The notes below the pieces were generated by a model that ran no database searches, was not told the origin of the DNA, and worked only from the letters and a program-made list of their open reading frames with translations. Both the position numbers and the translations under genes were made by a program. This document shows positions 1 through 64,000 of a DNA stretch of 64,000 bases, piece after piece. The stretch is taken from NCBI GenBank assembly GCA_963842525.1, contig CAWJGT010000007.1, forward strand, positions 1 to 64,000. Reading direction: 5' to 3'. Every line of letters begins with the position of its first letter. Within the stretch, counting starts at the first letter, position 1. This stretch comes from an uncultured Holophagales bacterium. GTDB lineage: Bacteria; Acidobacteriota; Thermoanaerobaculia; Multivoradales; UBA5704.

Positions 1-146
1 CCGCGGCCAAGACATCGACCCAGACGGCTAGCGGGGTTCCCCCTTCCATGCCGGCGGCCCTTCCAGCGCGCGAAAGCGTGTCGCCGGCACGGCTTTTTGT
101 TATCCTCCTGCGGAACAGGCTCTGTGAATTCGCGAGGACCAGAACG

Positions 147-1509
147 ATGGACGACATCCACCTTTCGCGCGAGATCCTGCGAGCGGCTGACGAGGGAAGG
201 CTGCCGCGGAGCTTCGTTGACGAGATCAAGACGGAGCACCTTCTGGGCCGCTGTCCGCACTGCCGGGCGGAGGTCGAAGCCTATGCGGCGGAACGCCGTG
301 CCGGGGCGTCCGTCCTGATCCGATTCGTCCAGATCCTCTCGGCTCTCCTCGAGCGGTGGGTGGCCTGGGGCTCCCGGGAGGTTCAGCGTGCTGAACGGGA
401 TCTGCGGGAAGCTCCTCGGCCTTTCTCCTGACGAACGGATGGGACGGATCGACCGTGCCCGGGGGCGCTTCCACAGCCCGGTCCTGGTCCGCTTACTGCT
501 CGAGGAGAGCCGAGGTTGCATCCCGGGAAGGCCCACCGAGGCGTTCCACTTCGCGGATCTGGCCCGCGGGATTGCAAACCGGAATCCCCGAATGCCGGAG
601 TACTTTGACCTCTATGTTCTGGCTACGGCGTTTCAAGCGAACGCCTGCCGAGTCGGTAATGATCGCCGCAGAGCCGACGAGCTTTTCTCCATGGCGCGCC
701 AAGTCATGGCGGAGCACGGCGTCACCGATCCGGCAGTAGTCGCCCGGGTGGACGATCTCATAGGGTCCTTGCGCAAGGATCAGCGCCGTTTCGCCGAAGC
801 CGAGCGGCTTCTGCAGCGTGCCGCCATGCAGTTTGGCCTGATTGGCGCGTCAGAGGATGGGGCACGGACCCTCATCAAGCTGGGAGATACCTACGCGGCT
901 TCAGGCTCCTTCGAGCGTGCCATCGAGACCTCGCGTTCGGCACTGAACCTCCTCGGACCCGAGGCGGACCTGAAACTGCACATCGCCGGGCACTACAACC
1001 TGACTCTCCAGTTGGTCGAGGCGGGGCGGTTCGAGGAGGCCGCCGAGCTTCTGGAAGAAGACGAGGGCCTCTATGGAAAAGTGCAGGAGCCCTGGCTTCA
1101 GCTTCGCCTCATCTGGCTTCGAGGCGATCTCGCCGCGGGACAGAAGGATCTGGCTGCGGCCGAACGGGCCTATCGGCAGACCCGCGACGGTTTCATCTCT
1201 CTGGGGATCGGATACGACGCAGCGATCGTCTCCCTCGATCTGGCGGCCCTCTGTCTGCGGCAGGGGCGGACGGCCGATGTGCGCCAGATCGCCGAGGAGA
1301 TGCTGCCCATCTTCCAGGCCCAGGATGTCCATCGGGAAGCCCTGGCCGCGCTCGCTCTCTTCCAGGAGGCGGCCCGGAAGGATCAGCTCACGGTCGAGAG
1401 GACCCTCGAGGTCGCGGCCTACCTGCGCGAGGCGCGGAGCGAGCCCTCTCTCCGCTTCGAATGGCGCAGGTCGCGGCCGGATCTGCCGTCCGTCTGCACG
1501 GATGGCTGA
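147..1509 (+). CDS. TPR-like helical repeat protein with N-terminal HxxxxCPHC motif; split by a 1-bp frameshift near 410
   Basis: ATG at 147 (MDDIHLSRE...HLLGRCPHC). Removing one A in ctgcgggaagctc joins it to ORF 388-1509 (LLGLSPDER...), which has TPR-like A/L periodicity and ends in GIGYDAAIVSLDLA...HREALAAL. Confidence 0.7.
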
Positions 1510-1561
1510 CCCGAAGGGATGGCCCCTGGCATCCGACGGCCCGACGAGACGCCGACCATAT

Positions 1562-2212
1562 TCACCCAGAAACCGCCTCAGGCAGAGGAGTCTTGCGGAT
1601 CCACTCCTTCATGTACGCCATGAGCTCGGCGATCTCCAGGGTCTCGACCTCTTCCTGCGTGAAACCGGCTTCCACGAGGGAGAGCTGGAGGAAGCTGGTG
1701 AACTGGCTGTAGCGTTGCAAGATGCGGCTGCCGCTCGGTAGGTTCATCTCCGTCGTGATGCGGAGCCACTTCCGGACCTCGGCAACCAGGCTCTCGGCGT
1801 CGCCCTGATGGGCCCGGATGTCATTGCCGGAAATATCGGAGAGAGCTCTCTTGTATCTGTCCCGCTCCTTCTCCAGGATCAGGCACTGTTTGGTCGACAG
1901 GGGCGGCTCGCCGAAGAATCGACATCCCAGGTCGAGCCCCAGCTCGAAGGGCATATTGAAGCGGGGCAGCTCTCCGCTCTGGAGTGGCTCCATTCTGGAG
2001 ATGTCATGAATACTGTAGCGGCAGGACCGAATCAACGCGCGGATCTTCTCGAGCCGGAGACTGCCGGAATCCGCCTGGGCAGAGGCTGGGCAGGGCACCA
2101 GGCCGCAGTCGAGGATGGTGAAGATCAGAGCGGAGAGGAGGGGTCTGTACCCGTCGTCGTACGGGCAGTTGACGAATACCGCACGACCGAAATCGCCCGG
2201 TCCAGGAGTCAT
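1562..2212 (-). CDS. TIR/nucleoside-deoxyribosyltransferase-like Rossmannoid protein
   Basis: Motifs VFVNCPYD, RLEKIRALI, YSIHDISR, PRFNMPFELG. Start taken at ATG 2212 inside ORF 1562-2740. Confidence 0.6.
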   Translation of the reverse strand: MTPGPGDFGRAVFVNCPYDDGYRPLLSALIFTILDCGLVPCPASAQADSGSLRLEKIRALIRSCRYSIHDISRMEPLQSGELPRFNMPFELGLDLGCRFFGEPPLSTKQCLILEKERDRYKRALSDISGNDIRAHQGDAESLVAEVRKWLRITTEMNLPSGSRILQRYSQFTSFLQLSLVEAGFTQEEVETLEIAELMAYMKEWIRKTPLPEAVSG

Positions 2213-2240
2213 GGGCAGGTCCGTCGCTGCCTTCTCAGGT

Positions 2241-2549
2241 CTATCTGTTTCGGGCCGCGGATTTATAGACGGTCTCGAGGTTGGCCTTCCCGGGGGCCAC
2301 AACCTGCCGCTCTTTGATCGTGCCGTCCCGGTGATGGATGATGACTTCGCCGTTGGCCTGCTGCTCGGCGAGGGATCGCGCGAGCTCGACGGCTTCGTGC
2401 TCGCTGGGGAGGACCCGGGTGGCCTTCTGGGCCTCTTCCCGAAGCACGATCCAGCGGCCTTCGCCCGGGATGACATGCCAGCGCTTCTCGTTCTTGACCC
2501 GGCGCATCGCGTCGAGCACTTTGGCGACCCTGGACGGATCGGTGGCCAT
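2241..2549 (-). CDS. DUF2188 family protein
   Basis: WHVIP..GRWIV...EAVELARSLA...EVIIHHRDGTIKER signature; GGAG RBS upstream. Confidence 0.8.
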   Translation of the reverse strand: MATDPSRVAKVLDAMRRVKNEKRWHVIPGEGRWIVLREEAQKATRVLPSEHEAVELARSLAEQQANGEVIIHHRDGTIKERQVVAPGKANLETVYKSAARNR

Positions 2550-2668
2550 TCGAATCTCCTCCCCTCGGCGCTCCGAGGACTCTGGAGAGTATAACGCCTT
2601 TGGACCGATCCCTCTTGAAGCGCGGAGGATCGGACGCCGCGCGGATGCTGTAGGCTTAAGGCAGCCCT

Positions 2669-2965
2669 ATGCAGTCCAACTATCAGCTCTTCAAGCTCGG
2701 CTGGCTGGCCGTCCTCCCCCTCACCAAGGACGCGATCCACATCTACATCGGCTTCCTGTGCTTCCTGGTGGCGCTGATCCTCTTCCGCCGGCGGTTGACC
2801 TCGTTCTGGGCCCTGCTGCCCGGCGTGCTGGTCTCGCTCGTGCTGGAGTACTTCGACCTGCGGGACGGCTATGGCTGGGTGGCCAGCGTCAAGGACGTGG
2901 TCAACACCAACCTGATCCCGCTGGTGCTGGTGCTGCTGGCCCGCTGGAAGACGATCAACGTGTGA
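2669..2965 (+). CDS. small membrane protein (hypothetical)
   Basis: 98 aa, about three hydrophobic segments, high-GC3 codon usage. Confidence 0.65.
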   Translation: MQSNYQLFKLGWLAVLPLTKDAIHIYIGFLCFLVALILFRRRLTSFWALLPGVLVSLVLEYFDLRDGYGWVASVKDVVNTNLIPLVLVLLARWKTINV

Positions 2966-2990
2966 CCGCCGGCGGCAGACGACTGGCTGG

Positions 2991-3500
2991 CTAGTCTTCC
3001 CTTCGTGTCTGGGCGAGGAGGTGGGCGGACTCGGGAAGGATCAGCTTCTCCATGGCCAGCGAGACGGCCTTGGGAGAGCCGGGGAGGAGGAACACGGCGC
3101 GGTCGCCGATCAGGCCGGCCGCGGCCCGGCTGAGCATGGCCGCGGCGCCGACCTGCTGCCAGGAGAGCATCCGGAACAGCTCGCCGAAGCCCTCGACCGG
3201 CCTCTCCAGCAGCGGCCCGACCGCGTCGAGGGTCACGTCGCGCGGCGAGAAGCCGGTGCCGCCGGTGACCACCACCACGTCGATTCCGCGCATCTCCAGC
3301 ATCCGGCGCAGGGCGCGCCGGATGGCGGCGACGTCGTCGGGCACCACGATCGGCCCCTCGACCCGGTGGCCTGCCACCTGGGCCAGGGCTGCCAGGGAGC
3401 GGCCGCTCACGTCGTCCTCCGAGGTGCGGCTGTCGCTGACGGTGATAACTCCGAAGCCGAGGACTTCCGGCGCGGCGCGGCGGTGCTGCTCGACGCTCAT
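2991..3500 (-). CDS. moaB: MoaB/MogA family molybdenum cofactor biosynthesis protein
   Basis: VITVSD, DDVSG, VVVTGGTGFSPRDVT, GFGELFR, LPGSP motifs. Confidence 0.9.
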   Translation of the reverse strand: MSVEQHRRAAPEVLGFGVITVSDSRTSEDDVSGRSLAALAQVAGHRVEGPIVVPDDVAAIRRALRRMLEMRGIDVVVVTGGTGFSPRDVTLDAVGPLLERPVEGFGELFRMLSWQQVGAAAMLSRAAAGLIGDRAVFLLPGSPKAVSLAMEKLILPESAHLLAQTRRED

Positions 3501-3523
3501 CCGCAACAAGCCTAACACGAGGG

Positions 3524-3561
3524 TGTCCGGTTCTGGGACGCCGCCATCCCGCGAGCGGACA
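3524..3561 (+). promoter_or_regulatory. putative enhancer-binding-protein sites (two imperfect TGTCCG-N-CGGACA palindromes)
   Basis: TGTCCGGTTCTGGGACG at 3524-3540 and ATCCCGCGAGCGGACA at 3546-3561, about 75-110 bp upstream of the sigma54 motif. Confidence 0.45.
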
Positions 3562-3635
3562 CCGGAGCCTTGCCCTGTATTGTCGGAAACTCCTCAAAGC
3601 ATTGACAGACAAGTACTTGCCAACGCCTGAAACTG

Positions 3636-3651
3636 TGGCACAGGCCGTGCG
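3636..3651 (+). promoter_or_regulatory. sigma54 (-24/-12) promoter
   Basis: TGGCAC-AGGCC-GTGC matches TGGCAC-N5-TTGC; lies 30 bp upstream of the adaptor gene, and a sigma54 activator is encoded downstream. Confidence 0.7.
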
Positions 3652-3679
3652 TAGTAGGGCGATTGCAAGAGGAAAACCT

Positions 3680-4942
3680 ATGGCAACCATGGACAAACCC
3701 CGTACCGGATATGCAGAGAAGCGCCGCATGAAGCGCATCATCCTATTCGCGGCCATCGCCGTGGTGGTCATCTTGATCAGCGTCTGGATCACGGGCCTCA
3801 AGCCGGCGGCACCCCAGGCGGACAAAGAGACGCTGTTCTTCGGCAAGGTGACGCGCGGCCCCATGCTGCGCGACGTGCGCGGCCCCGGCACGCTTGTCCC
3901 CCTGGACGTGCGCTGGATCTCGGCGCCGGTCGAAGGCCGCATCGAGAGCATCCCGGCCCTGCCCGGCGCGCCGGTCGCCGCCGACACCGTGCTCATGACG
4001 CTCAGCAACCCGGAGATCGAGCAGAACATGTTCGAGGCGGAATCGCAGCTCCGCGCCGGCGAGGCCGACCTCGAGAACCTGCGCGCGCAGCTCGACAGCC
4101 AGCTCCTGGGGCAGCAGTCGCAGCTCTCGGCGGCCCAGTCGCAGGCCGAGCAGGCGCGGCTGCAGGTCGAGGCGGACCAGAAGCTCTACGCCGACAAGCT
4201 CATCGCCGAGCTGGACCTGAAGCTCTCCCGGCTGCGCTCCGAGCAGGCCACCAAGCAGGAGCGCATCGAGGGGGAGCGCTACGAGCGCGGCAAGAAGGCG
4301 AACCAGGCGCAGCTCGCGGCCCAGGCCGCCCGCGTGGGGCAGCTCCGCGCCCTCTATGGCCTGCGGCGCCGCCAGGTCGAGTATCTCAAGGTGCGGGCCG
4401 GCATTCCCGGCGTGCTCCAAGAGATGCCGGTCGAGGTCGGCCAGCGGGTCACCCCCGGCACTACGCTCGCCCGCGTCGCCCGGCCGGAGAACCTGAAGGC
4501 CGAGCTGCGCATCCCCGAGGTCCAGGCCAAAGACCTGGCGAGAGGGCTGACCGCGTCGATCGACACGCGCAACGGCATCATCCCCGGCCGCGTGATCCGG
4601 GTGGCGCCCTCGGCACAGGAGGGGAGCGTGATCGTCGACGTCGCCCTGGAAGGAGCGCTGCCCAGGGGCGCCCGCCCCAACCTGCAGGTGGATGGCACCA
4701 TCGTGCTCCAGCGCCTGCCCGACGTCCTCCAGGTCGGCCGGCCCACCTTCGGCCAGCAGAACAGCAAGGTCGAGATGTTCAAGGTGGTCGACGGCGGCAA
4801 GGCGGCGGTCCGGGTGCCTGTACAGCTTGGAGTGATGTCGGTCAGCAGCGCCCAGATTGTCAACGGCCTGCAGGTGGGCGACGAGGTCATCCTCTCCGAC
4901 ATGTCCCAATACGACGGCTACCCCGAGGTCCGTCTGGAATGA
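3680..4942 (+). CDS. HlyD/MacA-type periplasmic adaptor (membrane fusion protein)
   Basis: N-terminal TM segment, VRGPGTLVP, long coiled coil, VRAGIPG lipoyl half-motif, GLQVGDEVILSD. Confidence 0.9.
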   Translation: MATMDKPRTGYAEKRRMKRIILFAAIAVVVILISVWITGLKPAAPQADKETLFFGKVTRGPMLRDVRGPGTLVPLDVRWISAPVEGRIESIPALPGAPVAADTVLMTLSNPEIEQNMFEAESQLRAGEADLENLRAQLDSQLLGQQSQLSAAQSQAEQARLQVEADQKLYADKLIAELDLKLSRLRSEQATKQERIEGERYERGKKANQAQLAAQAARVGQLRALYGLRRRQVEYLKVRAGIPGVLQEMPVEVGQRVTPGTTLARVARPENLKAELRIPEVQAKDLARGLTASIDTRNGIIPGRVIRVAPSAQEGSVIVDVALEGALPRGARPNLQVDGTIVLQRLPDVLQVGRPTFGQQNSKVEMFKVVDGGKAAVRVPVQLGVMSVSSAQIVNGLQVGDEVILSDMSQYDGYPEVRLE

Positions 4943-5009
4943 AGCCTCGAATCCGGAATCTCCATACCGCCGCCGAAGGGGCGGCTCAGAGCTCAGGGAG
5001 GAACGCAAT

Positions 5010-5747
5010 ATGTCTGAATCGCTCATCCACCTCGACGGAGTGACCAAGGTCTTCCTGACCGACGAGGTCGAGACGCACGCCCTCTCCGGGATCCACCTGG
5101 AGATCAAGAACGGCGAGTACGTCTCGATCGCCGGCCCCTCCGGCTGCGGCAAGACCACCCTGCTGTCGATCCTGGGGCTGCTCGACACCCCGAGCGACGG
5201 CAAGTACTGGCTCAACACCAAGGAGGTCGCCAACCTCTCCTTCTCGGAGCGGGCGCGCATCCGCAACCAGGAGATCGGCTTCATCTTCCAGGCCTTCAAC
5301 CTGATCGGCGACCTCACGGTCTACGAGAACGTCGAGCTGCCCCTGACCTACCGGGGCATGCCGGCCAAGGAGCGCAAGGAGCGCGTCCAGGAAGCCCTCG
5401 AGCGGGTCGGCATGTCGCACCGCATGAAGCACTACCCCTCGCAGCTCTCGGGCGGTCAGCAGCAGCGCGTCGCCGTGGCGCGCGCCGTCGTCGGCAAGCC
5501 CTCGATCCTGCTCGCCGACGAGCCGACCGGAAACCTCGACTCGCGCAACAGCGAGCAGGTCATGGAGCTGCTCGAGGAGCTGCACAAGGACGGCGCCACC
5601 ATCTGCATGGTCACCCACGATCCGCGCTTCGCCCGCTATGCGGAGCGCTCGATCCACCTCTTCGACGGCCGGGTCGTCGAGGAGGAGCAGGGCGCCCAGC
5701 GCGAGCACGACCAGCACGAGGTCGAGCAGCGGGGATTCGCCGTCTAG
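5010..5747 (+). CDS. MacB/LolD-type ABC transporter ATP-binding protein
   Basis: [35 protein letters not shown]. Confidence 0.95.
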   Translation: MSESLIHLDGVTKVFLTDEVETHALSGIHLEIKNGEYVSIAGPSGCGKTTLLSILGLLDTPSDGKYWLNTKEVANLSFSERARIRNQEIGFIFQAFNLIGDLTVYENVELPLTYRGMPAKERKERVQEALERVGMSHRMKHYPSQLSGGQQQRVAVARAVVGKPSILLADEPTGNLDSRNSEQVMELLEELHKDGATICMVTHDPRFARYAERSIHLFDGRVVEEEQGAQREHDQHEVEQRGFAV

Positions 5748-5773
5748 AAACACGAAACGTTTTCCTCCAGGCC

Positions 5774-5811
5774 GGCTGCCGCTCCCTCCAGCGGCAGCCT
5801 TCTTTTTTCTT
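5774..5811 (+). terminator. intrinsic terminator
   Basis: GGCTGCCGCT-loop-AGCGGCAGCC stem followed by TTCTTTTTTCTT. Confidence 0.85.
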
Positions 5812-5838
5812 ACAGGCTTGCGGGTGTAGATTTCCGCC

Positions 5839-7214
<1,376 letters not shown>

Positions 7215-7225
<11 letters not shown>

Positions 7226-8573
7226 ACGGGTCGAGAAGCTCCGCCTGCGCCGCCGGCTCGTCCCGGCCCCGGGCTTCGAGGTCCGCATCCTGCTGCTCGC
7301 CCTGGCCGTGGGTGCGCCCGGGCTGCTCGCGGCCCTGCTGCTGCTCGGGTACGGCTCCTGGGACAGCCGCCTGGCCCTGGCCGCCGCCGTGGTGCTCGCC
7401 GTCCTGTGGTGGGTCCTCGCGCTGGAGCTGCGCGAGCGGGTGGTCCGCCCGATCCGCACCCTGGCCAACCTGCTGGGGGCCGTGCGCGAAGGGGACTTCT
7501 CGCTGCGGGCGCGGCTGCCCGAGCAGGCCGAGCAGGCGGACGCCCTCCGCCAGGTCATGCACGAGGTCAACGCCGTGGCCGAGATCCTGCGCCAGCAGCG
7601 GCTCGGCGCCGTGGAGGCCACCGCCCTGCTGCACCGCGTGATGGAGGAGGTCGACGTCGCCGTCTTCGCGTTCGACGACCAGGAGCGGCTGCGGCTGGTG
7701 AACCGCGCCGGCGCCCGCCTGGTGGGAGAGCCGAACGAGCGGCTGCTGGGCCGGGAGGCCGGATCGCTGGGCCTCGCCGATCTCCTGAGGGACGAGGAGC
7801 ACATCGTGCCCCTCACCTTCCCGGGCGGCGCCGGCCGCTGGGAGATCCGGCGCAGCGTCTTTCGCGAGCAGGGGCTGCCGCACCGGCTCCTGGTGATGAC
7901 CGACTTGAGCGAGACCCTGCGCGAGGAGGAGCGGCAGGCCTGGCGGCGCCTGTTGCGGGTGCTCGGGCACGAGCTCAACAACTCGCTCGCGCCGATCCGC
8001 TCCATGGCCTCGACCCTGGCCGTCCTGCTCGAAAAGCAGCCCGAGGACTGGCGCGAGGACATGCGGAGCGGCCTGGAGATCGTGGGTGACCGCTCGGACG
8101 CGCTGATCCGTTTCCTCGCCGCCTATGCGCGCCTCGCCAAGCTGCCGCCGCCGCGCCTCGAGCCGCTGGAGCTGTCGGCCCTGATCCGGCGCACCGCCGC
8201 GCTGGAGCGGCGCCTCCCGGTCTTCGTCGAGCGCGGCCCGCAGGCCGCGGTGCGCGGCGACGCCGACCAGCTCGAGCAGCTCCTCATCAACCTGATCCGC
8301 AACGCCGTGGACGCCGCGCTGGAGACCGGCGGCACGGTCGGGGTGGGCTGGCGGGAGGCGGGCCCATACGTGGAGGTCCGGGTGGAGGACGAGGGGCCGG
8401 GGATCTCGAACCCCGAAAATCTTTTTGTCCCGTTCTACACCACGAAACCGGAGGGAAGCGGCATCGGTCTCGCCCTCAGCCGGCAGATCGCCGAGGCCCA
8501 CGGCGGCACCCTCACCCTGGAGAACCGCAAGGAAGGGCGAGGGTGCGAGGCGCTGCTGCGGCTGCCGGTGTAG
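7215..8573 (+). CDS. sensor histidine kinase (2 TM, HAMP/PAS, HisKA, HATPase)
   Basis: GHELNNSLAPI H-box, NLIRNA, DEGPG, PFYTTK, GSGIGL. Confidence 0.93.
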
Positions 8574-8580
8574 GCGGGGC

Positions 8581-9543
8581 CTACTTCTTCAGGAACTCCA
8601 GCATCTCCTTGGCCGTGCCGGCGTTCTCGTCGTTGGGCGCCATCTCCAGGAACTTGGCCAGGTGCTCCCGGGCCTTGTCCTTCTGGTCGGCATTGACGTA
8701 GGACAGCCCCAGCAGGTATTCGGCCTTGGCGAGGGTCGGATCGATCGCCAGCGCGGTCTCGAAGGCCTGGATTGCCTGCGGCATCCGGTTCTCGTTGAAG
8801 TGGCTGATCCCCCGGTTGACCACGCGGACCGCGGTGTCGGGGGTGCGGTCGACCTTGGCCAGCTCGTCGAGTGCGGCGTCGAGCTGGTCGGTCTTGCCCA
8901 GCTTCACATAGGAGTCGTACCTCACCTTGAGGCCGCGCACCGCGCCCGGCTCGATCTCCAGGTACTTGTCGGCCGCGGCCAGGGCCTCGGCGTGCTTGTT
9001 CTGGTCGCTGTAGATCTCGGCAAGCACCACCCAGGCGGCTCCCAGCTTGGGATCGAGCTGCGCCGCCTCCTGGAACTTGACGGCGGCGCCGGCCATGTCG
9101 TTGTTCCGCAGCAGGCCGACGCCCTCGTTGTAGGCGGCGATGGCCTGGTTCTTCCCTTCGAGCTCCTTGGCCTCGGGACCCTCAGTCTGCTGGACCGGCT
9201 CCGGCTCCTCCGGCACGATGCTGAAGGTGACGCGCACCGTGTCTTCGATCTTGGGCTTGAGGGCGTCCTCGAAAGGCTTGAACCCCTCCTTCTCCACCCG
9301 GACCCGGTACTCCTTGGTGGCGTCCAGGATCAGCATGGTGAATTTGCCCTTGGCGTCGGTCGTCTTCTCCTGCTTGTAGTTGGTCTCCGCGAAGGTGACC
9401 GTCACCTTGGCGCCCTGGATGGGCTTGCCGTCCGGGCCGACCACCGTCCCCAGCACCCGCCCCTCGCCCACGGCGTACACGGCTCCGGCGACCGCCAGGG
9501 CCAGCAACAGCGCGGACAGCAGCGCGCGATGGAATCGAGTCAT
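8581..9543 (-). CDS. secreted carboxypeptidase-regulatory-like domain + TPR protein
   Basis: Signal peptide, GRVLGTVVGPDGKPIQGAKVTV...TDAKGKF, then TPR repeats (YNEGV, AEYLLGLSY). Confidence 0.85.
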   Translation of the reverse strand: MTRFHRALLSALLLALAVAGAVYAVGEGRVLGTVVGPDGKPIQGAKVTVTFAETNYKQEKTTDAKGKFTMLILDATKEYRVRVEKEGFKPFEDALKPKIEDTVRVTFSIVPEEPEPVQQTEGPEAKELEGKNQAIAAYNEGVGLLRNNDMAGAAVKFQEAAQLDPKLGAAWVVLAEIYSDQNKHAEALAAADKYLEIEPGAVRGLKVRYDSYVKLGKTDQLDAALDELAKVDRTPDTAVRVVNRGISHFNENRMPQAIQAFETALAIDPTLAKAEYLLGLSYVNADQKDKAREHLAKFLEMAPNDENAGTAKEMLEFLKK

Positions 9544-9587
9544 GATGTCCTGCCTTTCTCTCATAGATGTCGAACGACGGCCCGATT

Positions 9588-10679
9588 CTAATCCGAGCCT
9601 GGCGTTTTCTGCCCCTCCTGGGCTTCCGGCGCCTCCAAAGAATAGCCGCCGAGGAGCAGCCACTGCCGGGTGAGCGCCGCCCAGCCCTGGCGGTCGCCCG
9701 CCACCCGGACGAGGGTGTTGCCGGGGCCGCAGTCCTCCCGGAAGGCCACGATCTTGCCGTCGACCCGCCGGTAGAGGAGCGTCTCGTCCCCGCTCCCGTC
9801 GCCAACCTGGCCGAGGGCGAGCGGCTCGCCCCCCCAGAAGAACCAGCTTCGGACCGGCGGGCTTCCCGCTGGTGGCGGGGCCGGCGCGGCGAGGGCGTCC
9901 CCGGCGGGCTCCCAGGTGCCGTCGAAGCGGAGGCGGAGGACCTCGCCGCGCACCGGCCGCAGGACCCACATCGCGCCGCTCCAGTCCCGTTCGAGGTCGG
10001 TCGCCTCGCACTCTCCGGACTGCTCGATCGCCGTGCCCCGCAGCTTGCCCGACGGCTCCAGCCGGATGAGCCCAGGGGTCCCAGGGGTCGCACAAGCCGG
10101 GGCCACCCAAACCGAGCCCTGGCCGGCGAGCAGGTCCACGAAGCCGCCGCTTCCGGCCGGCGGCGGCGCGATCTTCACGGCTGCGGGGCGCCGCCCCGGC
10201 AGCATGCGCCAGAGGGTCGGGGTCGACGACGACGCGATCCAGACCGAGCCGTCGAAGGGATCGAGCGCCAGGGAGCCCCAGGAGCTGCCGGGCGGGCCGG
10301 AGATCTGGTCCAGCAGCTCCTCGATGGCGCCGAACTCGGGGATCGCCACCAACTCGGGCGTCCGCGCGTCGCGCGGCACGCCGACCAGCAGCGACGGCTC
10401 GAAGAGCACCCAGGCGGTGTCCTTCCCCAGGACGATGTCCAGCGGCCGGCTTCCTTCCGGCACGCCCAGCTCCGCCCACTCGACCCGCCGCGCCTCCTGG
10501 ACCCCGCAGATCAGGTTCGAAAGAGGGATCACCGGAGCGGGGGGAGGCGGCGGGGGAGTGACCGGAGGAGCAGCTTCAGGTAGGGCGGCAGCCGGAGCAG
10601 GGGCCTGCGGCGGGGCGGTGGCGCAGGCCGTGAAGAGGCCGGCGAAGAGGGCGAAGCAGGCGCAGGAGAACGTTTTCAC
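9588..10679 (-). CDS. putative lipoprotein, possible beta-propeller
   Basis: FTAC lipobox, Pro-rich linker, repeated DGSVWIA/GSVWVA/GAMWVL strand motifs. Confidence 0.6.
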   Translation of the reverse strand: MKTFSCACFALFAGLFTACATAPPQAPAPAAALPEAAPPVTPPPPPPAPVIPLSNLICGVQEARRVEWAELGVPEGSRPLDIVLGKDTAWVLFEPSLLVGVPRDARTPELVAIPEFGAIEELLDQISGPPGSSWGSLALDPFDGSVWIASSSTPTLWRMLPGRRPAAVKIAPPPAGSGGFVDLLAGQGSVWVAPACATPGTPGLIRLEPSGKLRGTAIEQSGECEATDLERDWSGAMWVLRPVRGEVLRLRFDGTWEPAGDALAAPAPPPAGSPPVRSWFFWGGEPLALGQVGDGSGDETLLYRRVDGKIVAFREDCGPGNTLVRVAGDRQGWAALTRQWLLLGGYSLEAPEAQEGQKTPGSD

Positions 10680-10762
10680 GGTGATACCATGGCTGATCTC
10701 ATCCGGCGGGTCCCTTGCCCGCCGTGGTCCGAAGCATAACCGGATCGCACGAGGGAGACGAC

Positions 10763-11953
10763 ATGCTGGCCGACCGCATTCCCGAAATCCAGGCCGCCCT
10801 GGCCGACGCCGGAGTCGACGGGTGGTTCTTCGCCATCTTCCAGAACAACGACCCCATCGGGCTCGACCTCCTCGGGCTGTCCGGCGGGAACAAGCTGGTC
10901 ACCCGCCGCTGCTACTACCTGATCCCGCGGGAAGGTGAGCCGCGCAAGTTGGTCCACGCTCTGGAGCCGGCCATGCTCGACGACCTGCCGGGCGGCAAGT
11001 CGGTCTATCTGACCTGGGAGAAGCACCGCGAGGAATTCGCCAACCTGGTGCAGGGCTTCCCGCGCCTGGCCGCCCAGTACAGCCCGAACAACGAGCTGCC
11101 CAGCGTCTCGCGCCTCGACGCCGGACATGCCGAGCTGCTGCGGCAGGCCGGCGTGGAGCTGGTCTCGGCGGCCGACCTCGCCCAGCGCTTCGCCGCCACC
11201 TGGAGCGGCGAGCAGCTCGCCACCCACCGGCGCGCCCAGGTGCACCTCCACCGCATCGTCCTCGAAGCGTTTCACAGGGTTTCGGACGCACTGCGCAACG
11301 GCGACCAGATCGACGAATACACGGTCCAGCGTTTCATCCTGGACGCCTTCAACCACGCCGGCCTGTGGGCCGAGTCAGACCCGATCGTCGGGGTGAACGC
11401 GCACGCCGCCGATCCGCACTATCAGCCCGGGCCGGACCACACGTCCCCGATCCGCCCGGGCGACTTCCTGCTCATCGACCTATGGGCCAAGGAGAAGCAG
11501 CCGGGCAGCATCTACGGCGACATCACCTGGGTCGGCGTCTGCGCCGCCGCGCCAACCGACAAGCAGCAGGAGGTGTTCGCGGCCGTTATCGGGGGGCGCG
11601 ACGCCGCCTGGGAGCTGATCCGCAGCCGCTATCCCCGGCAGCCAATCCAGGGCTACGAGGTGGACGATGCCGCCCGCGGCTTCATCCGCCAGGCCGGCTA
11701 CGGCGACTTCTTCATCCACCGCACCGGCCATTCGATCGGCACCTCGGACCATGGCCAGGGCGCGAACATGGACAACCTGGAGACCCATGACACGCGGCAG
11801 CTCCTGTCCATGACCGGCTTCTCGATCGAGCCGGGGATCTATCTGCCGGGCGATTTCGGCGTGCGTAGCGAGATCAACGTAGCCCTCACCCGCGAGGCCG
11901 CCGAGATCACCGGCGCCGAGCCCCAGCGCGAGCTGCTGCGGCTGCTGGCATAG
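10763..11953 (+). CDS. M24 family (Xaa-Pro) metallopeptidase
   Basis: DPHY, LLIDLW, GDITW, HRTGHSIG, FSIEPGIY, GVRSE. Confidence 0.9.
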   Translation: MLADRIPEIQAALADAGVDGWFFAIFQNNDPIGLDLLGLSGGNKLVTRRCYYLIPREGEPRKLVHALEPAMLDDLPGGKSVYLTWEKHREEFANLVQGFPRLAAQYSPNNELPSVSRLDAGHAELLRQAGVELVSAADLAQRFAATWSGEQLATHRRAQVHLHRIVLEAFHRVSDALRNGDQIDEYTVQRFILDAFNHAGLWAESDPIVGVNAHAADPHYQPGPDHTSPIRPGDFLLIDLWAKEKQPGSIYGDITWVGVCAAAPTDKQQEVFAAVIGGRDAAWELIRSRYPRQPIQGYEVDDAARGFIRQAGYGDFFIHRTGHSIGTSDHGQGANMDNLETHDTRQLLSMTGFSIEPGIYLPGDFGVRSEINVALTREAAEITGAEPQRELLRLLA

Positions 11954-11976
11954 ACCGCTCGTCCGGCGCGGAGAAG

Positions 11977-12119
11977 CCCTCACCCCCTGGCCCCCCTCTC
12001 CCATCCGCACTCCCTTCCCCCGGGAGAGGGGGGAATACACGATCGGGAAGCTCCGGGTGGGGGACTCCCCTCTCCCGGCGGGTGTGAGTGCGGATGGGAG
12101 AGGGGCCGGGGGTGAGGGG
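11977..12119. repeat. REP/BIME-like long inverted repeat (CCCTCACCCC...GGGGTGAGGG family)
   Basis: Arms CCCTCACCCCC-GGCCCCCCTCTCCCATCCGCACTC and GAGTGCGGATGGGAGAGGGGCCGGGGGTGAGGG; near-identical copy at 60278-60425. Confidence 0.85.
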
Positions 12120-12148
12120 CCCCACAGCCGTTTGTTAATCTCGTCCGT

Positions 12149-13096
12149 ATGTCCGACGTCCCCGACCTGCGCGAGCAGCACCCCGCCGGCGAGTCCTGGC
12201 GGGCGGATGCGCTCGCCCGGAGCGGCCACGGCCGGCTCCTCGAAGAGCTGCGCGAGCCGCAGCAGGACTTCGACGAGGAGCGCGCCCTGGAGCTCTGCGC
12301 CGAGATCTGCCGCAACCTGCTCGGGGACTTCGCGCCGGCCCTGCTCCTCCTGCCGCCGCTGGAGCGCCAGCGCGTCCAGACGCTCCTGGCCTATACCCAT
12401 ACCCTGTTCGACTTCGCGCGCCAGCGCGGCGTCGAAGGGGAGAAGCTCGCCCAGATCAACCGCTGGGAATTCACCCTGGAGGCGGCCCTCTCCGGCCAGC
12501 CCGTCGGGCAACCCATCTTCGTGCGCATGGCGCGCGAGCAGAAGCGCCAAGCCTGGCCCGCCGAGGCCCTGGACGACCTCGCCGCCTGCGCACGCCGTAG
12601 GGCGACGCGCCCGCGGCCGGCCACTCCGGAGGAGGCGGAGGCCGGCGCCGAGCGCCTGGCCCGGTCCGTGGCCGCCGCCCTCCTGGGCCAGGAGCCGCCC
12701 GCCGAGGTCAGCGGTCTCCTGGGAACCCTGGTCCGCATCCGCACCCTGCAGATGCTGGGCGCCGAGATCGACGGCCGCCGCCTCCCTCTGGCCATGAGCG
12801 ATCTGCCGGACGACTGGACCGCCGACCCACAGGGCCGGCCGGATCCACAGCTCCTCTTCGAGGCGGTGCGGAAGGAGTGTGCCCGTCTCCGTCCACGTCT
12901 CCTGCGAGCCCCCCGCGGCCTCGTCGAGCTGCCGCCCGGCTACCGCCGCGCCGCCGTCTTCTGCCTCATGGCCTCCGTCCGCCTCCTCACCGGCATCGAG
13001 GACAGCGACACCGGCCTGCTGCGGACGCCGCCGCAGCTCGGGCTCCTGTCGAGGCTGGGGTTTCTGATGCGGGCGCGGTGGTTGCGGGGGGTGTGA
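12149..13096 (+). CDS. squalene/phytoene synthase-like protein (degenerate motifs)
   Basis: ALELCAEICR..FAPALLLLP...LLAY..TLFD N-terminal pattern and GRRLPL..L late motif; no clear DxxxD motifs. Confidence 0.55.
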   Translation: MSDVPDLREQHPAGESWRADALARSGHGRLLEELREPQQDFDEERALELCAEICRNLLGDFAPALLLLPPLERQRVQTLLAYTHTLFDFARQRGVEGEKLAQINRWEFTLEAALSGQPVGQPIFVRMAREQKRQAWPAEALDDLAACARRRATRPRPATPEEAEAGAERLARSVAAALLGQEPPAEVSGLLGTLVRIRTLQMLGAEIDGRRLPLAMSDLPDDWTADPQGRPDPQLLFEAVRKECARLRPRLLRAPRGLVELPPGYRRAAVFCLMASVRLLTGIEDSDTGLLRTPPQLGLLSRLGFLMRARWLRGV

Positions 13097-13100
13097 GGCC

Positions 13101-13577
13101 TCACCCCCGCCCAATTTCCTCAACCAGTTCGGCGCTGACCAACACGCGGATTCCGTGGCGCAGCAAGGGGGTGAAATGGCGACGGTTTTCGGTGGTCACA
13201 AGCCGCGCACCGGCCTGTCGTGCGATCTCGGCGATGTGCGCATCGTAGATCCTGCCGCCGGTCGTGCCCTCCCCTGCCGCGGATACCAGAAACTCCTCTT
13301 GCAGCTCCGCCGGAAGGCCATGGATTGAAAAGCGCGGGAAGATCTCCTCCCGCAGGAACTGCAGGGCGACTTGCGGATCGAGGCGGTATTCTTCCGGCAG
13401 GCGCGTCGTCACCGAATAGAACTCGAGACAACAGTGCCAAGCAGTCAGCGGGCGCTCGATGCGGCCATCCGCGACCGCATCCATCAGAAGGAGGGGGTCC
13501 TGCGATTTACTGCCTAAATCGATGACACCGGCGACGAGCACACTGGTATCGAAGAAGGCGCCCCTCAGCCCGGCCAC
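13101..13577 (-). CDS. vapC: PIN-domain (VapC-like) toxin
   Basis: FFDTSVLVA, EFYSV.TR, GGRIYDAHIA, TENRRHF. Confidence 0.88.
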   Translation of the reverse strand: MAGLRGAFFDTSVLVAGVIDLGSKSQDPLLLMDAVADGRIERPLTAWHCCLEFYSVTTRLPEEYRLDPQVALQFLREEIFPRFSIHGLPAELQEEFLVSAAGEGTTGGRIYDAHIAEIARQAGARLVTTENRRHFTPLLRHGIRVLVSAELVEEIGRG

Positions 13578-13822
13578 CGGTCCCGCTCCTCTTCGATCAA
13601 CCTTGCCACGTCGATCTCGGCGCGCACCCCCTCCGCAACCCGGGGCCGGGCAATCAGGCGCTCACCGCGCCGCACGAGCTCAGGACCCGCCACCGCCCGG
13701 ACAAGGCGAATGGCAAAGCCCTCAATGATCATCTCAAGCTCTGAACCGGCGGTAAGCCCCAGCCGCTTGCGCACCTCTGCAGGGATGATTACGCGTCCTG
13801 CCTTGTCAATGGTTGTCGTCAT
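13565..13822 (-). CDS. AbrB/MazE/SpoVT antitoxin
   Basis: TTIDKAGRVIIPAEVRKRLGL..G; overlaps the toxin start. Confidence 0.9.
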   Translation of the reverse strand: MTTTIDKAGRVIIPAEVRKRLGLTAGSELEMIIEGFAIRLVRAVAGPELVRRGERLIARPRVAEGVRAEIDVARLIEEERDRWPG

Positions 13823-14018
13823 GGCTGTAGCGTACCATGCCTTTGCCACTCGTATGCCATATCACACGGCACAGGCCGCGGGCTGACGCTTCGGGCATTC
13901 GCACCCAAGAAACCCAAGCCGCTCGCAGGTTTTGCGCTCGCAGCGGGGCGGAGCCGTCGATTTCGCTTCGAACGCTTCGTCCGCGTCCCGCCTCTTCCGG
14001 TCGGGGGTAGGGCGACGG

Positions 14019-14681
14019 CTACCCCGGCTCCACGAAGATCTTCGACGCCGCCCGGAACCCCAGGCTCAGAGGCTCGCCGGTGCCGAGGTGGAGCTCGACG
14101 GCGTCGGCCGCTTCGTCGCGGCCTTCGACGTAGAGCTCGCTGCCGGGCTTCAGGCCCCGCCTCTCCAGGAGCTGCAGGAACTCGCGGCTCTGGTCGGCCA
14201 CCCGGGCCACCCGCACCGGCTTGGCGAGGTCGCAGGTCAGCAGGCTCGGCAGGTCCGGGACCTCGATCACTCCGTGGACGTCCGGGATGGGATCGCCGTG
14301 CGGATCGACCGAGGGCGACCCCAGCATCTCATCCATCCGCTGGATCAGCCGGTCGGAGGCCGCGTGCTCCAGCTCCTCGGCCTCGGAGTGTACCTCGCTC
14401 CAGTCCATCCCCATGATCCTGACCAGGAACAGCTCGATCAGCCGGTGCCGCCGCAGCACGTGCGCCGCGAGCTGCTGGCCCGGCGGGGTCAGGCGTACGC
14501 CGCTGTACGGCTCGTAGGTGAGCAGGCCGCTGTCCGCCAGGGTCTTGACCATGGCCGTCACCGTCCCCGGCGCCACTTTGAGCGCCGCGCCGATCTGGCC
14601 CATGGAGACGAGCCGGTCCGGATCGCTCTGCTGCTCCAGGAGGATGCACTTGAGGTAGTCCTCGACCGTGCTCGTCGGCAT
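14019..14681 (-). CDS. mntR: DtxR/MntR family metal-dependent repressor with FeoA-like C-terminal domain
   Basis: TVEDYLKCI, TVTAMVK.L, LRRHRLIELFL, HSEAEELEH, DPHGDPIP. Confidence 0.92.
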   Translation of the reverse strand: MPTSTVEDYLKCILLEQQSDPDRLVSMGQIGAALKVAPGTVTAMVKTLADSGLLTYEPYSGVRLTPPGQQLAAHVLRRHRLIELFLVRIMGMDWSEVHSEAEELEHAASDRLIQRMDEMLGSPSVDPHGDPIPDVHGVIEVPDLPSLLTCDLAKPVRVARVADQSREFLQLLERRGLKPGSELYVEGRDEAADAVELHLGTGEPLSLGFRAASKIFVEPG

Positions 14682-14716
14682 GAAGGAGAGCCTACCACTC
14701 TTCGGCTGTCCCCCTC

Positions 14717-14762
14717 TTGACATTTCGCCAGCTCGGGACAATAATTTTGATATGCCAAAAAA
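14717..14762 (+). promoter_or_regulatory. sigma70 promoter and MntR-like operator overlapping the troA start
   Basis: TTGACA(14717)-17-AATAAT(14740); imperfect palindrome TTTTGATATGCCAAAA spans the ATG at 14752. Confidence 0.65.
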
Positions 14763-15684
14763 CCGCCGGCTCCTCGTCCCGCTCCTTCTCCTCCCTTTCG
14801 CGCTGCTTGGTTGCGGCGGCGAGAAGGGCTCCACGCCGCGCCGCGAGGGACCTCTCCGGGTGGTCGCCACGACCAGCATCATCGCGGACACGACCCGGCG
14901 GATCGCGGGTGAGCACGCCCAGATCGAGGCGCTGATGGGCCCGGGGGTCGACCCCCACCTCTACAAGGCGAGCGAGAGCGATGTCCGCCGGCTGTCCGAG
15001 GCGGACCTGGTCCTCTACAACGGGCTCCATCTGGAAGGGAAGATGGGCGACATCCTGACCAAGATGGCGCGCAGCCGGCCGGTGGCGGCGGTCTCCGAGG
15101 ACATCCCGCAGGGCCAGCTCCGCGAGCCGCCCGAGTTCGCCGGCCAGTACGACCCGCACGTCTGGTTCGACGTCTCCCTGTGGGCGACGACCCTGCAGCC
15201 GATCGCGCGCGAGCTGGCGGCCCTCGACCCGGAGCACGCGGAGACGTTCAAGGCCAACGCCGCGGCCCTGGAGAAGGAGCTGAACGAGCTCGACGCCTGG
15301 GTGAAGCAGCAGATCGCGACGATCCCGAAGGCGCAGCGGGTCCTGGTCACCGCCCACGACGCCTTCGGCTATTTCGGCCGGCGTTACGACATGGACGTCG
15401 TCGGCCTTCAGGGGATCAGCACCCTCTCCGAGGCCGGGCTCAAGGACGTCGACCGGGTGGTGGGGATCGTCATCGACCGCGGGGTCAAGGCGATCTTCGT
15501 GGAGTCGAGCGTGCCCCGGCGCTCCATCGAGGCGGTGCAGGCGGCCGTACGGTCACGCGGCAAGGAGGTGGCCATCGGCGGCCAGCTCTTCTCCGACTCT
15601 CTCGGCGCCGCGAACGGCCCCGCGGGGACCTATCCCGGGATGGTCCGTACCAATGTGACCACCATCGTCGACGCGCTCAAGTAG
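14752..15684 (+). CDS. troA: Mn/Zn/Fe ABC transporter substrate-binding lipoprotein
   Basis: LLGC lipobox, GVDPHLY, NGLHLE, DPHVWFD, TAHDAFGYF, LFSDSLG. Confidence 0.93.
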   Translation: MPKNRRLLVPLLLLPFALLGCGGEKGSTPRREGPLRVVATTSIIADTTRRIAGEHAQIEALMGPGVDPHLYKASESDVRRLSEADLVLYNGLHLEGKMGDILTKMARSRPVAAVSEDIPQGQLREPPEFAGQYDPHVWFDVSLWATTLQPIARELAALDPEHAETFKANAAALEKELNELDAWVKQQIATIPKAQRVLVTAHDAFGYFGRRYDMDVVGLQGISTLSEAGLKDVDRVVGIVIDRGVKAIFVESSVPRRSIEAVQAAVRSRGKEVAIGGQLFSDSLGAANGPAGTYPGMVRTNVTTIVDALK

Positions 15685-15690
15685 GAGGAC

Positions 15691-16554
15691 ATGATGACGA
15701 GCGTTCCCCTGAGTCAGGTCCCCCTGTCGTCCCCATCCCCCTCCTCCCCCTCGTCACCGCGTGACGAGTCCCGGCCTGTTGCGGTCGCCCGGACGCCGGC
15801 GATCGAGGTGCATGACCTGACCGTCGCCTACCGCACCCAGCCCGTGCTCTGGGACGTGGACCTCCAATTCCCGGAGGGGCAGCTCATCGCCATCGTCGGC
15901 CCCAACGGCGCCGGCAAGAGCACGCTGCTCAAGGCGATGCTGGGCCTGGTCCGACCCGTCACCGGCTGGGTGCAGATCTTCGGCGAGCCCTACGTCCGCC
16001 GCCGCTCCTGGGTGGGGTACGTGCCGCAGCGCGAGAGCGTCGACTGGGACTTTCCGACCAGCGCCCTCGACGTGGTGACCATGGGCCTCTATGGCCGGAT
16101 CGGCTGGTTCCGCCGGCCGTCCCGCCACCACCGCGAGACGGCCCTCGCCTGCCTGGACAAGGTCGGCATGAAGGACCTCGCCCACCGCCAGATCAGCCAG
16201 CTTTCGGGCGGCCAGCAGCAGCGGGTGTTCCTCGCCCGCGCCCTGGCCCAGGACGCGCGGCTCTACCTGATGGACGAGCCGTTCGCCGGCGTCGACGCCA
16301 CCACCGAGCGGGCCATCCTCACCCTGCTCAAGGAGCTGCGCAGCAGCGGACGCACCGTGGTGGCGGTCCACCACGACCTGCAGACCGTCGCCGAGTACTT
16401 CGACTACGTCGTGCTGCTCAACATGCGGCTGGTGGCGGCCGGGCCGGTGGCCACCACGTTCACCGCCGAGAACCTCCAGCGCACCTACGGCGGCCGGTTG
16501 ACCGTGCTCGCCCAGGCCGCCGATGCGCTGCTCCAGAAGCGGCCGGGGAGCTGA
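15691..16554 (+). CDS. troB: metal ABC transporter ATP-binding protein
   Basis: [47 protein letters not shown]. Confidence 0.93.
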
Positions 16555-16562
16555 GGCTCGCG

Positions 16563-17837
16563 ATGGAGCTGAGCTTCACCGCCCGCAACGTCCTGCTCGG
16601 CGCCACGATGCTCGGCGCTCTGGGCGGCATGATCGGCAGCTTCGCCCTGCTGCGCCGCCAGAGCCTGCTCGGCGACGCCCTGGCCCACGCCGCCCTGCCG
16701 GGCGTCTGCCTGGCCTTCCTGCTGACCGGGACCAAATCGCCCCTGCCGCTCTTCCTCGGCGCACTGGTGGCCGGCCTGCTCGGCTCGCTCCTGATCCTCG
16801 CCACGGTGCGCTGGAGCCGGATCAAGGAGGACTCGGCCATCGGCATCATCCTTTCGGTCTTCTTCGGCGTCGGCATCGTCCTGCTCACCTATATCCAGAA
16901 GCTGCCGGCGGGCAACCAGAGCGGCCTCGACAAATACCTGTTCGGCCAGGCGGCCACGCTGGTGGAGGACGACCTGAAGGTCATGGCCGTCCTGGGAGCC
17001 CTCGTGCTCGCCGCCGTGCTGGCCTTCTACAAGGAGCTCAAGCTCCTCTCCTTCGATCCGGGCTTCGGCGCCAGCCTTGGCCTGCCGATGCGCGGCCTCG
17101 AGGTCCTGCTCACCTTGCTCCTGGTGGTGGTCGTGGTGGTGGGGCTCCAGACCGTGGGCGTGGTGCTCATCGTGGCGACCCTGATCACCCCGGCCGCCGC
17201 GGCGCGCCAGTGGACCGACCGTCTGGGCGCGATGGTCCTGCTCTCGGCGACCATCGGTGCTCTGGCCGGCGTGGCGGGCTCCCTCGCCAGCGCCATGGTG
17301 CCGCGCCTGCCCACCGGCCCGGTCATCGTGGTCGCCTCCTCCGGCGTGCTGATGGTCTCGCTGCTCTTCGCGCCGCGGCGTGGGCTGGTGCAAGAGATCC
17401 TGCGCGAGCGGCAGGTCGCCAACCGCATCCGGCGCGAAAACCTGCTTCGCGACATCTATCTCCAAGGCGAGCGGGGGAAGGGGTGGGAGGAGCTCGTCTC
17501 CTGGCCCCTTCTGATGGGTCTGCGCGGCCTGAGTGGACGCGAGCTCGAGAAGACCGCCCGCGCTCTCGCCGCCGCCAGCCTGGTCGAGCGCCGGGGCGAC
17601 GACCTGCGGCTCACCCCCGCGGGGCTCGAGGAGGCCGAGGCCGTGGTGCGCAAGCACCGTCTCTGGGAGGTCTACCTGACCCGCCGGCTCGAGCTGCCGA
17701 GCGACCACGTCCACCGCGACGCCGAGGCCATGGAGCACGCCCTCTCCGAGCAGGCGGTGGCGGACCTCGAAGAGGCGCTGGGCTTCCCTACGATGGACCC
17801 GCACGGGCGGGCGATCCCAGCGCGGAGGACGGCATGA
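16563..17837 (+). CDS. troC: metal ABC permease fused to a C-terminal DtxR-like domain
   Basis: LLGDALAHAALPG permease motif; C-terminus RKHRLWEVYL...HRDAEAMEH...DPHGRAIP. Confidence 0.9.
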   Translation: MELSFTARNVLLGATMLGALGGMIGSFALLRRQSLLGDALAHAALPGVCLAFLLTGTKSPLPLFLGALVAGLLGSLLILATVRWSRIKEDSAIGIILSVFFGVGIVLLTYIQKLPAGNQSGLDKYLFGQAATLVEDDLKVMAVLGALVLAAVLAFYKELKLLSFDPGFGASLGLPMRGLEVLLTLLLVVVVVVGLQTVGVVLIVATLITPAAAARQWTDRLGAMVLLSATIGALAGVAGSLASAMVPRLPTGPVIVVASSGVLMVSLLFAPRRGLVQEILRERQVANRIRRENLLRDIYLQGERGKGWEELVSWPLLMGLRGLSGRELEKTARALAAASLVERRGDDLRLTPAGLEEAEAVVRKHRLWEVYLTRRLELPSDHVHRDAEAMEHALSEQAVADLEEALGFPTMDPHGRAIPARRTA

Positions 17838-18940
17838 ACCCGACCCTCGTCATCCTCCTGACCGGTAGCTTCGTGGCCGCGGCCTGCGCCCTTGTGGGCT
17901 CCTTTCTGGTCCTGCGCAAGATGGCGCTCCTGGGCGACGCCATCAGCCATGCCGTGCTCCCGGGGATCGCCATCGCCTTCCTGCTCACCGGCACCCGGGC
18001 GGTCCTCCCCATGGTCCTCGGGGCCGGCGTCCTCGGCGTCATCACGGTGCTGCTCGTCGAGATGTTCAACCGCAGCCGCCGCCTGCGCGAGGACGCCTCG
18101 ATCGGCGTCGTCTTCCCGGCCCTGTTCTCGCTCGGCGTGATCCTGATCAGCCGCTACGCCGCGCAGGTGGATTTGGACCTCGACTGCGTCCTCTACGGCG
18201 AGATCGCCTACGCCCCCTGGGACACGCTGATCCTGGGCGGCCGCGAGCTCGGCCCCAAGGCCCTCTGGGTCACCGGCGGCGTGCTGCTCCTCGTCCTCAC
18301 CCTGGTGCTGATCCTCTACAAGGAGCTTGCGCTCTCGACCTTCGACGCCGGGCTCGCCGCCACGCTCGGCTTCTCGCCGGTCCTCCTCCACTACCTGCTG
18401 ATGAGCGCCGTCTCGGTCACGGTGGTGGGCTCCTTCGAGTCGGTCGGGGCGATCCTGGTGGTGGCGATGCTGATCGTGCCGCCGGCCACCGCCTATCTGT
18501 TGACCGAGCGCCTCGACCGGATGCTCATCCTGGCCGTGCTTCTGGGCGTCGTCTCGGCCTGCGGCGGCTACGGCCTCGCCCGCTGGTGGGACGCCTCGAT
18601 CGCCGGCGCCATGGCCACCGTGGCCGGCATGCTCTTCCTCGGCGCGCTCCTCTTCTCGCCCGGGCACGGCCTGCTGGCCTGGGTGCTGATCCTGCGGCGG
18701 ATGAGAGGCCGCCTCTCGGGGCAGCTCCTCCTCCTGCACCTCCAGAAAGGGGAATCGGTCGTGCCGGTGGCGACCCTGGAGCGGCGTTTCGGCTGGAGCC
18801 CGCTGCGCCTGCGCAAAGTCCTCGCCACCCTCCTCCGCGCCGGCTGGGTCGAAATGGAAGGCGACGGCCTCCGCCTGACCGCCAGCGGCGCCCAGGTGCT
18901 GGAAACGTCAGGCCGGGCCCAACTCGCGCATCCGTTGTAG
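17834..18940 (+). CDS. troD: metal ABC permease with short C-terminal winged-helix-like extension
   Basis: ATG 17834 overlaps the troC stop; LLGDAISHAVLPG, DLDCVLYGEI, FESVGAILV; tail ...GWVEMEGDGLRLTASG. Confidence 0.9.
   Translation: MNPTLVILLTGSFVAAACALVGSFLVLRKMALLGDAISHAVLPGIAIAFLLTGTRAVLPMVLGAGVLGVITVLLVEMFNRSRRLREDASIGVVFPALFSLGVILISRYAAQVDLDLDCVLYGEIAYAPWDTLILGGRELGPKALWVTGGVLLLVLTLVLILYKELALSTFDAGLAATLGFSPVLLHYLLMSAVSVTVVGSFESVGAILVVAMLIVPPATAYLLTERLDRMLILAVLLGVVSACGGYGLARWWDASIAGAMATVAGMLFLGALLFSPGHGLLAWVLILRRMRGRLSGQLLLLHLQKGESVVPVATLERRFGWSPLRLRKVLATLLRAGWVEMEGDGLRLTASGAQVLETSGRAQLAHPL
18238..18937 (+). repeat. ~700-bp direct repeat, copy 1 (troD 3' part)
   Basis: Colinear with 23523-24222 at offset 5285, with scattered substitutions. 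Confidence 0.92.
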
Positions 18941-19104
18941 ACCGGAAAGTGGGGCGCGCCGCGCGGAGAGATCGATCTTGTGATCAATTTTTTGACCTTC
19001 GTCATGTTTGCCGTGGCGACGGCATTGATACTTGCGCGCTTGCGGTGCCTGTCCACTGATCTCCGCGCGTAACGACCTATCGGAGAAAACTGTAACGTTG
19101 CGGC

Positions 19105-21009
19105 TCATTTTTCGGAGCCGGTGAGCTCGCGGCAGGTTTCATACTCAGCCTTGGAGAGTCGGCGGTCCTTCTCGTTCAGCTTAAGCGCCTCGTGCGCCAG
19201 GTCGGCGGCACGCTTCATGTCCCCACGCTTGGAGGCTTCGACAGCCTGGGCACAGTAGGATGAAGAATCGGCTCTGCCGCGACCCTTCCCACTGGTGAGC
19301 TTCCGGCAGGTGTCATACTCGGATTCCGACAAGCGGCGGTCCTGCTGGTGCAAGTCGAGCGCCTTGCGCGCCAGGTCGGCGGCGCCCTTTGGGTCCCCGC
19401 GCCTGGCGGCTTCGACAGCCTGGGCACAGTAGGATGAGGAATCGTTCTCAGCCCCACCCGTCCCGGCGGCGAGCTTCCGGCAGGTGTCATGCTCGGATTC
19501 CGACAAGCGACCATCCTGCTGGTGCAAGTCGAGCGCCTTGCGCGCCAGGTCGGCGGCGCCTTTTACGTCCCCGCGTCTGGCGGCTTCGACAGCCTGGGCA
19601 CAGTAGGATGAGGAATCGTTCTCAGCCCCACCCGTCCCGGCGGCGAGCTTCCGGCAGGTGTCATGCTCGGATTCCGACAAGCGACCATCCTGCTGGTGCA
19701 AGTCGAGCGCCTTGCGCGCCAGGTCGGCGGCGCCTTTTACGTCCCCGCGCCTGGCGGCTTCGACAGCCTGGGCACAGTAGGATGAGGAAACGTTCTCAGC
19801 CCCACCCGTCCCGGCGGCGAGCTTCCGGCAAGTGTCATGCTCGGATTCCGACAAGCGGCCATCCTGCCGGTGCAAGTCGAGCGCCTTCCGCGCCAGATCG
19901 GCGGCGCCCTTGATGTCTCCGCGCCTGGCGGCTTCGACAGCCTGGGCACAGTAGGATGAGGAAACGTTCTCAGCCCCACCCGTCCCGGCGGCGAGCTTCC
20001 GGCAAGTGTCATGCTCGGATTCCGACAAGCGGCCATCCTGCTGGTGCAAGTCGAGCGCCTTGCGCGCCAGGTCGGCGGCGCCTTTTACGTCCCCACGCCT
20101 GGCGGCTTCGACAGCCTGGGCACAGTAGGATGAGGAAACGTTCTCAGCCCCACCCGTCCCAGCGGCGAGCTTCCGGCAGGAGTCATACTCGGATTCCGAC
20201 AAGCGGCGGTCCTGCTGGTGCAAGTCGAGCGCCTTCTGCGCCAGGTCGGCAGCCTCCAGCCGGCTTCCGCGCTGGAAGGTTTCGATGGCGAGCGTGCAGT
20301 AGTACTTCGAGTCGTAGACAGCCGGCTCCGGGGCTGGTGGCGGGGATTGCCGCTCCTCCAAGGGTTCTTCGAGGGGAGCCAGCACCTGAAGGGCTTCCCG
20401 GCGGATCTCCGTCGCCTCTTGCGAGTCCAGTTGATCACGTTGCGGCGGAGCTGATCCTGGGATCGAGATCTGGTCGAGGGATTCGAGCAAGATCGGTTCC
20501 CAGAGTCCCCTTCGGGAGGTCACAAGGAGCTGCCCTTCCACCACTTTGTAGGTCACTTCGTCCCCTCGCACCTCGATCTTGTACAGCGTCCCTTTCGGCG
20601 TCTGGAGGGTCCACTCGGTCTCTACTTTCAACGCCTTGCGAATGCGCCCGATCCCTTTGACGATCGCACCTCCGATGCGCACGAAGATACTCGGATTGCG
20701 GATCTCGATCTCGCTTTCCGGCTCGAGGATCACTTTCCACCTGCCCCTCGCAAACGTGATCACAGCCCTGGTACCGGACGCCGTGATAATCCGGTCGCCC
20801 TTCTTCAGCCCCATTCCGAGCCGGGTGCTTGTTGGGCGCCCATCGCGCTCGATCCGCACGAGTTGGTTTTCCGGGGCTGCGGCGAGCCGATCATCTGTGA
20901 TGACCCCTTGCAGCCTGCCCGTGACGCATCCCATGCTGGTAAACGCGAGAGCCACCACGAGGAGCCGTGCGGCAGATGGGAGACAGAACCTGATTTGAAG
21001 TTGCCTCAT
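19105..21009 (-). CDS. FecR-domain putative lipoprotein with seven 58-aa tandem two-Cys helical repeats
   Basis: Signal ending TSMGC; LKKGDRIIT..GTRAVI.F, LEPESEI, KGTLY.IEV, VVEG.L.V FecR-like motifs; repeat YCAQAVEAARRGD..GAADLARKALDLHQQD.RLSESE.DTCRKL. Confidence 0.75.
   Translation of the reverse strand: MRQLQIRFCLPSAARLLVVALAFTSMGCVTGRLQGVITDDRLAAAPENQLVRIERDGRPTSTRLGMGLKKGDRIITASGTRAVITFARGRWKVILEPESEIEIRNPSIFVRIGGAIVKGIGRIRKALKVETEWTLQTPKGTLYKIEVRGDEVTYKVVEGQLLVTSRRGLWEPILLESLDQISIPGSAPPQRDQLDSQEATEIRREALQVLAPLEEPLEERQSPPPAPEPAVYDSKYYCTLAIETFQRGSRLEAADLAQKALDLHQQDRRLSESEYDSCRKLAAGTGGAENVSSSYCAQAVEAARRGDVKGAADLARKALDLHQQDGRLSESEHDTCRKLAAGTGGAENVSSSYCAQAVEAARRGDIKGAADLARKALDLHRQDGRLSESEHDTCRKLAAGTGGAENVSSSYCAQAVEAARRGDVKGAADLARKALDLHQQDGRLSESEHDTCRKLAAGTGGAENDSSSYCAQAVEAARRGDVKGAADLARKALDLHQQDGRLSESEHDTCRKLAAGTGGAENDSSSYCAQAVEAARRGDPKGAADLARKALDLHQQDRRLSESEYDTCRKLTSGKGRGRADSSSYCAQAVEASKRGDMKRAADLAHEALKLNEKDRRLSKAEYETCRELTGSEK
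19125..20310 (-). repeat. 174-bp coding tandem repeat, 7 units
   Basis: Marker CACAGTAGGA at 19251, 19425, 19599, 19773, 19947, 20121, and a divergent unit near 20295. Confidence 0.95.
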
Positions 21010-23396
21010 GGCCAGAACCGCCTTTGAAGTCGCCCAACGCCTAGGTAGGTCAGCAGGAATGCTCCGAGATGGAACACTGTGTTCAACAGGAGCTGTGACG
21101 TGACATACAGGATAACAGCGCCCGCGAGATACATCAACACGAATCCTGCGAGCGCACTCTGCCGCAGGAGAGGGTCAGGGTTTCGATATCGAAGGTACGC
21201 GCCCGCCATGGCCATGAGGAGGGTTAGAACGAACTGCCAGGGTCCAGAGGCCGGCCGAATGGTGATCCCCGACAAAAGGGTATTGATGGCATCCGCTTGA
21301 AGCTCCATGCTGTATCGGCGCTCGGGAATGAGACCGCGGAGGACGAAACGTTGCCAGCGCGCTGTTTGCTCGCCGACGACCACGATCTTTCCGCGCACCA
21401 ACGCAGCGGTTGCCTCTGTGAGGGGAGCCGCGAGATCCTCGTACCAAAGTCTCTGTAGGCGCAGCGGCTTGGCGGAGCTCAGAGCGATGATGCGATGGTA
21501 TACTCTGTCGCCGGGGTTAATGGCCGGACAATTCGGTTGGTCGCTATGGGTCTCCTCGTCATCCGAGAAGCCGCCCAAGTCATGAATCCGGGAGGGCCTC
21601 GCTCGTTGGAACGCTAGGACGGCGGCCAAAGCTAGGGCCGGGACTCTGGGAGACAGCGTAGAATTCCCTTTCTGGGTCACGAGTGGGACGATTGGACTCG
21701 GGGCCAAACTTTGGCCTAGACAAGCCACCCCCCAGCTAGTGATGGCTGGCCTCAGTATCGGAGAGAGCCCCGGGGCCTCGCCCTCGAGGCGGCCCACCGC
21801 GACCACCACCGCGGTGTTGCGTGAAGCCGCGCGGTTCATCGCCGCTGCGAGCTCGTTGTCGGCTTGATCGTCAGGCTCGGAGAATTCCACATCGAAGACG
21901 ACGACAGTGGCGCCCGCTGCGGAAAGCCGGTCCAGAAGCACCGCATGGCGGCGCCTCCAACTTTTATCAATCGTTTGGCGTGTCGCGACCAGAGTGATCT
22001 GGTCACTGAATTCCTCCCTGGAGAAGCCGTTGCCCAGCCAGCTCGAGTACAACTGCAGCTGCAGCTCCCGATCGAGTTGACCGAGACCTTTAAATGAGGA
22101 GACGAAGAATAGGAAAAAGGCCATCGCCATCGCCAGGACCAGGGAGAGGTTGCGGAACCGGATCCGTGCACGGGAGCGCTTAAGCTCTGCAATCTCTACA
22201 TGCCGTTCTGCATCATCTTCCAGGAGGACCAAGTTGGCCTCGCGGGTCCTGTTCGCGGCCTCGACGCCGGCGAGCTGCCGCGGCGAGTAGGGTATGTCTT
22301 TAAGTGGCTTGCCAGTCAAGAGCTCGAACAGGACCCCTTCCGGCGCGCGGGTGAAGAGCACCGGGGTGGCGACTACGCCGTATTCGGGGAATTCCGCATT
22401 GAGCCGGTTGCGCGCATGGCTGATCGCCGGCTCCAACCGGCCTTGTTTCGGCCCCTTGAAGAGGCACATATAGAACTCGCGGGCGAAGCGGATGGCAGCC
22501 GTATCCAGGATCCGGAACTGCATGGCGATGACGGCGGGAATCCCGCACCTGACCAGCTCGGGGGCCAGCCCGAGCAACGGCTGGCTTAACGAGACCTCGG
22601 CCCCCTGGCACGAGTTGAGGACGATGAGCTTCATCGTCGGATGATTTCGGAAGAGGCTTCCGAATCTCTCATGGCCGACGAAGTCAAAGTCTTCCGCGGT
22701 CCGATTGAGAATCAGGAAGGGTTGCTCGGACTGGAAGCCGCCGTGGCCGATGAAATGGAGAATATGAAAGCGCTGCTCGAGAAGAGCGTCGCTCACGCGA
22801 TCGAGGGTCACGATGCCGTCGAGCCAGGTGAGCTCGATGAGCTTCTGCCGCTCGAGGTTGCCCACTGCCTCCTCCAGGAATTTGCGCTCAGCGGCGGTGT
22901 TGAGGTTCTTGACGGCGGGAATGACGACCAACATCCGCACCGGGAATGAGGTCTCCAGCGAGCGGATGGGCTGTGGTACTTCGAGGTACCGGACGATCGC
23001 GGTCGCCTCGTTCGTGGCCAGGAACTCCCGGTCCTGGCGGGAGTAGAGAAGCTCCCAGGGCAGATGGGCCATGGAAGGCGCCTCGATGCGGAGCCGGACC
23101 CGCAGGCCCTTATCGCGCTCTGCATTGCAGGCTCCCCGCGAGCGTTCGAAAAGTCTGCCGATGTCACGGTTTTCCGCGTCGAAAACGCCTGCGTAGAGCA
23201 GAGAGCCGAGCTTGACGAGCAGCTCCTTGCCGATCTTGTTGCTGCCCAGACGGGTTTCGAATTCGTGGAGCGGCCCGGACTCCGGATCCAGGGCCGTCCG
23301 GTCTTGGGCCTCCCCCTGCGCTGGGCAGGCAGCCCGCAGGGGATAATGGTCCCCCACCCGGTTGTCGATCCAGAGGTCGAAATCAAGGTAACGCAA
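21006..23396 (-). CDS. CHAT (caspase-like protease) - TM - CHASE2 - 3 TM membrane protein
   Basis: LPWELL, HILHFIGHG, VLNSCQG, AVIAMQF, AIRFAREFY (CHAT with His/Cys dyad); then HAVLLDRL..AGA.VVVFDVEFS and GKIVVVG...ELQADAINTLL (CHASE2). TTG start at 23396 after a GAGGT RBS. Confidence 0.85.
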   Translation of the reverse strand: MRYLDFDLWIDNRVGDHYPLRAACPAQGEAQDRTALDPESGPLHEFETRLGSNKIGKELLVKLGSLLYAGVFDAENRDIGRLFERSRGACNAERDKGLRVRLRIEAPSMAHLPWELLYSRQDREFLATNEATAIVRYLEVPQPIRSLETSFPVRMLVVIPAVKNLNTAAERKFLEEAVGNLERQKLIELTWLDGIVTLDRVSDALLEQRFHILHFIGHGGFQSEQPFLILNRTAEDFDFVGHERFGSLFRNHPTMKLIVLNSCQGAEVSLSQPLLGLAPELVRCGIPAVIAMQFRILDTAAIRFAREFYMCLFKGPKQGRLEPAISHARNRLNAEFPEYGVVATPVLFTRAPEGVLFELLTGKPLKDIPYSPRQLAGVEAANRTREANLVLLEDDAERHVEIAELKRSRARIRFRNLSLVLAMAMAFFLFFVSSFKGLGQLDRELQLQLYSSWLGNGFSREEFSDQITLVATRQTIDKSWRRRHAVLLDRLSAAGATVVVFDVEFSEPDDQADNELAAAMNRAASRNTAVVVAVGRLEGEAPGLSPILRPAITSWGVACLGQSLAPSPIVPLVTQKGNSTLSPRVPALALAAVLAFQRARPSRIHDLGGFSDDEETHSDQPNCPAINPGDRVYHRIIALSSAKPLRLQRLWYEDLAAPLTEATAALVRGKIVVVGEQTARWQRFVLRGLIPERRYSMELQADAINTLLSGITIRPASGPWQFVLTLLMAMAGAYLRYRNPDPLLRQSALAGFVLMYLAGAVILYVTSQLLLNTVFHLGAFLLTYLGVGRLQRRFWP

Positions 23397-23481
23397 GGCG
23401 TACCTCAAATCTGTCCATGCGCGCTGCCGCCGTTTCGGCTTGTCAGGGCGCCAGTAAAGCCTGAGTAACGAAGAGTATAAA

Positions 23482-23522
23482 CTATCTCGGCCGCGCCACA
23501 ACCCCTTTCAGACGGTCCCAAC
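23482..23522 (-). pseudogene. remnant of a DoxX gene 3' end
   Basis: Reads WDRLKGVVARPR-stop; the intact DoxX gene at 24298 ends [17 protein letters not shown]. Confidence 0.6.
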
Positions 23523-24240
23523 CGGCCGCGAGGTCGGCCCCAAGGCCCTCTGGGTCACCGGCGGCGTGCTGCTGCTCGTCCTCGCCCTGGTGCTGATCCT
23601 CTACAAGGAGCTTGCGCTCTCGACCTTTGACGCGGGGCTCGCCGCCACGCTCGGCTTCTCGCCGGTCCTCCTCCATTACCTGCTGATGAGCGCCGTCTCG
23701 GTCACGGTGGTGGGCTCCTTCGAGTCGGTCGGGGCGATCCTGGTGGCGGCGATGCTGATCGTGCCGCCGGCCACCGCCTATCTGCTGACCGAGCGCCTCG
23801 ACCGGATGCTCATCCTGGCGGTGCTCCTGGGCGTTGTCTCGGCTTGCGGTGGCTATGGCCTCGCCCGCTGGTGGGACGCCTCGATCGCCGGCGCCATGGC
23901 CACCGTGGCAGGCATGCTCTTCTTCGGCGCGCTCCTCTTCTCGCCCGGGCACGGCCTGCTGGCCTGGCTGCTGATCCTGCGGCGGATGAGAGGCCGTCTC
24001 TCGGGGCAGCTCCTCCTCCTGCATCTCCAGAAAGGGGGATCGGTCGTGCCGGTGGCGACCCTGGAGCGGCGCTTCGGCTGGAGCCCGCTGCGCCTGCGCA
24101 GGGTCCTCTCCAGCCTCCTCCGCGCCGGCTGGATCGAAATGGAAGGCGACGGCCTTCGCCTGACCGCCAGCGGCGCCCAGGTGCTGGAGTCCACCGGCCG
24201 CGTCCAACTCGCGCACCCGTTGGGATCCGCAATAACTTGA
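23523..24240 (+). pseudogene. troD: 5'-truncated second copy of troD (direct repeat copy 2)
   Basis: Near-identical to 18238-18937; lacks the first ~135 codons and has a different C-terminus (HPLGSAIT). Confidence 0.88.
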
Positions 24241-24297
24241 AGAAGCCGGAGAACGCCCGAGCTCACTCTGGCGAATGATCGATCGCAGGATTACGAG

Positions 24298-24756
24298 TCA
24301 ATTCGGCGGTGCCGGCGACCTCGGTCCTACGATACCCTTCAGCCGGTCCCAGTCCCAGGCGAGAAGGAAGGTGGAGCCCAGGAGCATCAGGCCGGCGATG
24401 ACCGGCGTGCCTCGGAAGTGCATCGAGACGGTGATCAGAAAAATATTGAGAATGATCGGGAAGTAGAGGACCGCACCGAGCGTGGTCGTGCGCGGGATCA
24501 GCAGGAGGATCGCCGCCGCGAGCTGCGCCATGCCGAGGAACTGCCAGTAAAAACCCGTGCGATAGAGCGCCTCGAAGAAGAACCCCACAGGGTCGTCCAG
24601 GCCGAGCGAGGTGAATTGGTTCCCCAGGACCTTGGTCAGCCCGGACGGCAGGAAGCCGAGGGCCAGCAGGATCCGGGTAAGGATTGCGAGCCGCCCGAGC
24701 CAGCGGCTCCGGCGCGCCCTCGCGTGCAGCCGGTCGAGCCCATCGATCCACCCCAT
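24298..24756 (-). CDS. DoxX family membrane protein
   Basis: [41 protein letters not shown]. Confidence 0.8.
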
Positions 24757-24915
24757 AGCAGCTAGAGAACGTTCCAGAGGAGGAATTTCTTTCGTCGTGA
24801 AGTAGCCGCGAACGGCTGCCGCATCGGCTGCCGCGAAGCGCGCCGTAGCGGCAGCAGAGTGTCCTGATTTGAGTTTCCAGACCGTAAATGGTATGCTCGA
24901 TCCCACCGGAGGACG

Positions 24916-25458
24916 ATGATTATGCCCAAGAGAGAGACCGAGGACCCCGTTCGCCAGGAGGTGGAACGCCTGATGGAGATGCTCCGCATCTTCGTCCGCA
25001 CGCTGGGGTATGGCAACACAGAGATCGCGCGGCGGTCCAAGATCCCGCACGCCAACGTCGGGAGGTACTTCCGAGGGGAGTCCCGGGTGCCGCTCGACTT
25101 CATCATCGCGGTCGTCCACGCGCTCGGGCTCGATTTCGGGGAGTTCTTCGAGCTGGCCTATGCCGAGCAGCCGGCGGAGCCCACCGACGCCCGGAAGAAG
25201 ATCGAGCGCATCCTGCAGATCCTCCCCTTGCGGCGGGCCGCGCCGGCCGAGCCGCCGCCCGACACCGCGCCGCCGGAGCAGGTGCCGTCGCTGCCGCGCC
25301 CGGAGATCGAGAAGATGCTCGAAGACCTCCGGAAGGAGGTGAACGCCCTGCTCGACGCCCGCCAAGCCGGTAAGGTCGTCACCACACCGCCCGCGCCGAA
25401 GACCACCCCCAAGCCCCCAAAGCCGAAATCCGGGAAGAAGCGCAACGACGAGAGCTGA
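24916..25458 (+). CDS. XRE-type HTH protein with Pro/Lys-rich tail
   Basis: GGAGG RBS; [38 protein letters not shown]. Confidence 0.7.
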
Positions 25459-25699
25459 GCGGGGGGTAGATCGTGTCTGATCCGGCGTGACGGAGCGATC
25501 AGGGGCAGGGTTGAAGAATCGAGCCGGTCTCATCACCCCGGGGGCGTGCTCCGGCACGCTCCCGCTCATGCCGGCCGGCTCGCCGCCGCGGGGTTCGGCC
25601 TCGGCGTGCAAACCCCGGACGGTTCGCGCTAAACTCCCCCGGGCCAGAGCGGGGCTCACGCCTCGTGCCCCTTTTGCAGAAAAATTGTAGCGAGACCTC

Positions 25700-26608
25700 A
25701 TGAACGAAGCACCAGCGCCTACGCAAGCCGTCGAGACCGTCCCGATGTCGGTCCGGCTCTCCGATCTTTCCGAGATGACGAAGCCGGGCATCACCCTGAT
25801 GGTGGTGTTGACGGCCGGTCTCGGCTTCCTGCTGGCCGGGGGCGAGACCTTCTCGTTCCTCCTGCTGGTCCATACCCTGCTCGGCACCGGCCTCGTCTCC
25901 GGCGGCGCCTCGGTGCTCAACCACGTCATGGAGCGCGAGGTCGACGCCCTGATGCGCCGAACCGCCAACCGGCCGCTGCCGGCCGGCCGCATGGACCCGG
26001 ACGCGGCCCTCCTCTTCGGGGTGCTCCTCGCGATCGCCGGCCTGCTGGAGCTCGCGCTGGCGGTCAACCTGTTGACGGCCTTCCTGGGCGCCGTGGCCCT
26101 CGCCGGCTATGCCTTCGTCTACACGCCGCTCAAGCGGGTCACGTCGCTTTCGACCGTCATCGGCGCGGTGCCGGGGGCGATCCCGCCCATGATGGGCTGG
26201 AGCGCGGTGCGCGGCGAGCTCGATCTGGCCGCCTGGGTGCTCTTCGGCATCCTTTTCTTCTGGCAGATGCCGCACTTCCTGGCCATCGCCTGGCTCTGCC
26301 GCGAGGACTATGCCCGCGGCGGCTTCCCCATGCTCACCGTGCAGGACCCGGACGGCTTGCGGACAGCGCGCCAGACGATCCTCTGGGGCGCGGCGCTGAT
26401 CCCCGTGAGCCTGCTCCCCGCGGCGCTCGGCCTGATGGGCAGCCTCTACTTCGTGGGCGCCCTGGTCCTCGGCCTCGTCTACCTGGCCTTCTGCTTCGGC
26501 TTCGCGCGCCACCGCTCGACGCCCGCGGCACGCTGGCTGATGCTGATCTCGATCCTCTACTTCCCCGCGGTCCTCCTGGTCATGCTGCTCGACCGCGTCG
26601 TCTCGTGA
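25700..26608 (+). CDS. ctaB: heme o synthase (protoheme IX farnesyltransferase)
   Basis: [46 protein letters not shown]. Confidence 0.95.
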
Positions 26609-27249
26609 CCGCCCCGCCCGACCCGCGGGGGACGGATCGAGTGAGCCTGCGCCGCGGCCTGATCTGGGGCCTGCTGGTGGCGGTCCTCGTCGCCGTGGCG
26701 GGAGCGGCTCTCTGGCAGCGCCTGGATGGCCTCAGACGGCCCGACCTCCCCGTCCTGGGGTCCGTTCCGGACTTCGCGCTGACCAACCGGGACGGCAGCA
26801 CCGTCCAGCGTGCCGACCTGGCCGGCCGGCCATGGATCGCCGACTTCATCTTCACCCGCTGCCCCGCCTCCTGCCCGATGATGTCGCGGCGGATGGCGCG
26901 CCTGATCCGCGACCTGCCGCCGGACCTGCCCGTCCGCTTCGTCTCCTTCACCGTCGATCCGGAGCACGACCGGCCGGAGGTCCTCCAGCGCTACGCCGTG
27001 TCCTTCTCGGCGCCCGAGCGCTGGCTGTTCCTGACCGGCGGGACGGAGGAGATGCACCGCCTCTCCCGCGAAGGCTTCAAGCTCGCGGTCGACGCCTCCG
27101 GCAATCCCGCCAATCCGGACGAGCCGATCCTCCACAGCACCCGCTTCGTGCTGGTTGACGGAGAAGGCCGGATCCGCGGCTACTATGAGGCTTTCGACGA
27201 GGAGTCGACGCAGAAGCTGGCGCGGGACCTGATAGCCTTGCGGCCTTGA
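26605..27249 (+). CDS. SCO family copper chaperone
   Basis: FIFTRCPASCP (CxxxC), TVDPEHD, HSTRFVLVD. Confidence 0.92.
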   Translation: MTAPPDPRGTDRVSLRRGLIWGLLVAVLVAVAGAALWQRLDGLRRPDLPVLGSVPDFALTNRDGSTVQRADLAGRPWIADFIFTRCPASCPMMSRRMARLIRDLPPDLPVRFVSFTVDPEHDRPEVLQRYAVSFSAPERWLFLTGGTEEMHRLSREGFKLAVDASGNPANPDEPILHSTRFVLVDGEGRIRGYYEAFDEESTQKLARDLIALRP

Positions 27250-27391
27250 AAGACCCTGTCGTAGACTCAGGCGTCTTCGAGAAAGCCGTAGTCAGTATGA
27301 AGTCTTCAATGCAGAGAGTGCTGGGCAGGACAGCCCGGCGGGTCCCTCTGAAAGGGGATCGAGCGCAGCGGTTCGCTACGGAGGAAGGTAG

Positions 27392-29158
27392 ATGGCACTA
27401 GTCGACGATCACGCCCACCCTGCTGGGCACGCTGAGGCCCATGGCCACGAGCTGGGGTTCTGGAAGAAGTACGTCTTCTCCCAGGACCACAAGGTCATCG
27501 GCATCCAGTACGGTTTCACCGCCCTCCTGTTCCTCTTTTTCGGCTTCAGCCTCATGGCCATGATGCGGTGGGCGATCGCCTATCCGGGCAAGGCGATCCC
27601 GATCGTCGGGTTCCTCTTCAAGGAGACCGGCGGGGTGATGGCGCCCGAGTTCTACAACCAGCTCGGGGCGATGCACGGCACGATCATGGTCTTCCTCGGC
27701 ATCGTGCCGCTGGCCGTGGGCGCCTTCGGCAACTATCTGGTGCCGCTCCAGATCGGGGCGCCAGACATGGCGTTCCCCAAGCTCAACATGGCCAGCTACT
27801 GGAGCTACTTCGTCGGCGGCGTGCTGATGATCGTCAGCTTCTTCGTGCCGGGCGGCGCCGCCCAGTCCGGGTGGACCTCGTATCCGCCGCTGGCCGACAT
27901 CGCGCCCACGGGACAGACGATGTGGCTGCTGGGCATGTTCGCCCTGATCGTCTCGTCGCTCCTGGGCTCGGCCAACTTCCTGGTCACGATCATCCAGCTC
28001 CGCGCCCCGGGCCTGACCTGGATGCGCCTGCCGTTCTTCGTCTGGGCGCAGTTCGTGACCTCGTTCCTGCTGCTGCTGGCCTTCCCGCCGCTGCAGGCCG
28101 CGGCCGTCCTCCAGCTCATGGACCGCCTCGCCGGCACCAGCTTCTTCCTGCCCAGCGGCCTGGTGATCTCGGGCCAGCAGCTCGCGGTCTCCGGCGGCGG
28201 CAGCCCGCTGCTCTGGCAGCACCTGTTCTGGTTCCTCGCCCATCCGGAAGTCTACGTGCTGATCCTGCCGGCCTTCGGGATCATCGGCGAGGTGATCGCC
28301 AACAACACCCGCAAGCCGCTCTGGGGCTACCGGTCGCTGGTCTGGGCCGTCACCTTCCTCGGCTTCATGTCGTTCATCGTGTGGGCGCACCACATGTTCA
28401 TGACCGGCATGGGCACGGCGATGAGCACCTTCTTCCAGACCACGACGCTGATCATCTCGATCCCGTCGGTCATCGTCCTGACGGCATTCATCATCTCGCT
28501 GTGGGGGGCCTCGATCCGCTTTACGGTACCGATGCTCTTCGCGCTGGCCTTCCTGCCGATGTTCGCCATCGGCGGCCTGACCGGCCTGCCGCTCGGCCTC
28601 GCGCCGGCCGACATCCACCTGCACGACACCTACTACGTGATCGGCCACTTCCACTACGTGGTGGCGCCGGGGACCATCTTCGCCATGTTTGCCGGCATCT
28701 ACTACTGGTTCCCCAAGATCACCGGCCGCAAGATGAACGACCTGCTGGGCAAGCTCCACTTCTGGCCGTCGTTCATCTTCATCAACGGCGTTTTCGGCCC
28801 GATGTTCATCCAGGGCCTGGCCGGCGTGTCGCGCCGGCTCTACGACGGCGGCCACACCTACTCTCACGCCCAGGGCGTGCTCGAGTGGAACGAGTTCATG
28901 TCGGTCTCGGCCTGGCTGCTGGGGATCGCCCAGATCCCATTCATCGTCAACTTCTTCTGGAGCATCTTCAAGGGTAAGAAGGTCGGCGACAACTATTGGG
29001 AGGCGACGACGCTCGAGTGGTCGGCGACCACCTCGCCGCCGCTCGCCCACGGCAACTTCGTCGAGGTCCCGACCGTCGTGCGCGGTCCCTACGACTACAG
29101 CCTCCCGGGGGCGCCCCGGGACTTCGTTCCCCAGCATCACGAGCTCCAGGAGGCCTAG
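27392..29158 (+). CDS. ctaD: heme-copper oxidase subunit I (A-type)
   Basis: DHKVIG, MHGTIMVF, WFLAHPEVY, VWAHHMF, LHDTYYVIGHFHYV. Confidence 0.96.
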   Translation: MALVDDHAHPAGHAEAHGHELGFWKKYVFSQDHKVIGIQYGFTALLFLFFGFSLMAMMRWAIAYPGKAIPIVGFLFKETGGVMAPEFYNQLGAMHGTIMVFLGIVPLAVGAFGNYLVPLQIGAPDMAFPKLNMASYWSYFVGGVLMIVSFFVPGGAAQSGWTSYPPLADIAPTGQTMWLLGMFALIVSSLLGSANFLVTIIQLRAPGLTWMRLPFFVWAQFVTSFLLLLAFPPLQAAAVLQLMDRLAGTSFFLPSGLVISGQQLAVSGGGSPLLWQHLFWFLAHPEVYVLILPAFGIIGEVIANNTRKPLWGYRSLVWAVTFLGFMSFIVWAHHMFMTGMGTAMSTFFQTTTLIISIPSVIVLTAFIISLWGASIRFTVPMLFALAFLPMFAIGGLTGLPLGLAPADIHLHDTYYVIGHFHYVVAPGTIFAMFAGIYYWFPKITGRKMNDLLGKLHFWPSFIFINGVFGPMFIQGLAGVSRRLYDGGHTYSHAQGVLEWNEFMSVSAWLLGIAQIPFIVNFFWSIFKGKKVGDNYWEATTLEWSATTSPPLAHGNFVEVPTVVRGPYDYSLPGAPRDFVPQHHELQEA

Positions 29159-29161
29159 GCG

Positions 29162-29755
<594 letters not shown>

Positions 29756-29767
29756 GAGGGTGGTGAT

Positions 29768-30073
29768 ATGGAGCACGAGCACGACGCCGAGGCGATCCGC
29801 AAAGAGACGAAGACGTACATCAGCGTTTTCGTCGCCCTGGCGATCCTGACGGTCCTCACCGTCGGGGTCAGCTACTTCCACATGCCCCCGGTGCTCGCCG
29901 TCGGAGTGGCCCTCCTGATCGCGCTCTTCAAGGGCTCGCTCGTCGCAGGGTTCTTCATGCACCTCCTGCACGAGCGCAGGCTGATCTATTGGGTGCTGCT
30001 CCTGACCGTCCTCTTCTTCCTGGTCCTTCTCCTCTACCCGACCCTCTGGGATTTGAACCTGCGGAAGGTATGA
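29768..30073 (+). CDS. ctaF: cytochrome c oxidase subunit IV
   Basis: Y..VFVALAILT.LTV, KGSLVAGFFMHL. Confidence 0.88.
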   Translation: MEHEHDAEAIRKETKTYISVFVALAILTVLTVGVSYFHMPPVLAVGVALLIALFKGSLVAGFFMHLLHERRLIYWVLLLTVLFFLVLLLYPTLWDLNLRKV

Positions 30074-30285
30074 GCCTGTCGCTGCGGTCGTTCCACCTCT
30101 TTTTCATCGCCGCCTCGATCGTCCTGGCGGCCCTGGTCGGCGTGTGGGGCATCCAGGGCTGGATGGCGTCGCGGAACGGGGGCGACCTGGCGCTGGGCGT
30201 GTTCTTCCTGCTGGTAGGGATCGTGCTGGCGTTCTACGGTGTCCGGGTGCGCAAGAAGCTGCGCGCGCTCGATTCGGACGAGTGA
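30070..30285 (+). CDS. small 2-TM protein in the oxidase operon
   Basis: MSLSLRSFHLFFI...; ATG overlaps the ctaF stop. Confidence 0.7.
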   Translation: MSLSLRSFHLFFIAASIVLAALVGVWGIQGWMASRNGGDLALGVFFLLVGIVLAFYGVRVRKKLRALDSDE

Positions 30286-30297
30286 AGGAGGTCTGAA

Positions 30298-30558
30298 ATG
30301 CGCAGAGCGGCGATCGTCGGAATGTTGCTGCTGGCCCTGCCGCGGATCGCCGCGGCCTGCGCCACTTGTTATGGAGCGTCGGACGCACCGATGACCCGGG
30401 GGATGAACAACGCCATCCTCATGCTCATCGGCGTGGTCGGCCTGGTGTACGTCGGCATCGGCAAGGTGATCTGGGACTTTCGGAAGCGCTCGAAGCGGCT
30501 GGCGGAGAAGCAGGGGATCCGGCCGCGGCTGCGCCTCATTCGCGGGGAGAAACATTGA
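30298..30558 (+). CDS. small exported CxxC membrane-anchored protein
   Basis: AAGGAGG RBS, signal peptide, CATC, then one TM helix. Confidence 0.7.
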   Translation: MRRAAIVGMLLLALPRIAAACATCYGASDAPMTRGMNNAILMLIGVVGLVYVGIGKVIWDFRKRSKRLAEKQGIRPRLRLIRGEKH

Positions 30559-31412
30559 TGAGCAACAATCTCGGTCTGCCCCTGAACTTTCCGGAGAACG
30601 CGTCCGCCCATGGCGCGGAGCTGGACTATCTGACGGCGATCGTCCACTGGTTCATGATCGTGCTCTTCGTGGGCTGGGGCCTCTTCTTCGTCTACACCCT
30701 GTTCCGCTTCCGCAAGGGGCGCAACCCGGTGGCGAGCTATACCGGGGCCAAGGGGAAGTTCTCGACCTACGGCGAGGCGGGCGTAGTGCTCGTCGAGGTG
30801 ATCCTGCTCGTCGCCTTCGCCGTGCCGATCTGGGCGCGGCGGGTCAACGTGCCGGACGAGGCCAACGCGGTGAAGGTGCGCGTGGTGGCCGAGCAGTTCG
30901 CCTGGAACGTCCACTATCCGGGCAAGGACGGCGTCTGGGGGCGTACGGACTCCAAGCTCGTGCGGACCGGCACGAACCCGCTGGGGCTCGATCCCAACGA
31001 TCCGCTGGGCAAGGACGACATCATCACCCTGAACCAGCTCCACCTGCCGGTGAACCGCCAGGCGCTGATCTACCTCAGCAGCAAGGACGTGATCCACAGC
31101 CTTTTCCTGCCGCAGATGCGGGTCAAGCAGGACGCGATCCCGGGCATGGTGATCCCGGTCCACTTCACGCCGACCAAGGTGACGCCGGTGGAAGGGCTGC
31201 TCCCAGGCTGTATCTCCCAGAAGCCCAAGAGCTGCTGGGAGATCGCCTGCGCCCAGCTTTGCGGCCTCACCCACTACCGGATGCAGGGCTACTACGCGGT
31301 CCACGCCGAGGCTGACTACGAAAAGTGGCTGACGGACAACGCGCCCAAGCCGCCGGTAGTGGCCGCACCCGAGCCTGTCGCGGTGGCGGTGCCGGCCGCG
31401 CCGGCGCCGTAG
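30558..31412 (+). CDS. ctaC: cytochrome c oxidase subunit II (CuA)
   Basis: QFAWNVHYPG, DVIHS, KQDAIPG, CAQLCGLTHYRM. Confidence 0.93.
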   Translation: MSNNLGLPLNFPENASAHGAELDYLTAIVHWFMIVLFVGWGLFFVYTLFRFRKGRNPVASYTGAKGKFSTYGEAGVVLVEVILLVAFAVPIWARRVNVPDEANAVKVRVVAEQFAWNVHYPGKDGVWGRTDSKLVRTGTNPLGLDPNDPLGKDDIITLNQLHLPVNRQALIYLSSKDVIHSLFLPQMRVKQDAIPGMVIPVHFTPTKVTPVEGLLPGCISQKPKSCWEIACAQLCGLTHYRMQGYYAVHAEADYEKWLTDNAPKPPVVAAPEPVAVAVPAAPAP

Positions 31413-31454
31413 GTCTCTTCGGGGGTGAGGCCGAAAACCTCACCCCCGGGACCC

Positions 31455-32771
31455 TCACCCCACCACCCGCCGCACCTCGGCTTCGATCACACCTGGCTCG
31501 ACCTCTTCGAGCTCATAGCGCACGTCGGCGATCGGCTTGTCGGTCTTCAGGATGCGGCGGAGCTCGATCGGTGTGCCCTCGACGACGACGTCGGCCGGGG
31601 TGGCGTTGATGGTCGCCTCGAGCTCGCGGATCTGGCGCTCGCCATAGCCCATGGCGGGCAGGATCTTGCGGGCGTTGGGATACTTCTCGTAGATCTCGCG
31701 GATCGAGCCCACGGCGTACGGCACCGGATCGACGATCTCGGCCGCGCCCGCCTCCTGGGCGGCGTACCAGCCGGCGCCGTAGCTCATGCCGCCATGGGTC
31801 AGGGTCGGCCCGTCCTCGACCACCAGCGCCCGCTTGCCGCGGATCAGCTCGGGATGATCGACCCGGATCGCCGAGCGGCACTGGATCACCCGCGCGCCCG
31901 GGTTCGCGCGGCGGCAGCTCTCCAGGACCTGCTCGACGTTCTTCGGGTCCGCCGTGTTCACCTTGTTGACGATCAGCAGGCCGGCCATCCGGAGGTTGGT
32001 CTCGCCGGGGTAGTAGGAGAGCTCGTGGCCCGGGCGGTGCGGATCGAGCAGCGCGATGTGGAGGTCCGGCCGGAAGAACGGCGTGTCGTTGTTGCCGCCG
32101 TCCCAGAGGATCACCTCGGCCTCCTCCTCGGCCTGGCGCAGGATCTTCTCGTAGTCGACGCCCGCATAGACCACGAAGCCGTTGTCGATGTGCGGCTCGT
32201 ACTCCTCCCGCTCCTCGATGGTGCATTCCTGGCGGTCGAGGTCCTCGTAGGTCTCGAAGCGCTGCGCCACCTGTTTGGTGAGATCGCCGTAGGGCATGGG
32301 ATGGCGGACCGCCACGACCTTCTTGCCGAGGTCGCGCAGGATGCGCGAGATGTAGCGCGTGGTCTGCGACTTGCCGACGCCGGTGCGGACAGCGGTCACC
32401 GCGATGACCGGCTTGCTCGACCGCAGCATGGTGCGCAGCGCCGAGCAGATCCCGAAGTGGGCCCCCCAGGCGACCACCCGGCTGCCCTTGTGCATCAGGT
32501 CCAGATGCGAGATGTCCGAGTACGAGAACCAGACTTCGTCGATCCCGTGTGTGCGGATCAGCGACTCCAGCTCCTCCTCGGCCCGGATCGGGATGCCCTG
32601 CGGATAGAGCGGTCCGGCCAGCACCGGCGGATAGGTCCGCCCCTCGATGTCGGGGATCTGGGCGGCGGTGAAGGCGACGACCTCATAGCGTTCGTCGTCG
32701 CGGAACAGGGTGTTGAAATTGTGGAAGTCGCGCCCAGCGGCTCCCATGATGACGACCTTCCTCCGGCCCAT
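31455..32771 (-). CDS. ArcE-like arginine synthetase / cyclic 2,3-diphosphoglycerate synthetase family P-loop protein
   Basis: GAAGRDFHNFN, AVRTGVGKSQT, RHPMPYG, EEREEYE, WDGGNND, EDGPTLTHG. Confidence 0.8.
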   Translation of the reverse strand: MGRRKVVIMGAAGRDFHNFNTLFRDDERYEVVAFTAAQIPDIEGRTYPPVLAGPLYPQGIPIRAEEELESLIRTHGIDEVWFSYSDISHLDLMHKGSRVVAWGAHFGICSALRTMLRSSKPVIAVTAVRTGVGKSQTTRYISRILRDLGKKVVAVRHPMPYGDLTKQVAQRFETYEDLDRQECTIEEREEYEPHIDNGFVVYAGVDYEKILRQAEEEAEVILWDGGNNDTPFFRPDLHIALLDPHRPGHELSYYPGETNLRMAGLLIVNKVNTADPKNVEQVLESCRRANPGARVIQCRSAIRVDHPELIRGKRALVVEDGPTLTHGGMSYGAGWYAAQEAGAAEIVDPVPYAVGSIREIYEKYPNARKILPAMGYGERQIRELEATINATPADVVVEGTPIELRRILKTDKPIADVRYELEEVEPGVIEAEVRRVVG

Positions 32772-32825
32772 CGATTCCCTCCTTTCTGGCGGCCCGGCCT
32801 GGGACATAGAGCATAGAATCGCCCC

Positions 32826-33248
32826 ATGCTCGACGTCCGAGACCTACCCGCGGTCAACGCGGCGCTCAACAGCCTGGCGGCCATCTTACTCGTGACGGCC
32901 TGGGTCCTCATCCGCAGACGGCGGCCGATCGCGCACCGCAACGTGATGATCGCCGCCCTGGTCTGCTCGGCCCTCTTCCTCACCTCCTATCTGACCTACC
33001 ACGCCCAGGTCGGCTCGGTCCGCTTCCAGGGGACCGGCGCGGCGCGGACGGTCTATTTCACGATCCTGCTCACCCATACGATCCTCGCCGCCTGCGTGCC
33101 GTTCCTGGCCGGCATCACGGTCTGGCGGGCGTACCGGAAGCGCTACGACCGCCACGTGCGGATCGCCCGTTGGACCCTGCCGATCTGGCTCTACGTGTCG
33201 GTGACGGGCGTCGTGGTCTACTGGATGCTGTACCAGATGACGTGGTGA
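32826..33248 (+). CDS. DUF420 membrane protein
   Basis: LPAVNAALN, FLTSYL.YH, ARWTLPIWLYVSVTGVVVY. Confidence 0.9.
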   Translation: MLDVRDLPAVNAALNSLAAILLVTAWVLIRRRRPIAHRNVMIAALVCSALFLTSYLTYHAQVGSVRFQGTGAARTVYFTILLTHTILAACVPFLAGITVWRAYRKRYDRHVRIARWTLPIWLYVSVTGVVVYWMLYQMTW

Positions 33249-33251
33249 GGC

Positions 33252-34193
33252 TCAGCGCGCCGGCTCGTAGAGCTCGAGCCCTGCCGCGTCGCCCGTGACG
33301 ATCGTGCCGGCCTCGCCGCGGAGGATCCGCTCGAGATCGGCGAGCGCGCCGATGGCGGCAATTTTGCCGGTTTTTTCCACGAATTCGATCGCCGCCTCGA
33401 CCTTCGGGCCCATGGAGCCGGCGGCGAAACCTTGGTCGGCGAGGGCCTGCGGCGCGGCGCGGCGAATTGCCTGCTGCGTCGGCTTGCCCCAGTCGAGATA
33501 GACCGCGTCGGCGTCGGTGGCCATGATGAAGGCATCGACCTCCAGCTCGCGGGCGAGGAGGGAGCCCGCGCGGTCCTTGTCCACCACCGCGTCGATGCCG
33601 TGGAGCTGGCGGCCGGGGGCGTACGAAGTCGGGATGCCGCCACCGCCGGCGCAGATGACGATGCACCCTTTTTCGAGCAGCCACTTGACCGGCCGGATCT
33701 GGAAGATCCGCTGGGGCAGGGGAGAGGGGACCACGCGCCGCCACCCGGGGCCGTCCGGCGCCACCGTCCACCCCTTCTCCTGGGCGAGGCGCTTCGCCTC
33801 CTGCTCCGAGTAGACCGGGCCGATGGGCTTGGTCGGGTTCTGGAAGGCAGGATCGTCCGGATCGACCTCGACCATCGAGAGGATGGTGGCCAGAGGCTGC
33901 TCGAAGGGGAGGATGTTGCCGAGCTCCTGCTCGATCATGTAGCCGATCATCCCCTCGGTCTGTGCGCCGAGCACGTCCAGAGGATAGGGGCTGACCGCGT
34001 GATAGGCGGCGCCCTGGAGCGCCAGGAGGCCCACCTGGGGGCCGTTGCCGTGCGTGATGACGAGCTCGTGCTCGCGGCCGAGGGGAGCCAAGGCCTCGGC
34101 CGCGATCCGGACGTTCCTCCTCTGGTTCTCCGCGCTCAGCTCTTCGCCGCGGCGCAGCAGGGCATTGCCGCCCAGGGCTACCAGGATTCTCAT
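33252..34193 (-). CDS. arcC: carbamate kinase
   Basis: [51 protein letters not shown]. Confidence 0.95.
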
Positions 34194-34268
34194 CGCAAGC
34201 CGCTCCTTCGCCCTCTTGGGCACGAGAAGCGGAAAGTCTACCCCGGTCCGCTTTAGAATGGTGTCTCG

Positions 34269-35618
34269 ATGACTACCCTCAAAGAGCCCCTCGTGCACGA
34301 GCCCCTCGACACCCTGGATGTCACCGTGTCGGTCCGTGACCCCGGCCCCAACCCCTCCGGCCGGGTGTCGGCCATGGCGGCCGGTCTCGTCGGCTCGGAG
34401 ATCCTCCGCATCGCGGGCGAGATCCGCGTCCTCATGGCCACGGGTAAGCCGGTCTGCAACCTGACGGTCGGCGATTTCGACACCCGCTATTTCCCGATCC
34501 CGGCGCGGCTCTCGGCGGGCATCCATGCCGCTCTCGACCACGGCGAGACCAACTATCCTCCGTCGAGCGGCATCCAGAGGCTGCGGGAGGCGGTCGTCCG
34601 GTTCTATGAACGCGACCTCGGCCTGCGCTATCCGGTCGACTCGGTGCTCATCGCGGGCGGGGCCAGGCCGGTGATCTACGGCATCTTCCGCACCCTGTGC
34701 GATCCCGGCGACCGGGTGGTCTACCCGGTGCCGAGCTGGAACAACAACCACTACATCCACATGGCGGATTGCGTCGGGGTGCCGGTGGTCTGCCGCCCCG
34801 AGCACCGCTTCCTGCCGACCGGAGAATCCCTGGCCGGTGCGCTCCCGGGCGCGCGCCTCCTCTGCCTCAACTCGCCTCTCAACCCCACGGGCACCGCCTT
34901 CTCGCGCGACGCTCTCCTCGGCACCTGCGAGGCGGTGCTCGAAGAGAACGAGTCCCGCGAGCGCCGCGGCGAGCGTCCCCTCTACCTGATGTACGACCAC
35001 ATCTACTGGATGCTCCGCTTCGGCGACACCCAGCACTTCACGCCGCCTGGGCTGTTGCCCGAGATGGCGCGTTACACCGTGTTCGTGGACGGCATCAGCA
35101 AGGCCTTCGCGGCCACCGGGCTGCGCGTCGGCTGGGGAGTCGGCCCCGTGGACGTGATGACGCGCATGTCGGCCGTGCTGGGCCATGTTGGCGCCTGGGC
35201 GCCGCGGCCGGAGCAGGTGGCCACCGTGGGCCTGCTCGACGATGCGGAGGGGACCCGGGATTTCCTCGCCGCCTTCCTGCCGGAGGTCGAAGCACGGCTC
35301 GACCGGCTGCACGAGGGCATCCAGGCGATGAAGGGCCGGGGGCTGCCGGTCGAGAGCATCCCGCCTATGGGAGCCATCTACCTGACGGCCCGGATCCACC
35401 CCTTCGGCCGCCGGACCGCCTCCGGGGACGAGCTGCGCACCAACGACGACGTGCGCCGCTACCTGTTGGAGGCTGCCGGCATCGGGATCATCCCCTTCCA
35501 GGCCTTCGGCGCGACAACGGACGACGGCTGGTTCCGCCTCAGTGTGGGAGCGGTCTCCATCGAGGAGATCGATGCAGCTCTCCCGCGGCTTGAGGAGGCG
35601 CTGCGGCGGTTGGGCTAG
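34269..35618 (+). CDS. PLP-dependent aminotransferase class I/II
   Basis: [40 protein letters not shown]. Confidence 0.92.
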
Positions 35619-35622
35619 TAGT

Positions 35623-36171
35623 TTACTTGAGCAGAAGAATCCCGCCGCCTAGGAAAACAATGAGCATTAGGTAAGCAAGAGCTGCAATCCCGGCAACGCC
35701 AAGAAGTCGGGTAAGCAATGACCACTGTTCCCTGCGGGCGACTGAAAATGCAGCCGCAGCGAAGCCGGCGCCGATACCGGCTGGCACAACACCACCCAGC
35801 GTAAGGATAGGAATGCCCAAGGGTAGCAGACAGGGCACAGTTAAGAACCAGGGCATTGTATAGTTGGAGTCAAGAGGCTGGGCGCCCGAGTCAGCGATGA
35901 AGGCCGTGATGTCTTTCGCCAGGCGGTCGGTATACGCCGCAAATTTCTTGACCGTTAGGTCGAAAGCTGAGCCATTGTGAGCGACTCGCACGCGATTCTC
36001 TTCAAGATAATGGATAGGTGTACCTCGAGGAATATGAAGTTTTGTGCTTCGTCCCTTTTTGAGATGTAAGCCGTCTTCGGCGAGCAGGCACCGGTAGACG
36101 CCGCGAGGCGGAAAGGGTACGTCACTCTTGACATCGACTTTGAACTTCAAGCAACCCTCCTTCTTGAACAC
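35623..36171 (-). CDS. lower-GC hypothetical membrane protein, cassette-like
   Basis: C-terminal TM helices; GTG start overlaps a GTTAGGT core site. Confidence 0.6.
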
Positions 36172-36188
36172 CTAACGAGACTGAGCGG

Positions 36189-36338
36189 AGGTCTTCAGCT
36201 TTTCTCAAGCAGTTCGCGGTACTCGGCGAGGCTCAGTATCACGGCCACAGGCCTACCATCCCGGATCACGATCTCGGGTGAGGTTGAGTTGTTCTCCATA
36301 GAAACCACCTCCCAAGCGAGTCTACCAGGGTTCTTGGG
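36189..36338 (-). pseudogene. truncated antitoxin copy with its upstream region (150-bp repeat of 56512-56660)
   Basis: MENNSTSPEIVIRDGRPVAVILSLAEYRELLEK and upstream DNA nearly identical to the intact gene at 56418-56621. Confidence 0.88.
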
Positions 36339-36361
36339 CATGCCGCGCGTGGCACTGCCAG

Positions 36362-36520
36362 GCACTTCTTGACGGCGGTGCCCTTGGACCCGGGGCCGCC
36401 GTCCTTTCTCACCTTCTCAATTGTCAAAGAGCCGGGCGCTCCGCCAGCATCGCGGGAATCGCCTTGCGGCGGTGATCCCGATCTCTCGGTCGATCGGCAT
36501 CATCACACCTTCTTCAATAT
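36362..36520 (-). ncRNA. putative structured RNA with GNRA hairpin, boxA-like motif and 3' hairpin
   Basis: Minus strand: CGCC-GCAA-GGCG stem-loop, GCTCTTTGACAA, GACGGCGG...CCGCCGTC hairpin; TTGACT-17-CAGGCT upstream. Confidence 0.35.
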
Positions 36521-36657
36521 GCGGTAGCCTGCTACGCTCGACGGCCGAAGTCAAACGAGGCCTTGACATCGCCATGCACGTCGTACAGACTATGCGCACT
36601 CCGTCGCCACTTCCGGCGCTGGATGTCCGAGCCCTCGGGCTCAAGAAGGAGAAGGAA

Positions 36658-37016
36658 ATGGCTGAAGCAACCTATGCAGGAAAACTGGGCGCACTGGCGC
36701 GGTTCATCGCCGCTCTGCTTGCCATGTGTCCGAGCTCGTCCACCTGGACGGCATTCGTGTTCCGATCGAAGCGATCCTGGCCGAGGCCCAGGGCGTCACC
36801 CGGGAACAGGCCGTCCTCACCACCAGCCGGCAGGAGGCGAGCCAGCGCATCCGGGCGCTGCTCATCGAAGGCGACCGGCTGCTGACCGCGGCGAGCAAGA
36901 TCCTCCAGGAGCACTATGGCCTGCAGTCGGAAAAGCTCGCGGAGCTCCACCTGCAGCCCTTCCGCCAGCGCCACCACCGCGATCCCCACGGCCGATCCGC
37001 AGCAGCTCTGCTCTGA
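36658..37016 (+). CDS. small alpha-helical protein, frameshifted near 36724
   Basis: AAGGAG RBS region and TTGACA-17-CAGACT promoter; MAEATYAGKLG...ALLA joins SELVHLDG...QEHYGLQSEKLAELHLQPFR. Confidence 0.6.
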
Positions 37017-37130
37017 GGAGCGTAGCGGCCACGCTCCCCGTATTCCGCTCCCATCTTCGAACGCTCCCACCGCGCCAGCCCGCGCCACAGCCTCGCAGCA
37101 TCCTCTGCAGATCGATGCAGCTACGCCGTC

Positions 37131-37517
37131 GTAAGCTTATCCGCCGCAGATACCGTTATCCGGGCCAGTGTAAGCTTATCCAGCACAGATAACACTATCC
37201 GCCGCAGATAAGCTTATCCAGCGCGGATACGCTTATCCGGCGTGGATAACACTATCTGCCGCGGATAAGCTTATCCAGGCCAGCGCAAGCTTATCCGGCA
37301 CAGATAACACTATCTGGCGTAGATAAGCTTATCCAGCGCGGATAAGCTTATCCGGCGTGGATAACACTATCTGCCGCGGATAAGCTTATCCAGGCCAGCG
37401 TAAGCTTATCCGGCGCAGATAACACTATCTGGCGTGGATAAGCTTATCTGGCGCAGATACCGTTATCCGGGCCAGTGTAAGCTTATCTGACGTGGATAAC
37501 ATTATCTGGCGCAGATA
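37131..37517. repeat. tandem array of ~20 palindromic 12-mers (GATAAGCTTATC and variants), period 19-20 bp
   Basis: GATAAGCTTATC / GATAACACTATC / GATACCGTTATC cores with 7-9 nt GC-rich linkers; 115-bp higher-order duplication starting at 37207 and 37322. Confidence 0.95.
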
Positions 37518-37597
37518 CGCCGTCATGCCGAGGCGGAATCTGTACACCTTCGCTGGTCTCTCACGCAGGCGATTTAGCGACGGCCAACGGTTGGGAG

Positions 37598-38086
37598 TCA
37601 GGCGCCATCGCGCATGCGCTTCGCCTGCCAGTTTCCGGAACGCGGGGGCCAGTCGACGCGCCAGCCGGAGTTGTTGGACGATGGCGATATCGGGGTGTGA
37701 CCACGAACCAGCCATGAACCCGGGCCAACGGATGAGGAGCGCACGGAAGTGCACCGTTTGGTGGGGCAGCGGATTCACTTCGATCTCGGTCCGTAGAGCC
37801 GATGAATCCATTCAGTGAGGGTGATCAGCTCGTTGTTGGATCGAATCCTCAGAACGGGTGAGTCTCTGCGGAAGTTGACCGAGATGAGGCCTGATGTGCC
37901 TTCGAGTTGGCCAGGCTCCGGAAACGCAAGAGGCCCCCTCTCGTAAAGCTCGCCGTGAACCCGACCGTTCCCGGTCTCTTGGAGGTGCATGCGGAAGTGC
38001 ACTCTGTCCGGTTCCCGCGAATGCTCAGGCCGTTCGTCAAAGGGATATTCATAGTACCCCTCCCAGGTGCCAGTGATCTGAAACAT
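37598..38086 (-). pseudogene. cassette-like hypothetical gene, frameshifted
   Basis: MFQITGTWEGYYEY... breaks near 37800 and continues in another frame; flanked by attC-like remnants. Confidence 0.45.
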
Positions 38087-38102
38087 CGTTGGGTAGATTA
38101 TA

Positions 38103-38168
38103 GACGTACGACGTGGATGCCGTTCGGCGGTGGCGCCAGCCGATCGCTGCAATGGCCGGGTTGGGGGC
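38103..38168 (-). mobile_element. degenerate attC-like site
   Basis: Minus strand CCCCAAC-CCGGC-CATTGCAGCG...CCGCCGAAC-GGCATCCAC-GTCGTAC resembles RYYYAAC-N5-GTTGCAGCGG...CCGCTGAAC-N6-GTTRRRY. Confidence 0.5.
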
Positions 38169-38179
38169 TATGGGCTATC

Positions 38180-39052
38180 CTATGCCCTCTCTTCGTAGTC
38201 GTCCGACACAGAGGCCCGAAATACCTTGAGAATCTCTTTCTCTGTACGATCGCATACGCCCGCTAGTTCACCGCACGAGGCCTCATTGGCAACGCTGAAA
38301 GCAATGTACTCTTTAAGGGTACGCAGGACTTCAAGTGAGACCACAGCCAAGTAGTTCACATGAGGTTGTACGTTGTTGTCTCGAATTTCAAACGTACCGC
38401 CATCAACTTCAAGATAGTGAAACAGGAGATCGGTCCAGCTGCCATGTATCGTATGAGACCCCATCGACTGAATGGCTATATACCCCTCCGGCGGAAGGTC
38501 CAGATCTCGGCAAATAGAGAAGAAGTCATGCAACGGCTTGCTTGAGCGGACTTCGTCCTCGGTCATTCCTGCGAGTTCGATGCACTGAGCTATGGACTTA
38601 AGCATGCGGTCTTCAACTATCCAATCTCGCCCTCCGCGGTCTGTAATTCGGGATTTAACTTGATCGTGAAGCCTCAGGTCCGCACGTAGCCCATCCGCCA
38701 TGTAACGCTTGAAGAGTCCCGGCTCGTTACGCTTCATTAGCCAGCAGGCCTTGATTGCCGACTCACAAATGCACCGAGTAAGAGCGGCAATCACTTCTCC
38801 ATGCTTCCGCTCCGCCGCGAGCTTTACTGCTGCTAAGATCAGGCGGCTGCACCTGTTGATGAGTCCCCGAATCACGGCATACTCAAGCTCCGGGTGTTCG
38901 ATAACACCAGGAGTTCTGGGGCCTATGGTGCTCAAATGAATGGCAAGCAACCCCACATGGCGACACAACTCAAACGTCGGACGAAGCCAGTCTCTATCCG
39001 AAGAGAACCGGTCCCATTCGGAATCTTCAAACCTTGGCGGCTCTGGCAGCAT
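38180..39052 (-). CDS. DUF5677-like (HEPN-related) protein, lower GC
   Basis: LTRCICESAIKACWL and Y...S..IHGSW motifs. Confidence 0.6.
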   Translation of the reverse strand: MLPEPPRFEDSEWDRFSSDRDWLRPTFELCRHVGLLAIHLSTIGPRTPGVIEHPELEYAVIRGLINRCSRLILAAVKLAAERKHGEVIAALTRCICESAIKACWLMKRNEPGLFKRYMADGLRADLRLHDQVKSRITDRGGRDWIVEDRMLKSIAQCIELAGMTEDEVRSSKPLHDFFSICRDLDLPPEGYIAIQSMGSHTIHGSWTDLLFHYLEVDGGTFEIRDNNVQPHVNYLAVVSLEVLRTLKEYIAFSVANEASCGELAGVCDRTEKEILKVFRASVSDDYEERA

Positions 39053-39130
39053 CTGGCTTCCCTTATGGCGCCCAATCCTGACTCACATATTCGCCGACAC
39101 CGTGCCCACAGGCGTATACGGCAGCCGCCC

Positions 39131-39361
39131 TCAGCGCCGCCGCCGCGCCGCCTTGACCGCGGCCCGACCGAGCGCCGCCGGGGTGGCATGGAACGCCGTC
39201 TCCATTCCCTTCCTGGTCGCCGGCGTCTGCATGCGCTCGAGCAGGATCACCTGTTCCCGCCCTAAGCTTTCCACAACCACCACGCTTCCGTGCTGAACCT
39301 TGTCCACAACCTCCTGGGGTTTCCTGGCAAGGTCGGGTTGGGAGATCGTGGTCCGGGTCAT
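39131..39361 (-). pseudogene. chimeric Phd-like antitoxin fragment
   Basis: N-half VVESLGREQVILLE matches VVESSGREQVILLE near 56940-56980; C-half RMQTP..GM..AF.A.PA.LGRAA resembles another antitoxin family. Confidence 0.5.
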
Positions 39362-39555
39362 TGGATTGTCCTCGGACCATAGTCTGGCCGAGCGACGCCA
39401 CCGCCGGGGGGTTCCTCCGGGTAGGGGAAATCCGGCGCGCTTCCAGCGAGGTCCAGGAACTCCTGGCTCCATCTCCGGCCCGCAGGTTCGAGGACGACCC
39501 TCTCGCCTTCGCGCGAGATCAATCCGGCCTTGAACAGCTTCGCTCTCTGTGACAT
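39358..39555 (-). pseudogene. internally deleted VapB (AbrB-type) antitoxin
   Basis: GAGGAG RBS; MSQRAKLFKAG joined directly to LISREGERVVLEP, so the usual SQAVRLPK segment is missing; no toxin follows. Confidence 0.6.
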
Positions 39556-39693
39556 GGCACTCCTCCTCGGCATAAAGTACCAGATTCTGGAGTCCTCGAC
39601 CCCGTTTCCCGGTTGAGCGCCCATGCTATGATCCTGAGCCGTGTAGCAGGCTATGAAGCTGACTTCATGTTTCTCTCGATAGAGTCGATTCCC

Positions 39694-39940
39694 ATGCCGA
39701 AGATCATCGGTGTCACCGACCTTCAGCGACGGTTCAAGGCGGTGCTCCACGAGGTGGCCGAGGAGCATGTTTCGTACGTTTTGATCCGGGGAAGCCAGCC
39801 GCGGGCGGCCCTGATTCCCTACGAGGAGTTCCTCCGGTATCAGGAGCTCACGGAAGGCGATGTCCTCCGGCGCTTCGGGCGCCTTCGTGCGCGGATGGCC
39901 GAAGCCAGCGCGAGCCTCAGTGAGGACGAAGTGGCTGCTG
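39694..39940 (+). pseudogene. Phd/YefM antitoxin, 3' end lost, no toxin partner
   Basis: IIGVTDLQRRFKAVLHEV...PRAALIPYEEF; the ORF then runs into non-coding-looking DNA. Confidence 0.65.
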
Positions 39941-40008
39941 GGCGGCGGCACGGGTGGAGCTGGAAGCTTGATCCGAGCTGTCGCTCGATACCTCGATCGG
40001 GGTACTTG

Positions 40009-40050
40009 TTACCCAATTCTTTTACCCAATTCCACCGTTGTTACCCAATT
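40009..40050. repeat. three direct repeats of TTACCCAATT
   Basis: Exact copies at 40009, 40022 and 40041. Confidence 0.85.
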
Positions 40051-40206
40051 GCGGCTGCTGGCGCCCTCTTCACGCACCTCTCTGGGAGCAGCGAGACCGG
40101 AAAAGGCCCTCTGCAAGAGATCCGGTCGCCTGATCTGCGCAAAGTTGTTCAGGACCGTCGTGTCGGCGGCGTTCAACCCGGGGAGGTAGGGTAGGCTTGT
40201 CCGCGC

Positions 40207-41916
40207 TTGATCCCACGCTCCGACCCATCCGCCCCGGCGTCCGCGCCGGATTCTGTGGCCGCCCCGCAGGCCGCTGTCCGGAGGGCTTGGCCGACCGCGC
40301 TCGTGCTGCTCGGGATCTCCCTCTACATGGTCTGTTTCTGGGTGCTCTGCGACGACCACTGGTGGCACATGCTCACGGGGCGGCTGGTGCTCGAGACCGG
40401 CCGGGTGCCTGCGGTCGATCCGTTCAGCTTCACGTTCCAGGGGGCTCCCTGGACGAACTGGGAGTGGCTTGCGGGGGTGCTGATGTACCTCGCCTGGTCG
40501 GCTGGCGGGGCGCTCGGGCTCACGGTCCTCCGGGCCGTCAGCCTCGGTGGGACGGTCTTTCTGGTCGTGCACCACTGGCGGCGGCGGGGAGGAGCTTTTC
40601 TGGGGGCGGGAGGCCGTGAGCTGGCGGCGCTGTTGGCTGGGTCCGCGCTGCTCCTCGTGGCCCAGGTGCGCACCGCCGACCGGCCGCACAGCTATGCGTT
40701 TCTGCTCCTGGCTGGCGCCCATGCTCTGGCCACCCGCCTGCGGGAACGATGGTCGGCCGGAGCCGCAGCCGGGCTCGTGGCGCTCTTCATCGTCTGGGTC
40801 AACTTCCACCCGTCGTGGATGTTGGGGATGGGCCTTTGCGGCGCGGTCTTTGCCGATGCCATATTGGCGGACCGGACAATCCGAAAGCGTCTTTTCGGGC
40901 TCGGCGCGGCGATGGCGGCTTCGGTGCTGCTGACGCCCAATCTCAGTCGCTTCTTCGGATCGGTCTCCGAGATTTTCGGCGACAAGGTCTCGGCGGAGTG
41001 GGACCCGGTCTGGAAATTCTTCTCGCTCACGCATGTACCGCTGATGGTTTTCCTGCTGATTGCGCTGGCCTGGGTCGTGAGCGTCGCCCGGAGCCTCCGT
41101 CCCGCAAAAGAGGTCTGCCAGCAACTCGTGCTGGCCGTTCTCCTGGTCCTCGCGTTCCGTCACGCCATGATGACGCCGGTGTTCGCCATCGCCGCCATTC
41201 CCTATCTTCGCTTCGATCTGTTGGGCTGGGGAGCCGTGGCGCGCCGGCTCACGCCGCGGACGGAGAGACTGGTGGCTCTCCTGCTGGCCGCCACCGTCCT
41301 CGCCCTGGCCCAGCGCGACATGCTCGGCCCTCTCGGGGTCGGCGTCGATCCGCGCACCAACCCGGTCGCGCAGACTGATTTTCTGAAAAGCCACGGCCTC
41401 GGCGGCCGGGTCTACTGCACGTCGAAGGAGGCCCACGGCTACGTGGCGTTCCGCCTCTGGCCGGCCGTGACCATTTACATCGACGGCCGGGTGCCGCAGG
41501 TCTTCCCGGCCTCCTTCCTGGAGAGGTATGCGCGGACGGGCGATCCGCAGGTGCTCGGCGCCGACATCGACCGCTACGGGATCGATCACGTCGTCATGCC
41601 GTCGGGCCTGTTCGCGCCGATCAATGTCCAGGTCTCGGACATCCTGCGCGCCCGGGGCGATTTCGCCCTGGTCTGGTTCGACGAGAACGGGGCCCTGTGG
41701 AGCAGGCGCCGTAACGTCGGCTGGCCCTGCCCGGATTGCCAGCCCTTCGAGGCTCTGGACCCCTATCTCCTCGCGCGGCCCGCACGGGAGAAGCTGCGGG
41801 ATTCGCCGGCGCTGCGCGGCGAGCTCGCCCGTCTGGAAGAGATCGGTGCCCGCAGTAAGCTCGCCCGCGATCTGGCGCAGGCTGTGCGGCAGGAAGCCGG
41901 AATCGGAGCTCCCTGA
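40207..41916 (+). CDS. polytopic membrane protein, GT-C-like glycosyltransferase candidate
   Basis: D.WWH..TGR.V....VP.VDPFSFT, W..WEWL, WVNFH, AEW.P, YIDGR motifs; about ten TM segments. Confidence 0.65.
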   Translation: MIPRSDPSAPASAPDSVAAPQAAVRRAWPTALVLLGISLYMVCFWVLCDDHWWHMLTGRLVLETGRVPAVDPFSFTFQGAPWTNWEWLAGVLMYLAWSAGGALGLTVLRAVSLGGTVFLVVHHWRRRGGAFLGAGGRELAALLAGSALLLVAQVRTADRPHSYAFLLLAGAHALATRLRERWSAGAAAGLVALFIVWVNFHPSWMLGMGLCGAVFADAILADRTIRKRLFGLGAAMAASVLLTPNLSRFFGSVSEIFGDKVSAEWDPVWKFFSLTHVPLMVFLLIALAWVVSVARSLRPAKEVCQQLVLAVLLVLAFRHAMMTPVFAIAAIPYLRFDLLGWGAVARRLTPRTERLVALLLAATVLALAQRDMLGPLGVGVDPRTNPVAQTDFLKSHGLGGRVYCTSKEAHGYVAFRLWPAVTIYIDGRVPQVFPASFLERYARTGDPQVLGADIDRYGIDHVVMPSGLFAPINVQVSDILRARGDFALVWFDENGALWSRRRNVGWPCPDCQPFEALDPYLLARPAREKLRDSPALRGELARLEEIGARSKLARDLAQAVRQEAGIGAP

Positions 41917-41965
41917 AGCCCGGCCCGGCCGGGAACTTCTCTCGCCCCCACCCCGTCCAAAGGGC

Positions 41966-42001
41966 TTGACGAACGAACTTTCTAGTACTAACGTTCTAGT
42001 A
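41966..42001 (+). promoter_or_regulatory. promoter with BlaI-type operator
   Basis: TTGACG-17-TAACGT; palindrome TACTA-N6-TAGTA at 41986-42001. Confidence 0.65.
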
Positions 42002-42004
42002 GAC

Positions 42005-42406
42005 ATGAAGACGACCCGAATTCTGACCGAGCAGGAGCTGGAGATCATGAAAGTGGTCTGGGAGCGGAAGACCGGCACCGTGCGCGATGTCTACGAGGCG
42101 CTGCGGGAGCGTAAGACGGTCGCCTACACCACGGTCATGACCATGATGAACATCCTTGAGAGCAAGGGACACCTGGTGAAGCGGCCCGAGGGACGCGCCT
42201 ATGTCTACGAGCCCTCTCAGACCCGTACGCAGGTGGTCGGCGGCATGGTCGAGGACTTCGTCGACCGCGTTTTCGACGGCGCGGCCCAGCCGCTGGTGCT
42301 GAGCCTGCTGCGGGAGCGGAAGCTGTCGAAGAGCGACCTGGAGGAGATCTCGCGTCTCATCGACGAGACACGCGACGAAGCCCCTGAGGAGGACCCGGAG
42401 CCATGA
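42005..42406 (+). CDS. BlaI/MecI/CopY repressor
   Basis: LTEQELEIMKVVW, AYTTVMT....L..KG, RVFDG. Confidence 0.93.
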   Translation: MKTTRILTEQELEIMKVVWERKTGTVRDVYEALRERKTVAYTTVMTMMNILESKGHLVKRPEGRAYVYEPSQTRTQVVGGMVEDFVDRVFDGAAQPLVLSLLRERKLSKSDLEEISRLIDETRDEAPEEDPEP

Positions 42407-43677
42407 GCGCCTCGACCCTCGTCGCCGATCTGACCGCCTGGGCCTTGCAGAGCGCCTTGCTCCTGGGCATCGGCCTCCTGCTCCCGTCTCTCTTCCGGAT
42501 GCAATCCCCAAGGGCCTGCCTCGCGTACTGGCAGGGCCTGTTGCTCGCGGTCGTCCTGCTGCCCCTGCTCCAGCCCGACGCCGGCCGGCCGTTCTTCGTG
42601 GAGGGGGCCGTGGTCACTGTCACCGGCCGCTGGCTCGGCGGGCTCGCGGCGGCCGGCGCGGCCGAGGGGGCCTGGACCCTCCAGGGTCTTCTGCTCGTCG
42701 GGCTCGCGGCCGGAGCCCTCGGCCGTCTGGCCTGGCTGGGGCTCGGCCTCGGCGTGCTGCGCTCCTGGCGGCGGCACGCCCGGCCTGCCACGCTCGCCCC
42801 CGCGGTCGCCCAGGCTGTTGACCGCCTGGGGGATCGGGAGAGGAGAGCGCGCCTCCTCGTCTCGCCGCGGGTGGAGAGTCCGGTGACCTTCGGCTGGCGG
42901 CGGCCGGTCGTCCTGCTGCCCGGCGCCTTTCCGGAGCTGCCGCCCGCTGCGCAGAGTGGGATCATCTGCCACGAGCTGCTCCACGTCCGCCGCCGCGATT
43001 GGCTGTTCGCCCTCTTCGAGGAGGGGGTCCGTGCCCTCCTCTGGTTCCATCCGGGCGTCTGGATGCTCCTCTCCCGGATCGCCCTGAGCCGCGAGCAGGT
43101 CGTGGACCGCGAGGTCGTGCGCCTGACCGGCTCGCGCCGGGCGTATCTCGAAGCCCTGCGCGCCGTCGCCTGCCAGTCCTGGCAGACCGCAGTCCCCGGC
43201 CTGCCTTTCTTTCACCGTAGTCACCTGCGCGAGCGGGTGGCCCAACTCTGCAAGGAGGTCCCCATGTCGCGTCGTCGCATCGCTGGTCTCATCACCACCT
43301 TCGCCGGGCTGCTCGCCCTGACGGCGGTCCTCGGCATCCTCGCCTTTCCCATGACGGGTACAGCCTGGGCCGACGACAAGCCGGTCCGGGTCGGAGGCAA
43401 GGTCCAGCCGCCGAAGGTGCTGTCCAAAACACCACCGGAGTATCCGGACAGCGCTCGGAAGGACAAGGTGGAAGGCACCACTGTGCTCGATATCACCATC
43501 GACAAGCAGGGAAAGGTCAAGGACCCGACCGTCAAGCAGTCCTCTGGCCATGAGGATCTGGACAAGGCCGCCGTTGAAGCCTTCTCCGCCTGGCTCTTCC
43601 AGCCGGCGACCCTGGACGGCAAGCCGGTGGCGGTCTACTACACGATCACGATCAACTTCAGGCCCGAAGAGGAGTAG
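42403..43677 (+). CDS. M56 (BlaR1-like) metallopeptidase with C-terminal TonB domain
   Basis: SPVTFG..RPVVLLP, CHELLHVRRRD, WFHP, REQVVD; PEYP..ARK.KVEG, W.FQPA..DGKPV. Confidence 0.92.
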   Translation: MSASTLVADLTAWALQSALLLGIGLLLPSLFRMQSPRACLAYWQGLLLAVVLLPLLQPDAGRPFFVEGAVVTVTGRWLGGLAAAGAAEGAWTLQGLLLVGLAAGALGRLAWLGLGLGVLRSWRRHARPATLAPAVAQAVDRLGDRERRARLLVSPRVESPVTFGWRRPVVLLPGAFPELPPAAQSGIICHELLHVRRRDWLFALFEEGVRALLWFHPGVWMLLSRIALSREQVVDREVVRLTGSRRAYLEALRAVACQSWQTAVPGLPFFHRSHLRERVAQLCKEVPMSRRRIAGLITTFAGLLALTAVLGILAFPMTGTAWADDKPVRVGGKVQPPKVLSKTPPEYPDSARKDKVEGTTVLDITIDKQGKVKDPTVKQSSGHEDLDKAAVEAFSAWLFQPATLDGKPVAVYYTITINFRPEEE

Positions 43678-43796
43678 CGCCGCACACCTGCCCGAGACCT
43701 TCCGACCCATCGGGTCCCGGCCCCGAGGGCGTTCCATCGCGGAACGTCCCTTCCCATTTCAGAGCGTCGGCTACAATCCGTCGGTATACTCCCGGC

Positions 43797-44075
43797 ATGG
43801 ACCTGACTGCGTTTCCCGGCGGCGATCTCGTCCAGGAAGGTCTCGCGGATCTCGCCCGGGGCGACGAGACCATTCCCGCCCTGCTCGTCTCGATTGGCGC
43901 TCCCCGTCTGCGCCGTCTGGGTCTGCCGGTGCCGGACAACGTCTTCCCTTCTCCCGAGCACCGCCTCTACGACCGGCTTGCGGAGACCGACTCCGACTCG
44001 GCCCACTCCCGCTACAACGCCCTGGTGCGGCGGCTCGTCAGCTTCGAGAACACAGCGGAATGCGTCGGCCTGTAG
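43797..44075 (+). CDS. small hypothetical protein, partner of the downstream nucleotidyltransferase
   Basis: 92 aa; overlaps the start of the next gene. Confidence 0.7.
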   Translation: MDLTAFPGGDLVQEGLADLARGDETIPALLVSIGAPRLRRLGLPVPDNVFPSPEHRLYDRLAETDSDSAHSRYNALVRRLVSFENTAECVGL

Positions 44076-44617
44076 ACACGGAGCGGATCCGCCGTTTCAT
44101 GAAGACCTTGGGAGGCGAGGCGGACCGGGACGTCCGTCTCTATTTCACAGGAGGAGCCACGGCGGTCCTCCTAGGCTGGCGGCCGAGCACGATAGACGTG
44201 GACATCAAGATGGATCCTGAAGCCGACCGGCTTTTCCGGGCTCTTCCCCAGATCAAGGACCGGCTGGAGATCAATATCGAGCTGGCGGCTCCCGATCAGT
44301 TCATCCCCGAGGTCCCAGGCTGGAAGGAGCGCAGCGCGTTCATCGCAAGGGAAGGTCGGTTGTCCTTCTACCACTACGATTTCTATGCCCAAGCCCTGGC
44401 CAAGATCCAGCGTGGCCATGTCCAGGATCGCGTCGACGTCAGGGAAATGATCAGCCGCGGGTTGGTCGAGCCTGACGAGCTACGCAGGCGCTTCGAACAG
44501 ATCGAGCCGGAGCTCTATCGGTATCCGGCGATCGACCCCCCTGCTTTTCGCCAGGCTCTGGACGCAGCACTTTCAGAGTGGGACCTCGACGGCCCGTCTT
44601 ACCGCACCAACTCGTAG
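44060..44617 (+). CDS. DUF6036-like nucleotidyltransferase
   Basis: YFTGGATAV...R.STIDVD, ALAKIQRG...D..D. Confidence 0.75.
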   Translation: MRRPVDTERIRRFMKTLGGEADRDVRLYFTGGATAVLLGWRPSTIDVDIKMDPEADRLFRALPQIKDRLEINIELAAPDQFIPEVPGWKERSAFIAREGRLSFYHYDFYAQALAKIQRGHVQDRVDVREMISRGLVEPDELRRRFEQIEPELYRYPAIDPPAFRQALDAALSEWDLDGPSYRTNS

Positions 44618-44673
44618 AGCTCGTATCCATCCAGAATCTGGCGCTGCTGGACCGCGATCCGCGCCGGCCTCCC

Positions 44674-45314
44674 TCAGTGCGCCCGCTCCTCCTGCACCTG
44701 GCGCATTTGGGCGACGACCTCCTGGCCGCTGGAAAACAGGGTCGAAAGCTCGTTCCGGGCTTCGCCAGGGCCCGCCGGTCCGTCTCGGTCGTGAAGGTCC
44801 CTCGCGAGGTCAGTGCGTAGAACCGCACCCGGTCCTGAGCCGGGAGGGGGTGGGTGTTCGTCTTGGTCATGCGAGGGAGGGCTTTCTGGGTCAAGGCGAT
44901 GAGGTCCTTGGAGGCCTTGCGGATGCTCTCGTGGGACACTCCGCCGACCATGCCGCCGCCCGTTTTGTAGTAGACGCGGGCGTCGCCATCGGCGAAGCAG
45001 GCCAGCGTCACGACCGAATTCGGCATTCCCAGCTCCATCAGGAGACCGTAGGGCTCGTCCTCCTTGAAATCGCCGGGCAGGCCGAGCGTCTGCGGATTGG
45101 TCTCGAGCGCCTTGCGGCGCAGGTTCATGTAGATCGTTTCGGGCGGCTCTTCGACCTTCGCCACCTTCTGGACGACGGCGGCGCGCCCGCCCGGCCCCCC
45201 TTTGCCGGCTCCCGGGGAGCCGCCGGCCGCCTCGGCCTTCCTTTTCCGGACGTACCAGAGGACCGCGATGAGGACGATGACGCCGATGACCTGATAAGGA
45301 TGAATGTGCCGCAT
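44674..45314 (-). CDS. membrane-anchored hypothetical protein, frameshift near 44750
   Basis: N-terminal TM; TLACFADGDARVYYKTGGGMVG; alternate frame ends NELSTLFSSGQEVVAQMR. Confidence 0.6.
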
Positions 45315-45463
45315 GTGCTCTCTAGTGTGCTCTCGATAAAGGGGCCGCGCTCCGCACCCGCTCCGGATGCGCCGGCGAGGCCAGATGATTTGGTCCCTTC
45401 TAAGATCTTAGCGGAGATCGGGCGCCTGTGCCAGAGTCCTCCGCGTGCTCATCGCTCAGCCTT

Positions 45464-48139
45464 TTAGCTGCCTGATCGCCCCACCCCCAGCAGATTGGCA
45501 AACAGTCGGTAAGCCCCGGGCACTCCGGCGGGGAGCTGACGGAAGAAGGCGAGACCGGTGTAGACGTAATGGCCCTTGCCGAGCGGGGCGACGAGCAGGC
45601 CTCCCTTGAGCTCCGGCCCGCCCGGGTCGGCCATGGCGAGGAGCGGCACGTAGGCCGGATCCCAGGTGCGGGCGAAGTAGAGGCCCCTTTCCTGGATCCA
45701 GCCGTTCCAGTCCTCGGGCCGGATCTCGTTCGGCGTGTGGAAGACCGGGTGGGCCGGATCGAGGAGGGTTACCGGCGCGGTCTCGTCGGTCACCCTGTCG
45801 TGGGGCCGGGCGATCTCCAGCGGCAGCGGCGCGAGCTTCGCCTCGATGAAGGGGTATTGCTGGTATTGGACGATGACCAGGCCGCCGGCCCGGGCATAGT
45901 CCAGCAGGCGGGCATTGGCCCGCGCCAGCGCCGGATCGGTCTCGTAGGCCCGGCTGCCGATCACGATGACGTCGTAACGGCTCAAATCCCCTTCCAGGAG
46001 CGCGGCGGGGCCGAGCAGCTCCAGCGGGACGCCGGCCTGCTGGAGGAACTCCGGCACCCGGTCCGAGGCGCCGCGCACGTAGCCAACCCTCTTCAGGGGC
46101 GGCAGCTTCAGGTCCGTTGCGCTCAGGGCGACCTGCGCATGGGCCGGCCGGGGGGTGGGACGGATGTGCGGATAATCGATCACCGGCACGGCGAGGCTCG
46201 AGCGCTCTCCCGAATCTAGGATCGCCGCGAGGTCGACGCGGTAGCGGCCGGGCGCGAGGCCCGCGGGCGGCCGCAGCTCCACGACCAGCGCTTTTTCACC
46301 CTGTGGATCGAGGGTGAACGGCAGCGGTGCTGGGGGGGCTGGGGCCGGCCAGGTCTTGCCATTGCCCGTGATCGTGGCCTCCAGGCGGCCCTGGAGCGGC
46401 TCGGCGGCGTGAGAGGTCAGGATCACCTCGAGGCGGCGCGGCTCGCGGCGGGCCACCGGCCAGACCAGCAGGTCCTGGGCCGTGGCCACCTCCACCCGCG
46501 GCACCACCCGCAGCGGCCGCCGGATCTCGCCCAGGGCCTGGTCCCGGTGCTTGTGGACCACCTCGCGCTCCAGGGCCACGGGCACGCCGTCCACGGAGAA
46601 GACGAATTGGGCGGTCAGCAGCGGCGGCTCGAACGGCTCGCCGCGGTCGTCCGCGGACACGCCGCTCCAGTCGTAGAGGCCGCCGGCCATCGGTGCGGTC
46701 AGGAAGTAGGGGACCGACGGCGGGGCGCACGGCGGTACCGGCACCTTCACCTCCCAGCTCCCCAGGGCGCCGGCCGCGAGGTCCTTGGCCTCCACCTCCG
46801 GCACGGCGAAGACGGTGCATTGCAGGGACGCGTGGGGCAGCAGGCGCACCGCGGCGCCCTGGATGGGCAGGCCGCCGCTGTCCCAGAGGACCGCCTGGAC
46901 CGCGAACGTCTCGCCGGGGATGACGGTCTCGCGCCCGGTCGAGGCCTCGACCGCGATCCCCGCCGCCGCGGCGAGGCCGGTCTCGGCCACGTCGATCTTT
47001 TCGGCGATCAGCTCGCGGGCCGGCTGGTCTTCGGGGCGCGCGGCTTCGCCCAGGAAATAGTGTGCGGCCCGGAGGTGCTTCAGGGCCTCGATGAAGCCGG
47101 GCACCGCATCGCCGAGCCGTTCCGGCTGAAGGGCCTTGCGCGTCCGCTCCGCCACCGCCTCGGCAGCGTCCAGGTGCTCGCCCACGTGGCGCCGCCGCTC
47201 GGCGTCCGGAATGGTGTCGGCGATGGCCTTCAGGTGGGTGTCGATCCCCGCGAAGAGGCCCTTCGCGTCCTTGCCGGCGCCGCCTGCGACCCAGCCGGCG
47301 CGCGTGTCCTGCGGCCCCAGCTCCTGGAGGCGTCCCATGTCCTGCGAGCGGTGCATGCTGCGGCTGGCCGCGGCGAGCTGGTAGATCGACCGGCCGGACA
47401 GGGGGTCCACTCTGCCGATGGGCAGGGTCACGGTCGTCTGGTCGCGGTCGAAGGAGGTGGAGCGATAGAGGGCCTGCGGCGTCCAGGGGGCGAGCCCTTC
47501 GCGGGCGAGCTGCGGGAAGGCGCTGGCATCGCCCGCCAGAGGGTAGGCCTCGTGGGCGGTCACCCCCGCGGCCTGGTGCTGGCCGTGGTTGGGGTGAGGC
47601 ACCCCGGGGAAGACCGAGACGATCACCTGCGGCTTGAAGCGGCGGATCACCCGCACCGCGTCCTCCAGCAGGACCTCCTTGGGCCACAGCTTCAGGGTCT
47701 CCTCCAGCGAGCGCGTGTAGCCGAAGTCGTAGGCGCGGGTGAAGTACTGGCGTCCGCCGTCGATGCCGCGGGCGGCCAGCAGCTCGCGGGTGCGGATCAG
47801 GCCGAGGCCTACCCCCAGCTCCGGGCCGATCAGGTTCTGCCCTCCCTCGCCCCGGCTCAGCGACAGGTAGGCCGACTCCCCGCCCATGCCACGCGCCACC
47901 AGCGTCAGGAGCGACGTGTCCTCGTCGTCCGGATGGGCCGCGATCACCAGCAGGCGCTTGTGGGTGGTGAGTTTCGCCAACGCCCGCTCCGCCACCGCCA
48001 GGCCGCCCGTGGCCGGCGGCTCCAGGGGCGGCAAGGCCAGGTTGACCCCGGACGCTCCGGCGCGGCCGGAGAGCGCCAGCAGGGCGGGGAGGAGGAAGAG
48101 GATCGAGAGCAGGGAGAGAGATCGAATTCGGCGCGTCAT
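45464..48139 (-). CDS. PIG-L/LmbE family deacetylase with Ig-like and C-terminal glutamine-amidotransferase-like domains
   Basis: AAHPDDED, RGEGGQN, RTRELLAAR, HGQHQ, HRSQ; W..W.QERGLY, FFRQLPAGVPGAYRLFANL. Confidence 0.9.
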   Translation of the reverse strand: MTRRIRSLSLLSILFLLPALLALSGRAGASGVNLALPPLEPPATGGLAVAERALAKLTTHKRLLVIAAHPDDEDTSLLTLVARGMGGESAYLSLSRGEGGQNLIGPELGVGLGLIRTRELLAARGIDGGRQYFTRAYDFGYTRSLEETLKLWPKEVLLEDAVRVIRRFKPQVIVSVFPGVPHPNHGQHQAAGVTAHEAYPLAGDASAFPQLAREGLAPWTPQALYRSTSFDRDQTTVTLPIGRVDPLSGRSIYQLAAASRSMHRSQDMGRLQELGPQDTRAGWVAGGAGKDAKGLFAGIDTHLKAIADTIPDAERRRHVGEHLDAAEAVAERTRKALQPERLGDAVPGFIEALKHLRAAHYFLGEAARPEDQPARELIAEKIDVAETGLAAAAGIAVEASTGRETVIPGETFAVQAVLWDSGGLPIQGAAVRLLPHASLQCTVFAVPEVEAKDLAAGALGSWEVKVPVPPCAPPSVPYFLTAPMAGGLYDWSGVSADDRGEPFEPPLLTAQFVFSVDGVPVALEREVVHKHRDQALGEIRRPLRVVPRVEVATAQDLLVWPVARREPRRLEVILTSHAAEPLQGRLEATITGNGKTWPAPAPPAPLPFTLDPQGEKALVVELRPPAGLAPGRYRVDLAAILDSGERSSLAVPVIDYPHIRPTPRPAHAQVALSATDLKLPPLKRVGYVRGASDRVPEFLQQAGVPLELLGPAALLEGDLSRYDVIVIGSRAYETDPALARANARLLDYARAGGLVIVQYQQYPFIEAKLAPLPLEIARPHDRVTDETAPVTLLDPAHPVFHTPNEIRPEDWNGWIQERGLYFARTWDPAYVPLLAMADPGGPELKGGLLVAPLGKGHYVYTGLAFFRQLPAGVPGAYRLFANLLGVGRSGS

Positions 48140-48375
48140 GTAGGCTCCAAGGGTCGCGGCAGCGAAGTCTAGCACCGGCAGGATGCCCCGCCGTTTGGAC
48201 GCGCCGCGCCATAGCGCCGTAGAAATCACAGCCAGGCAGACAACGCGCACCGGGAAAGCCCCGGTGCCGGGGAACCGGGAAGGCCCCGGTTCTGGTCGAG
48301 GTACGTACTTACGATCTGATCGACTCGAATGATGATCAAAGGTTCTGTTCGCTCGTGAGAGCAAGGAGAAGTCTC

Positions 48376-49848
48376 ATGTCCATCCGTAAACCCTGGATCC
48401 CGTCCGCGGTCTTCGTGCTGCTCGCCCTGGCCGTGGCCGTGACCCCTGCCTACTCTGCCGTCTTCCTCACCACCAAGCAGTCCGATTCTGTGGACGGTAC
48501 CTGCGACGCCGACTGCTCGCTGCGCGAGGCGATCGTCGCTGCCAATGCCTCCGACGGCGCCGACGTCATCCTGCTGGGCCCCGGCACCTTCGCCGTCTGC
48601 CCGTCCATCGGCGGAGGAGGGGAGGATCAGAATGCGAGTGTCGGCGATCTCGACATCGCCGAAGACCTCACGCTTTTCGGGTCCTCCGCGGAGAGCACGA
48701 TCCTCGAAGCGTGTAAGTCCGACCGGGTCCTGGAGGTCCTGTCCGGCGTCGAGGCGGAGATCGCGAATGTGACGATCCGCGGCGGCTTCACGTCCTTCAA
48801 CGGCGGCGGCATCCGCAACGCCGGCATCCTGACCCTGACGCGCAGCCTGGTCACTGGCAACGAGGCGACGCAGCAGGGAGGCGGCATCTGGACCGGCGGC
48901 ACCGGCAGCGAGCTGCACCTCCGCGAGAGCACCGTGTTCAACAACGTCGCCTTCGGCAAGGGCGGCGGCATCGCGGCGAACGGCCCCCTGGACGCCGTCA
49001 ACTCCACGATTTCCGGCAACCGCTCCGAGATTAGCGGCGGCGGCCTCTATTTCCTCCCGGATGTCGACGCCAATCTCTCCAACCTCACCATCACGGGCAA
49101 CTCGGCGGCGCTGTCCGGTGGCGGCATCCTGGCCGAGAGCGTGCCGTTCATCAGCGCCAACTATCCCGAGCTGCAGAGCTCGGTCGTCGCCGGCAACGCC
49201 GCGATCTTGTACCACGACTGCACGGGCTCGGTGGTCTCCCTCGGCGACAACCTGATCGGCGATGGCACCACGTGCATTGACTTCAGCCCCGCCAAGGGAG
49301 ACCAGGAGGGGACCACGGCCAGCCCGCTCGCCCCCAAGCTGGGCCCGCTGCTCGGCAACGGCGGCCCGACGCCGACTCATGCCGTGCTGGCCGGCAGCCC
49401 GGCTCTCAATGCCGGCGGCGCCTGCAAGCCGACCGACCAGCGCGGCCAGCCGCGCGACGCGCAGTGCGACACCGGCGCCTTCGAGGTGGGGACCGCCTGC
49501 GTCCAGGGCGGCTCGAACCTCTGCCTCGGCGACAACGGCCGCTTCAAGGTCACCGTGATATGGAGGACCGTCCAGACGTTCGGCCCTGGCCAGGCGGGCC
49601 GCCTCACACCAGACACCGGCTACTTCTGGTTCTTCAGCCCGACGAACGTGGAGCTGACGATCAAGGTCCTGAATGGCTGCTCACTCAACAACCGCTACTG
49701 GGTCTTCCTGAGCGGCCTGACCAACCTGGATTCCACCATCACGGTCACCGACACCGCGACAGGGCAGACCAAGACCTACACCAACCCGGCGAACACCACC
49801 TTCGTGACCCGTCTGGACACCAACGCCTTCGCCACCTGCGCCCCTTGA
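48376..49848 (+). CDS. secreted CSLREA / choice-of-anchor Q beta-helix protein
   Basis: CSLREAI, GDLDI, GGGI repeats, NGGPTPTH....GSPA, DQRG.PR...CDTGAFE. Confidence 0.88.
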   Translation: MSIRKPWIPSAVFVLLALAVAVTPAYSAVFLTTKQSDSVDGTCDADCSLREAIVAANASDGADVILLGPGTFAVCPSIGGGGEDQNASVGDLDIAEDLTLFGSSAESTILEACKSDRVLEVLSGVEAEIANVTIRGGFTSFNGGGIRNAGILTLTRSLVTGNEATQQGGGIWTGGTGSELHLRESTVFNNVAFGKGGGIAANGPLDAVNSTISGNRSEISGGGLYFLPDVDANLSNLTITGNSAALSGGGILAESVPFISANYPELQSSVVAGNAAILYHDCTGSVVSLGDNLIGDGTTCIDFSPAKGDQEGTTASPLAPKLGPLLGNGGPTPTHAVLAGSPALNAGGACKPTDQRGQPRDAQCDTGAFEVGTACVQGGSNLCLGDNGRFKVTVIWRTVQTFGPGQAGRLTPDTGYFWFFSPTNVELTIKVLNGCSLNNRYWVFLSGLTNLDSTITVTDTATGQTKTYTNPANTTFVTRLDTNAFATCAP

Positions 49849-49856
49849 CACCCCGA

Positions 49857-49884
49857 GCCGGGGAGGGCTTTTTCCCTCCCCGGC
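49857..49884. terminator. GC-rich hairpin, probable terminator
   Basis: GCCGGGGAGGG-loop-CCCTCCCCGGC right after the stop codon. Confidence 0.55.
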
Positions 49885-49944
49885 CGCCCCTACCCCGGAA
49901 AATTGCCTTGCCTTGGCGGTGCCCCCTCGGACAAACTGCGGGGC

Positions 49945-52255
49945 GTGCGACCGACCGCCTTCGACCTGGAGCGCCACCTCAACCCGGAGCAGGCCGACGC
50001 CGTCACCCACGGCGACGGTCCGCAGCTCGTCCTCGCCGGCGCCGGCTCGGGCAAGACCCGGGTCATCACCTACCGGATCGGCTGGCTGATCGAAGAGCGC
50101 GGGGTCGATCCCGGGCGGATCGTGGCCATGACCTTCACGAACAAGGCGGCGGGCGAGATGCGCGAGCGGGTCGAGGACCTGCTCGGCATGCACCCGCTGC
50201 CGGCCTCGGTGGGGACGTTCCACCGCTATGGCCTGATCCTGCTGCGCCGCTATGGCGAACGGGTCGGGCTGCGGCGCGACTTCGCGATCCTTGACACGTC
50301 CGACCAGCTTGGCCTGGTCAAGGAGGCGCTCGGCGCCGAAGGGCTCTCCGAGACCGCCTTTTCGCCGCGTGCCGTGCTGCACCAGATCTCCGCGGCCAAG
50401 AACAAGCTCATCGAGGCCGCCGCCTACGAAGCCGCGGCGACCAACTTTTTCGAGAAGAAGGTGGCTGTCCTCTACCGCCGCTACCAGGGGCTGCTGGCCC
50501 AGGCCTCCGGGGTGGACTTCGACGACCTGCTCGCGCTCTCGGTCAAGCTCCTTTCGACCGATCCGGAGATGCGCGAGCGGGTGCGCTCGCGCACCCAATA
50601 CCTGCTGGTCGACGAGTACCAGGACACCAACCACGCCCAGCTCCGGCTCATCCAGGAGCTGATCGGCCCGGCCGGCAACCTGACCGCCGTGGGCGACGAG
50701 GACCAGGGGATCTACCGCTGGCGCGGCGCCGACCTGGACAACATCCTCCAGTTCGAGGCCAGCTTCCCCGGCGCGGTGGTGCGCAAACTGGAACGCAACT
50801 ACCGCTCGACGCAGACCATCCTCGACGTCTCGGGCGCGCTGATCGCCCACAACGTCAACCGTCGCGGCAAGCGCCTGTGGACCGAGAACGGCGCCGGCGT
50901 CAAGGCGGAGCTGTTCAAGGCGAGCGACGAGGGGGACGAGGCGGGATTCGTCGCCGACACCCTCCAGGCGCTGCGCCAGCGCATGAAGCTGGGCGAGCTC
51001 GGCGTCCTGGTCCGTACCAACGCCCAGACGCGGGCGATCGAGGACGAGCTGCTCAGGCGCGAGATTCCCTACTCCCTGGTCGGTGGCGTCCGCTTCTACG
51101 ACCGGTCCGAGATCAAGGACCTGGTGGCCTACCTGCGCACGTTGCGCAACCCGCGCGATAATTTCTCGCTTTTACGGGTGATCAACCAGCCGCCGCGGGG
51201 GATCGGCAAGTCGACCCTGGAGCTGCTGCGCGACCGGGCGGTCGAGCTCGGCCAGCCGCTCTGGGACGTCATCTACCTGGACGACCTCGGCACTCTGCCG
51301 CAGCGCAGCGCCACGGCCCTGCGCAAGTTCCGCGACCTGATCGTTGGCCTGCAGAAGGCCTCTGAGGAGCTGCCGCTCCCCGCCCTGCTCGACCGCCTGC
51401 TCGCCGACACCGGCTTCACGGAGCTCTTCCGCAAGGACGATCCGGACGACCTGGCGCGCATCGAGAACATCCGCGAGTTCCTCTCCGCGGCCCAGGCCTT
51501 CACCGAGTTCGAACAGCTACAACAGCAGCGACCCGGACCTGCTGACGGCCTTCCTCGACCACGTGGCCCTGGTGACCGACCTCGACTCGCTCCAGGAGGA
51601 GAAGGGGGTCTCCCTGATGACCCTCCACAGCGCCAAGGGGCTGGAGTTCCGGGCGGCGATCGTCGCCGGCCTGGAGCATGGTCTCCTGCCGCACTTCAAC
51701 GCCCAGGGGGCAGCGGAGGACATCGAAGAAGAGCGGCGCCTGCTCTACGTCGGCATGACCCGGGCGCGGGAGAAGCTCTACCTGACCTGCTGCCGGCGCC
51801 GCCGCATCGCCGGCCGCTACCAGGACCAGGCCGAATCGCCGTTCCTCAACGAGCTGCCCGACCACCTCCTCGAGGTCCGCCACAGCCCGGACCTCTACGG
51901 CACGGAGCGCTATGACGAGCGGGCCCGGGGCGTCTATGACTTCTTCGGCCAGGGGCGGCCCACGGCCCCGGCCGCCTCCTACCAGCGCCAGCCGTCCTTC
52001 TCGCCAGGAGTGGCGCCGCGCCCGCAGGCCCCTCCGTCTTCGTTCGGCGGCCGGCAGGTGATCCCCGAGCCGCAGGAGGTGGTCGCCCCCCGCCGGCCGA
52101 TCAAGCGCGGCAGCCGAGTCCGCCACCCCACCCTGGGCAACGGCGTCGTCCTCGAATTTGAAGGCCAGGGCGAGGACGCCCGCCTCACCGTGTTTTTCGA
52201 GAAGGCGGGGAAGAGGAAGCTGGTGGCGAAGTTTGCGAATCTGGAGATGTTGTAG
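49945..52255 (+). CDS. pcrA: UvrD/PcrA ATP-dependent DNA helicase; 1-bp frameshift near 51510
   Basis: AGAGSGKT, TFTNKAA, VDEYQD, NYRST; after the shift LMTLHSAKGLEF, EEERRLLYVGMTRA and a Tudor-like tail. Confidence 0.93.
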
Positions 52256-52290
52256 CCCGGGCATTCATGCCCGGGCGGCAGGGCTGCAGT

Positions 52291-54121
52291 TTACCTGGCA
52301 GAAGCAGCCACCCACTCCTTCACACTCTTCTCCAACAAATCGAGCGGCAGTTGCCCATGGCCCAGGATGTGGTCGTGGAAGGCACGGATGTTCGAACCGC
52401 GGCCCCAGCTCTTTCTCGGCATAGCTACGCAGCTCCCGGATCTTCAGCTCGCCGATCTTGTAGACCGGCACCGTGCCCGGCTGCGCGATGATGCGATCGA
52501 CCTCGGTCTCGATGTCGTGCGCGGTCTTGGCGCAGTTGGCCGTGTAATAGTCGATGGCCTGCTGGCGGGTCCACCCCTTGGAATGCACGCCGGTGTCGAC
52601 CACAAGGCGGATCGCCCGCCAGACCTCGTTAGTGAGCTGGCCGAACTTCGAGTAGGGGTCCTTGTAGAGGCCTAGGTCGCTCCCCAGGCTCTCGGCATAG
52701 AGGCCCCACCCTTCTGAAAAGGCGGGATAGACATCCCACTTGCGCCAGTCCGGCAGCTCCCCCAGCTCCTCGACGAGGGCGTACTGGAGGTGGTGCCCGG
52801 GCACGGTCTCGTGCAGGGTGAGCGCCTCCATCCCCCACTTCGGACGCGACTTCAGGTCATAGGTATTGACCAGGAACCAGCCCGGCATACCTCCGGCGAG
52901 CGAGCCGCTGTTGAAATAGGCCGCCGGCGCCGACTTCTCGACCATGGCTCGAACACCATAGGGGAGCCGCGGCAGCCGGCCGAAGAGCTTGATGAGCTCC
53001 GGATCGATCCTCTTCGCGATGTCGCGGTAGCCGGCGACCAGGTCCTCCGGCTTGTCGTAGAAGAAGCGCGGGTCGGTGCGCAGAAAGTGGGAGAACTCCG
53101 CGAAGCTCCCTTTGAAACCGATCGAGACGATGAGCGCGTCCATCTCCTGGCGGATGCGTTTCACCTCGGCGAGGCCGAGCTGGTGGATCTGCTCGGGCGT
53201 CAGATCGGTGGTCGTATGATTCCGCAGCGCATAGGCATACCAGGCCTTGCCGTCCGGCAGGTCGCTCATGGCGATCGACTCGCGGGCGCCCGGGACATAG
53301 GTGTTCGCGAGGAAATCGTGGTACCTGCGCAGGGCCGGCTCCACTTGCTCGGTGAAGAGCCGGAGGGCCTCGCGCCGGAGCCGTTCCCGGTCTGCCGCGG
53401 GAATCGTCTCGGGGATTTTCTGGAACGGCTTCAGGATCGGGCTTTGCCAGGGATCTTTTTGAGGATCCGCGGGGAGCAGCCTCCCGATCCGGTCGGGCAC
53501 GCCGCGCAGAGTCACCCGCGGCGGTGTGATCCCGGCCTCGAGCCCCTTGCGGAGCTGCGCAAGGGTCTGGTCCGTCCACTCGGCGTAACCTTGTAGGCCC
53601 GCCAGCAGGATCTCGTAGTCGTGGAGGGTGTACAGGTCCGACGAGGACTCCGCCGAGCCGGAGCCCATTGTGCTGATCAACAGGTACTCGCTGCGGAAAG
53701 GCTCCAACTCATGGAAGCGTTCCCCCTCGATCCGCATCTCCAGGCGGCGGCGGGCCAGATCGTAATGGACCTGCTCGGCCGGCGTGAGCCGCGAGCGGTC
53801 GATGGAGGAGAGGGCCGCCATCTCCAGCCGGGTGATGCGGCGGATGAGCGCAATCGTCTCCGGCGAGAGGTCGGCCCAGCGGTCTTCGTACCCCGGAACG
53901 CCCACGGCGGCGGCGAGATCGGGAAACGACTGCAGCCGGGCGGCCCAATAGAGCTCGAAGAACCGCTTCAGCCGCGCGCTCTCGCTCTCCTGTCCCCGGG
54001 TGGCCGCGAGCTGTTCGATCTGCCGCGCCGACTCGATGAGCTCCGGCGGCGTGGCGGCAGAGACCGGGGCTGTGGAAGCGAGCAGGAGGATCGCCAGGGT
54101 GAGGGTCGTCTTCTTCTTCAT
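52291..54121 (-). CDS. DUF885 family exported protein; 1-bp frameshift near 52391
   Basis: LTPEQIHQLGL.EV, HETVPGHHLQ, EGWGLYAE, RLVVDTGVH; alternate frame ends DIRAFHDHIL..GQLPLDLLE. Confidence 0.9.
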
Positions 54122-54235
54122 CGCATACCTCCGACGGCCCGGGATCTTACAGCCTGGTCAGCAGACCAACTCACACTGAGCCAGCGTCAGCTCCGCAAAA
54201 CCAGTGTCAGCTCACGCTGGTCCAGCGTCCCCCAC

Positions 54236-54480
54236 CCGGCCCAACGGGCCGGGAGAACGGAGCCCGGGGCTGAGGCCGAAGGCCGATGCCCTGGGCAGAG
54301 AGGCGATCAACCCCCGCGGCCTGAAAGGCCCGCGAGGGCTTCTGCCGGAGCCGGCTCAGCTCTCGGTTCAACCCAGAGGTCTCGCGGCCTTTCAGGCCGC
54401 ATCACCGTGGGGCCTGTTGACCCAGGGTATCGGCCTTCGGCCTCAACCCTGGGCTGGATTCTCCCGGCCCGTTGGGCCGG
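54236..54480. repeat. REPIN/BIME-like nested inverted repeats
   Basis: CCGGCCCAACGGGCCGGGAGA/TCTCCCGGCCCGTTGGGCCGG, GGCCGAAGGCCGAT/ATCGGCCTTCGGCC, CGGCCTGAAAGGCC/GGCCTTTCAGGCCG. Confidence 0.88.
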
Positions 54481-54575
54481 CTTGGCTGCCATGGGGCTGC
54501 GATTCATCGCCGACTTTCCCAGAGGCTCCCATACTTTTCCGTACGCGCTATGCTCTCGCGCCGAGGGGCGCGACG

Positions 54576-54740
54576 ATGTCTACTGCGACGAGCCAACGTG
54601 ACGAACATATCGACCTGAAAGTCTCCCAGGATCTCACCGAGCACGAGTCCCTGACGTTGACCCGTCGTGATTGGGAAGCATTCCTGGCAGCCCTGGACGA
54701 CGCTGACCGGCCGCGCCCGCGGCTCGCGGCGGCCGTGCGC
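54576..54740 (+). pseudogene. internally deleted DUF1778 antitoxin
   Basis: RDEHIDLKVS fused to L.EHESLTLTRRDWEAFLAALD...P.PRL; no GNAT toxin nearby. Confidence 0.6.
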
Positions 54741-54788
54741 CGACTGAGGAGCCGCCTCATCCATCCGGTCCCGGCTGGTCCTGTTGGG

Positions 54789-55352
54789 TCACCGTCCAGG
54801 AAACCGCCGCCGGAGCGCCGTGACGAAGGCCCGGTCGGCCCGGTGTGAGACCAGCTCGAGAGGGGACCGGCCGCGCTTCCAGGCGAGCCAGAAGGCCAGG
54901 GCGAGCAAGACCAGGCTCAGGACGATATTGGGCCAGGCATTCAGCTCCCACTGGCTGCTCCAAGCCCATTGGGCGCGGCTGGAAAACGGGAGGAGATAAG
55001 GGATCGGCCACGGTGAGCCATCCGGCCCGCGCGAGCCTGCCAGGTCGCCCAGAAGGTGGAGGTGGAAGGTGACAAGACAGAGGGCTGCGGTGAGCCCCCG
55101 GCGGCGCCCCAGCGCAAACCCCGCGACGGCAGCGAGCAGGCCGGCGCCCAGGTTGTGCAGCAGCACATGATGGAAGCGGGAGAACCAGAGAAGCGGCTCC
55201 GCCCATCCTCTCGTGGCAATCTCCGCCGCGAAGCCGAGTCCATCCAGATCGGGCGCCACGCCGGCGAGAGTCACCAGAGCCCGGTCGCGCCGATCGAGCT
55301 GAGCGGCTTCGGCGACCGTCCATGACACCAGAAGATGCGTTATCGGATTCAC
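54789..55352 (-). CDS. membrane-bound metal-dependent hydrolase (YdjM-like)
   Basis: NPITH, APDLD, HH.LLHN, HLHLLGDL. Confidence 0.8.
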   Translation of the reverse strand: MNPITHLLVSWTVAEAAQLDRRDRALVTLAGVAPDLDGLGFAAEIATRGWAEPLLWFSRFHHVLLHNLGAGLLAAVAGFALGRRRGLTAALCLVTFHLHLLGDLAGSRGPDGSPWPIPYLLPFSSRAQWAWSSQWELNAWPNIVLSLVLLALAFWLAWKRGRSPLELVSHRADRAFVTALRRRFPGR

Positions 55353-55411
55353 AGGGGAACTTGAACGGGAGACTCAATCCTTGGCGGGTAACAAAGCATT
55401 TGTCTTCACCC

Positions 55412-55492
55412 GCAGCAACGCTTCTGGCGGTGAGCGGCGGAACCGCGCTATTGGCAGTTTCCGCCCGCTCGACCTCGACTGTGGTATTACAC
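55412..55492 (-). mobile_element. degenerate attC-like hairpin
   Basis: Minus strand GGTCGAGCGGGCGGAA...TTCCGCCGCTCACC pairs with two unpaired bases at attC-typical positions; outer R boxes are degenerate. Confidence 0.5.
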
Positions 55493-55499
55493 GCTGCCT

Positions 55500-55679
55500 C
55501 TACCGATTATCCATCTGAGTCGTGCATCCCACACAACTAAAAAAGGTATATGTGCAGTTGTGGGTGCACCCGTATGAACAGTAGGCCGACTCTCCTCCTT
55601 GTACCTGGGCCAACTTCCTACCATTGAGAACGGACAGCGTCTCCTTCTGTAAACGCAGCTTCTTGAGCGCTTTCTTCAT
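55500..55679 (-). CDS. 59-aa RiPP (lanthipeptide-like) precursor, absent from the ORF track
   Basis: AAGGAG RBS; MKKALKKLRLQKETLSVLNGRKLAQVQGG-ESAYCSYGCTHNCTYTFFSCVGCTTQMDNR. Confidence 0.8.
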   Translation of the reverse strand: MKKALKKLRLQKETLSVLNGRKLAQVQGGESAYCSYGCTHNCTYTFFSCVGCTTQMDNR

Positions 55680-56170
55680 GGATCAATTCTCCTTGTGAAA
55701 CGTGTAACCTCTGTCTCACAGATTCGCCGTCACCCCGCGCACAGATTTCTGCGACACAACCTTCCGGTTGACTCCGCTGCCGGACGAAAGGTGTCGAGCG
55801 TGCAAGGTGCTTAATCTCTTCATAGAACAAGCTACACCTCTTCCTAATCCGCGTCAAGACTGGCGAGGCGCTTGGATAAGCATTCTGGCTGGCCCTGTGC
55901 CTCGAAAGTCGCAACTACGTCATGCTCGACGAGCGAAGGAAGTCGGCCAGATAGCATCTGACCCTACGTGCGCTTCGTGTTTCAGTCAGACGGGAAATTC
56001 TTGTGCGTCTGAGAAGATAGACCGGGGCTGGCGCAAAGGATCGATCTGCTGCACGAAATCCCGGGCGCGACGAGGGTCAGCCCGCGCCAAGACCAGGAGC
56101 CCGCCTTCGGGCGGTGCCAAGCACTCCTTCGGCAGACTTCCTCTCTCTTGGTCGGCCACTCCCCAGCTCG

Positions 56171-56425
56171 TCATCGATAAACATCGCGACGATGGCCGGC
56201 ACGATAGACTCGCACTGCCCTGGCTTCGTCGAGAATCTCGTAAAGAACACGATAGTCGCCAACGCGTATCCTGTAGTCCCTCTCCGTGCCGGAAAGCTTG
56301 CGGCAGCCGGGCGGCCTCGGCTCATCGGCCAGGGCTCGGATCTTCTCGAGGATGCGATCGAAGGTTTCGGGAGACAGGCGCTTCAGATCCCTCTCGGCCG
56401 GCTTGGCGAGAAGGATCTCATACAT
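56171..56425 (-). CDS. relE: RelE/ParE family toxin
   Basis: PRPPGCRKLSG...YRIRVGDYRVLYEI...GHRRDVYR. Confidence 0.92.
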   Translation of the reverse strand: MYEILLAKPAERDLKRLSPETFDRILEKIRALADEPRPPGCRKLSGTERDYRIRVGDYRVLYEILDEARAVRVYRAGHRRDVYR

Positions 56426-56621
56426 CCTGGGAGCGCTCGGCAAGGAAGTCGTCGAGGCGCCGGAACTCCAGTGGCTTCTGGCGCATCTCCTCCAGGCACT
56501 TCAGCGCCTCCAGGTCTTCAGCTTTCTCAAGCAACTCGCGGTACTCGGCGAGGCTCAGTATCACGGCCACCGGCCTACCATCCCGAAGCACGATCTCGGG
56601 CGAGGTTGAGCTGTTCTCCAT
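56418..56621 (-). CDS. Phd-like antitoxin
   Basis: DGRPVAVILSLAEYRELLE..EDLE; GGAGG RBS; overlaps relE. Confidence 0.85.
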   Translation of the reverse strand: MENSSTSPEIVLRDGRPVAVILSLAEYRELLEKAEDLEALKCLEEMRQKPLEFRRLDDFLAERSQDV

Positions 56622-56667
56622 AGAAACTACCTCCCAAGCGAGTCTACCAGGGTTCTTGGGAGCCCGG

Positions 56668-56983
56668 TCAGTCCACCTTTAGCGCTGCGGCGACCTCGGC
56701 ACGCGCTTCTTCCAGGGTGGCCGGCCCGAAGCGCAGTGGAATGCCAAGCCGGTGGAAGCGCTCCTGCAGCTCGAAGCGCGAGAGGGAGAGGGAGCTCCGC
56801 GGTCTTGCCGAGACTGATCTCATCGTCCAGATAGGACTGCAGGATTCCGATCGCCGGATCATCTGTCTCCTTGTCGCGTTCTCTTGGATCGATGGCGCAC
56901 AAGGCCAGTGCGCGAAGGAGACGAAAATCCAGAGGCTCGAGGAGGATCACCTGTTCTCTCCCGGAGCTTTCCACGACCGCCAC
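56668..56983 (-). pseudogene. 5'-truncated, frameshifted Phd/UPF0175-like antitoxin
   Basis: VVESSGREQVILL...Y...EISLGKTAEL then, in another frame, LSRFELQERFHRLGIPLR.GP. Confidence 0.6.
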
Positions 56984-57170
56984 GCTTCACAGCGGGTCAG
57001 CGATGCGATGTCGAAGGGGCGCTTGACGTCCATACAGACCATGATGCACACTGGAGATCTGTATGTCCATACCCAAATCGCTTGCGATAGGAACGGCATC
57101 TGCTTCGGATGGGAAGACCTATGAAGGCTGAACTGCTTCGGCGCCTCTCCTGGGGTTTTCGGGGTATCGA

Positions 57171-57326
57171 GCCCCTCATGCGTGCCTACATCGGGCAGGG
57201 GCTGCGGAAGGACCTCGCGCTGCTGCCCGGGCATGAATGCCCGGGCTAGAAACAGCGCCGGGTGAACCCGGCTTCAAGCCCCATTCATGGGGCGCTGTTC
57301 ATAGCCCGGTGATTCATCGCCGGGCT
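57171..57326. repeat. cluster of REP-like palindromes
   Basis: GCCCGGGCATGAATGCCCGGGC, GCCCCATTCATGGGGC, AGCCCGGTGATTCATCGCCGGGCT. Confidence 0.75.
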
Positions 57327-57369
57327 TTCCTCCAGCAACAATCACCATCCCGGTTCGGCGCTCCCTGCC

Positions 57370-57690
57370 GCGCGGACCGCGGTCCCTTTCATACGGACCG
57401 CGAAACACGGTCCGGTCTCACGGTCCGTGCCGCAGGGACCGTGCTCCCTGCGACAGCGAGCCTGAGTCCGGTCAGACGGACCATGGTCCGCGCGACACGG
57501 ACCGCGAAACCAGTCGCGTGTCGGCAGGTCATCTGGCAGGACCCACGGTCCGTGTGACGCGTCTCGCGGTCCGTGTGAGGGGGACCGAGAGTCCAGATCG
57601 TGGTTTCGCGGTCCGCATCGCGCGGAGTCTCGGTCCTCGCGCGAGGACCGCCGGCGCTCCCAGGGCGCTGGGGCAAGCGGCGGTCCGCCT
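57370..57690. repeat. degenerate GGWCC array with ~7-bp phasing
   Basis: 17 GGACC/GGTCC sites counted, most spaced by 7, 14, 21, 28 or 42 bp. Confidence 0.75.
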
Positions 57691-57750
57691 CATCCATCCG
57701 GCCCCAGGTTTCCGTATATCCTCAGGGCGGACTTGCCCCGGGAGGTCTCC

Positions 57751-58857
57751 TTGGCCGCACGCATCCAGCTCCGCGCCCTTGTTTTCGTCCTGGCGGCGGC
57801 CCTCGCCCTGTCTCCGGCCGCCGGAGCGCACGAGCTTGGGAAGGTCCAAGTCTATGCCACCTTCCTGGAGGACGGCACCTATCGGGTCGAGCTGGTGGTC
57901 GACGAGGAGCACCTGACTTCGCAGGACGTGGGCGGGCCGGCGGGGGACACCCGATATGGACCGATCCAGGGGTTGACCGGTGAGGTCGACCGGCGGTTCG
58001 GACGCCTGTTCCGCTCTCTCGTGGACGGTGCGACGATCTCTTTCGACGGCCGGCCTGTCGAGCCCGAGGCCGAGATGGTGCCGCCGGACCCCGATGCGGT
58101 GCCGGGCCGGATGACGCTCCGCCTCCACGGGCCGATCCCGGGCGGAGCGCGCGCCTTCACCTGGTCCGAGTCCGTGCCGGTCGGCCCCTATCCGCTGGTC
58201 CCGCAGAACGAGGGGGATGAGAGCGCTGTCTGGCAGTGGCTGGAGGGAGGTGCCGCGAGCCAGCCCTTCTCGCTCGCGGCGGCGGTGATCCCGCTGAGCC
58301 GGACGGAGGTCGTCGTCCAGTATCTGAAGCTCGGCTTCACCCACATCCTGCCGAAGGGGCTGGACCATATCCTCTTCGTGCTCGGTCTCTTCCTTCTTTC
58401 GCGGCGCCTCAAGCCGCTCCTTCTCCAGGTGACCGCCTTCACGATCGCCCACACGGTCACCCTGGCGCTCAGCATCTACGGCGTGGTGACTCTTCCCTCC
58501 TCGATCGTCGAGCCGCTGATCGCCCTGTCGATCGTTTTCGTGGCGGTCGAGAACATCCTCACCTCGGAGCTGCGGCCGTCGCGGATCGCCCTGGTTTTCG
58601 CCTTCGGCCTGCTCCACGGGCTCGGCTTCGCGGGAGTCCTTTCCGAGCTGGGCCTGCCGCGCTCGGAGTTCCTCCCCGCGCTGCTCAGCTTCAACCTGGG
58701 CGTCGAGGCAGGGCAGCTCGCCGTGATCGGCCTCGCCCTGCTGGCGGTCGGGCTCTTCCGCAACCGGATCTGGTACCGCCAGGCGGTCGTCGTCCCCGCC
58801 TCCTGCCTGATCGCGCTGGTGGGGTTGTACTGGTCTGTGCAGCGCGTTTTCTTCTGA
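57751..58857 (+). CDS. HupE/UreJ family membrane protein
   Basis: Signal ending AGAH; LGFTHI...GLDHILF, AFTIAHTVTL, FGLLHGLGFA, FNLGVE.GQL. Confidence 0.9.
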   Translation: MAARIQLRALVFVLAAALALSPAAGAHELGKVQVYATFLEDGTYRVELVVDEEHLTSQDVGGPAGDTRYGPIQGLTGEVDRRFGRLFRSLVDGATISFDGRPVEPEAEMVPPDPDAVPGRMTLRLHGPIPGGARAFTWSESVPVGPYPLVPQNEGDESAVWQWLEGGAASQPFSLAAAVIPLSRTEVVVQYLKLGFTHILPKGLDHILFVLGLFLLSRRLKPLLLQVTAFTIAHTVTLALSIYGVVTLPSSIVEPLIALSIVFVAVENILTSELRPSRIALVFAFGLLHGLGFAGVLSELGLPRSEFLPALLSFNLGVEAGQLAVIGLALLAVGLFRNRIWYRQAVVVPASCLIALVGLYWSVQRVFF

Positions 58858-58863
58858 TCTCCG

Positions 58864-60099
58864 CTACGGCTGCCTTACCTCCAGGCTGTTGCCGCGCCAC
58901 TCGATGCGCCAGAGCGGATCGCCCCCGACGATGGGCAGCGCGCTCTCCGTGCCTCGGAACCGCGCGACGATGCGGTCCGGGAGCTCCTCCACCTCGTCGG
59001 GCGGCGAGGCGCCGACGCCTTTGAAGGGAACGGCACGCAGGGTCGACCATTTGCCGTCCACGGTCACGGAGGTGCTGGTGTGGGCCGGCTTGTTGCTGTT
59101 GCGGGCCACCTTGTGGTGCATCTGGCGCCCGCCGGTGGTGCCGATCAGGACGACGTCATAGTCCTCCCGGAGGGGAACCGTCTGGCCTTTGAAGGTCAGG
59201 AATCGGTCACGGATGGCCGGGACCGCCGAGGCATCGCCTTCCACGACACGGCGCAGCAGTTGCCGGTCGTCGTCCGTCAGGCCCCAGAGCTCCGCTGGGG
59301 TGTCGGATTCATAGGGTGCGGCCTTCTTGGGCTTCTGCGCGCCGCCGGAACGCTCGAGAGACAGGCCGATCATCGTCAGGCTTTTGGTGATGTCCTCGAC
59401 TTCGGAAACCTTCGTGGGCCGGCCGTTCACCCTGACCACGCCCTCGCCGTCCAGGAAAAACGCCGGGCCATCGGGGAGGGGCAGCTCGCGTTGATACCGC
59501 TTGAACTTCCGCGGCAGGTTGAGCGCCCACGCGACGACCACGCCGACGAGAGACTGCCCTCCGGCCACGGCCTGGTTCTGCCGCTCCCCGGCCATCGCGA
59601 CAGCCGCGCCGGATGGATTGAAGCGGGTGTGTGAAGGCACATCGCGGAGCTCCCCTCCGAGCACCGCCTGGCCTCCCGTGATCGGGGAGGGCACGGTAAG
59701 GAGCGCCTGCCAGGCCCAATTGGCGCGCAGGGCGGCGTCGATCAGCTCGAGCGCATCCGCGTCTCCCGCCGCCCGGGCCTGCCGGCGGGCCTCCAGCCAG
59801 GCCGCCTCCTGGCCCGTCGTGTAGAGCAGCGAGCCCAGCTCCATCCCCCAGAGGCCCGTGGCGAGCCACGTCTCCGCCAGCTCCTTGAAGAAGCCGAACC
59901 TTCCATTGGCCGCTTCCCACGTGGGGCGGAAGTTGGCGGAGCCGGGATGATTGACCCATCGCTCGCGGATCGGCGATCCGGGCTGGTCCAGCGCGGGAAT
60001 GTGGAACGGGCCCGGGTCGCGGCCGATGAGCGCATTCAGGAGCGCGGCATCTCCCAGCGTGCGGCCCTCGTTGAATTCTGTTACGACGTTCCTCGCCAC
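58864..60099 (-). CDS. hypothetical protein
   Basis: AGGAGGT RBS before GTG 60099; normal globular composition, no motif recognised. Confidence 0.65.
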   Translation of the reverse strand: MARNVVTEFNEGRTLGDAALLNALIGRDPGPFHIPALDQPGSPIRERWVNHPGSANFRPTWEAANGRFGFFKELAETWLATGLWGMELGSLLYTTGQEAAWLEARRQARAAGDADALELIDAALRANWAWQALLTVPSPITGGQAVLGGELRDVPSHTRFNPSGAAVAMAGERQNQAVAGGQSLVGVVVAWALNLPRKFKRYQRELPLPDGPAFFLDGEGVVRVNGRPTKVSEVEDITKSLTMIGLSLERSGGAQKPKKAAPYESDTPAELWGLTDDDRQLLRRVVEGDASAVPAIRDRFLTFKGQTVPLREDYDVVLIGTTGGRQMHHKVARNSNKPAHTSTSVTVDGKWSTLRAVPFKGVGASPPDEVEELPDRIVARFRGTESALPIVGGDPLWRIEWRGNSLEVRQP

Positions 60100-60277
60100 G
60101 ATCACACCTCCTGGGCCGGGCGGCCCGGAAAAACAGTCGCTCAAGGTGCTAGACGACTATCGTAGATCTTTTCCCTCCGGCCGGCGTATCCAGGTGGCGG
60201 AGCGGGACACCGGACGTGCCGGTCCCGGACCACCTGGCCGATCCCCTGGCCTTCGCGGTCCGGCTGCTCGCGGAGTA

Positions 60278-60425
60278 GGCCCTCACCCCCGACCCCTCTC
60301 CCATCCGCACTCCCTTCCCCCGGGAGAGGGGGGTAAAAATGCACTGTCAGGAAACTTCTGGATGGGGGCTCCCCTCTCCCGGGCGGGTGTGAGTGCGGAT
60401 GGGAGAGGGGTCGGGGGTGAGGGCC
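60278..60425. repeat. REP/BIME-like long inverted repeat, second copy
   Basis: Same arms as 11977-12119 with a different central spacer. Confidence 0.85.
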
Positions 60426-60443
60426 CAGGGCGACGCCGGTCTT

Positions 60444-61025
60444 TTAGATCCGCAGGTGTCCCAGCAGTCTTTCGGGGTCGACCGGTTTCACCAGGTGGAC
60501 ATCGAAGCCTGCCTCCAGAGCGCGCCGCCGGTCTTCGTCGCGCCCGTATCCGGTGACGGCGATGAGGAGGGTGGCGGCGGTCTCCGGGCTCTGGCGCAGG
60601 GTGCTGGCCACGGAAAAGCCGTCCATCCCCGGGAGGCCGATGTCGCAGAGCACGACGTCCGGCCGCCCGGCCCTCGCGGCTTCCACCCCCTCCGGGCCCG
60701 TATAGGCCAGGGCCACCTCGTGGCCGCAGATTTCGAGGAGCAGCCGGAGGCTCTCGGCCGAGTCGCGGTTGTCCTCGACGACCAGGATCCGCAGGTGTCT
60801 CTCGGCCGGCTCGGCAGTGGATGCGCCTCCGGTCAGCGCCGGCGTCTCCGGCTTCTGCGGCGCGCTGATCCGCGCGATGGCACCGGCAGCCGCATCGCCC
60901 AGGGCCTGCAGGGCCTCGAGCTCCTCGCGGCTCGCCTCGCGCAGCACGGCCATCATGGCTTCCATGTCCTGGCAGAGCGAGAGCCGCTGCACCACACGAA
61001 TAAGCTCAGGCTGAAGAACCATCAC
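60444..61025 (-). CDS. response regulator receiver protein, possibly a deleted hybrid kinase
   Basis: [36 protein letters not shown]. Confidence 0.8.
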
Positions 61026-61102
61026 CGGTTAGTCTACCGCGGGCGCAGGGCATATACTCCTGTCCAAGCCGGTTCCGGACGTGCTGGAAGCGGCAGGCAG
61101 TC

Positions 61103-62128
61103 ATGACAATTCCGATCTCCGTGTTGGACCTGGCCCCGGTCGGGTCGGGCTCCACGCCGTCGCAGGCACTCCGCAATACGGTCGAGTTGGCCCGCCTCGC
61201 GGAGCGGCTCGGCTATACGCGCTGCTGGTACGCCGAGCACCACAACATTCCCAGCGTCGCCAGCTCGTCGCCCGAAGTGCTGATCGGGCACGTGGCCTCG
61301 GCGACCGAGCGGATCCGGGTCGGCTCCGGTGGGATCCTGCTCCCCAACCACGCGCCGCTGCGGGTGGCCGAGGCGTTCCACACCCTCGAAGCCCTGCACC
61401 CGGGCCGCATCGATCTCGGCATCGGCCGCGCGCCGGGCACCGACCCGGCCACCTCGCAGGCGCTGCGTCCCTTCGACGCCGAGCAGTTCCCGGCCCAGTT
61501 GGCCGAGCTGCTGGCGCTCTCCCGGGGCGACATCCCGGACGATCATCCGTTCCGGTCCGTGCGGGTCATGCCGGACGACGTAAAGCTCCCGCCGATCTGG
61601 CTGCTGGGGTCCAGCGGCGCCACCGCCAGGCTCGCCGGCTCCATGGGCCTGGGCTACAGCTTTGCCCGGCATTTCAGCCAGGAGCCGCCGGCGCCGGCGA
61701 TCCGCGCCTATCGGGAGAGCTTCCGGCCGTCGGAGCAATCCCCGAAGCCGCACGCGATCCTGGCGGTCGCCGTCATCTGCGCCGAGACGGACGAACGGGC
61801 CGAGCATCTCGCCTGGACCGTGGACCTCACCTGGGTCCGGCTGCACAGCGGCCGGCCGGGCCCGCTGCCGACCCCGGAAGAAGCCATGGCCTATCCCTAC
61901 ACGCCGCACGAGCGAGCCATCGCGCGCCGCGCCCGAGCCCTCAACATCATCGGCAGCCCGGCCACCGTGCGCGCGCAGATCGAGGCCCTGGTCGAGGAGA
62001 CCGGCGCGGACGAGGTGATGGTGACCACAACGATCCACAACCCCGCGGAACGGCTGCGCTCCTACGAGCTCCTGGCCGGGGCCATGAGCGAGATGAAAGT
62101 CGCGGAGCAGACCGTTGGAGACCGATAG
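61103..62128 (+). CDS. LLM class flavin-dependent oxidoreductase
   Basis: [41 protein letters not shown]. Confidence 0.93.
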
Positions 62129-62162
62129 TAGTTTATTAAGGAGCTCTTGGTGCGCGCCGCGC

Positions 62163-62546
62163 CTACCACGCCACTCTAAGAAGGTCTGAAACGTAGTCGA
62201 AGTGGTCGTCCCGGCTGACGACGGGCTGATGGTGTTGCCGCGCCAGGGCGGCGATCCAGATGTCGTTCTCTGGAATGGGGCGGCCTTTCCGGCGAAGCTC
62301 GTCCCGCACCTGGGAATACGTCTCCGCTGTCGTCTCGTCAACCAGCAGCACAAAGGATTCTCGGATGAGGATCTCGAGGAGTTTCTGGAGATCACCGCGA
62401 CGACGTGAGCCAAGAAGCCCGTAGCGGTATTCGCCGATGACAACGACAGGGAGGTGGTGGCGCTCGTCCGCGGCCAACACCTCACCAAGGGCAGGATCAC
62501 CAGCGAGGAGAGCGGAGACAGCGTTGGTATCGAGGATCACCGCCAC
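62163..62546 (-). CDS. vapC: VapC PIN toxin
   Basis: [33 protein letters not shown]. Confidence 0.92.
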
Positions 62547-62787
62547 TCATCCGGATCAATGTCCTCGAGCTCGGCTGCAACGACCGCATCGACGGCCTCC
62601 ACATCCTCTCGCCGTGCCTGGCCGAAGACGCTTCGCCAGCCGCGTTGCGACGACGTTCCTAGAGCCTTCCGCTTCAGATGTGCCTGGAGCGCCTCCGCGA
62701 CGAAATCCTTGAGGCTCTCCCCTCGCAGCGCAGCCGTGGCTTTGGTCTGCCGAAGAGCTCGTCCGGAATCTCTAGAGTGGTCTTCAT
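62537..62787 (-). CDS. ribbon-helix-helix antitoxin, frameshift near 62755
   Basis: [10 protein letters not shown] then, in another frame, [22 protein letters not shown]. Confidence 0.75.
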
Positions 62788-62909
62788 GGTCCCATCTTCC
62801 CATATTTATGGGCGCGAGTCCACCTGGGCACAACACCCCTGCGCCCTTGTCGGATAGGATTGGGGGCCCTGCCGGCTGCGGCAGGACCCAACGATCGAGG
62901 ACCTCTGCA

Positions 62910-64000
62910 ATGCCCGACAGCACCCCCTCCACCCCCGGACGTGACTTCATCCGCGACATGGTCGAGCGCGACCGTGCCGCGGGCAAGTATGGCGGCAGGG
63001 TGGTCACACGTTTTCCGCCGGAGCCGAACGGCTACCTCCATATCGGTCACGCCAAGTCGATCTGCCTCAACTTCGGCCTTGCGCTGGAGAACGGCGGGAC
63101 CTGCAACGTCCGTCTCGACGACACCAACCCCGAGACCGAGGATCAGCAGTACGTCGAGGCGATCCAGCGGTACGTGCGCTGGCTGGGCTTCGACTGGGGG
63201 GAGAATTTCTTCCATGCCTCGGACTACTTCGAGCAGCTCTATGACTTCGCCGTCGAGCTGATCCGGCGGGGCAAGGCCTACGTCGACAGCCTGAACGAGG
63301 ACGAGATCCGCGAGTACCGGGGCACTGTCACCGAGCCCGGCCGGAACAGCCCCTACCGCGACCGCAGCGTCGAGGAGAACCTCGACCTCTTCCGCCGGAT
63401 GCGGGCCGGCGAGTTTCCGGACGGCGCCCACGTGCTGCGCGGCAAGATCGACATGGCCTCGCCCAACATGAAGATGCGGGACCCGCTCTTCTACCGCATC
63501 AAGCACGCCACCCACTTCCACCGCGGCAATGCCTGGTGCATCTACCCGTTCTACGACTTCGCCCATCCGCTCTCGGACGCCATCGAAGGCATCACCCACT
63601 CGCTCTGCACGCTGGAGTTCGAGAACAACCGGGAGATCTACGACTGGCTGGTCGACACCTTGGAATTCCCCGACCCGCCGCGGCAGACCGAGTTCGCCCG
63701 CCTCAACCTCACGTACACGGTGTTGAGCAAGCGCAAGCTCCTGGCGCTCGTCGAGCGCAAGCTCGTGACGGGCTGGGACGATCCGCGGATGCCGACCCTC
63801 GCCGGGCTGCGCCGCCGCGGCTTCACTCCCGAGGCGATCCGCGACCTCTGTGAGCGCGTCGGCGTCGCCAAGGCCAACAGCACGGTGGACGTGACGCTCC
63901 TGGAGCACTGCCAGCGCGAGGACCTCAATCCGCAGGTTCCCCGGGTGATGTGCGTGCTGCGGCCGTTGCGGCTGGTGATCGAAAACTACCCCGAAGGCCA
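62910..64000 (+). CDS. glnS: glutamine--tRNA ligase (5' part, runs off the window)
   Basis: MPDST...[54 protein letters not shown]. Confidence 0.95.

Follow-up and report, generated by a model that had tools for sequence, protein, structure and literature searches.

A candidate CHAT-CHASE2 receptor protease with a FecR-like lipoprotein partner on a foreign insert in an uncultured Holophagales bacterium

Two overlapping genes on a foreign insert in an uncultured Holophagales bacterium encode a CHAT-CHASE2 membrane protein (gene A) and a predicted exported lipoprotein with a FecR-like domain (gene B). We analyzed them within a window of 64,000 nucleotides (GCA_963842525.1 CAWJGT010000007.1:1-64000), in which both genes and all features given for them lie on the minus strand. 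At somewhat better than even odds, we read the pair as a two-component transmembrane receptor-protease that came by horizontal transfer and senses outside the cytoplasm with the FecR lipoprotein as co-sensor. In this genome it is probably an outward-sensing stress or cell-death switch without a toxin, a reading that we base on the presence of the same pair next to a pore-forming toxin in some relatives. Sensing from outside the cytoplasm would distinguish this family from other conflict modules.

A predicted receptor protease with an N-terminal CHAT domain

Gene A (21006..23396, 796 aa) is predicted to encode a receptor protease of the layout CHAT-TM-CHASE2-3TM, based on its reading frame, its start site, Pfam matches, and an AlphaFold (AF2) model with a pLDDT of 86.8. 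A sequence-only reading of this DNA had placed the start at position 23396. The position holds, with GAGG 6 nt before it, but the codon is TTG and not ATG. The frame is open from 23501, and the motif M-x-Y-x-[DN]-F-D opens the gene A homologues at the same point, which fits the TTG start. That reading had also described an N-terminal CHAT domain with intact GHG and NSC motifs, then a TM helix, CHASE2, and three further TM helices, and all of these elements were recovered. Pfam identified CHAT (PF12770) at 77.7 bits against a cut-off of 24 (E 1.3e-21) and CHASE2 (PF05226) at 62 bits against a cut-off of 26.3 (64.9 bits in the genome search). Both domains were present in 98 of 120 gene A homologues among the matches listed. 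The predicted catalytic residues, located by sequence reading and alignment, are His218 in FIGHGGF (codon 22743..22745) and Cys263 in LNSCQG (codon 22608..22610); both are unchanged in 30 of 30 homologous sequences.

The caspase-fold CHAT domain belongs to an N-terminal module of about residues 1-366 (22299..23396; Pfam, Foldseek) that is predicted to be cytoplasmic. Its fold had 42 Foldseek matches at E<=0.001, with SAVED-CHAT (8tl0, E 2.9e-8) most alike, followed by Csx29 of Craspase (8eey, E 3.7e-7), separases, and DdvA. The two best structural matches come from defence systems in which a sensor gates the CHAT protease. They have only 13-24% sequence identity to the domain in gene A, and their sensors, unlike the one predicted for gene A, are cytoplasmic (nucleotide-binding SAVED and RNA-guided Cas7-11, respectively). 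The SAVED_CHAT model of PADLOC v2 matched gene A weakly (1.2e-9) and over the CHAT core only. PADLOC v2 holds no system model for the pair, and the gene B partner and one related Pepco had no match in it.

In the AF2 model, a single long helix (395-434) extends out of the cytoplasmic linker and enters the membrane, and its tail forms TM1 (residues 417-435, 22092..22148, hydropathy 2.34). TM1 has six K/R residues on its N side versus two on its C side, and no signal peptide precedes the 416-residue N-terminal domain. The CHASE2 domain (residues 436-718, 21243..22091; alpha/beta fold in the model) comes next, and then TM2-TM4 (residues 719-794, 21015..21242), seen as AF2 helices 718-738, 742-767, and 773-794 and in the hydropathy. 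With one TM helix before CHASE2 and three after it, sequence and model support a cytoplasmic CHAT and a periplasmic CHASE2, on opposite sides of the membrane as first supposed. We infer the outward placement of CHASE2 from the charge bias of TM1 and from the fused five-TM forms described below.

A predicted lipoprotein with a FecR-like domain

The start of gene B overlaps the stop of gene A in an ATGA at 21006-21009, an overlap already noted from the sequence and found to be real. Gene B (19105..21009, 634 aa; reading frame and close homologues P0123 and P0124) is predicted to encode an exported lipoprotein, in line with the earlier claim that the partner is exported. Residues 1-28 (20926..21009) read as a signal peptide ending in LAFTSMG-C28, which we take to be a lipobox; in an alignment of 14 partners, 11 share Cys28.

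The product had been called a 'FecR repeat lipoprotein', a description in which the FecR part stands by way of homologues and fold, but the repeats are not FecR. Pfam FecR (PF04773) had no match in gene B at E<=0.1. A FecR-like beta domain at residues 29-205 (20395..20925) was instead identified by a custom FecR HMM (E 2.8e-45, 154 bits, positions 1-178 of 180) and by fold. The HMM was made from 12 Pfam-positive partner domains of related loci, the window's gene B being left out; against the Pfam cut-off of 24, nine of these 12 seed domains score 26.1-36.1 bits and two fall just under it (P0011, 23.4 bits; L013, 23.8 bits). The fold resembles the C-terminal signalling domain of PupR (6ovk_R; E 7.2e-6, rmsd 2.5 A, TM(target) 0.52), with 4m0h_B as a second match. 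The FecR assignment is thus made through homologues and fold and not through a direct Pfam match. A role as a FecR-type anti-sigma factor was considered and rejected, as the lipoprotein has no cytoplasmic domain and the flanks have no sigma factor or TonB receptor gene.

Downstream of the FecR-like domain are seven 58-aa three-helix repeats (19108..20313; DNA repeat of 174 nt, 93% matches), each with two Cys (238/278 through 586/626). These are separate units that were ruled out as FecR, and their matches to known domains are weak and TPR-like only. Close homologues of gene B have 2-3 units versus seven here, and the array has recently grown to seven units, in frame.

The insert and its origin

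Genes A and B are the only genes of a 4585-bp insert (18938..23522, GC 0.625), the GC3 of which is 0.75-0.76 versus 0.90-0.95 for neighbouring host genes. Sequence comparison showed that the insert lies between two 700-bp direct repeats on the plus strand, identical at 665 of 700 bases. The left repeat (18238..18937) is the 3' two-thirds of an intact ABC-3 (Mn/Zn-type) permease gene, and the right repeat (23523..24222) is a 5'-truncated second copy of the 3' part of this gene. Searches of 40 relatives and of 400 genomes sampled within the phylum gave no full-length orthologue. The cassette is of foreign origin, horizontally acquired from a distant bacterial lineage. By Pfam, the flanking ORFs are metal-transport and respiration genes only, and neither the 4.6-kb insert nor the DNA adjoining it has a gene for a sigma factor, DUF1822, TRADD-N, or another regulator.

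Conservation of the pair and neighbouring effector genes

The proposed pairing of the two genes is borne out by related loci, which span at least five phyla. A FecR-like domain lies directly downstream of, or is fused to, the CHAT-CHASE2 protein in 13 of 13 judgeable loci, five of which played no part in building the FecR profile. Pfam FecR was found in 9 of 11 downstream ORFs at E<=0.01, and seven of these reached the cut-off. The distribution of the pair is rare and patchy. Fused forms with the order CHAT-CHASE2-3TM-TM5(lipobox)-FecR-PASTA occur in P0010-P0012, P0034, P0052, and L097. The signal peptide of the partner has turned into a fifth TM helix in these fusions, which therefore places the FecR domain on the CHASE2 side. 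The C-terminal arm of the partner in relatives consists of PASTA or TPR repeats (PASTA x5-7 in 5 of 11 partners), and PG_binding_1 or Amidase_2 proteins neighbour some of the loci. The PASTA partners suggest that the cue sensed may be the state of the cell wall. On the CHAT side, a TIR domain sits between CHAT and TM1 in homologue P0047, and receiver and kinase domains are fused to related CHAT domains.

A Pepco gene lies immediately upstream of the pair in 5 of 14 related loci. Evans et al. (bioRxiv 10.1101/2025.11.14.688446) describe Pepco as a latent pore toxin that its linked protease activates by cleavage. The adjacent Pepco is almost certainly the target in these relatives, and the family therefore belongs with protease-effector 'conflict' or cell-death modules. 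Further neighbours at related loci include SIR2, Endonuclease_NS, metallophosphoesterase, and C14 caspases. The earlier remark that no substrate gene is evident consequently applies to the window and not to the family, given the Pepco genes and the TIR-bearing homologue. There is no Pepco in the window or in this 96%-complete genome, and no Pepco or other recognised effector in the insert. Four further genomes with the pair, all from Acidobacteriota, likewise have no Pepco above the cut-off. No obvious effector was seen at about four related loci (L002, L005, L008, L013), so cell killing may not hold for the whole family. With no linked effector, the window copy would therefore act on unlinked substrates, cleave itself, or be a sensor-protease core awaiting an effector.

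Comparison with known systems

Fusions of a caspase with CHASE2 have been published before, as have FecR genes neighbouring CHASE2 genes, whereas we did not find the conserved trio, the fused forms, or the Pepco link in the literature. The sequence-only reading mentioned neither these published systems nor the foreign insert.

The Pepco-protease modules (Evans et al., bioRxiv 10.1101/2025.11.14.688446) have a sensor-fused protease beside Pepco, as in the five CHAT-CHASE2 loci above, but neither the window nor the genome has such an adjacent gene. The case studied there, a trypsin-like Avs4 protease in the cytoplasm, detects the phage portal protein, whereas here CHAT is combined with an extracytoplasmic CHASE2 and FecR lipoprotein; the main text of that report does not mention CHASE2 or FecR. 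The EACC2-caspase proteins (Kaur, Burroughs, Iyer, Aravind, eLife 2021, PMC8195603) likewise have a constant N-terminal module and a caspase-fold peptidase, then TMs and an extracellular CHASE2. Their C-termini are described as variable, CHASE2 being among them, and stimulus-induced protease activation was predicted. Their reported neighbours are TRADD-N or else an ECF sigma factor together with DUF1822. Genes A and B have none of these beside them, and no mention of a FecR/PASTA partner or Pepco was found for the EACC2-caspase proteins in the consulted text of that paper. The Trichodesmium metacaspase-CHASE2 protein (Asplund-Samuelsson 2012, PMC3501461; Jiang 2010, PMC2853523) has the identical layout of caspase-fold/TM/CHASE2/3TM and a protease predicted to be cytoplasmic. 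It differs in having Peptidase_C14 and not CHAT, and in the text consulted it is a single-sequence architecture with the partner gene undiscussed.

Exported FecR proteins are reported beside CHASE2 receptors, as here, in the 'BiofilmReg' genes of Burkholderia and a related P. aeruginosa PAO1 operon (PMC5192318). The same pairing is described for smc02177 with cyaD1 in S. meliloti (PMC5498481) and for CHASE2 cyclase clusters of Campylobacterota (PMC9239204). The Burkholderia FecR protein has a peptidoglycan-binding LysM, parallel to PASTA in the relatives of gene B. In the pairs described, a histidine kinase or an adenylate cyclase follows the three TMs as the output, in contrast to the N-terminal protease here. 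HetF of Anabaena (PMC8406250, PMC9457339) shares a membrane-anchored N-terminal CHAT protease with a cytoplasmic substrate, but is described with one TM and a TPR domain and no CHASE2. Gene A is not a HetF orthologue because it scores 50.7 bits with NCBIfam HetF (NF045509) versus a cut-off of 1200.

Proposed mechanism and alternatives

In the mechanism that we propose, gene A would keep its caspase-fold CHAT protease on the cytoplasmic side, tied to a periplasmic CHASE2 by the continuous TM1 helix, and gene B would provide a translationally coupled lipoprotein co-sensor. The FecR-like domain would cooperate with CHASE2 in the periplasm, presumably by binding it, while the variable C-terminal arm of gene B (here Cys-stapled helical repeats) would catch an envelope cue. 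The signal would then travel inward and switch CHAT on, perhaps by oligomerisation, and the protease would cut cytoplasmic targets. The sequence-only reading, supported here in part, had supposed that the lipoprotein might cluster CHASE2.

Whether these targets would serve cell death is where the main alternative departs. Regulatory proteolysis, in which an envelope cue leads to the cutting of a regulator or division protein and to altered transcription or growth, is a tentative and distinctly less probable account. Its models are HetF acting on PatU3, Craspase acting on Csx30, or a protease that frees itself by autoproteolysis, the proposal of Kaur et al. for EACC2-caspase proteins. As described, HetF is a membrane protease that has its CHAT domain at the N-terminus, a single TM, and one specific substrate in the cytoplasm (PMC8406250, PMC9457339), although the membership score of gene A fails by a wide gap. 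Caspase-CHASE2 proteins encoded with ECF sigma and DUF1822 genes, for which autopeptidase activation was proposed (PMC8195603), point the same way, but the insert and its flanks lack these and other regulator genes. L001 and L003 have a hybrid histidine kinase gene downstream of the pair, and the window has no linked toxin. Against this account, the Pepco, TIR, SIR2, and nuclease genes of relatives are typical of suicide effectors, and a rare, patchy family resembles mobile conflict systems.

It is improbable that the cassette left its effector behind on import and is now useless or silent. A foreign insert with atypical GC3, no effector, and no full-length orthologue among the sampled relatives and phylum genomes would fit an incomplete or inert import. 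However, both reading frames are intact (796 and 634 codons), the catalytic dyad and the translational coupling are kept, the repeats of gene B have recently grown in number and are still in frame, and effector-less pairs recur in several lineages.

A periplasmic CHAT acting with CHASE2 and FecR, like cassettes with an exported TPR-CHAT protease, is hardly credible: DdvA does have a periplasmic CHAT domain, and contig C34 of this genome has a kinase-CHASE2 gene and then a TPR-CHAT gene with a signal peptide, but such a topology would place CHASE2 in the cytoplasm and disagrees with the missing signal peptide, the six K/R on the N side of TM1, the TIR, receiver, and kinase domains joined to the CHAT side in relatives, and the five TM helices needed for an outside FecR-PASTA in the fusions, which fit only a cytoplasmic N-terminus.

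The kinase-CHASE2 gene on contig C34 encodes the only other CHASE2 protein of the genome, a Ser/Thr kinase with the same layout and its output likewise N-terminal; a kinase in the place of CHAT also supports the cytoplasmic N-terminus of gene A. The sequence-only reading had given the place after the TMs as the normal one for CHASE2 outputs, but an output placed before CHASE2 is not unique to gene A.

Domain architecture and topology of the CHAT-CHASE2 protein

The two genes under study, gene A (21006-23396) and gene B (19105-21009), both lie on the minus strand and overlap in an ATGA at 21006-21009. The frame of gene A is open from 23501, and the TTG at 23396, preceded by a GAGG 6 nt before it, is the likely start, giving a product of 796 aa; the M-x-Y-x-[DN]-F-D motif found at this start also opens homologues. 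Pfam assigned CHAT (77.7 bits, cut-off 24) and CHASE2 (62 bits, cut-off 26.3) to this product, and His218 (FIGHGGF) and Cys263 (LNSCQG) were invariant across 30 aligned homologues with 30-77% identity. The AlphaFold2 model built from this alignment was confident (mean pLDDT 86.8, pTM 0.71). Its N-terminal part holds a beta/alpha module and the CHAT core, followed by long helices at 372-391 and 395-434, the latter continuing into the first transmembrane helix (TM1), an alpha/beta domain at about 443-709, and terminal helices at 718-738, 742-767, and 773-794. By Foldseek, the CHAT part is structurally nearest to the SAVED-CHAT filament 8tl0 (E = 2.9e-8, 22-24% identity), ahead of Csx29 of Craspase, separases, DdvA, MALT1, gingipain, and caspase-9. 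Open reading frames, Pfam, alignment, and model therefore all bear out the sequence-only reading of an overlapping pair with intact CHAT motifs, a TM helix, CHASE2, and three further TM helices. The CHAT domain of gene A matches 22 places in the 9.95-Mb genome and up to 21 in relatives; judged by these sequence matches, CHAT-domain proteins are abundant in the lineage.

The gene A protein lacks an N-terminal signal peptide, and TM1 (417-435) has 6 lysine or arginine residues among the 15 that precede it and 2 on its other side, which places CHAT in the cytoplasm and CHASE2 on the outer face of the membrane. This predicted topology agrees with three independent observations. A homologue of 1002 aa (P0047) has the architecture CHAT-TIR-TM-CHASE2-3TM, with the TIR domain on the cytoplasmic side between CHAT and TM1. 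In the only other CHASE2 protein of the genome, a Ser/Thr kinase holds the N-terminal position of CHAT. Finally, in relatives fused to their partner, a FecR-PASTA region outside the cell requires five hydrophobic segments. An arrangement of CHAT and CHASE2 on a single side of the membrane, which had been named as grounds for abandoning the proposed pathway, is thus contradicted by the charge bias and by these three observations.

The partner lipoprotein

Gene B encodes a product of 634 aa whose signal peptide ends at the lipobox Cys28. Pfam FecR did not match it at E <= 0.1, and we used an HMM trained on 12 partner domains, taken from related loci and from fused proteins but not from the window. 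Nine of these 12 seeds match Pfam FecR at 26.1-36.1 bits (cut-off 24), and two others, P0011 (23.4) and L013 (23.8), fall just under it. The resulting FecR-like HMM matched residues 28-205 of the gene B product with E = 2.8e-45 over 178 of 180 positions. In the AlphaFold2 model (pLDDT 82.8, pTM 0.38), residues 31-193 form an all-beta domain, modelled at pLDDT >90, that aligns in structure with the C-terminal cell-surface signalling domain of PupR, a FecR family regulator (6ovk_R; E = 7.2e-6, rmsd 2.5 A, 129 columns), and also with a putative anti-sigma factor (4m0h_B).

The beta domain is followed by a proline-rich linker and seven 58-residue three-helix units with two cysteines apiece (238/278 through 586/626). 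At the DNA level they correspond to a 174-nt tandem repeat at 19108-20313 with 93% matches and six to seven near-identical copies. The closest gene B homologues, P0123 and P0124, have two or three copies of the unit against seven here, which points to a recent expansion of the array, and the putative ligand-binding arm seems quick to expand and contract. The units weakly resemble TPR-like families in Pfam, protein atlas (scores <=0.80), and fold searches. Sub-threshold Pfam names on gene B (RSLD_CPSF6, DUF6435, DUF1771, and others) were rejected as repeat-driven.

Conservation and fusion of the pair

CHAT and CHASE2 occurred together in 98 of the 120 proteins listed by a protein search, with source names that include Thermoanaerobaculia (67% identity), Competibacteraceae, Gemmatimonadota, Desulfosarcina, and Pyrinomonadaceae. 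The closest homologues of gene A among these listed proteins were P0004-P0009, at 57-77% identity. Scans of genomes and metagenomes turned up 14 loci that hold a full-length relative (L001-L006, L008-L011, L013, L014, L096, and L097). A metagenome scan with a single protein as query found no relatives; a second, with an alignment as query and very general patterns, returned mostly CHAT-only proteins and two further full-length loci.

The downstream gene of L010 is cut off by the contig end, which leaves 13 judgeable loci. The FecR-like HMM found its domain directly downstream in all 13 (in L097 in the same reading frame); eight of these loci had fed the training of the HMM, and the five independent matches are L002, L009, L014, L096, and L097. 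Pfam FecR was found at E <= 0.01 in nine of 11 downstream ORFs, seven of which reach the cut-off, and the same 11 ORFs carried five to seven PASTA repeats in five cases and TPR in two.

Gene fusion is classic evidence that two proteins cooperate on the same membrane side. The fused architecture CHAT-TM-CHASE2-3TM-TM5-FecR-PASTA occurs in five homologues (P0010, P0011, P0012, P0034, and P0052), four of which match Pfam FecR, and at their junction the signal peptide and lipobox cysteine of the partner are kept as the fifth hydrophobic segment. With a FecR-like domain downstream or fused at every judgeable locus, the pair is conserved, as the proposal of a signalling pair demanded.

Linked genes and candidate substrates

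The insert that carries the pair in the window contains genes A and B only and is flanked by genes for a DtxR-type repressor, a ZnuA/ABC/ABC-3 metal transporter, UbiA, SCO1, and COX1. In relatives, Pepco, a small latent pore toxin (PF24393, 63-80 bits), is the small gene immediately upstream in L001, L003, L004, and L006, and a local HMM found it upstream in L096, for a total of five of the 14 loci. The earlier statement that no substrate gene is evident thus holds for the window, where nothing is linked, and fails for these relatives. Pepco is activated when its C-terminal tail is removed by a linked protease, according to excerpts of a recent preprint (Evans et al., bioRxiv 10.1101/2025.11.14.688446); its main text mentions neither CHASE2 nor FecR. 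The upstream Pepco proteins (L001:6641-6988, L003:6490-6993, L004:6577-6909, and L006:6542-6991) stop 2-4 residues past a conserved ...KF(T/V)L(C/K)R. Their tail is far shorter than the one that the same excerpts describe as cut from the Streptomyces Pepco (after Ile97 of 117 residues), and CHAT proteases may cut at another site, marked by the basic residue of the conserved sequence.

Other neighbours fit conflict systems as well. They include SIR2_2, a Ham1-like protein, and a Ser/Thr kinase in L010, Endonuclease_NS and a C14 caspase in L011, a C25-like peptidase and a metallophosphoesterase in L014, and a PG_binding_1 protein in L005. Downstream of the Desulfopila trio of Pepco, CHAT-CHASE2, and FecR-PASTA genes (L006:11217-14929) are two Peptidase_C14 caspase genes, one of them fused to Amidase_2 (N-acetylmuramoyl-L-alanine amidase). 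Several observations count against a universal toxin link: Pepco was not found in the 96%-complete genome of the window or, above cut-off, in four pair-bearing Acidobacteriota genomes; no evident effector was seen at L002, L005, L008, or L013; and L001 and the Competibacter-type locus L003 have a hybrid histidine kinase downstream.

Origin of the insert

Genes A and B lie in an insert of 4585 bp (18938-23522) bounded by 700-bp direct repeats. The left repeat (18238-18937) comprises the 3' two-thirds of an ABC-3 (Mn/Zn-type) permease gene that is itself intact, and the right repeat (23523-24222) is a 5'-truncated duplicate of the 3' part of this gene. The repeats are identical at 665 of 700 bases (95%). 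Of the 35 mismatches, 21 are at third codon positions, and the codon differences comprise 19 synonymous and 13 non-synonymous changes. Both copies are equally distant from the same-genus orthologue (83.4% and 83.5%), and from these comparisons they look like two diverged functional alleles. This is the outcome expected from single-crossover integration of circular foreign DNA with an orthologous permease fragment, and the insert looks like the product of such an event. There is no recombinase gene in the insert, and a promoter/terminator scan found no promoter-like site there and terminator-like sites at chance level. GC3 is 0.75-0.76 in genes A and B versus 0.90-0.95 in neighbouring host genes.

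In two same-genus genomes, similarity stops at the permease stop codon and the flank beyond differs. A 199-nt contig of sequencing run X1 spans the left junction without mismatch; this run may be the source sample, in which case the match is not independent support. Searches of 40 relatives (five of the same genus) found no full-length orthologue, the matches being to the CHAT domain only at <=40% identity, and none was present in 400 sampled genomes of the phylum at E <= 1e-60. In a 400-genome sample of the phylum of L010, the only copy was in the L010 genome itself. This near-absence from sampled genomes indicates a rare and patchy family, of which the window offers a clean example crossing phyla as a 4.6-kb cassette.

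Upstream of the insert, at 14019-18940, a DtxR-family metal repressor gene with a FeoA-like domain is divergent from the ZnuA/ABC ATPase/ABC-3 permease operon. The ORF at 16523-18940 has ABC-3 in its last ~360 codons only and thus probably spans more than one gene.

Proposed mechanism and relation to known systems

Our best overall reading, held with slightly more belief than doubt, is that the lipoprotein and CHASE2 sense an envelope cue and that CHAT cleaves cytoplasmic substrates. The cue would be captured by the variable arm of the lipoprotein, whose FecR-like domain would act together with CHASE2, and TM1 and the long helix would relay the change to CHAT. Where Pepco is present it would be the substrate, leading to suicide or an abortive response; the effectorless module of the window may act on unlinked targets, process itself, or be idle. 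Of the sequence-only interpretation, in which a lipoprotein bound to an envelope signal clusters CHASE2 and activates a cytoplasmic protease, the opposite-side topology and the conserved pair stand.

Regulatory proteolysis of the HetF or Craspase type is a less likely account that deserves to be taken seriously. HetF is a membrane-anchored protease with an N-terminal CHAT domain and a cytoplasmic substrate, as described in excerpts of PMC8406250; the NCBIfam HetF model gave gene A 50.7 bits versus a cut-off of 1200, and the Pepco genes of related loci point to a toxin outcome. We consider it improbable that the pair is an inert import, given that both catalytic motifs are intact. A periplasmic CHAT domain is very hard to reconcile with the charge bias at TM1.

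A more specific form of the favoured envelope-sensing reading, which we put forward tentatively and with doubt, is that the CHAT-CHASE2/FecR family acts as a 'death receptor' of bacteria, in which a periplasmic co-sensor signals through CHASE2 and the caspase-like protease to Pepco or another effector. The cue would be cell-wall or envelope damage, such as that done by attacking phages or by lytic enzymes, and the co-sensor arm would consist of PASTA, TPR, or cysteine-stapled repeats. PASTA, LysM-like, and amidase themes in this family and in other FecR-CHASE2 pairs suggest cell-wall-derived signals. To our knowledge, the signals sensed by CHASE2 domains are largely unknown, and the protease-effector defence modules that we found described sense their signals inside the cell. 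If true, the family would provide the first protease-effector immune module that senses from outside the cytoplasm, and would give the long-unexplained CHASE2 domain its first concrete protein partner and signal class. Gene order, fusion, and topology tie a periplasmic FecR-type co-sensor, often with PASTA, to a CHASE2 receptor and a cytoplasmic caspase-like protease, and some family members add a toxin whose proteolytic activation was recently worked out. The CHASE2 ligand question and an outside-triggered, caspase-type suicide of bacteria are now testable with a two- or three-gene construct.

Parts of this arrangement have precedents. Excerpts of PMC3501461 and PMC2853523 describe a Trichodesmium metacaspase-CHASE2 protein, a caspase-fold fusion with the same 1+3 TM layout, and the variable C-terminus of 'EACC2-caspase' proteins can be CHASE2 according to excerpts of Kaur et al. 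(eLife 2021, PMC8195603). FecR-domain proteins adjoin kinases or cyclases with a CHASE2 domain in Burkholderia and P. aeruginosa (PMC5192318), S. meliloti (PMC5498481), and Campylobacterota (PMC9239204), again as described in excerpts of these articles. In the literature searched, which lies outside subscription journals and supplements, we did not find the CHAT-CHASE2 and FecR(-PASTA) pair, its fused forms, or the Pepco link. The same literature contained nothing relevant on CHASE2 together with PASTA, and its sole relevant mention of CHASE2 together with CHAT was in the excerpts of Jiang 2010 (PMC2853523). Among the matches listed, CHASE2 was not found beside Pepco or Trypco but was found beside EACC1.

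Elsewhere in the genome, on contig C34 (415404-421285; locus L178, 3905-9785), a gene for a Ser/Thr kinase-TM-CHASE2-3TM protein is directly followed by a TPR(x7)-CHAT gene with a signal peptide. The FecR-like HMM did not match this exported TPR-CHAT protein, despite its beta-rich-looking N-terminus. In this arrangement the link between CHASE2 and CHAT recurs in trans, with the protease exported.

Follow-up and report, generated by a model that had tools for sequence, protein, structure and literature searches.

Several described systems resemble the locus studied here in one part or another. Among centromeres, sopC of the F plasmid, bound by SopB, consists of 12 repeats of 43 bp, and parC of R1 and pSK41, bound by ParR, is built of 11- or 20-bp repeats; at sopC and at P1 parS, the array lies downstream of the gene of the binding protein. 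ArgR binds as a hexamer to tandem ARG boxes, 18-bp palindromes that lie 2-3 bp apart and thus repeat at a step of 20-21 bp, and it also acts as an architectural factor at cer. Proteins of the H-NS type combine an N-terminal antiparallel coiled-coil oligomerizer with a basic Q/RGR DNA-binding motif. In ToxIN-like type III toxin-antitoxin systems, a short array of 34-45-nt repeats is located upstream of the endoribonuclease toxin gene and is co-transcribed with it. The module described below is lineage-specific, multi-copy and found in some soil Acidobacteria; a search of literature listings and abstracts returned no description of it, and we consider it undescribed. By analogy, it would work most like a centromere-type array beside the gene of its binder, yet it would not class as a partition locus.

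The locus lies in a window of 64,000 nucleotides (the whole stretch of DNA that was analyzed) from the 9.95-Mb genome of an uncultured Holophagales bacterium. A preliminary description had reported a non-coding, AT-richer island of about 20 palindromes at a 19-20-bp period, with three recurring core variants, about eleven AAGCTT sites and a 115-bp higher-order duplication, starting 115 bp after a small gene. These features held on measurement. Twenty phased 12-mers fill the array, with 16 spacings of 19 bp and four of 20 bp. TRF returned 20.1 copies of a 19-bp period; it also reported higher-order periods of 58, 77 and 115 bp, of which the last has 2.9 copies at 89% match. The cores are GATAAGCTTATC (six units), GATAACACTATC (five) with GATAACATTATC (one), YGTAAGCTTATC (four) with CGCAAGCTTATC (one), GATACCGTTATC (two) and GATACGCTTATC (one), so that "three recurring variants" describes them fairly. 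When up to three mismatches were allowed, GATAAGCTTATC matched 31 times in the window (7.1 expected; maximum of 15 in 100 shuffles), and 20 of these matches are in phase within the array. AAGCTT occurs 14 times in the window compared with 6.1 expected, and 11 of the sites are inside the array. The array begins 114 bp past the TGA codon at 37014-37016, and GC content is 0.596 in 36001-38000 compared with ~0.67 nearby. At 7-8 nt, the linkers are indeed too short for CRISPR spacers. A CRISPR array was rejected altogether: the 23-50-bp repeats of such arrays, and their unique spacers of similar length, are missing here, and the linkers recur (CGGCGCA 14 times, TGGCGCA 11 times, and others).

The preliminary description had also proposed a candidate RNA-protein-array system. 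The upstream part taken for an RNA turned out to be a conserved promoter, a 5' leader and the truncated start of an ArgR-like gene (Table 1). Homology to other copies starts at 36371, and an alignment of 10 copies, in which the edge hairpin is kept, gives the order of the unit as hairpin edge, ArgR-like start, TTGACA site, leader, gene, terminator-like hairpin and array. Window positions 36433-36530 share 82% nucleotide identity with the 5' end of an ArgR-like gene elsewhere in the genome (G000:C24:152469-152921). The same promoter layout is visible by eye in related loci; a simple consensus scan made no call, and simple promoter and terminator scans found nothing beyond chance in either the window unit or the C25 copy. 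The leader is conserved across 72 loci, and six of the seven pairs of its first hairpin show at least one double change; to judge from these alignments, the leader of the small gene is a structured RNA. No Rfam family was found at gathering score anywhere in the window.

Table 1. Features of the window copy of the module (positions are those of the window)
Feature	Position	Strand	Remarks
GC-rich hairpin GACGGCGG...CCGCCGTC, then TTTCTC, at the 5' edge of the repeated unit	36371..36410	+	terminator-like
Truncated ArgR-like gene start (MMPIDRE...)	36420..36503	-	oriented away from the small gene
Promoter-like site: TTGACA, 17 nt, CAGACT, then ATGCGCAC	36563..36591	+	putative
5' leader with shortened first hairpin (TTCCGGCG..)	36600..36657	+	
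Second leader hairpin, GAGCCC-TC-GGGCTC	36629-36642	+	
Ribosome-binding site AAGGAG in the leader	36646-36651	+	
Gene of the small (predicted coiled-coil) protein, a pseudogene here	36658..37016	+	alignment with intact C8 and C25 copies
Hairpin GGAGCGT-AGCGGCC-ACGCTCC, 7 bp	37017..37037	+	degraded version of the sister-copy terminator
20-unit array	37130..37517	.	19-20-bp period, core GATA-N4-TATC, higher-order periods 58/77/115 bp

The small gene of the window has a 1-nt deletion after 36724, a change of RGRK to RQRH and a lost ancestral stop; with tblastn, the frame 36726-37016 shows 86% and 79% identity to intact copies. The earlier mention of a "repaired protein" was apt, since the window gene carries a frameshift. 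Sister copies keep GGGGAGCGTG..CACGCTCCCC followed by TTGTT after the gene, while in the window the T-run behind the hairpin is degraded and the terminator scan made no call. The window locus is a decayed member of the module, with a dead gene, a truncated ArgR-like gene and a missing tail. Its array is preserved as well as the arrays of intact copies.

The array is neither unique to this locus nor unlinked to the gene family. Exact GATAAGCTTATC occurs at 72 sites in the genome, compared with 0 for the reversed control; 71 of them are in arrays and one is a singleton. The GATA-type arrays number 18 and hold 318 units, with 207 spacings of 19 bp and 88 of 20 bp. Ten of the 18 stand behind a copy or fragment of the small gene, and three more sit beside or behind an internally deleted derivative. 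From 36371 to the end of the gene, homologs with 76-88% nucleotide identity adjoin nine other arrays of the same type, in line with the earlier view that the array and the segment 36362-37016 form one unit. A tail of ~150 bp past the array is common to four or five sister copies; the window copy lacks it, and the downstream flank of the window array is unique in the genome. Half of the ten gene-bearing copies look intact. The unit is multi-copy, with many genes decayed and a variable higher-order structure. No terminal repeats or target duplications of the repeated unit were recognized by eye. In five genomes of the same genus, the flanks of the window locus match at ~80%, but on separate contigs, and no empty site could be demonstrated.

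The most conserved parts of the 318 units are GATA and TATC, whose T/A and T/A/T/C positions, respectively, are kept at 94-98%; the AAGCTT centre is conserved at only 64-82%, and the linker varies as well. This pattern bears on a second role suggested earlier, a restriction/methylase decoy. In a broader form, the array would be a decoy or titration array for a factor that reads AAGCTT or TTATCC, either a HindIII-type restriction/modification system or DnaA, as at datA. The 11 AAGCTT sites of the array are what such a system would read, and four array sites match TTATCCACA at eight of nine positions. However, AAGCTT is the least conserved part of the unit, and sister modules carry unrelated units. 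As to DnaA, seven box-like sites were found in the window against 2.4 expected, a count that one of 100 shuffles reaches, and GC skew does not turn within the window. We therefore give the decoy reading next to no weight. A cluster of the oriC/datA kind, with several TTATCCACA boxes and a skew switch or dnaA/dnaN close by, was likewise rejected: the four boxes in the array each have one mismatch, none is perfect, and cumulative GC skew falls monotonically through the window.

To see how the array is linked to the gene in relatives, we scanned 80 loci of small-protein homologs from other genomes for tandem repeats, counting arrays of at least 60 bp that start within 700 bp. An array was present downstream of the gene in 62 of the 80 loci and upstream, within 700 bp, in none. 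Together with the sister arrays that adjoin gene homologs, this disposes of the possibility, raised in the preliminary description, that the array is a unique feature without a link to the gene family. The gap between gene and array is typically 120-250 bp in relatives, and arrays reach 862 bp. In the genome of the window itself, most of the 32 paralog loci precede an array with a unit sequence of its own. The order gene, terminator, array is kept in those 62 loci across a bacterial family, with diverse neighbors. In 50 of 61 gaps, the 80 nt that follow the stop codon fold much more stably than shuffled sequence (z < -2), as a GC hairpin with a T-run behind it; CTTTTTT is present in 39 of 61. 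The arrays therefore stand behind the terminator of the gene. Arrays as boundaries of low-GC islands were considered and rejected (GC 0.662 upstream and 0.660 downstream; downstream lower in 25 of 53 loci).

For statistics on the arrays themselves, we pooled the 62 modules from relatives with 18 of the genome studied here. Of these 80 arrays, 47 have a period of 20 bp, 25 one of 21 bp and six one of 19 bp, and two have another period; 78 of 80 thus fall at 19-21 bp although the unit sequences are unrelated. Dyad symmetry exceeds all 20 column-permuted controls in 59 arrays, and the other 21 are direct repeats without dyad symmetry. The sharing of 9-mers between arrays rises with the identity of the proteins: 0.6% of module pairs share them at 40-50% protein identity, 49% at 70-80%, 89% at 80-90% and seven of seven above 90%, a co-divergence that can also arise from plain linkage. 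The window locus has a same-strand upstream homolog with 79-86% protein identity, frameshifted, and its array lies 114 bp behind the gene (60-550 bp in the definition of the module) with 20 units at a 19-20-bp period. It almost certainly belongs to this module family.

The same set of arrays speaks to whether the array acts as RNA, either as a separately transcribed multi-hairpin RNA or as a precursor cut into 19-21-nt units that the small protein would bind. In favor of this, alternating short hairpins can be drawn from the units, the small protein is basic and its gene has a leader that is a structured RNA. On the other hand, the array is separated from the gene by the terminator seen in the gaps, and the strands show no bias: of the 80 arrays, 31 have a positive GC skew and 37 a positive AT skew. 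Neither compensatory covariation nor G-U asymmetry is seen in the potential linker stem, the positions of which vary independently: the linker pair counts in GATA-type arrays (CG 58, CA 41, TG 38, TA 32) agree with the product of the marginals, and G-T and C-A are equally common. A stem of GATA and TATC would consist of four A-U-rich pairs. No Rfam match was found in the window, and an E-value search of 12 related loci gave nothing in leaders or arrays. Finally, the period fits two turns of B-DNA and not any RNA constraint. The multi-hairpin RNA put forward earlier is thus not supported by the terminator, the strand composition or the linkers, and we regard an RNA role of the array as very improbable. 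ToxIN-like systems were rejected as well: the array is downstream of the gene and behind its terminator, its units measure 19-21 bp and number up to ~40, and the protein is a predicted coiled coil.

We then characterized the small protein. An intact copy (P0001) has 124 aa, with 17 K/R against 12 D/E by hand count. A word-indexed search gave 660 homologs at E <= 0.001, the named ones being hypothetical proteins of Thermoanaerobaculia or Acidobacteria MAGs, and a profile search gave 1046 clusters at 50% identity, of which the best 150 are all short single-domain proteins. The gene family is present in 71 of 81 genomes of the GTDB family of the window and in 10 of its 11 genera, with 1-44 matches per genome, and absent from all 117 genomes of 15 other families of the same class. 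Most conserved are KQE in the middle of the protein and HYG..SEKLAEFG.QPFRGR near the C terminus, which is followed by a Pro/Glu-rich tail.

AlphaFold2 predicts an all-helical protein without strands (pLDDT 83.9), made of helix 6-22, a 60-residue helix 28-87, helix 92-97 and a disordered tail. The predicted homodimer reached an ipSAE of 0.62, compared with 0.00 for the best control; in the calibration of the tool, the mark used for this score is reached by 20 of 30 proteins solved as one-chain pairs and by one of 23 solved as single chains. Contacts agreed at >=94% between the homodimer runs, with partner pLDDT >=85, and are antiparallel (72-37, 40-68, 54-54). The models support a predicted antiparallel coiled-coil dimer, in which each end of the rod would bring together two conserved elements, the loop and the C-terminal motif. 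Searches of Pfam and NCBIfam with intact P0001 gave no family and only sub-threshold coiled-coil matches, among them Histone_HNS_N at E 0.065, below cut-off. Foldseek found no match in the PDB at E <= 0.001, the best hits of a wide fold search (VIA) were generic helical arrangements (Z up to 6.9), and the ESM Atlas returned only unnamed Acidobacteriota clusters, with DUF6261 as a weak match (0.77).

We infer that the arrays are bound by a protein, and suggest both a binder and a role. In our proposal, the arrays are double-stranded docking tracks phased at two helical turns, a reading whose chances we put about even. The module consists, in order, of a promoter, a structured leader, the gene of a basic all-helical protein of ~125 aa, an intrinsic terminator and the tandem array of 19-21-bp units, most of them dyad-symmetric, and the array would offer one docking site per two helical turns to a symmetric, oligomerizing DNA-binding protein. 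The binder is most likely the small protein of the module itself, which would bind as the predicted dimer, an antiparallel coiled coil that carries conserved heads at both ends. Since the cis gene is dead in the window, any binding there would come in trans, and the window array may be served by the apparently intact sister copies. Double-stranded DNA is favored over RNA or hairpins because the arrays lack strand bias and covariation, are dyad-symmetric for the most part, stand behind a terminator and keep a two-turn period. The data establish the anatomy of the module, the linkage of gene and array, the constancy of the period, the lack of RNA-type signals and the joint divergence of arrays and proteins. 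Support for docking also comes from GATA and TATC, which are kept while centre and linker vary. Of the functions considered in the preliminary description, a binding platform therefore fits best, with binding itself a candidate property.

Two properties of the small protein speak against this proposal. None of the searches above recognized a DNA-binding fold in it, and its two heads, including QPFRGR, are its most conserved parts while the arrays differ, with no sequence-reading element found. The arrays that are direct repeats fit a symmetric dimer less well.

A small, basic protein with a predicted antiparallel helical dimer, an RGR motif near its C terminus and a weak match to Histone_HNS_N is reminiscent of H-NS-type proteins. 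Unlike these, the small protein lacks a folded DNA-binding domain at its C terminus; the arrays are no richer in A/T tracts than their composition predicts; and dozens of paralogs occur, each with an array type of its own. An AT-hook reading of RGR, or phasing by A-tracts, was rejected as a general feature: shuffled arrays contain as many A/T tracts of at least 4 as the real ones (0.32 per unit), and the density falls below 0.2 per unit in 41 of 80 arrays.

The likeness to partition centromeres is closer. Phased tandem sites, often dyad-symmetric, lie beside the gene of a small oligomerizing protein, and a nucleoprotein filament would be expected on one face of the DNA. In contrast to partition loci, no ParA, ParM or TubZ NTPase is encoded among the 10 ORFs of the window or the 130 neighboring ORFs of the 80 loci. 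ParB, ribbon-helix-helix or winged helix-turn-helix folds were not recognized in the small protein, for which Pfam and NCBIfam gave 0 families and fold searches only generic helical matches. Moreover, the module is located on the chromosome, gene matches number 1-44 per genome, ~200 arrays occur in the genome studied here, and a terminator separates the gene of the module from the array.

The step of the arrays also recalls ArgR. Because ArgR hexamers occupy palindromic boxes at a 20-21-bp step, an ArgR-like paralog is a serious candidate for reading the arrays, in which case the small protein would modulate it or be a partner under common regulation. Of the 80 related loci, 24 are flanked by a full ArgR-like gene (PF01316 and PF02863), and at one more the gene is cut by a contig end. 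In 22 of these 25 loci, it is divergent and upstream at 175-310 bp, the position held in the window by the ArgR remnant, and in three it lies behind the array. ArgR-family genes are physically linked to a quarter to a third of modules. The genome of the window has six: a canonical one beside argG; three (C19, C3, C32) in gene-array or gene-only modules, so that three of 30 modules have one; one (C24:152469) beside a 21-bp array without the small gene; and one alone. Across the 81 genomes, ArgR copy number tracks the number of small genes with a Spearman coefficient of 0.73, uncorrected for relatedness. None of the 10 genomes that lack the small gene has two or more ArgR genes, compared with 23 of 25 genomes that carry at least 20 small genes. 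Read by eye, the arginine-pocket motif GDDT is changed to GEDT or GENT in three module-linked paralogs (C19, C32, C3:1238060), and C24 keeps DD. The GATA-type unit itself is an even-centred palindrome with the 5+4+5 layout of an ARG box, and the window unit retains the truncated start of an ArgR-like gene.

Against an ArgR-like reader stand the 55 of 80 loci that have no ArgR-like neighbor, and the numbers in this genome, where six ArgR-like genes face 49 array families and 32-42 small-gene matches. Although the arrays differ, the recognition helix (TQSSISRDL) hardly varies, and most triad arrays of the C32 and C19 type lack dyad symmetry (L011, L013, L015, L018, L022, L029, L031). Allowing up to two mismatches, TGAAT-N4-ATTCA has no match in the array and seven in the window, compared with 6.1 expected. 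Known ArgR operators differ further in having 1-3 boxes, compared with 15-40 units in module arrays; the window array contains no TGAAT/ATTCA sequence, many arrays are non-palindromic, and most modules are without an ArgR neighbor. At the window locus, the step is 19-20 bp and the nearby ArgR-family gene is a truncated start only. We consider it rather unlikely that an ArgR-like paralog is what reads the arrays.

To place the module in the genome as a whole, we ran a TRF census, which gave 301 arrays of at least 120 bp, 197 of them with a period of 19-22 or 38-43 bp. A family gene lies within 900 bp and in the right orientation at 21 of these 197 arrays, compared with two of 104 arrays with other periods. 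The 197 arrays form 49 sequence families. Ten of these, which together hold 92 arrays, include a gene-linked member, as would fit one cis array and dispersed cognate arrays for each protein. Family 2, with 31 arrays, sits in a gene-less, non-coding element of ~0.97 kb that is present in at least seven copies at 95-98% identity. That so few arrays of the period class are near a family gene, and that some families sit in gene-less elements, is an observation that goes against the docking track.

It is because of the gene-less element of family 2 that a selfish-repeat reading stays alive. The arrays would then be selfish or neutral satellite-like DNA, generated by slippage and unequal recombination and spread in non-autonomous elements, with the small gene as a hitch-hiker; we see this as improbable, if less so than a role as RNA or decoy. 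In this reading, the 20-21-bp period would reflect ancestry or the mechanism of expansion. The 176 of 197 arrays without a small gene nearby agree with satellite-like DNA, as do the multi-copy element of family 2, the many copies of the GATA-type unit with their often decayed genes and variable higher-order structure, and the tail of 150 bp that several copies share beyond the array. They are opposed by the retention of specific bases across the 318 units while their neighbors drift, by a 19-21-bp period in 78 of 80 arrays of unrelated sequence, by the gene-terminator-array order in 62 of 80 loci across a bacterial family, and by the lack of a link to transposases: the genome has 20 Y1_Tnp matches, and five of the 197 arrays are less than 3 kb away from one, compared with 2.3 expected at random; of eight strong Y1 genes, one adjoins an array that measures at least 120 bp.

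The last result also separates the arrays from REP/BIME elements and their RAYT partners, which they resemble in being short, alternating extragenic palindromes clustered behind the 3' ends of genes, with many dispersed copies in sequence families. REP/BIME repeats flank the transposase gene to which they belong, and many of them are singletons or doublets. Unlike REP/BIME, the units of 19-21 bp form long regular arrays, in which 71 of 72 exact GATAAGCTTATC sites lie, no GTAG/CGTC head is evident, and arrays are not enriched near Y1_Tnp matches.

Returning to the docking tracks, a wider and more tentative picture, which we hold to be possible but on balance doubtful, is that of a protein-to-array addressing system. 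The 10-40 paralogs of a genome would each polymerize on an array family of their own, in cis and at dispersed sites, ArgR-like hexamers would partner some modules, and the tracks would organize, mark or bridge chromosomal sites as a bacterial counterpart of satellite DNA.

New here are the link to ArgR, the prediction of an antiparallel dimer, the count of arrays across the genome with its orphan arrays, and the tests of RNA, AT-hook and RAYT readings. For annotation, the arrays explain assembly breaks at such loci in these genomes, and 21/42-bp arrays should not be taken for coding repeats. A single family of soil Acidobacteriota carries the module (71 of 81 genomes, compared with 0 of 117 from 15 other families of the class), and the association of duplicated ArgR-family regulators with it raises a further question. 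If the arrays are docking tracks, they would represent a large, unnamed class of protein-DNA modules, with 1046 clusters of proteins at 50% identity, as many as 44 gene matches in a genome of this bacterial family and ~200 arrays in the genome studied here. They would then also provide a natural set of orthogonal protein/array pairs and a test case for how a two-turn repeat period stays constant while the sequence drifts.

The small coiled-coil protein gene of the module is preceded by a conserved putative promoter and 5′ leader, found in the window (36563-36657), at homolog locus L011 (2387-2494) and at 70 other loci. Within the leader, a hairpin or palindrome, TCCGGCGYC-N6-GRCGCCGGA, is nearly invariant, and a second, covarying hairpin lies immediately 5′ of a strong AAGGAG ribosome-binding site. 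The leader had no family match in Rfam; it may function as RNA or, alternatively, serve as an operator in the DNA. Matches to Acido-Lenti-1 RNA (RF01687) were obtained at three loci, two of them exceeding the gathering score; all three lie close to modules, but outside them (Table).

In the window's own genome (G000) and at related loci (L011, L013, L015, L018 and others), extra ArgR-family paralogs adjoin the small gene in divergent orientation. The GDDT arginine-pocket motif is replaced by GEDT or GENT in three of the extra paralogs.

The module in the window lies in a stretch (36000-40200) where GC content is lowered to 0.585-0.596 and which carries small accessory genes, comprising the Phd/YefM-like ORFs and the DUF5677 protein gene listed in the Table as well as unknown ORFs. 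Genomes of the same genus gave matches to the housekeeping genes of the flanks, but none to this stretch. A 150-bp repeat at 36189-36338, spanning most of the short Phd/YefM-like antitoxin ORF, recurs 20 kb downstream (56512-56660, 94% identity).

Coordinates of features in and around the modules and arrays
Feature	Location	Strand	Remark
Acido-Lenti-1 RNA (RF01687)	L013:3505-3551; L068:1525-1571; L009:2659-2704
ArgR-family paralog	G000:C19:423926-424381
ArgR-family paralog	G000:C3:1238060-1238536
ArgR-family paralog	G000:C32:139608-140120
ArgR-like gene	G000:C24:152469-152921		adjoins 21-bp array, without small gene
Phd/YefM-like ORF (short, antitoxin)	window 36195-36365	-
DUF5677 protein	window 38180-39052	-
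Phd/YefM-like ORF	window 39613-40194	+
~0.97-kb element, example copies	G000:C20:97347-98311; C4:65907-66690; C9:202100-202876; C34:547627-548401

Elsewhere in G000, a non-coding element of ~0.97 kb is repeated in at least seven copies with 95-98% identity. Three parts make up the element: one arm of 160 bp, a GGTCCCGCGGGACC-rich 21/63-bp array, and another arm of 290 bp. It represents one of 49 array families (197 arrays) with 20/21/42-bp period in this genome. The 20 matches to Y1 transposases (IS200/IS605 or RAYT type) in G000, three in tandem (C34:527792-531498) and 17 in other places, showed no linkage to arrays. The module copy on contig C25 has an additional short repeated element between stop codon and terminator (about 137376-137560), which recurs with 94.5% identity just past the array at C7:144139 (about C7:144610-144740).

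Ten arrays of the 21/42-bp class in G000 lie directly 3′ of paralogous genes (C11:141987, C22:16556, C25:64036, C33:579 and six more). By eye, these paralogs resemble a zinc-finger anti-sigma factor with TPR repeats. The putative anti-sigma/TPR-like genes may represent another family, besides that of the small gene, whose members preferentially adjoin arrays.

Follow-up and report, generated by a model that had tools for sequence, protein, structure and literature searches.

A stand-alone gene for a putative RiPP precursor with a class I lanthipeptide-type leader in an uncultured Holophagales bacterium

A 64,000-nt stretch of DNA from an uncultured Holophagales bacterium (hereafter the window) carries a gene for a 59-residue peptide that combines a leader of a family labelled class I lanthipeptide with a core rich in cysteine, serine, and threonine, and no maturase was found in the window. 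Our preferred explanation, which we hold at slightly below an even chance, is that this is a genuine RiPP precursor gene of the LxLxKx5L/Gly-Gly leader family (NF038153, PF28317) whose peptide is matured by enzymes encoded elsewhere. Maturation in trans is plausible, and the product is probably a secreted modified peptide. The precursor is a further member of a leader family that has already been modelled, and not a new kind.

The precursor gene

The precursor gene lies on the minus strand at 55500..55679 and, according to the ORF listing and the sequence, has an ATG start and 59 codons followed by a TAG stop; its translation is MKKALKKLRLQKETLSVLNGRKLAQVQGGESAYCSYGCTHNCTYTFFSCVGCTTQMDNR. A Shine-Dalgarno-like AAGGAG, read from the sequence, stands 9 nt upstream of the ATG (55689..55694, minus strand). 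The leader comprises residues 1–29 (55593..55679, minus strand), contains the motif LxLxKx5L (L8, L10, K12, and L18), and ends in Gly28-Gly29. The core (residues 30–59; 55503..55592, minus strand) holds by direct count 5 Cys, 8 Ser/Thr, and two Gly-Cys pairs, G37-C38 and G51-C52, and its spacing includes C-x3-C-x3-C. The original prediction, made from the letters alone, had described a 59-aa minus-strand ORF with an AAGGAG ribosome-binding site, and this ORF is present with the site 9 nt before its ATG; the predicted leader with its GG and the core of 5 Cys and 8 Ser/Thr can likewise be read directly from the sequence.

The low GC content that had been claimed for this ORF was also borne out, at 0.494 versus 0.669 for the window as a whole. 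Third-position GC (GC3) is 0.63 in the precursor versus 0.84–0.95 in the neighboring core genes (DUF885, HupE, COX1, and GlnS), and the lowest 200-nt GC (0.485) falls at 55500-55699. Four other ORFs overlap the gene: a 45-aa and a 98-aa ORF on the minus strand and two on the plus strand. A scan of 55200-56200 for sigma-70-like promoters and intrinsic terminators returned 0 sites, and GC-rich hairpin potential 3' of the precursor stop codon was not above that of shuffled sequences (z -0.85).

Leader family assignment

The leader assignment comes from NF038153 (NCBIfam "lant_leader_L1a", class I lanthipeptide), which matched residues 1–29 at a score of 26.8 bits (curated cutoff 22; E = 4.1e-6 when one protein is compared with 18950 models) and was the sole model above its own cutoff. 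TIGR04149, which describes a radical-SAM-modified RiPP, scored 19.1 bits on the leader, under its cutoff of 25, and Pfam Bacteriocin_IIc (PF10439) scored 14.9 bits, under its gathering score of 27.1. The nearest ESM Atlas clusters carry the name "Class I lanthipeptide leader domain-containing protein" with scores of 0.86–0.87, which serve as a lead only; PF28317 (Lant_leader_dom, Pfam 38.1) is found in 70% and 50% of the members of these clusters, and it is solely through this lead that PF28317 is linked to the precursor. Walker et al. 2020 describe the LxLxKx5L motif for class I LanAs of Bacteroidetes and state that many such leaders end in Gly-Gly, often with a C39 protease in the cluster (PMC7268733).

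Thus the precursor shows the leader features of class I systems (NF038153 above its cutoff, the LxLxKx5L motif, and the Gly-Gly end), and in residues 30–59 Ser/Thr residues (8) are no fewer than Cys (5). The LanB and LanC that would define the class alongside a precursor are missing from the window, as is a C39 ABC exporter for cleavage at Gly-Gly. For a TIGR04149-type RiPP, the score is under the cutoff and no radical SAM domain is found in the window. These results back the earlier reading of a lanthipeptide-like precursor on the strength of NF038153, the motif, and the Gly-Gly end, but the novelty that this reading implied was overstated: NF038153 and PF28317 already model the leader, and three close relatives from metagenome-assembled genomes (MAGs) are named 'class I lanthipeptide'. 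The NCBI pipeline would give the precursor the same name if its ORF were called. The leader type is not specific to one enzyme class: TIGR04149 scores 19.1 bits here, and one relative (P0006) passes its cutoff.

Relatives in protein databases

A phmmer search of 1.84 billion cluster representatives found 17 other proteins at E ≤ 1e-3, of which 15 are peptides of 52–96 aa aligned from residue 1; the other two (P0013, 540 aa, and P0015, 359 aa) were left out as long multi-stretch matches. The 15 peptides have the leader in common, and their cores are unrelated yet Cys/Ser/Thr-rich. A profile built from 57 peptides extended this picture: of 3945 candidates, 1121 proteins reached E ≤ 1e-3, again short peptides in which the leader is kept and the Cys/Ser/Thr cores are hypervariable. 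Two members of the family, P0087 and P0088, have the same longest contig, of 7,663,956 bases. An NCBI organism name was attached to 8 of the best 120 profile matches (Thermoanaerobaculia 7, Holophagales 1), with three of the eight annotated as 'class I lanthipeptide' and five as 'hypothetical protein'. The precursor's relatives point to an acidobacterial branch of the LxLxK/GG leader family, because all five loci found with the leader pattern (see below) and all eight named profile matches are acidobacterial. Literature searches found no description of such an acidobacterial leader subfamily.

In the 57 aligned peptides, L8 and L18 never vary, and conservation is at least 90% at K2, L10, T14, L15, and G28; the precursor keeps all of these positions. 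When the library relatives were compared with NF038153, 28 of 54 passed the cutoff, 16 scored below it, and 10 were unmatched at E ≤ 0.01. TIGR04149 reached up to 26 bits on the relatives, with P0006 alone passing the cutoff, and another relative (P0014) shows a weak likeness to radical-SAM targets with Cys-Xaa3 repeats (TIGR04117, 21.4 bits versus a cutoff of 50).

The relatives' cores contain at least 2 Cys in every case (54/54), with medians of 6 Cys and 8 Ser/Thr, and Ser/Thr residues equal or outnumber Cys in 53 of 54, a composition that would fit thioether chemistry. Only P0018 partially resembles the window core, with the framework CSY-x-CT-x-NCT-x-T in common, and the window core is unrelated to any named product. 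The precursor forms a sequence cluster of 1 member, and identity to the next best relative is 52%. A word-indexed search with the single peptide retrieved nothing beyond the window's own protein, and tblastn against a plasmid collection gave no match at E ≤ 1.

Related acidobacterial loci

A leader pattern derived from a 5-sequence alignment located five further loci (L001–L005) in genomes, all of them in MAGs of Acidobacteriota (three from Thermoanaerobaculia, one from Holophagales, and one from "Acidobacteria bacterium gp7"). Each locus has a single peptide gene among ordinary housekeeping neighbors, and no RiPP-maturation or C39 domain was detected by Pfam in their 67 coding-like ORFs and stop-to-stop ORFs of at least 212 aa; the contigs are short, and the flanks covered measure between 100 nt and 10 kb on each side. 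A stand-alone precursor gene without maturases is therefore seen in 6/6 loci, counting the window, within the available flanks.

The five locus peptides are more divergent: none of them (0/5) matches NF038153 at E ≤ 0.01, and those of L004 and L005 are without Gly-Gly. The peptides of L001, L003, and L004 have a conserved core around TSCTYPCDCPTGC, which several library matches also carry. Pairwise dN/dS among these three peptides is 0.27–0.40, and therefore stand-alone genes with this leader appear to be maintained by selection.

Two of these loci also show conserved synteny: the TSCTYPCDCPTGC-core peptide gene is divergent to a DUF2277 gene at both L001 (8638-9163) and L004 (9659-10174), at distances of 121 and 72 nt, respectively, with no RiPP enzyme nearby. 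The two DUF2277 proteins are 81% identical, and DUF2277 is absent from the window. A tblastx comparison of the five loci with the window found glnS, in L004, as the sole neighbor in common, among many weak matches that amount to high-GC noise. Over 371 aa, the GlnS proteins of the window and of L004 ("Holophagales bacterium UBA5704") share 85% identity, and at both sites the peptide gene is 5–7 kb from the glnS start and transcribed away from it (peptide and glnS at 55500-55679 and 62883-63998 in the window, and at 10001-10174 and 2504-4606 in L004). The genes in between are unrelated in the two genomes; the proximity to glnS may reflect a variable region upstream of glnS that is common to both, or coincidence.

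Genomic surroundings

The precursor gene sits in a low-GC islet of ~1.9 kb (55380..57300, boundaries approximate; GC 0.592 versus 0.669) that also holds a toxin-antitoxin pair. Upstream of the peptide gene, a RelE/ParE-family toxin is encoded at 56171..56443 on the minus strand (Pfam ParE_toxin E 9e-12; TIGR02385 24.5 bits, below cutoff; GC3 = 0.68), and a Phd/YefM-family antitoxin is encoded at 56418..56621, also on the minus strand (TIGR01552 21.8 bits versus a cutoff of 20.8). The next gene downstream, 147 nt from the peptide gene, encodes a YdjM-type membrane-bound metal-dependent hydrolase (54789..55352, minus strand). This product had no Pfam or NCBIfam HMM match and was assigned through the ESM Atlas (score 0.98; PF04307 YdjM in 86% of the best cluster); its codon usage is native (GC3 0.78), and the gene is probably outside the precursor system.

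A 21-nt direct repeat brackets 2.9 kb that include the peptide gene. Its left copy (54752..54772, plus strand) and right copy (57685..57705, plus strand) are identical at 20/21 positions, and their likeness stops at 21 nt. The significance of this repeat is uncertain, and it may be due to chance, for which a rough estimate is 1 in 100 per 5 kb. No tRNA that could mark an integration site was found in the window, and Rfam gave only sub-threshold chance matches over 53500-58500.

Two further repeat structures lie nearby. Between the DUF885 and YdjM genes, 54231-54485 holds an inverted repeat with 74-nt arms that are 84% complementary and 107 nt apart. Direct and inverted repeats on GGACCG / CGGTCC occupy 57350-57630, upstream of a HupE/UreJ-family gene, and this repeat cluster had Rfam matches at chance level only.

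Maturation enzymes and proposed pathway

None of the window ORFs scanned has a Pfam domain of LanB, LanC, LanM, a radical SAM enzyme, YcaO, a GMC oxidoreductase, or a C39 peptidase. The scan covered 90 coding-like ORFs (at least 90 aa) and all stop-to-stop ORFs of at least 212 aa in six frames. Over these ORFs, the proposed maturation and export enzymes are absent from the 55.5 kb to one side of the precursor and from the 8.3 kb to its other side. The earlier statement that the window has no modifying enzyme therefore holds for every ORF of at least 212 aa and for coding-like ORFs of at least 90 aa. Of export systems, the window encodes no more than an HlyD-type adaptor together with a MacB/DarD-like ATPase (3449-5747), which lie 50 kb from the precursor and are without a C39 domain, and neither tblastn nor a motif scan found a second copy of the leader in the 64 kb. 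Even at E ≤ 1, Pfam found nothing for the products of 58867-60144, 40195-41913, 44454-45407, 17675-18907, and 1565-3040, and only weak sub-threshold P-loop NTPase matches for that of 31458-32843. These larger proteins without a family may include a novel maturase, though none was identified as one.

The scheme that we infer, from the first enzymatic step to export and any activity of the peptide, would run as follows. The 29-residue leader would dock the peptide onto its maturase, after which a LanB-type dehydratase, named here by family assignment, would convert some of the 8 core Ser/Thr residues into dehydro-residues. A LanC-type cyclase would then add the 5 Cys to dehydro-residues, forming up to five thioether rings, and a C39-peptidase ABC exporter would cleave after Gly28-Gly29 and secrete a product of 30 residues. 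All of these maturation and export enzymes would be encoded elsewhere than in the window, and the precursor gene itself came in on, or resides in, a small accessory islet of low GC that also carries a toxin-antitoxin pair.

Orphans are common among predicted precursors: in one survey, 37.6% of 423,831 fell outside antiSMASH regions, many of them co-occurring with clusters elsewhere in the same genome (PMC11953309). Lanthipeptide machinery also exists in the same acidobacterial lineage. The tha cluster, characterized from a MAG of the UBA5704 order, has genes for a LanM, for a C39 peptidase, and for ABC transporter proteins, and its GMC oxidoreductase forms a thiazole at Gly-Cys (PMC13083261). 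Against the class I reading we counted the missing machinery and the missing second precursor in the window, the same situation at the related loci, whose five peptides also miss NF038153, the lack of class specificity of the leader type, and the different leader type of ThaA, the characterized precursor of the lineage. The empty promoter and terminator scan, the hairpin at shuffle level, and the atypical codon usage count against it as well.

Alternative explanations

The same leader type could instead be read by another class of maturase encoded elsewhere, such as a class II LanM, a radical SAM enzyme of the sort that acts on TIGR04149 peptides, or an azole-forming enzyme, be it a YcaO or the thiazole-making GMC oxidoreductase ThaO/TheO, a possibility that we consider unlikely but the strongest competitor. 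It is favored by the TIGR04149 scores (19.1 bits on the precursor leader and up to 26 bits on relatives), by the weak TIGR04117 likeness of P0014 together with the C-x3-C-x3-C spacing of the window core, and by the two Gly-Cys pairs of that core, given that the UBA5704 lineage has both a LanM and a GMC oxidoreductase reported to form thiazoles at Gly-Cys (PMC13083261). LanM, radical SAM, and azole-forming enzymes all stay open as candidates because of that cluster in the same lineage, although the ThaA and TheA leaders are of mersacidin/lichenicidin type according to the authors' description there (PMC13083261) and are unlike the precursor's. Moreover, NF038153 alone passes its own cutoff, and radical SAM, YcaO, LanM, and GMC enzymes are all missing from the window. 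A less probable alternative again is that the peptide is never modified and is a class II bacteriocin or signal peptide with a double-glycine leader, exported and cleaved by a peptidase-domain ABC transporter with its Cys residues as disulfides. Double-glycine leaders have a consensus of hydrophobic residues at -4, -7, -12, and -15, and read from the sequence the precursor has V26, L23, L18, and L15 at exactly these distances from its Gly-Gly end. Stand-alone genes without maturases, the rule in 6/6 loci, would suit such a peptide, as would the weak Bacteriocin_IIc match (14.9 bits), but that score is far under the cutoff of 27.1, the odd number of 5 Cys would leave one unpaired, the C39 transporter is also missing from the window, and 53 of 54 relatives show a richness in Ser/Thr beside Cys of the kind usual for modified cores.

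About as doubtful as the unmodified peptide is a stranded relic, in which a precursor that was delivered by a small mobile or accessory islet and cut off from its cluster has lost its expression and processing. The atypical codon usage of the precursor would fit a stranded, decaying gene as well (GC3 0.63 versus 0.84–0.95 for native genes, in an islet with GC 0.59), and the adjoining toxin-antitoxin genes, the 21-nt repeat bracketing 2.9 kb, the missing promoter and terminator consensus, and the lack of a close ortholog (a cluster of 1 member, with the next best relative at 52% identity) all point the same way. Yet the ORF is intact with a good ribosome-binding site, the conserved leader positions are all kept, and related stand-alone peptides are under purifying selection, while the repeat may be a product of chance at the rough estimate of ~1 in 100 per 5 kb. 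Finally, a chance ORF in an intergenic low-GC stretch is nearly excluded. The gene is short, four other ORFs overlap it, and no promoter was found, but the leader HMM match (E = 4.1e-6) stays significant once the few thousand small ORFs of the window are corrected for, 15 independent short peptides align with the product from residue 1, and the ribosome-binding site is at the right distance.

Comparison with known systems

The precursor resembles the class I LanAs of Bacteroidetes in leader motif, Gly-Gly end, length, and Cys/Ser/Thr-rich core, as described by Walker et al. (PMC7268733), but it comes from the acidobacterial UBA5704 lineage (Thermoanaerobaculia/Holophagales). The precursors of that set were collected only within seven genes of LanC (PMC7268733), whereas the window precursor has no LanB, LanC, or C39 gene within 55 kb and 8 kb on its two sides. 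TIGR04149 (GG_sam_targ_CFB), also from Bacteroidetes, models an N-terminal leader that closely resembles the precursor's and likewise ends in Gly-Gly; the precursor scores 19.1 bits on it, below the cutoff of 25, and a radical SAM gene is missing from the window.

A parallel for a precursor apart from its enzymes is provided by the prochlorosins of cyanobacteria (ProcA/ProcM, class II), which are the model for modification in trans and, like the precursor family here, combine a conserved leader with hypervariable cores. Many ProcA precursors are encoded far from their synthetase (PMC7268733). The likeness has limits: prochlorosin leaders are of Nif11 type, and no Nif11 model matches the window precursor even at E ≤ 10; prochlorosins are made by a LanM and not by LanB/LanC; and they occur in many copies per genome, compared with one copy in 64 kb here.

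Within the same lineage, the tha/the systems (ThaA; ThaM, a LanM; ThaO, a GMC oxidoreductase) have in common with the precursor a Cys-rich core, which in their case undergoes chemistry at Gly-Cys, and their cluster includes a C39 peptidase and an ABC transporter (PMC13083261). There the enzymes are clustered with the precursor, whereas the LanM and GMC enzyme are missing from the window here.

Wider implications

A broader and, as we see it, rather improbable extension of these observations is that Thermoanaerobaculia and Holophagales maintain a very large repertoire (at least 1121 sequence clusters) of singly encoded, scattered LxLxK...GG peptides with hypervariable Cys/Ser/Thr cores, distant from any maturase, a counterpart of the prochlorosins served by one promiscuous or unrecognized enzyme set, with the window gene as one of its substrates. 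Such a set would parallel the cyanobacterial prochlorosins within class I or within a class that has so far gone unrecognized. If the precursor and its many acidobacterial relatives are truly matured by distant enzymes, genome mining based on clusters, which considers few genes around LanB, LanC, or LanM, would miss them; Acidobacteria would in that case offer a large and unexploited reservoir of cyclic peptide scaffolds, together with a substrate-tolerant maturase that would be of interest to biotechnology. As it stands, the precursor is one more member of a leader family recognized by NCBI and Pfam models; its interest would grow if many scattered copies were served by one distant enzyme set.

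Other features of the window

A second low-GC island (35650-40190, GC 0.588) carries a DUF5677 protein, a Phd/YefM-like antitoxin, and, at 37132-37517, an array of ~20 copies of a 19-nt unit with the consensus TAAGCTTATCCGGCGCAGA, which contains the palindrome GATAAGCTTATC. In appearance, the array resembles the iterons or the centromere-like site that a mobile element might carry.

Farther along, the UvrD/PcrA helicase (49849-52255) is split over the overlapping frames 49849-51915 and 51341-52255 with the break inside UvrD_C, which points to a frameshift, a pseudogene, or an error in the assembly. Three matches to ABC-3 (Mn/Zn-type permease) were found at 15816-17837, in the ORF 16502-18937, and, as a C-terminal half, at 23458-24240; the ORF 15816-17837 also carries an iron-dependent repressor C-terminal domain. 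Between these matches (15816-18937 and 23458-24240) sit a CHAT/CHASE2 gene and a repeat-protein gene. The latter is the minus-strand ORF 19105-21174, beside the CHAT/CHASE2 gene, and it contains a tandem repeat at 19184-20250 (174 nt x 6.1 copies, 93% matches) that encodes 58-aa protein repeats.
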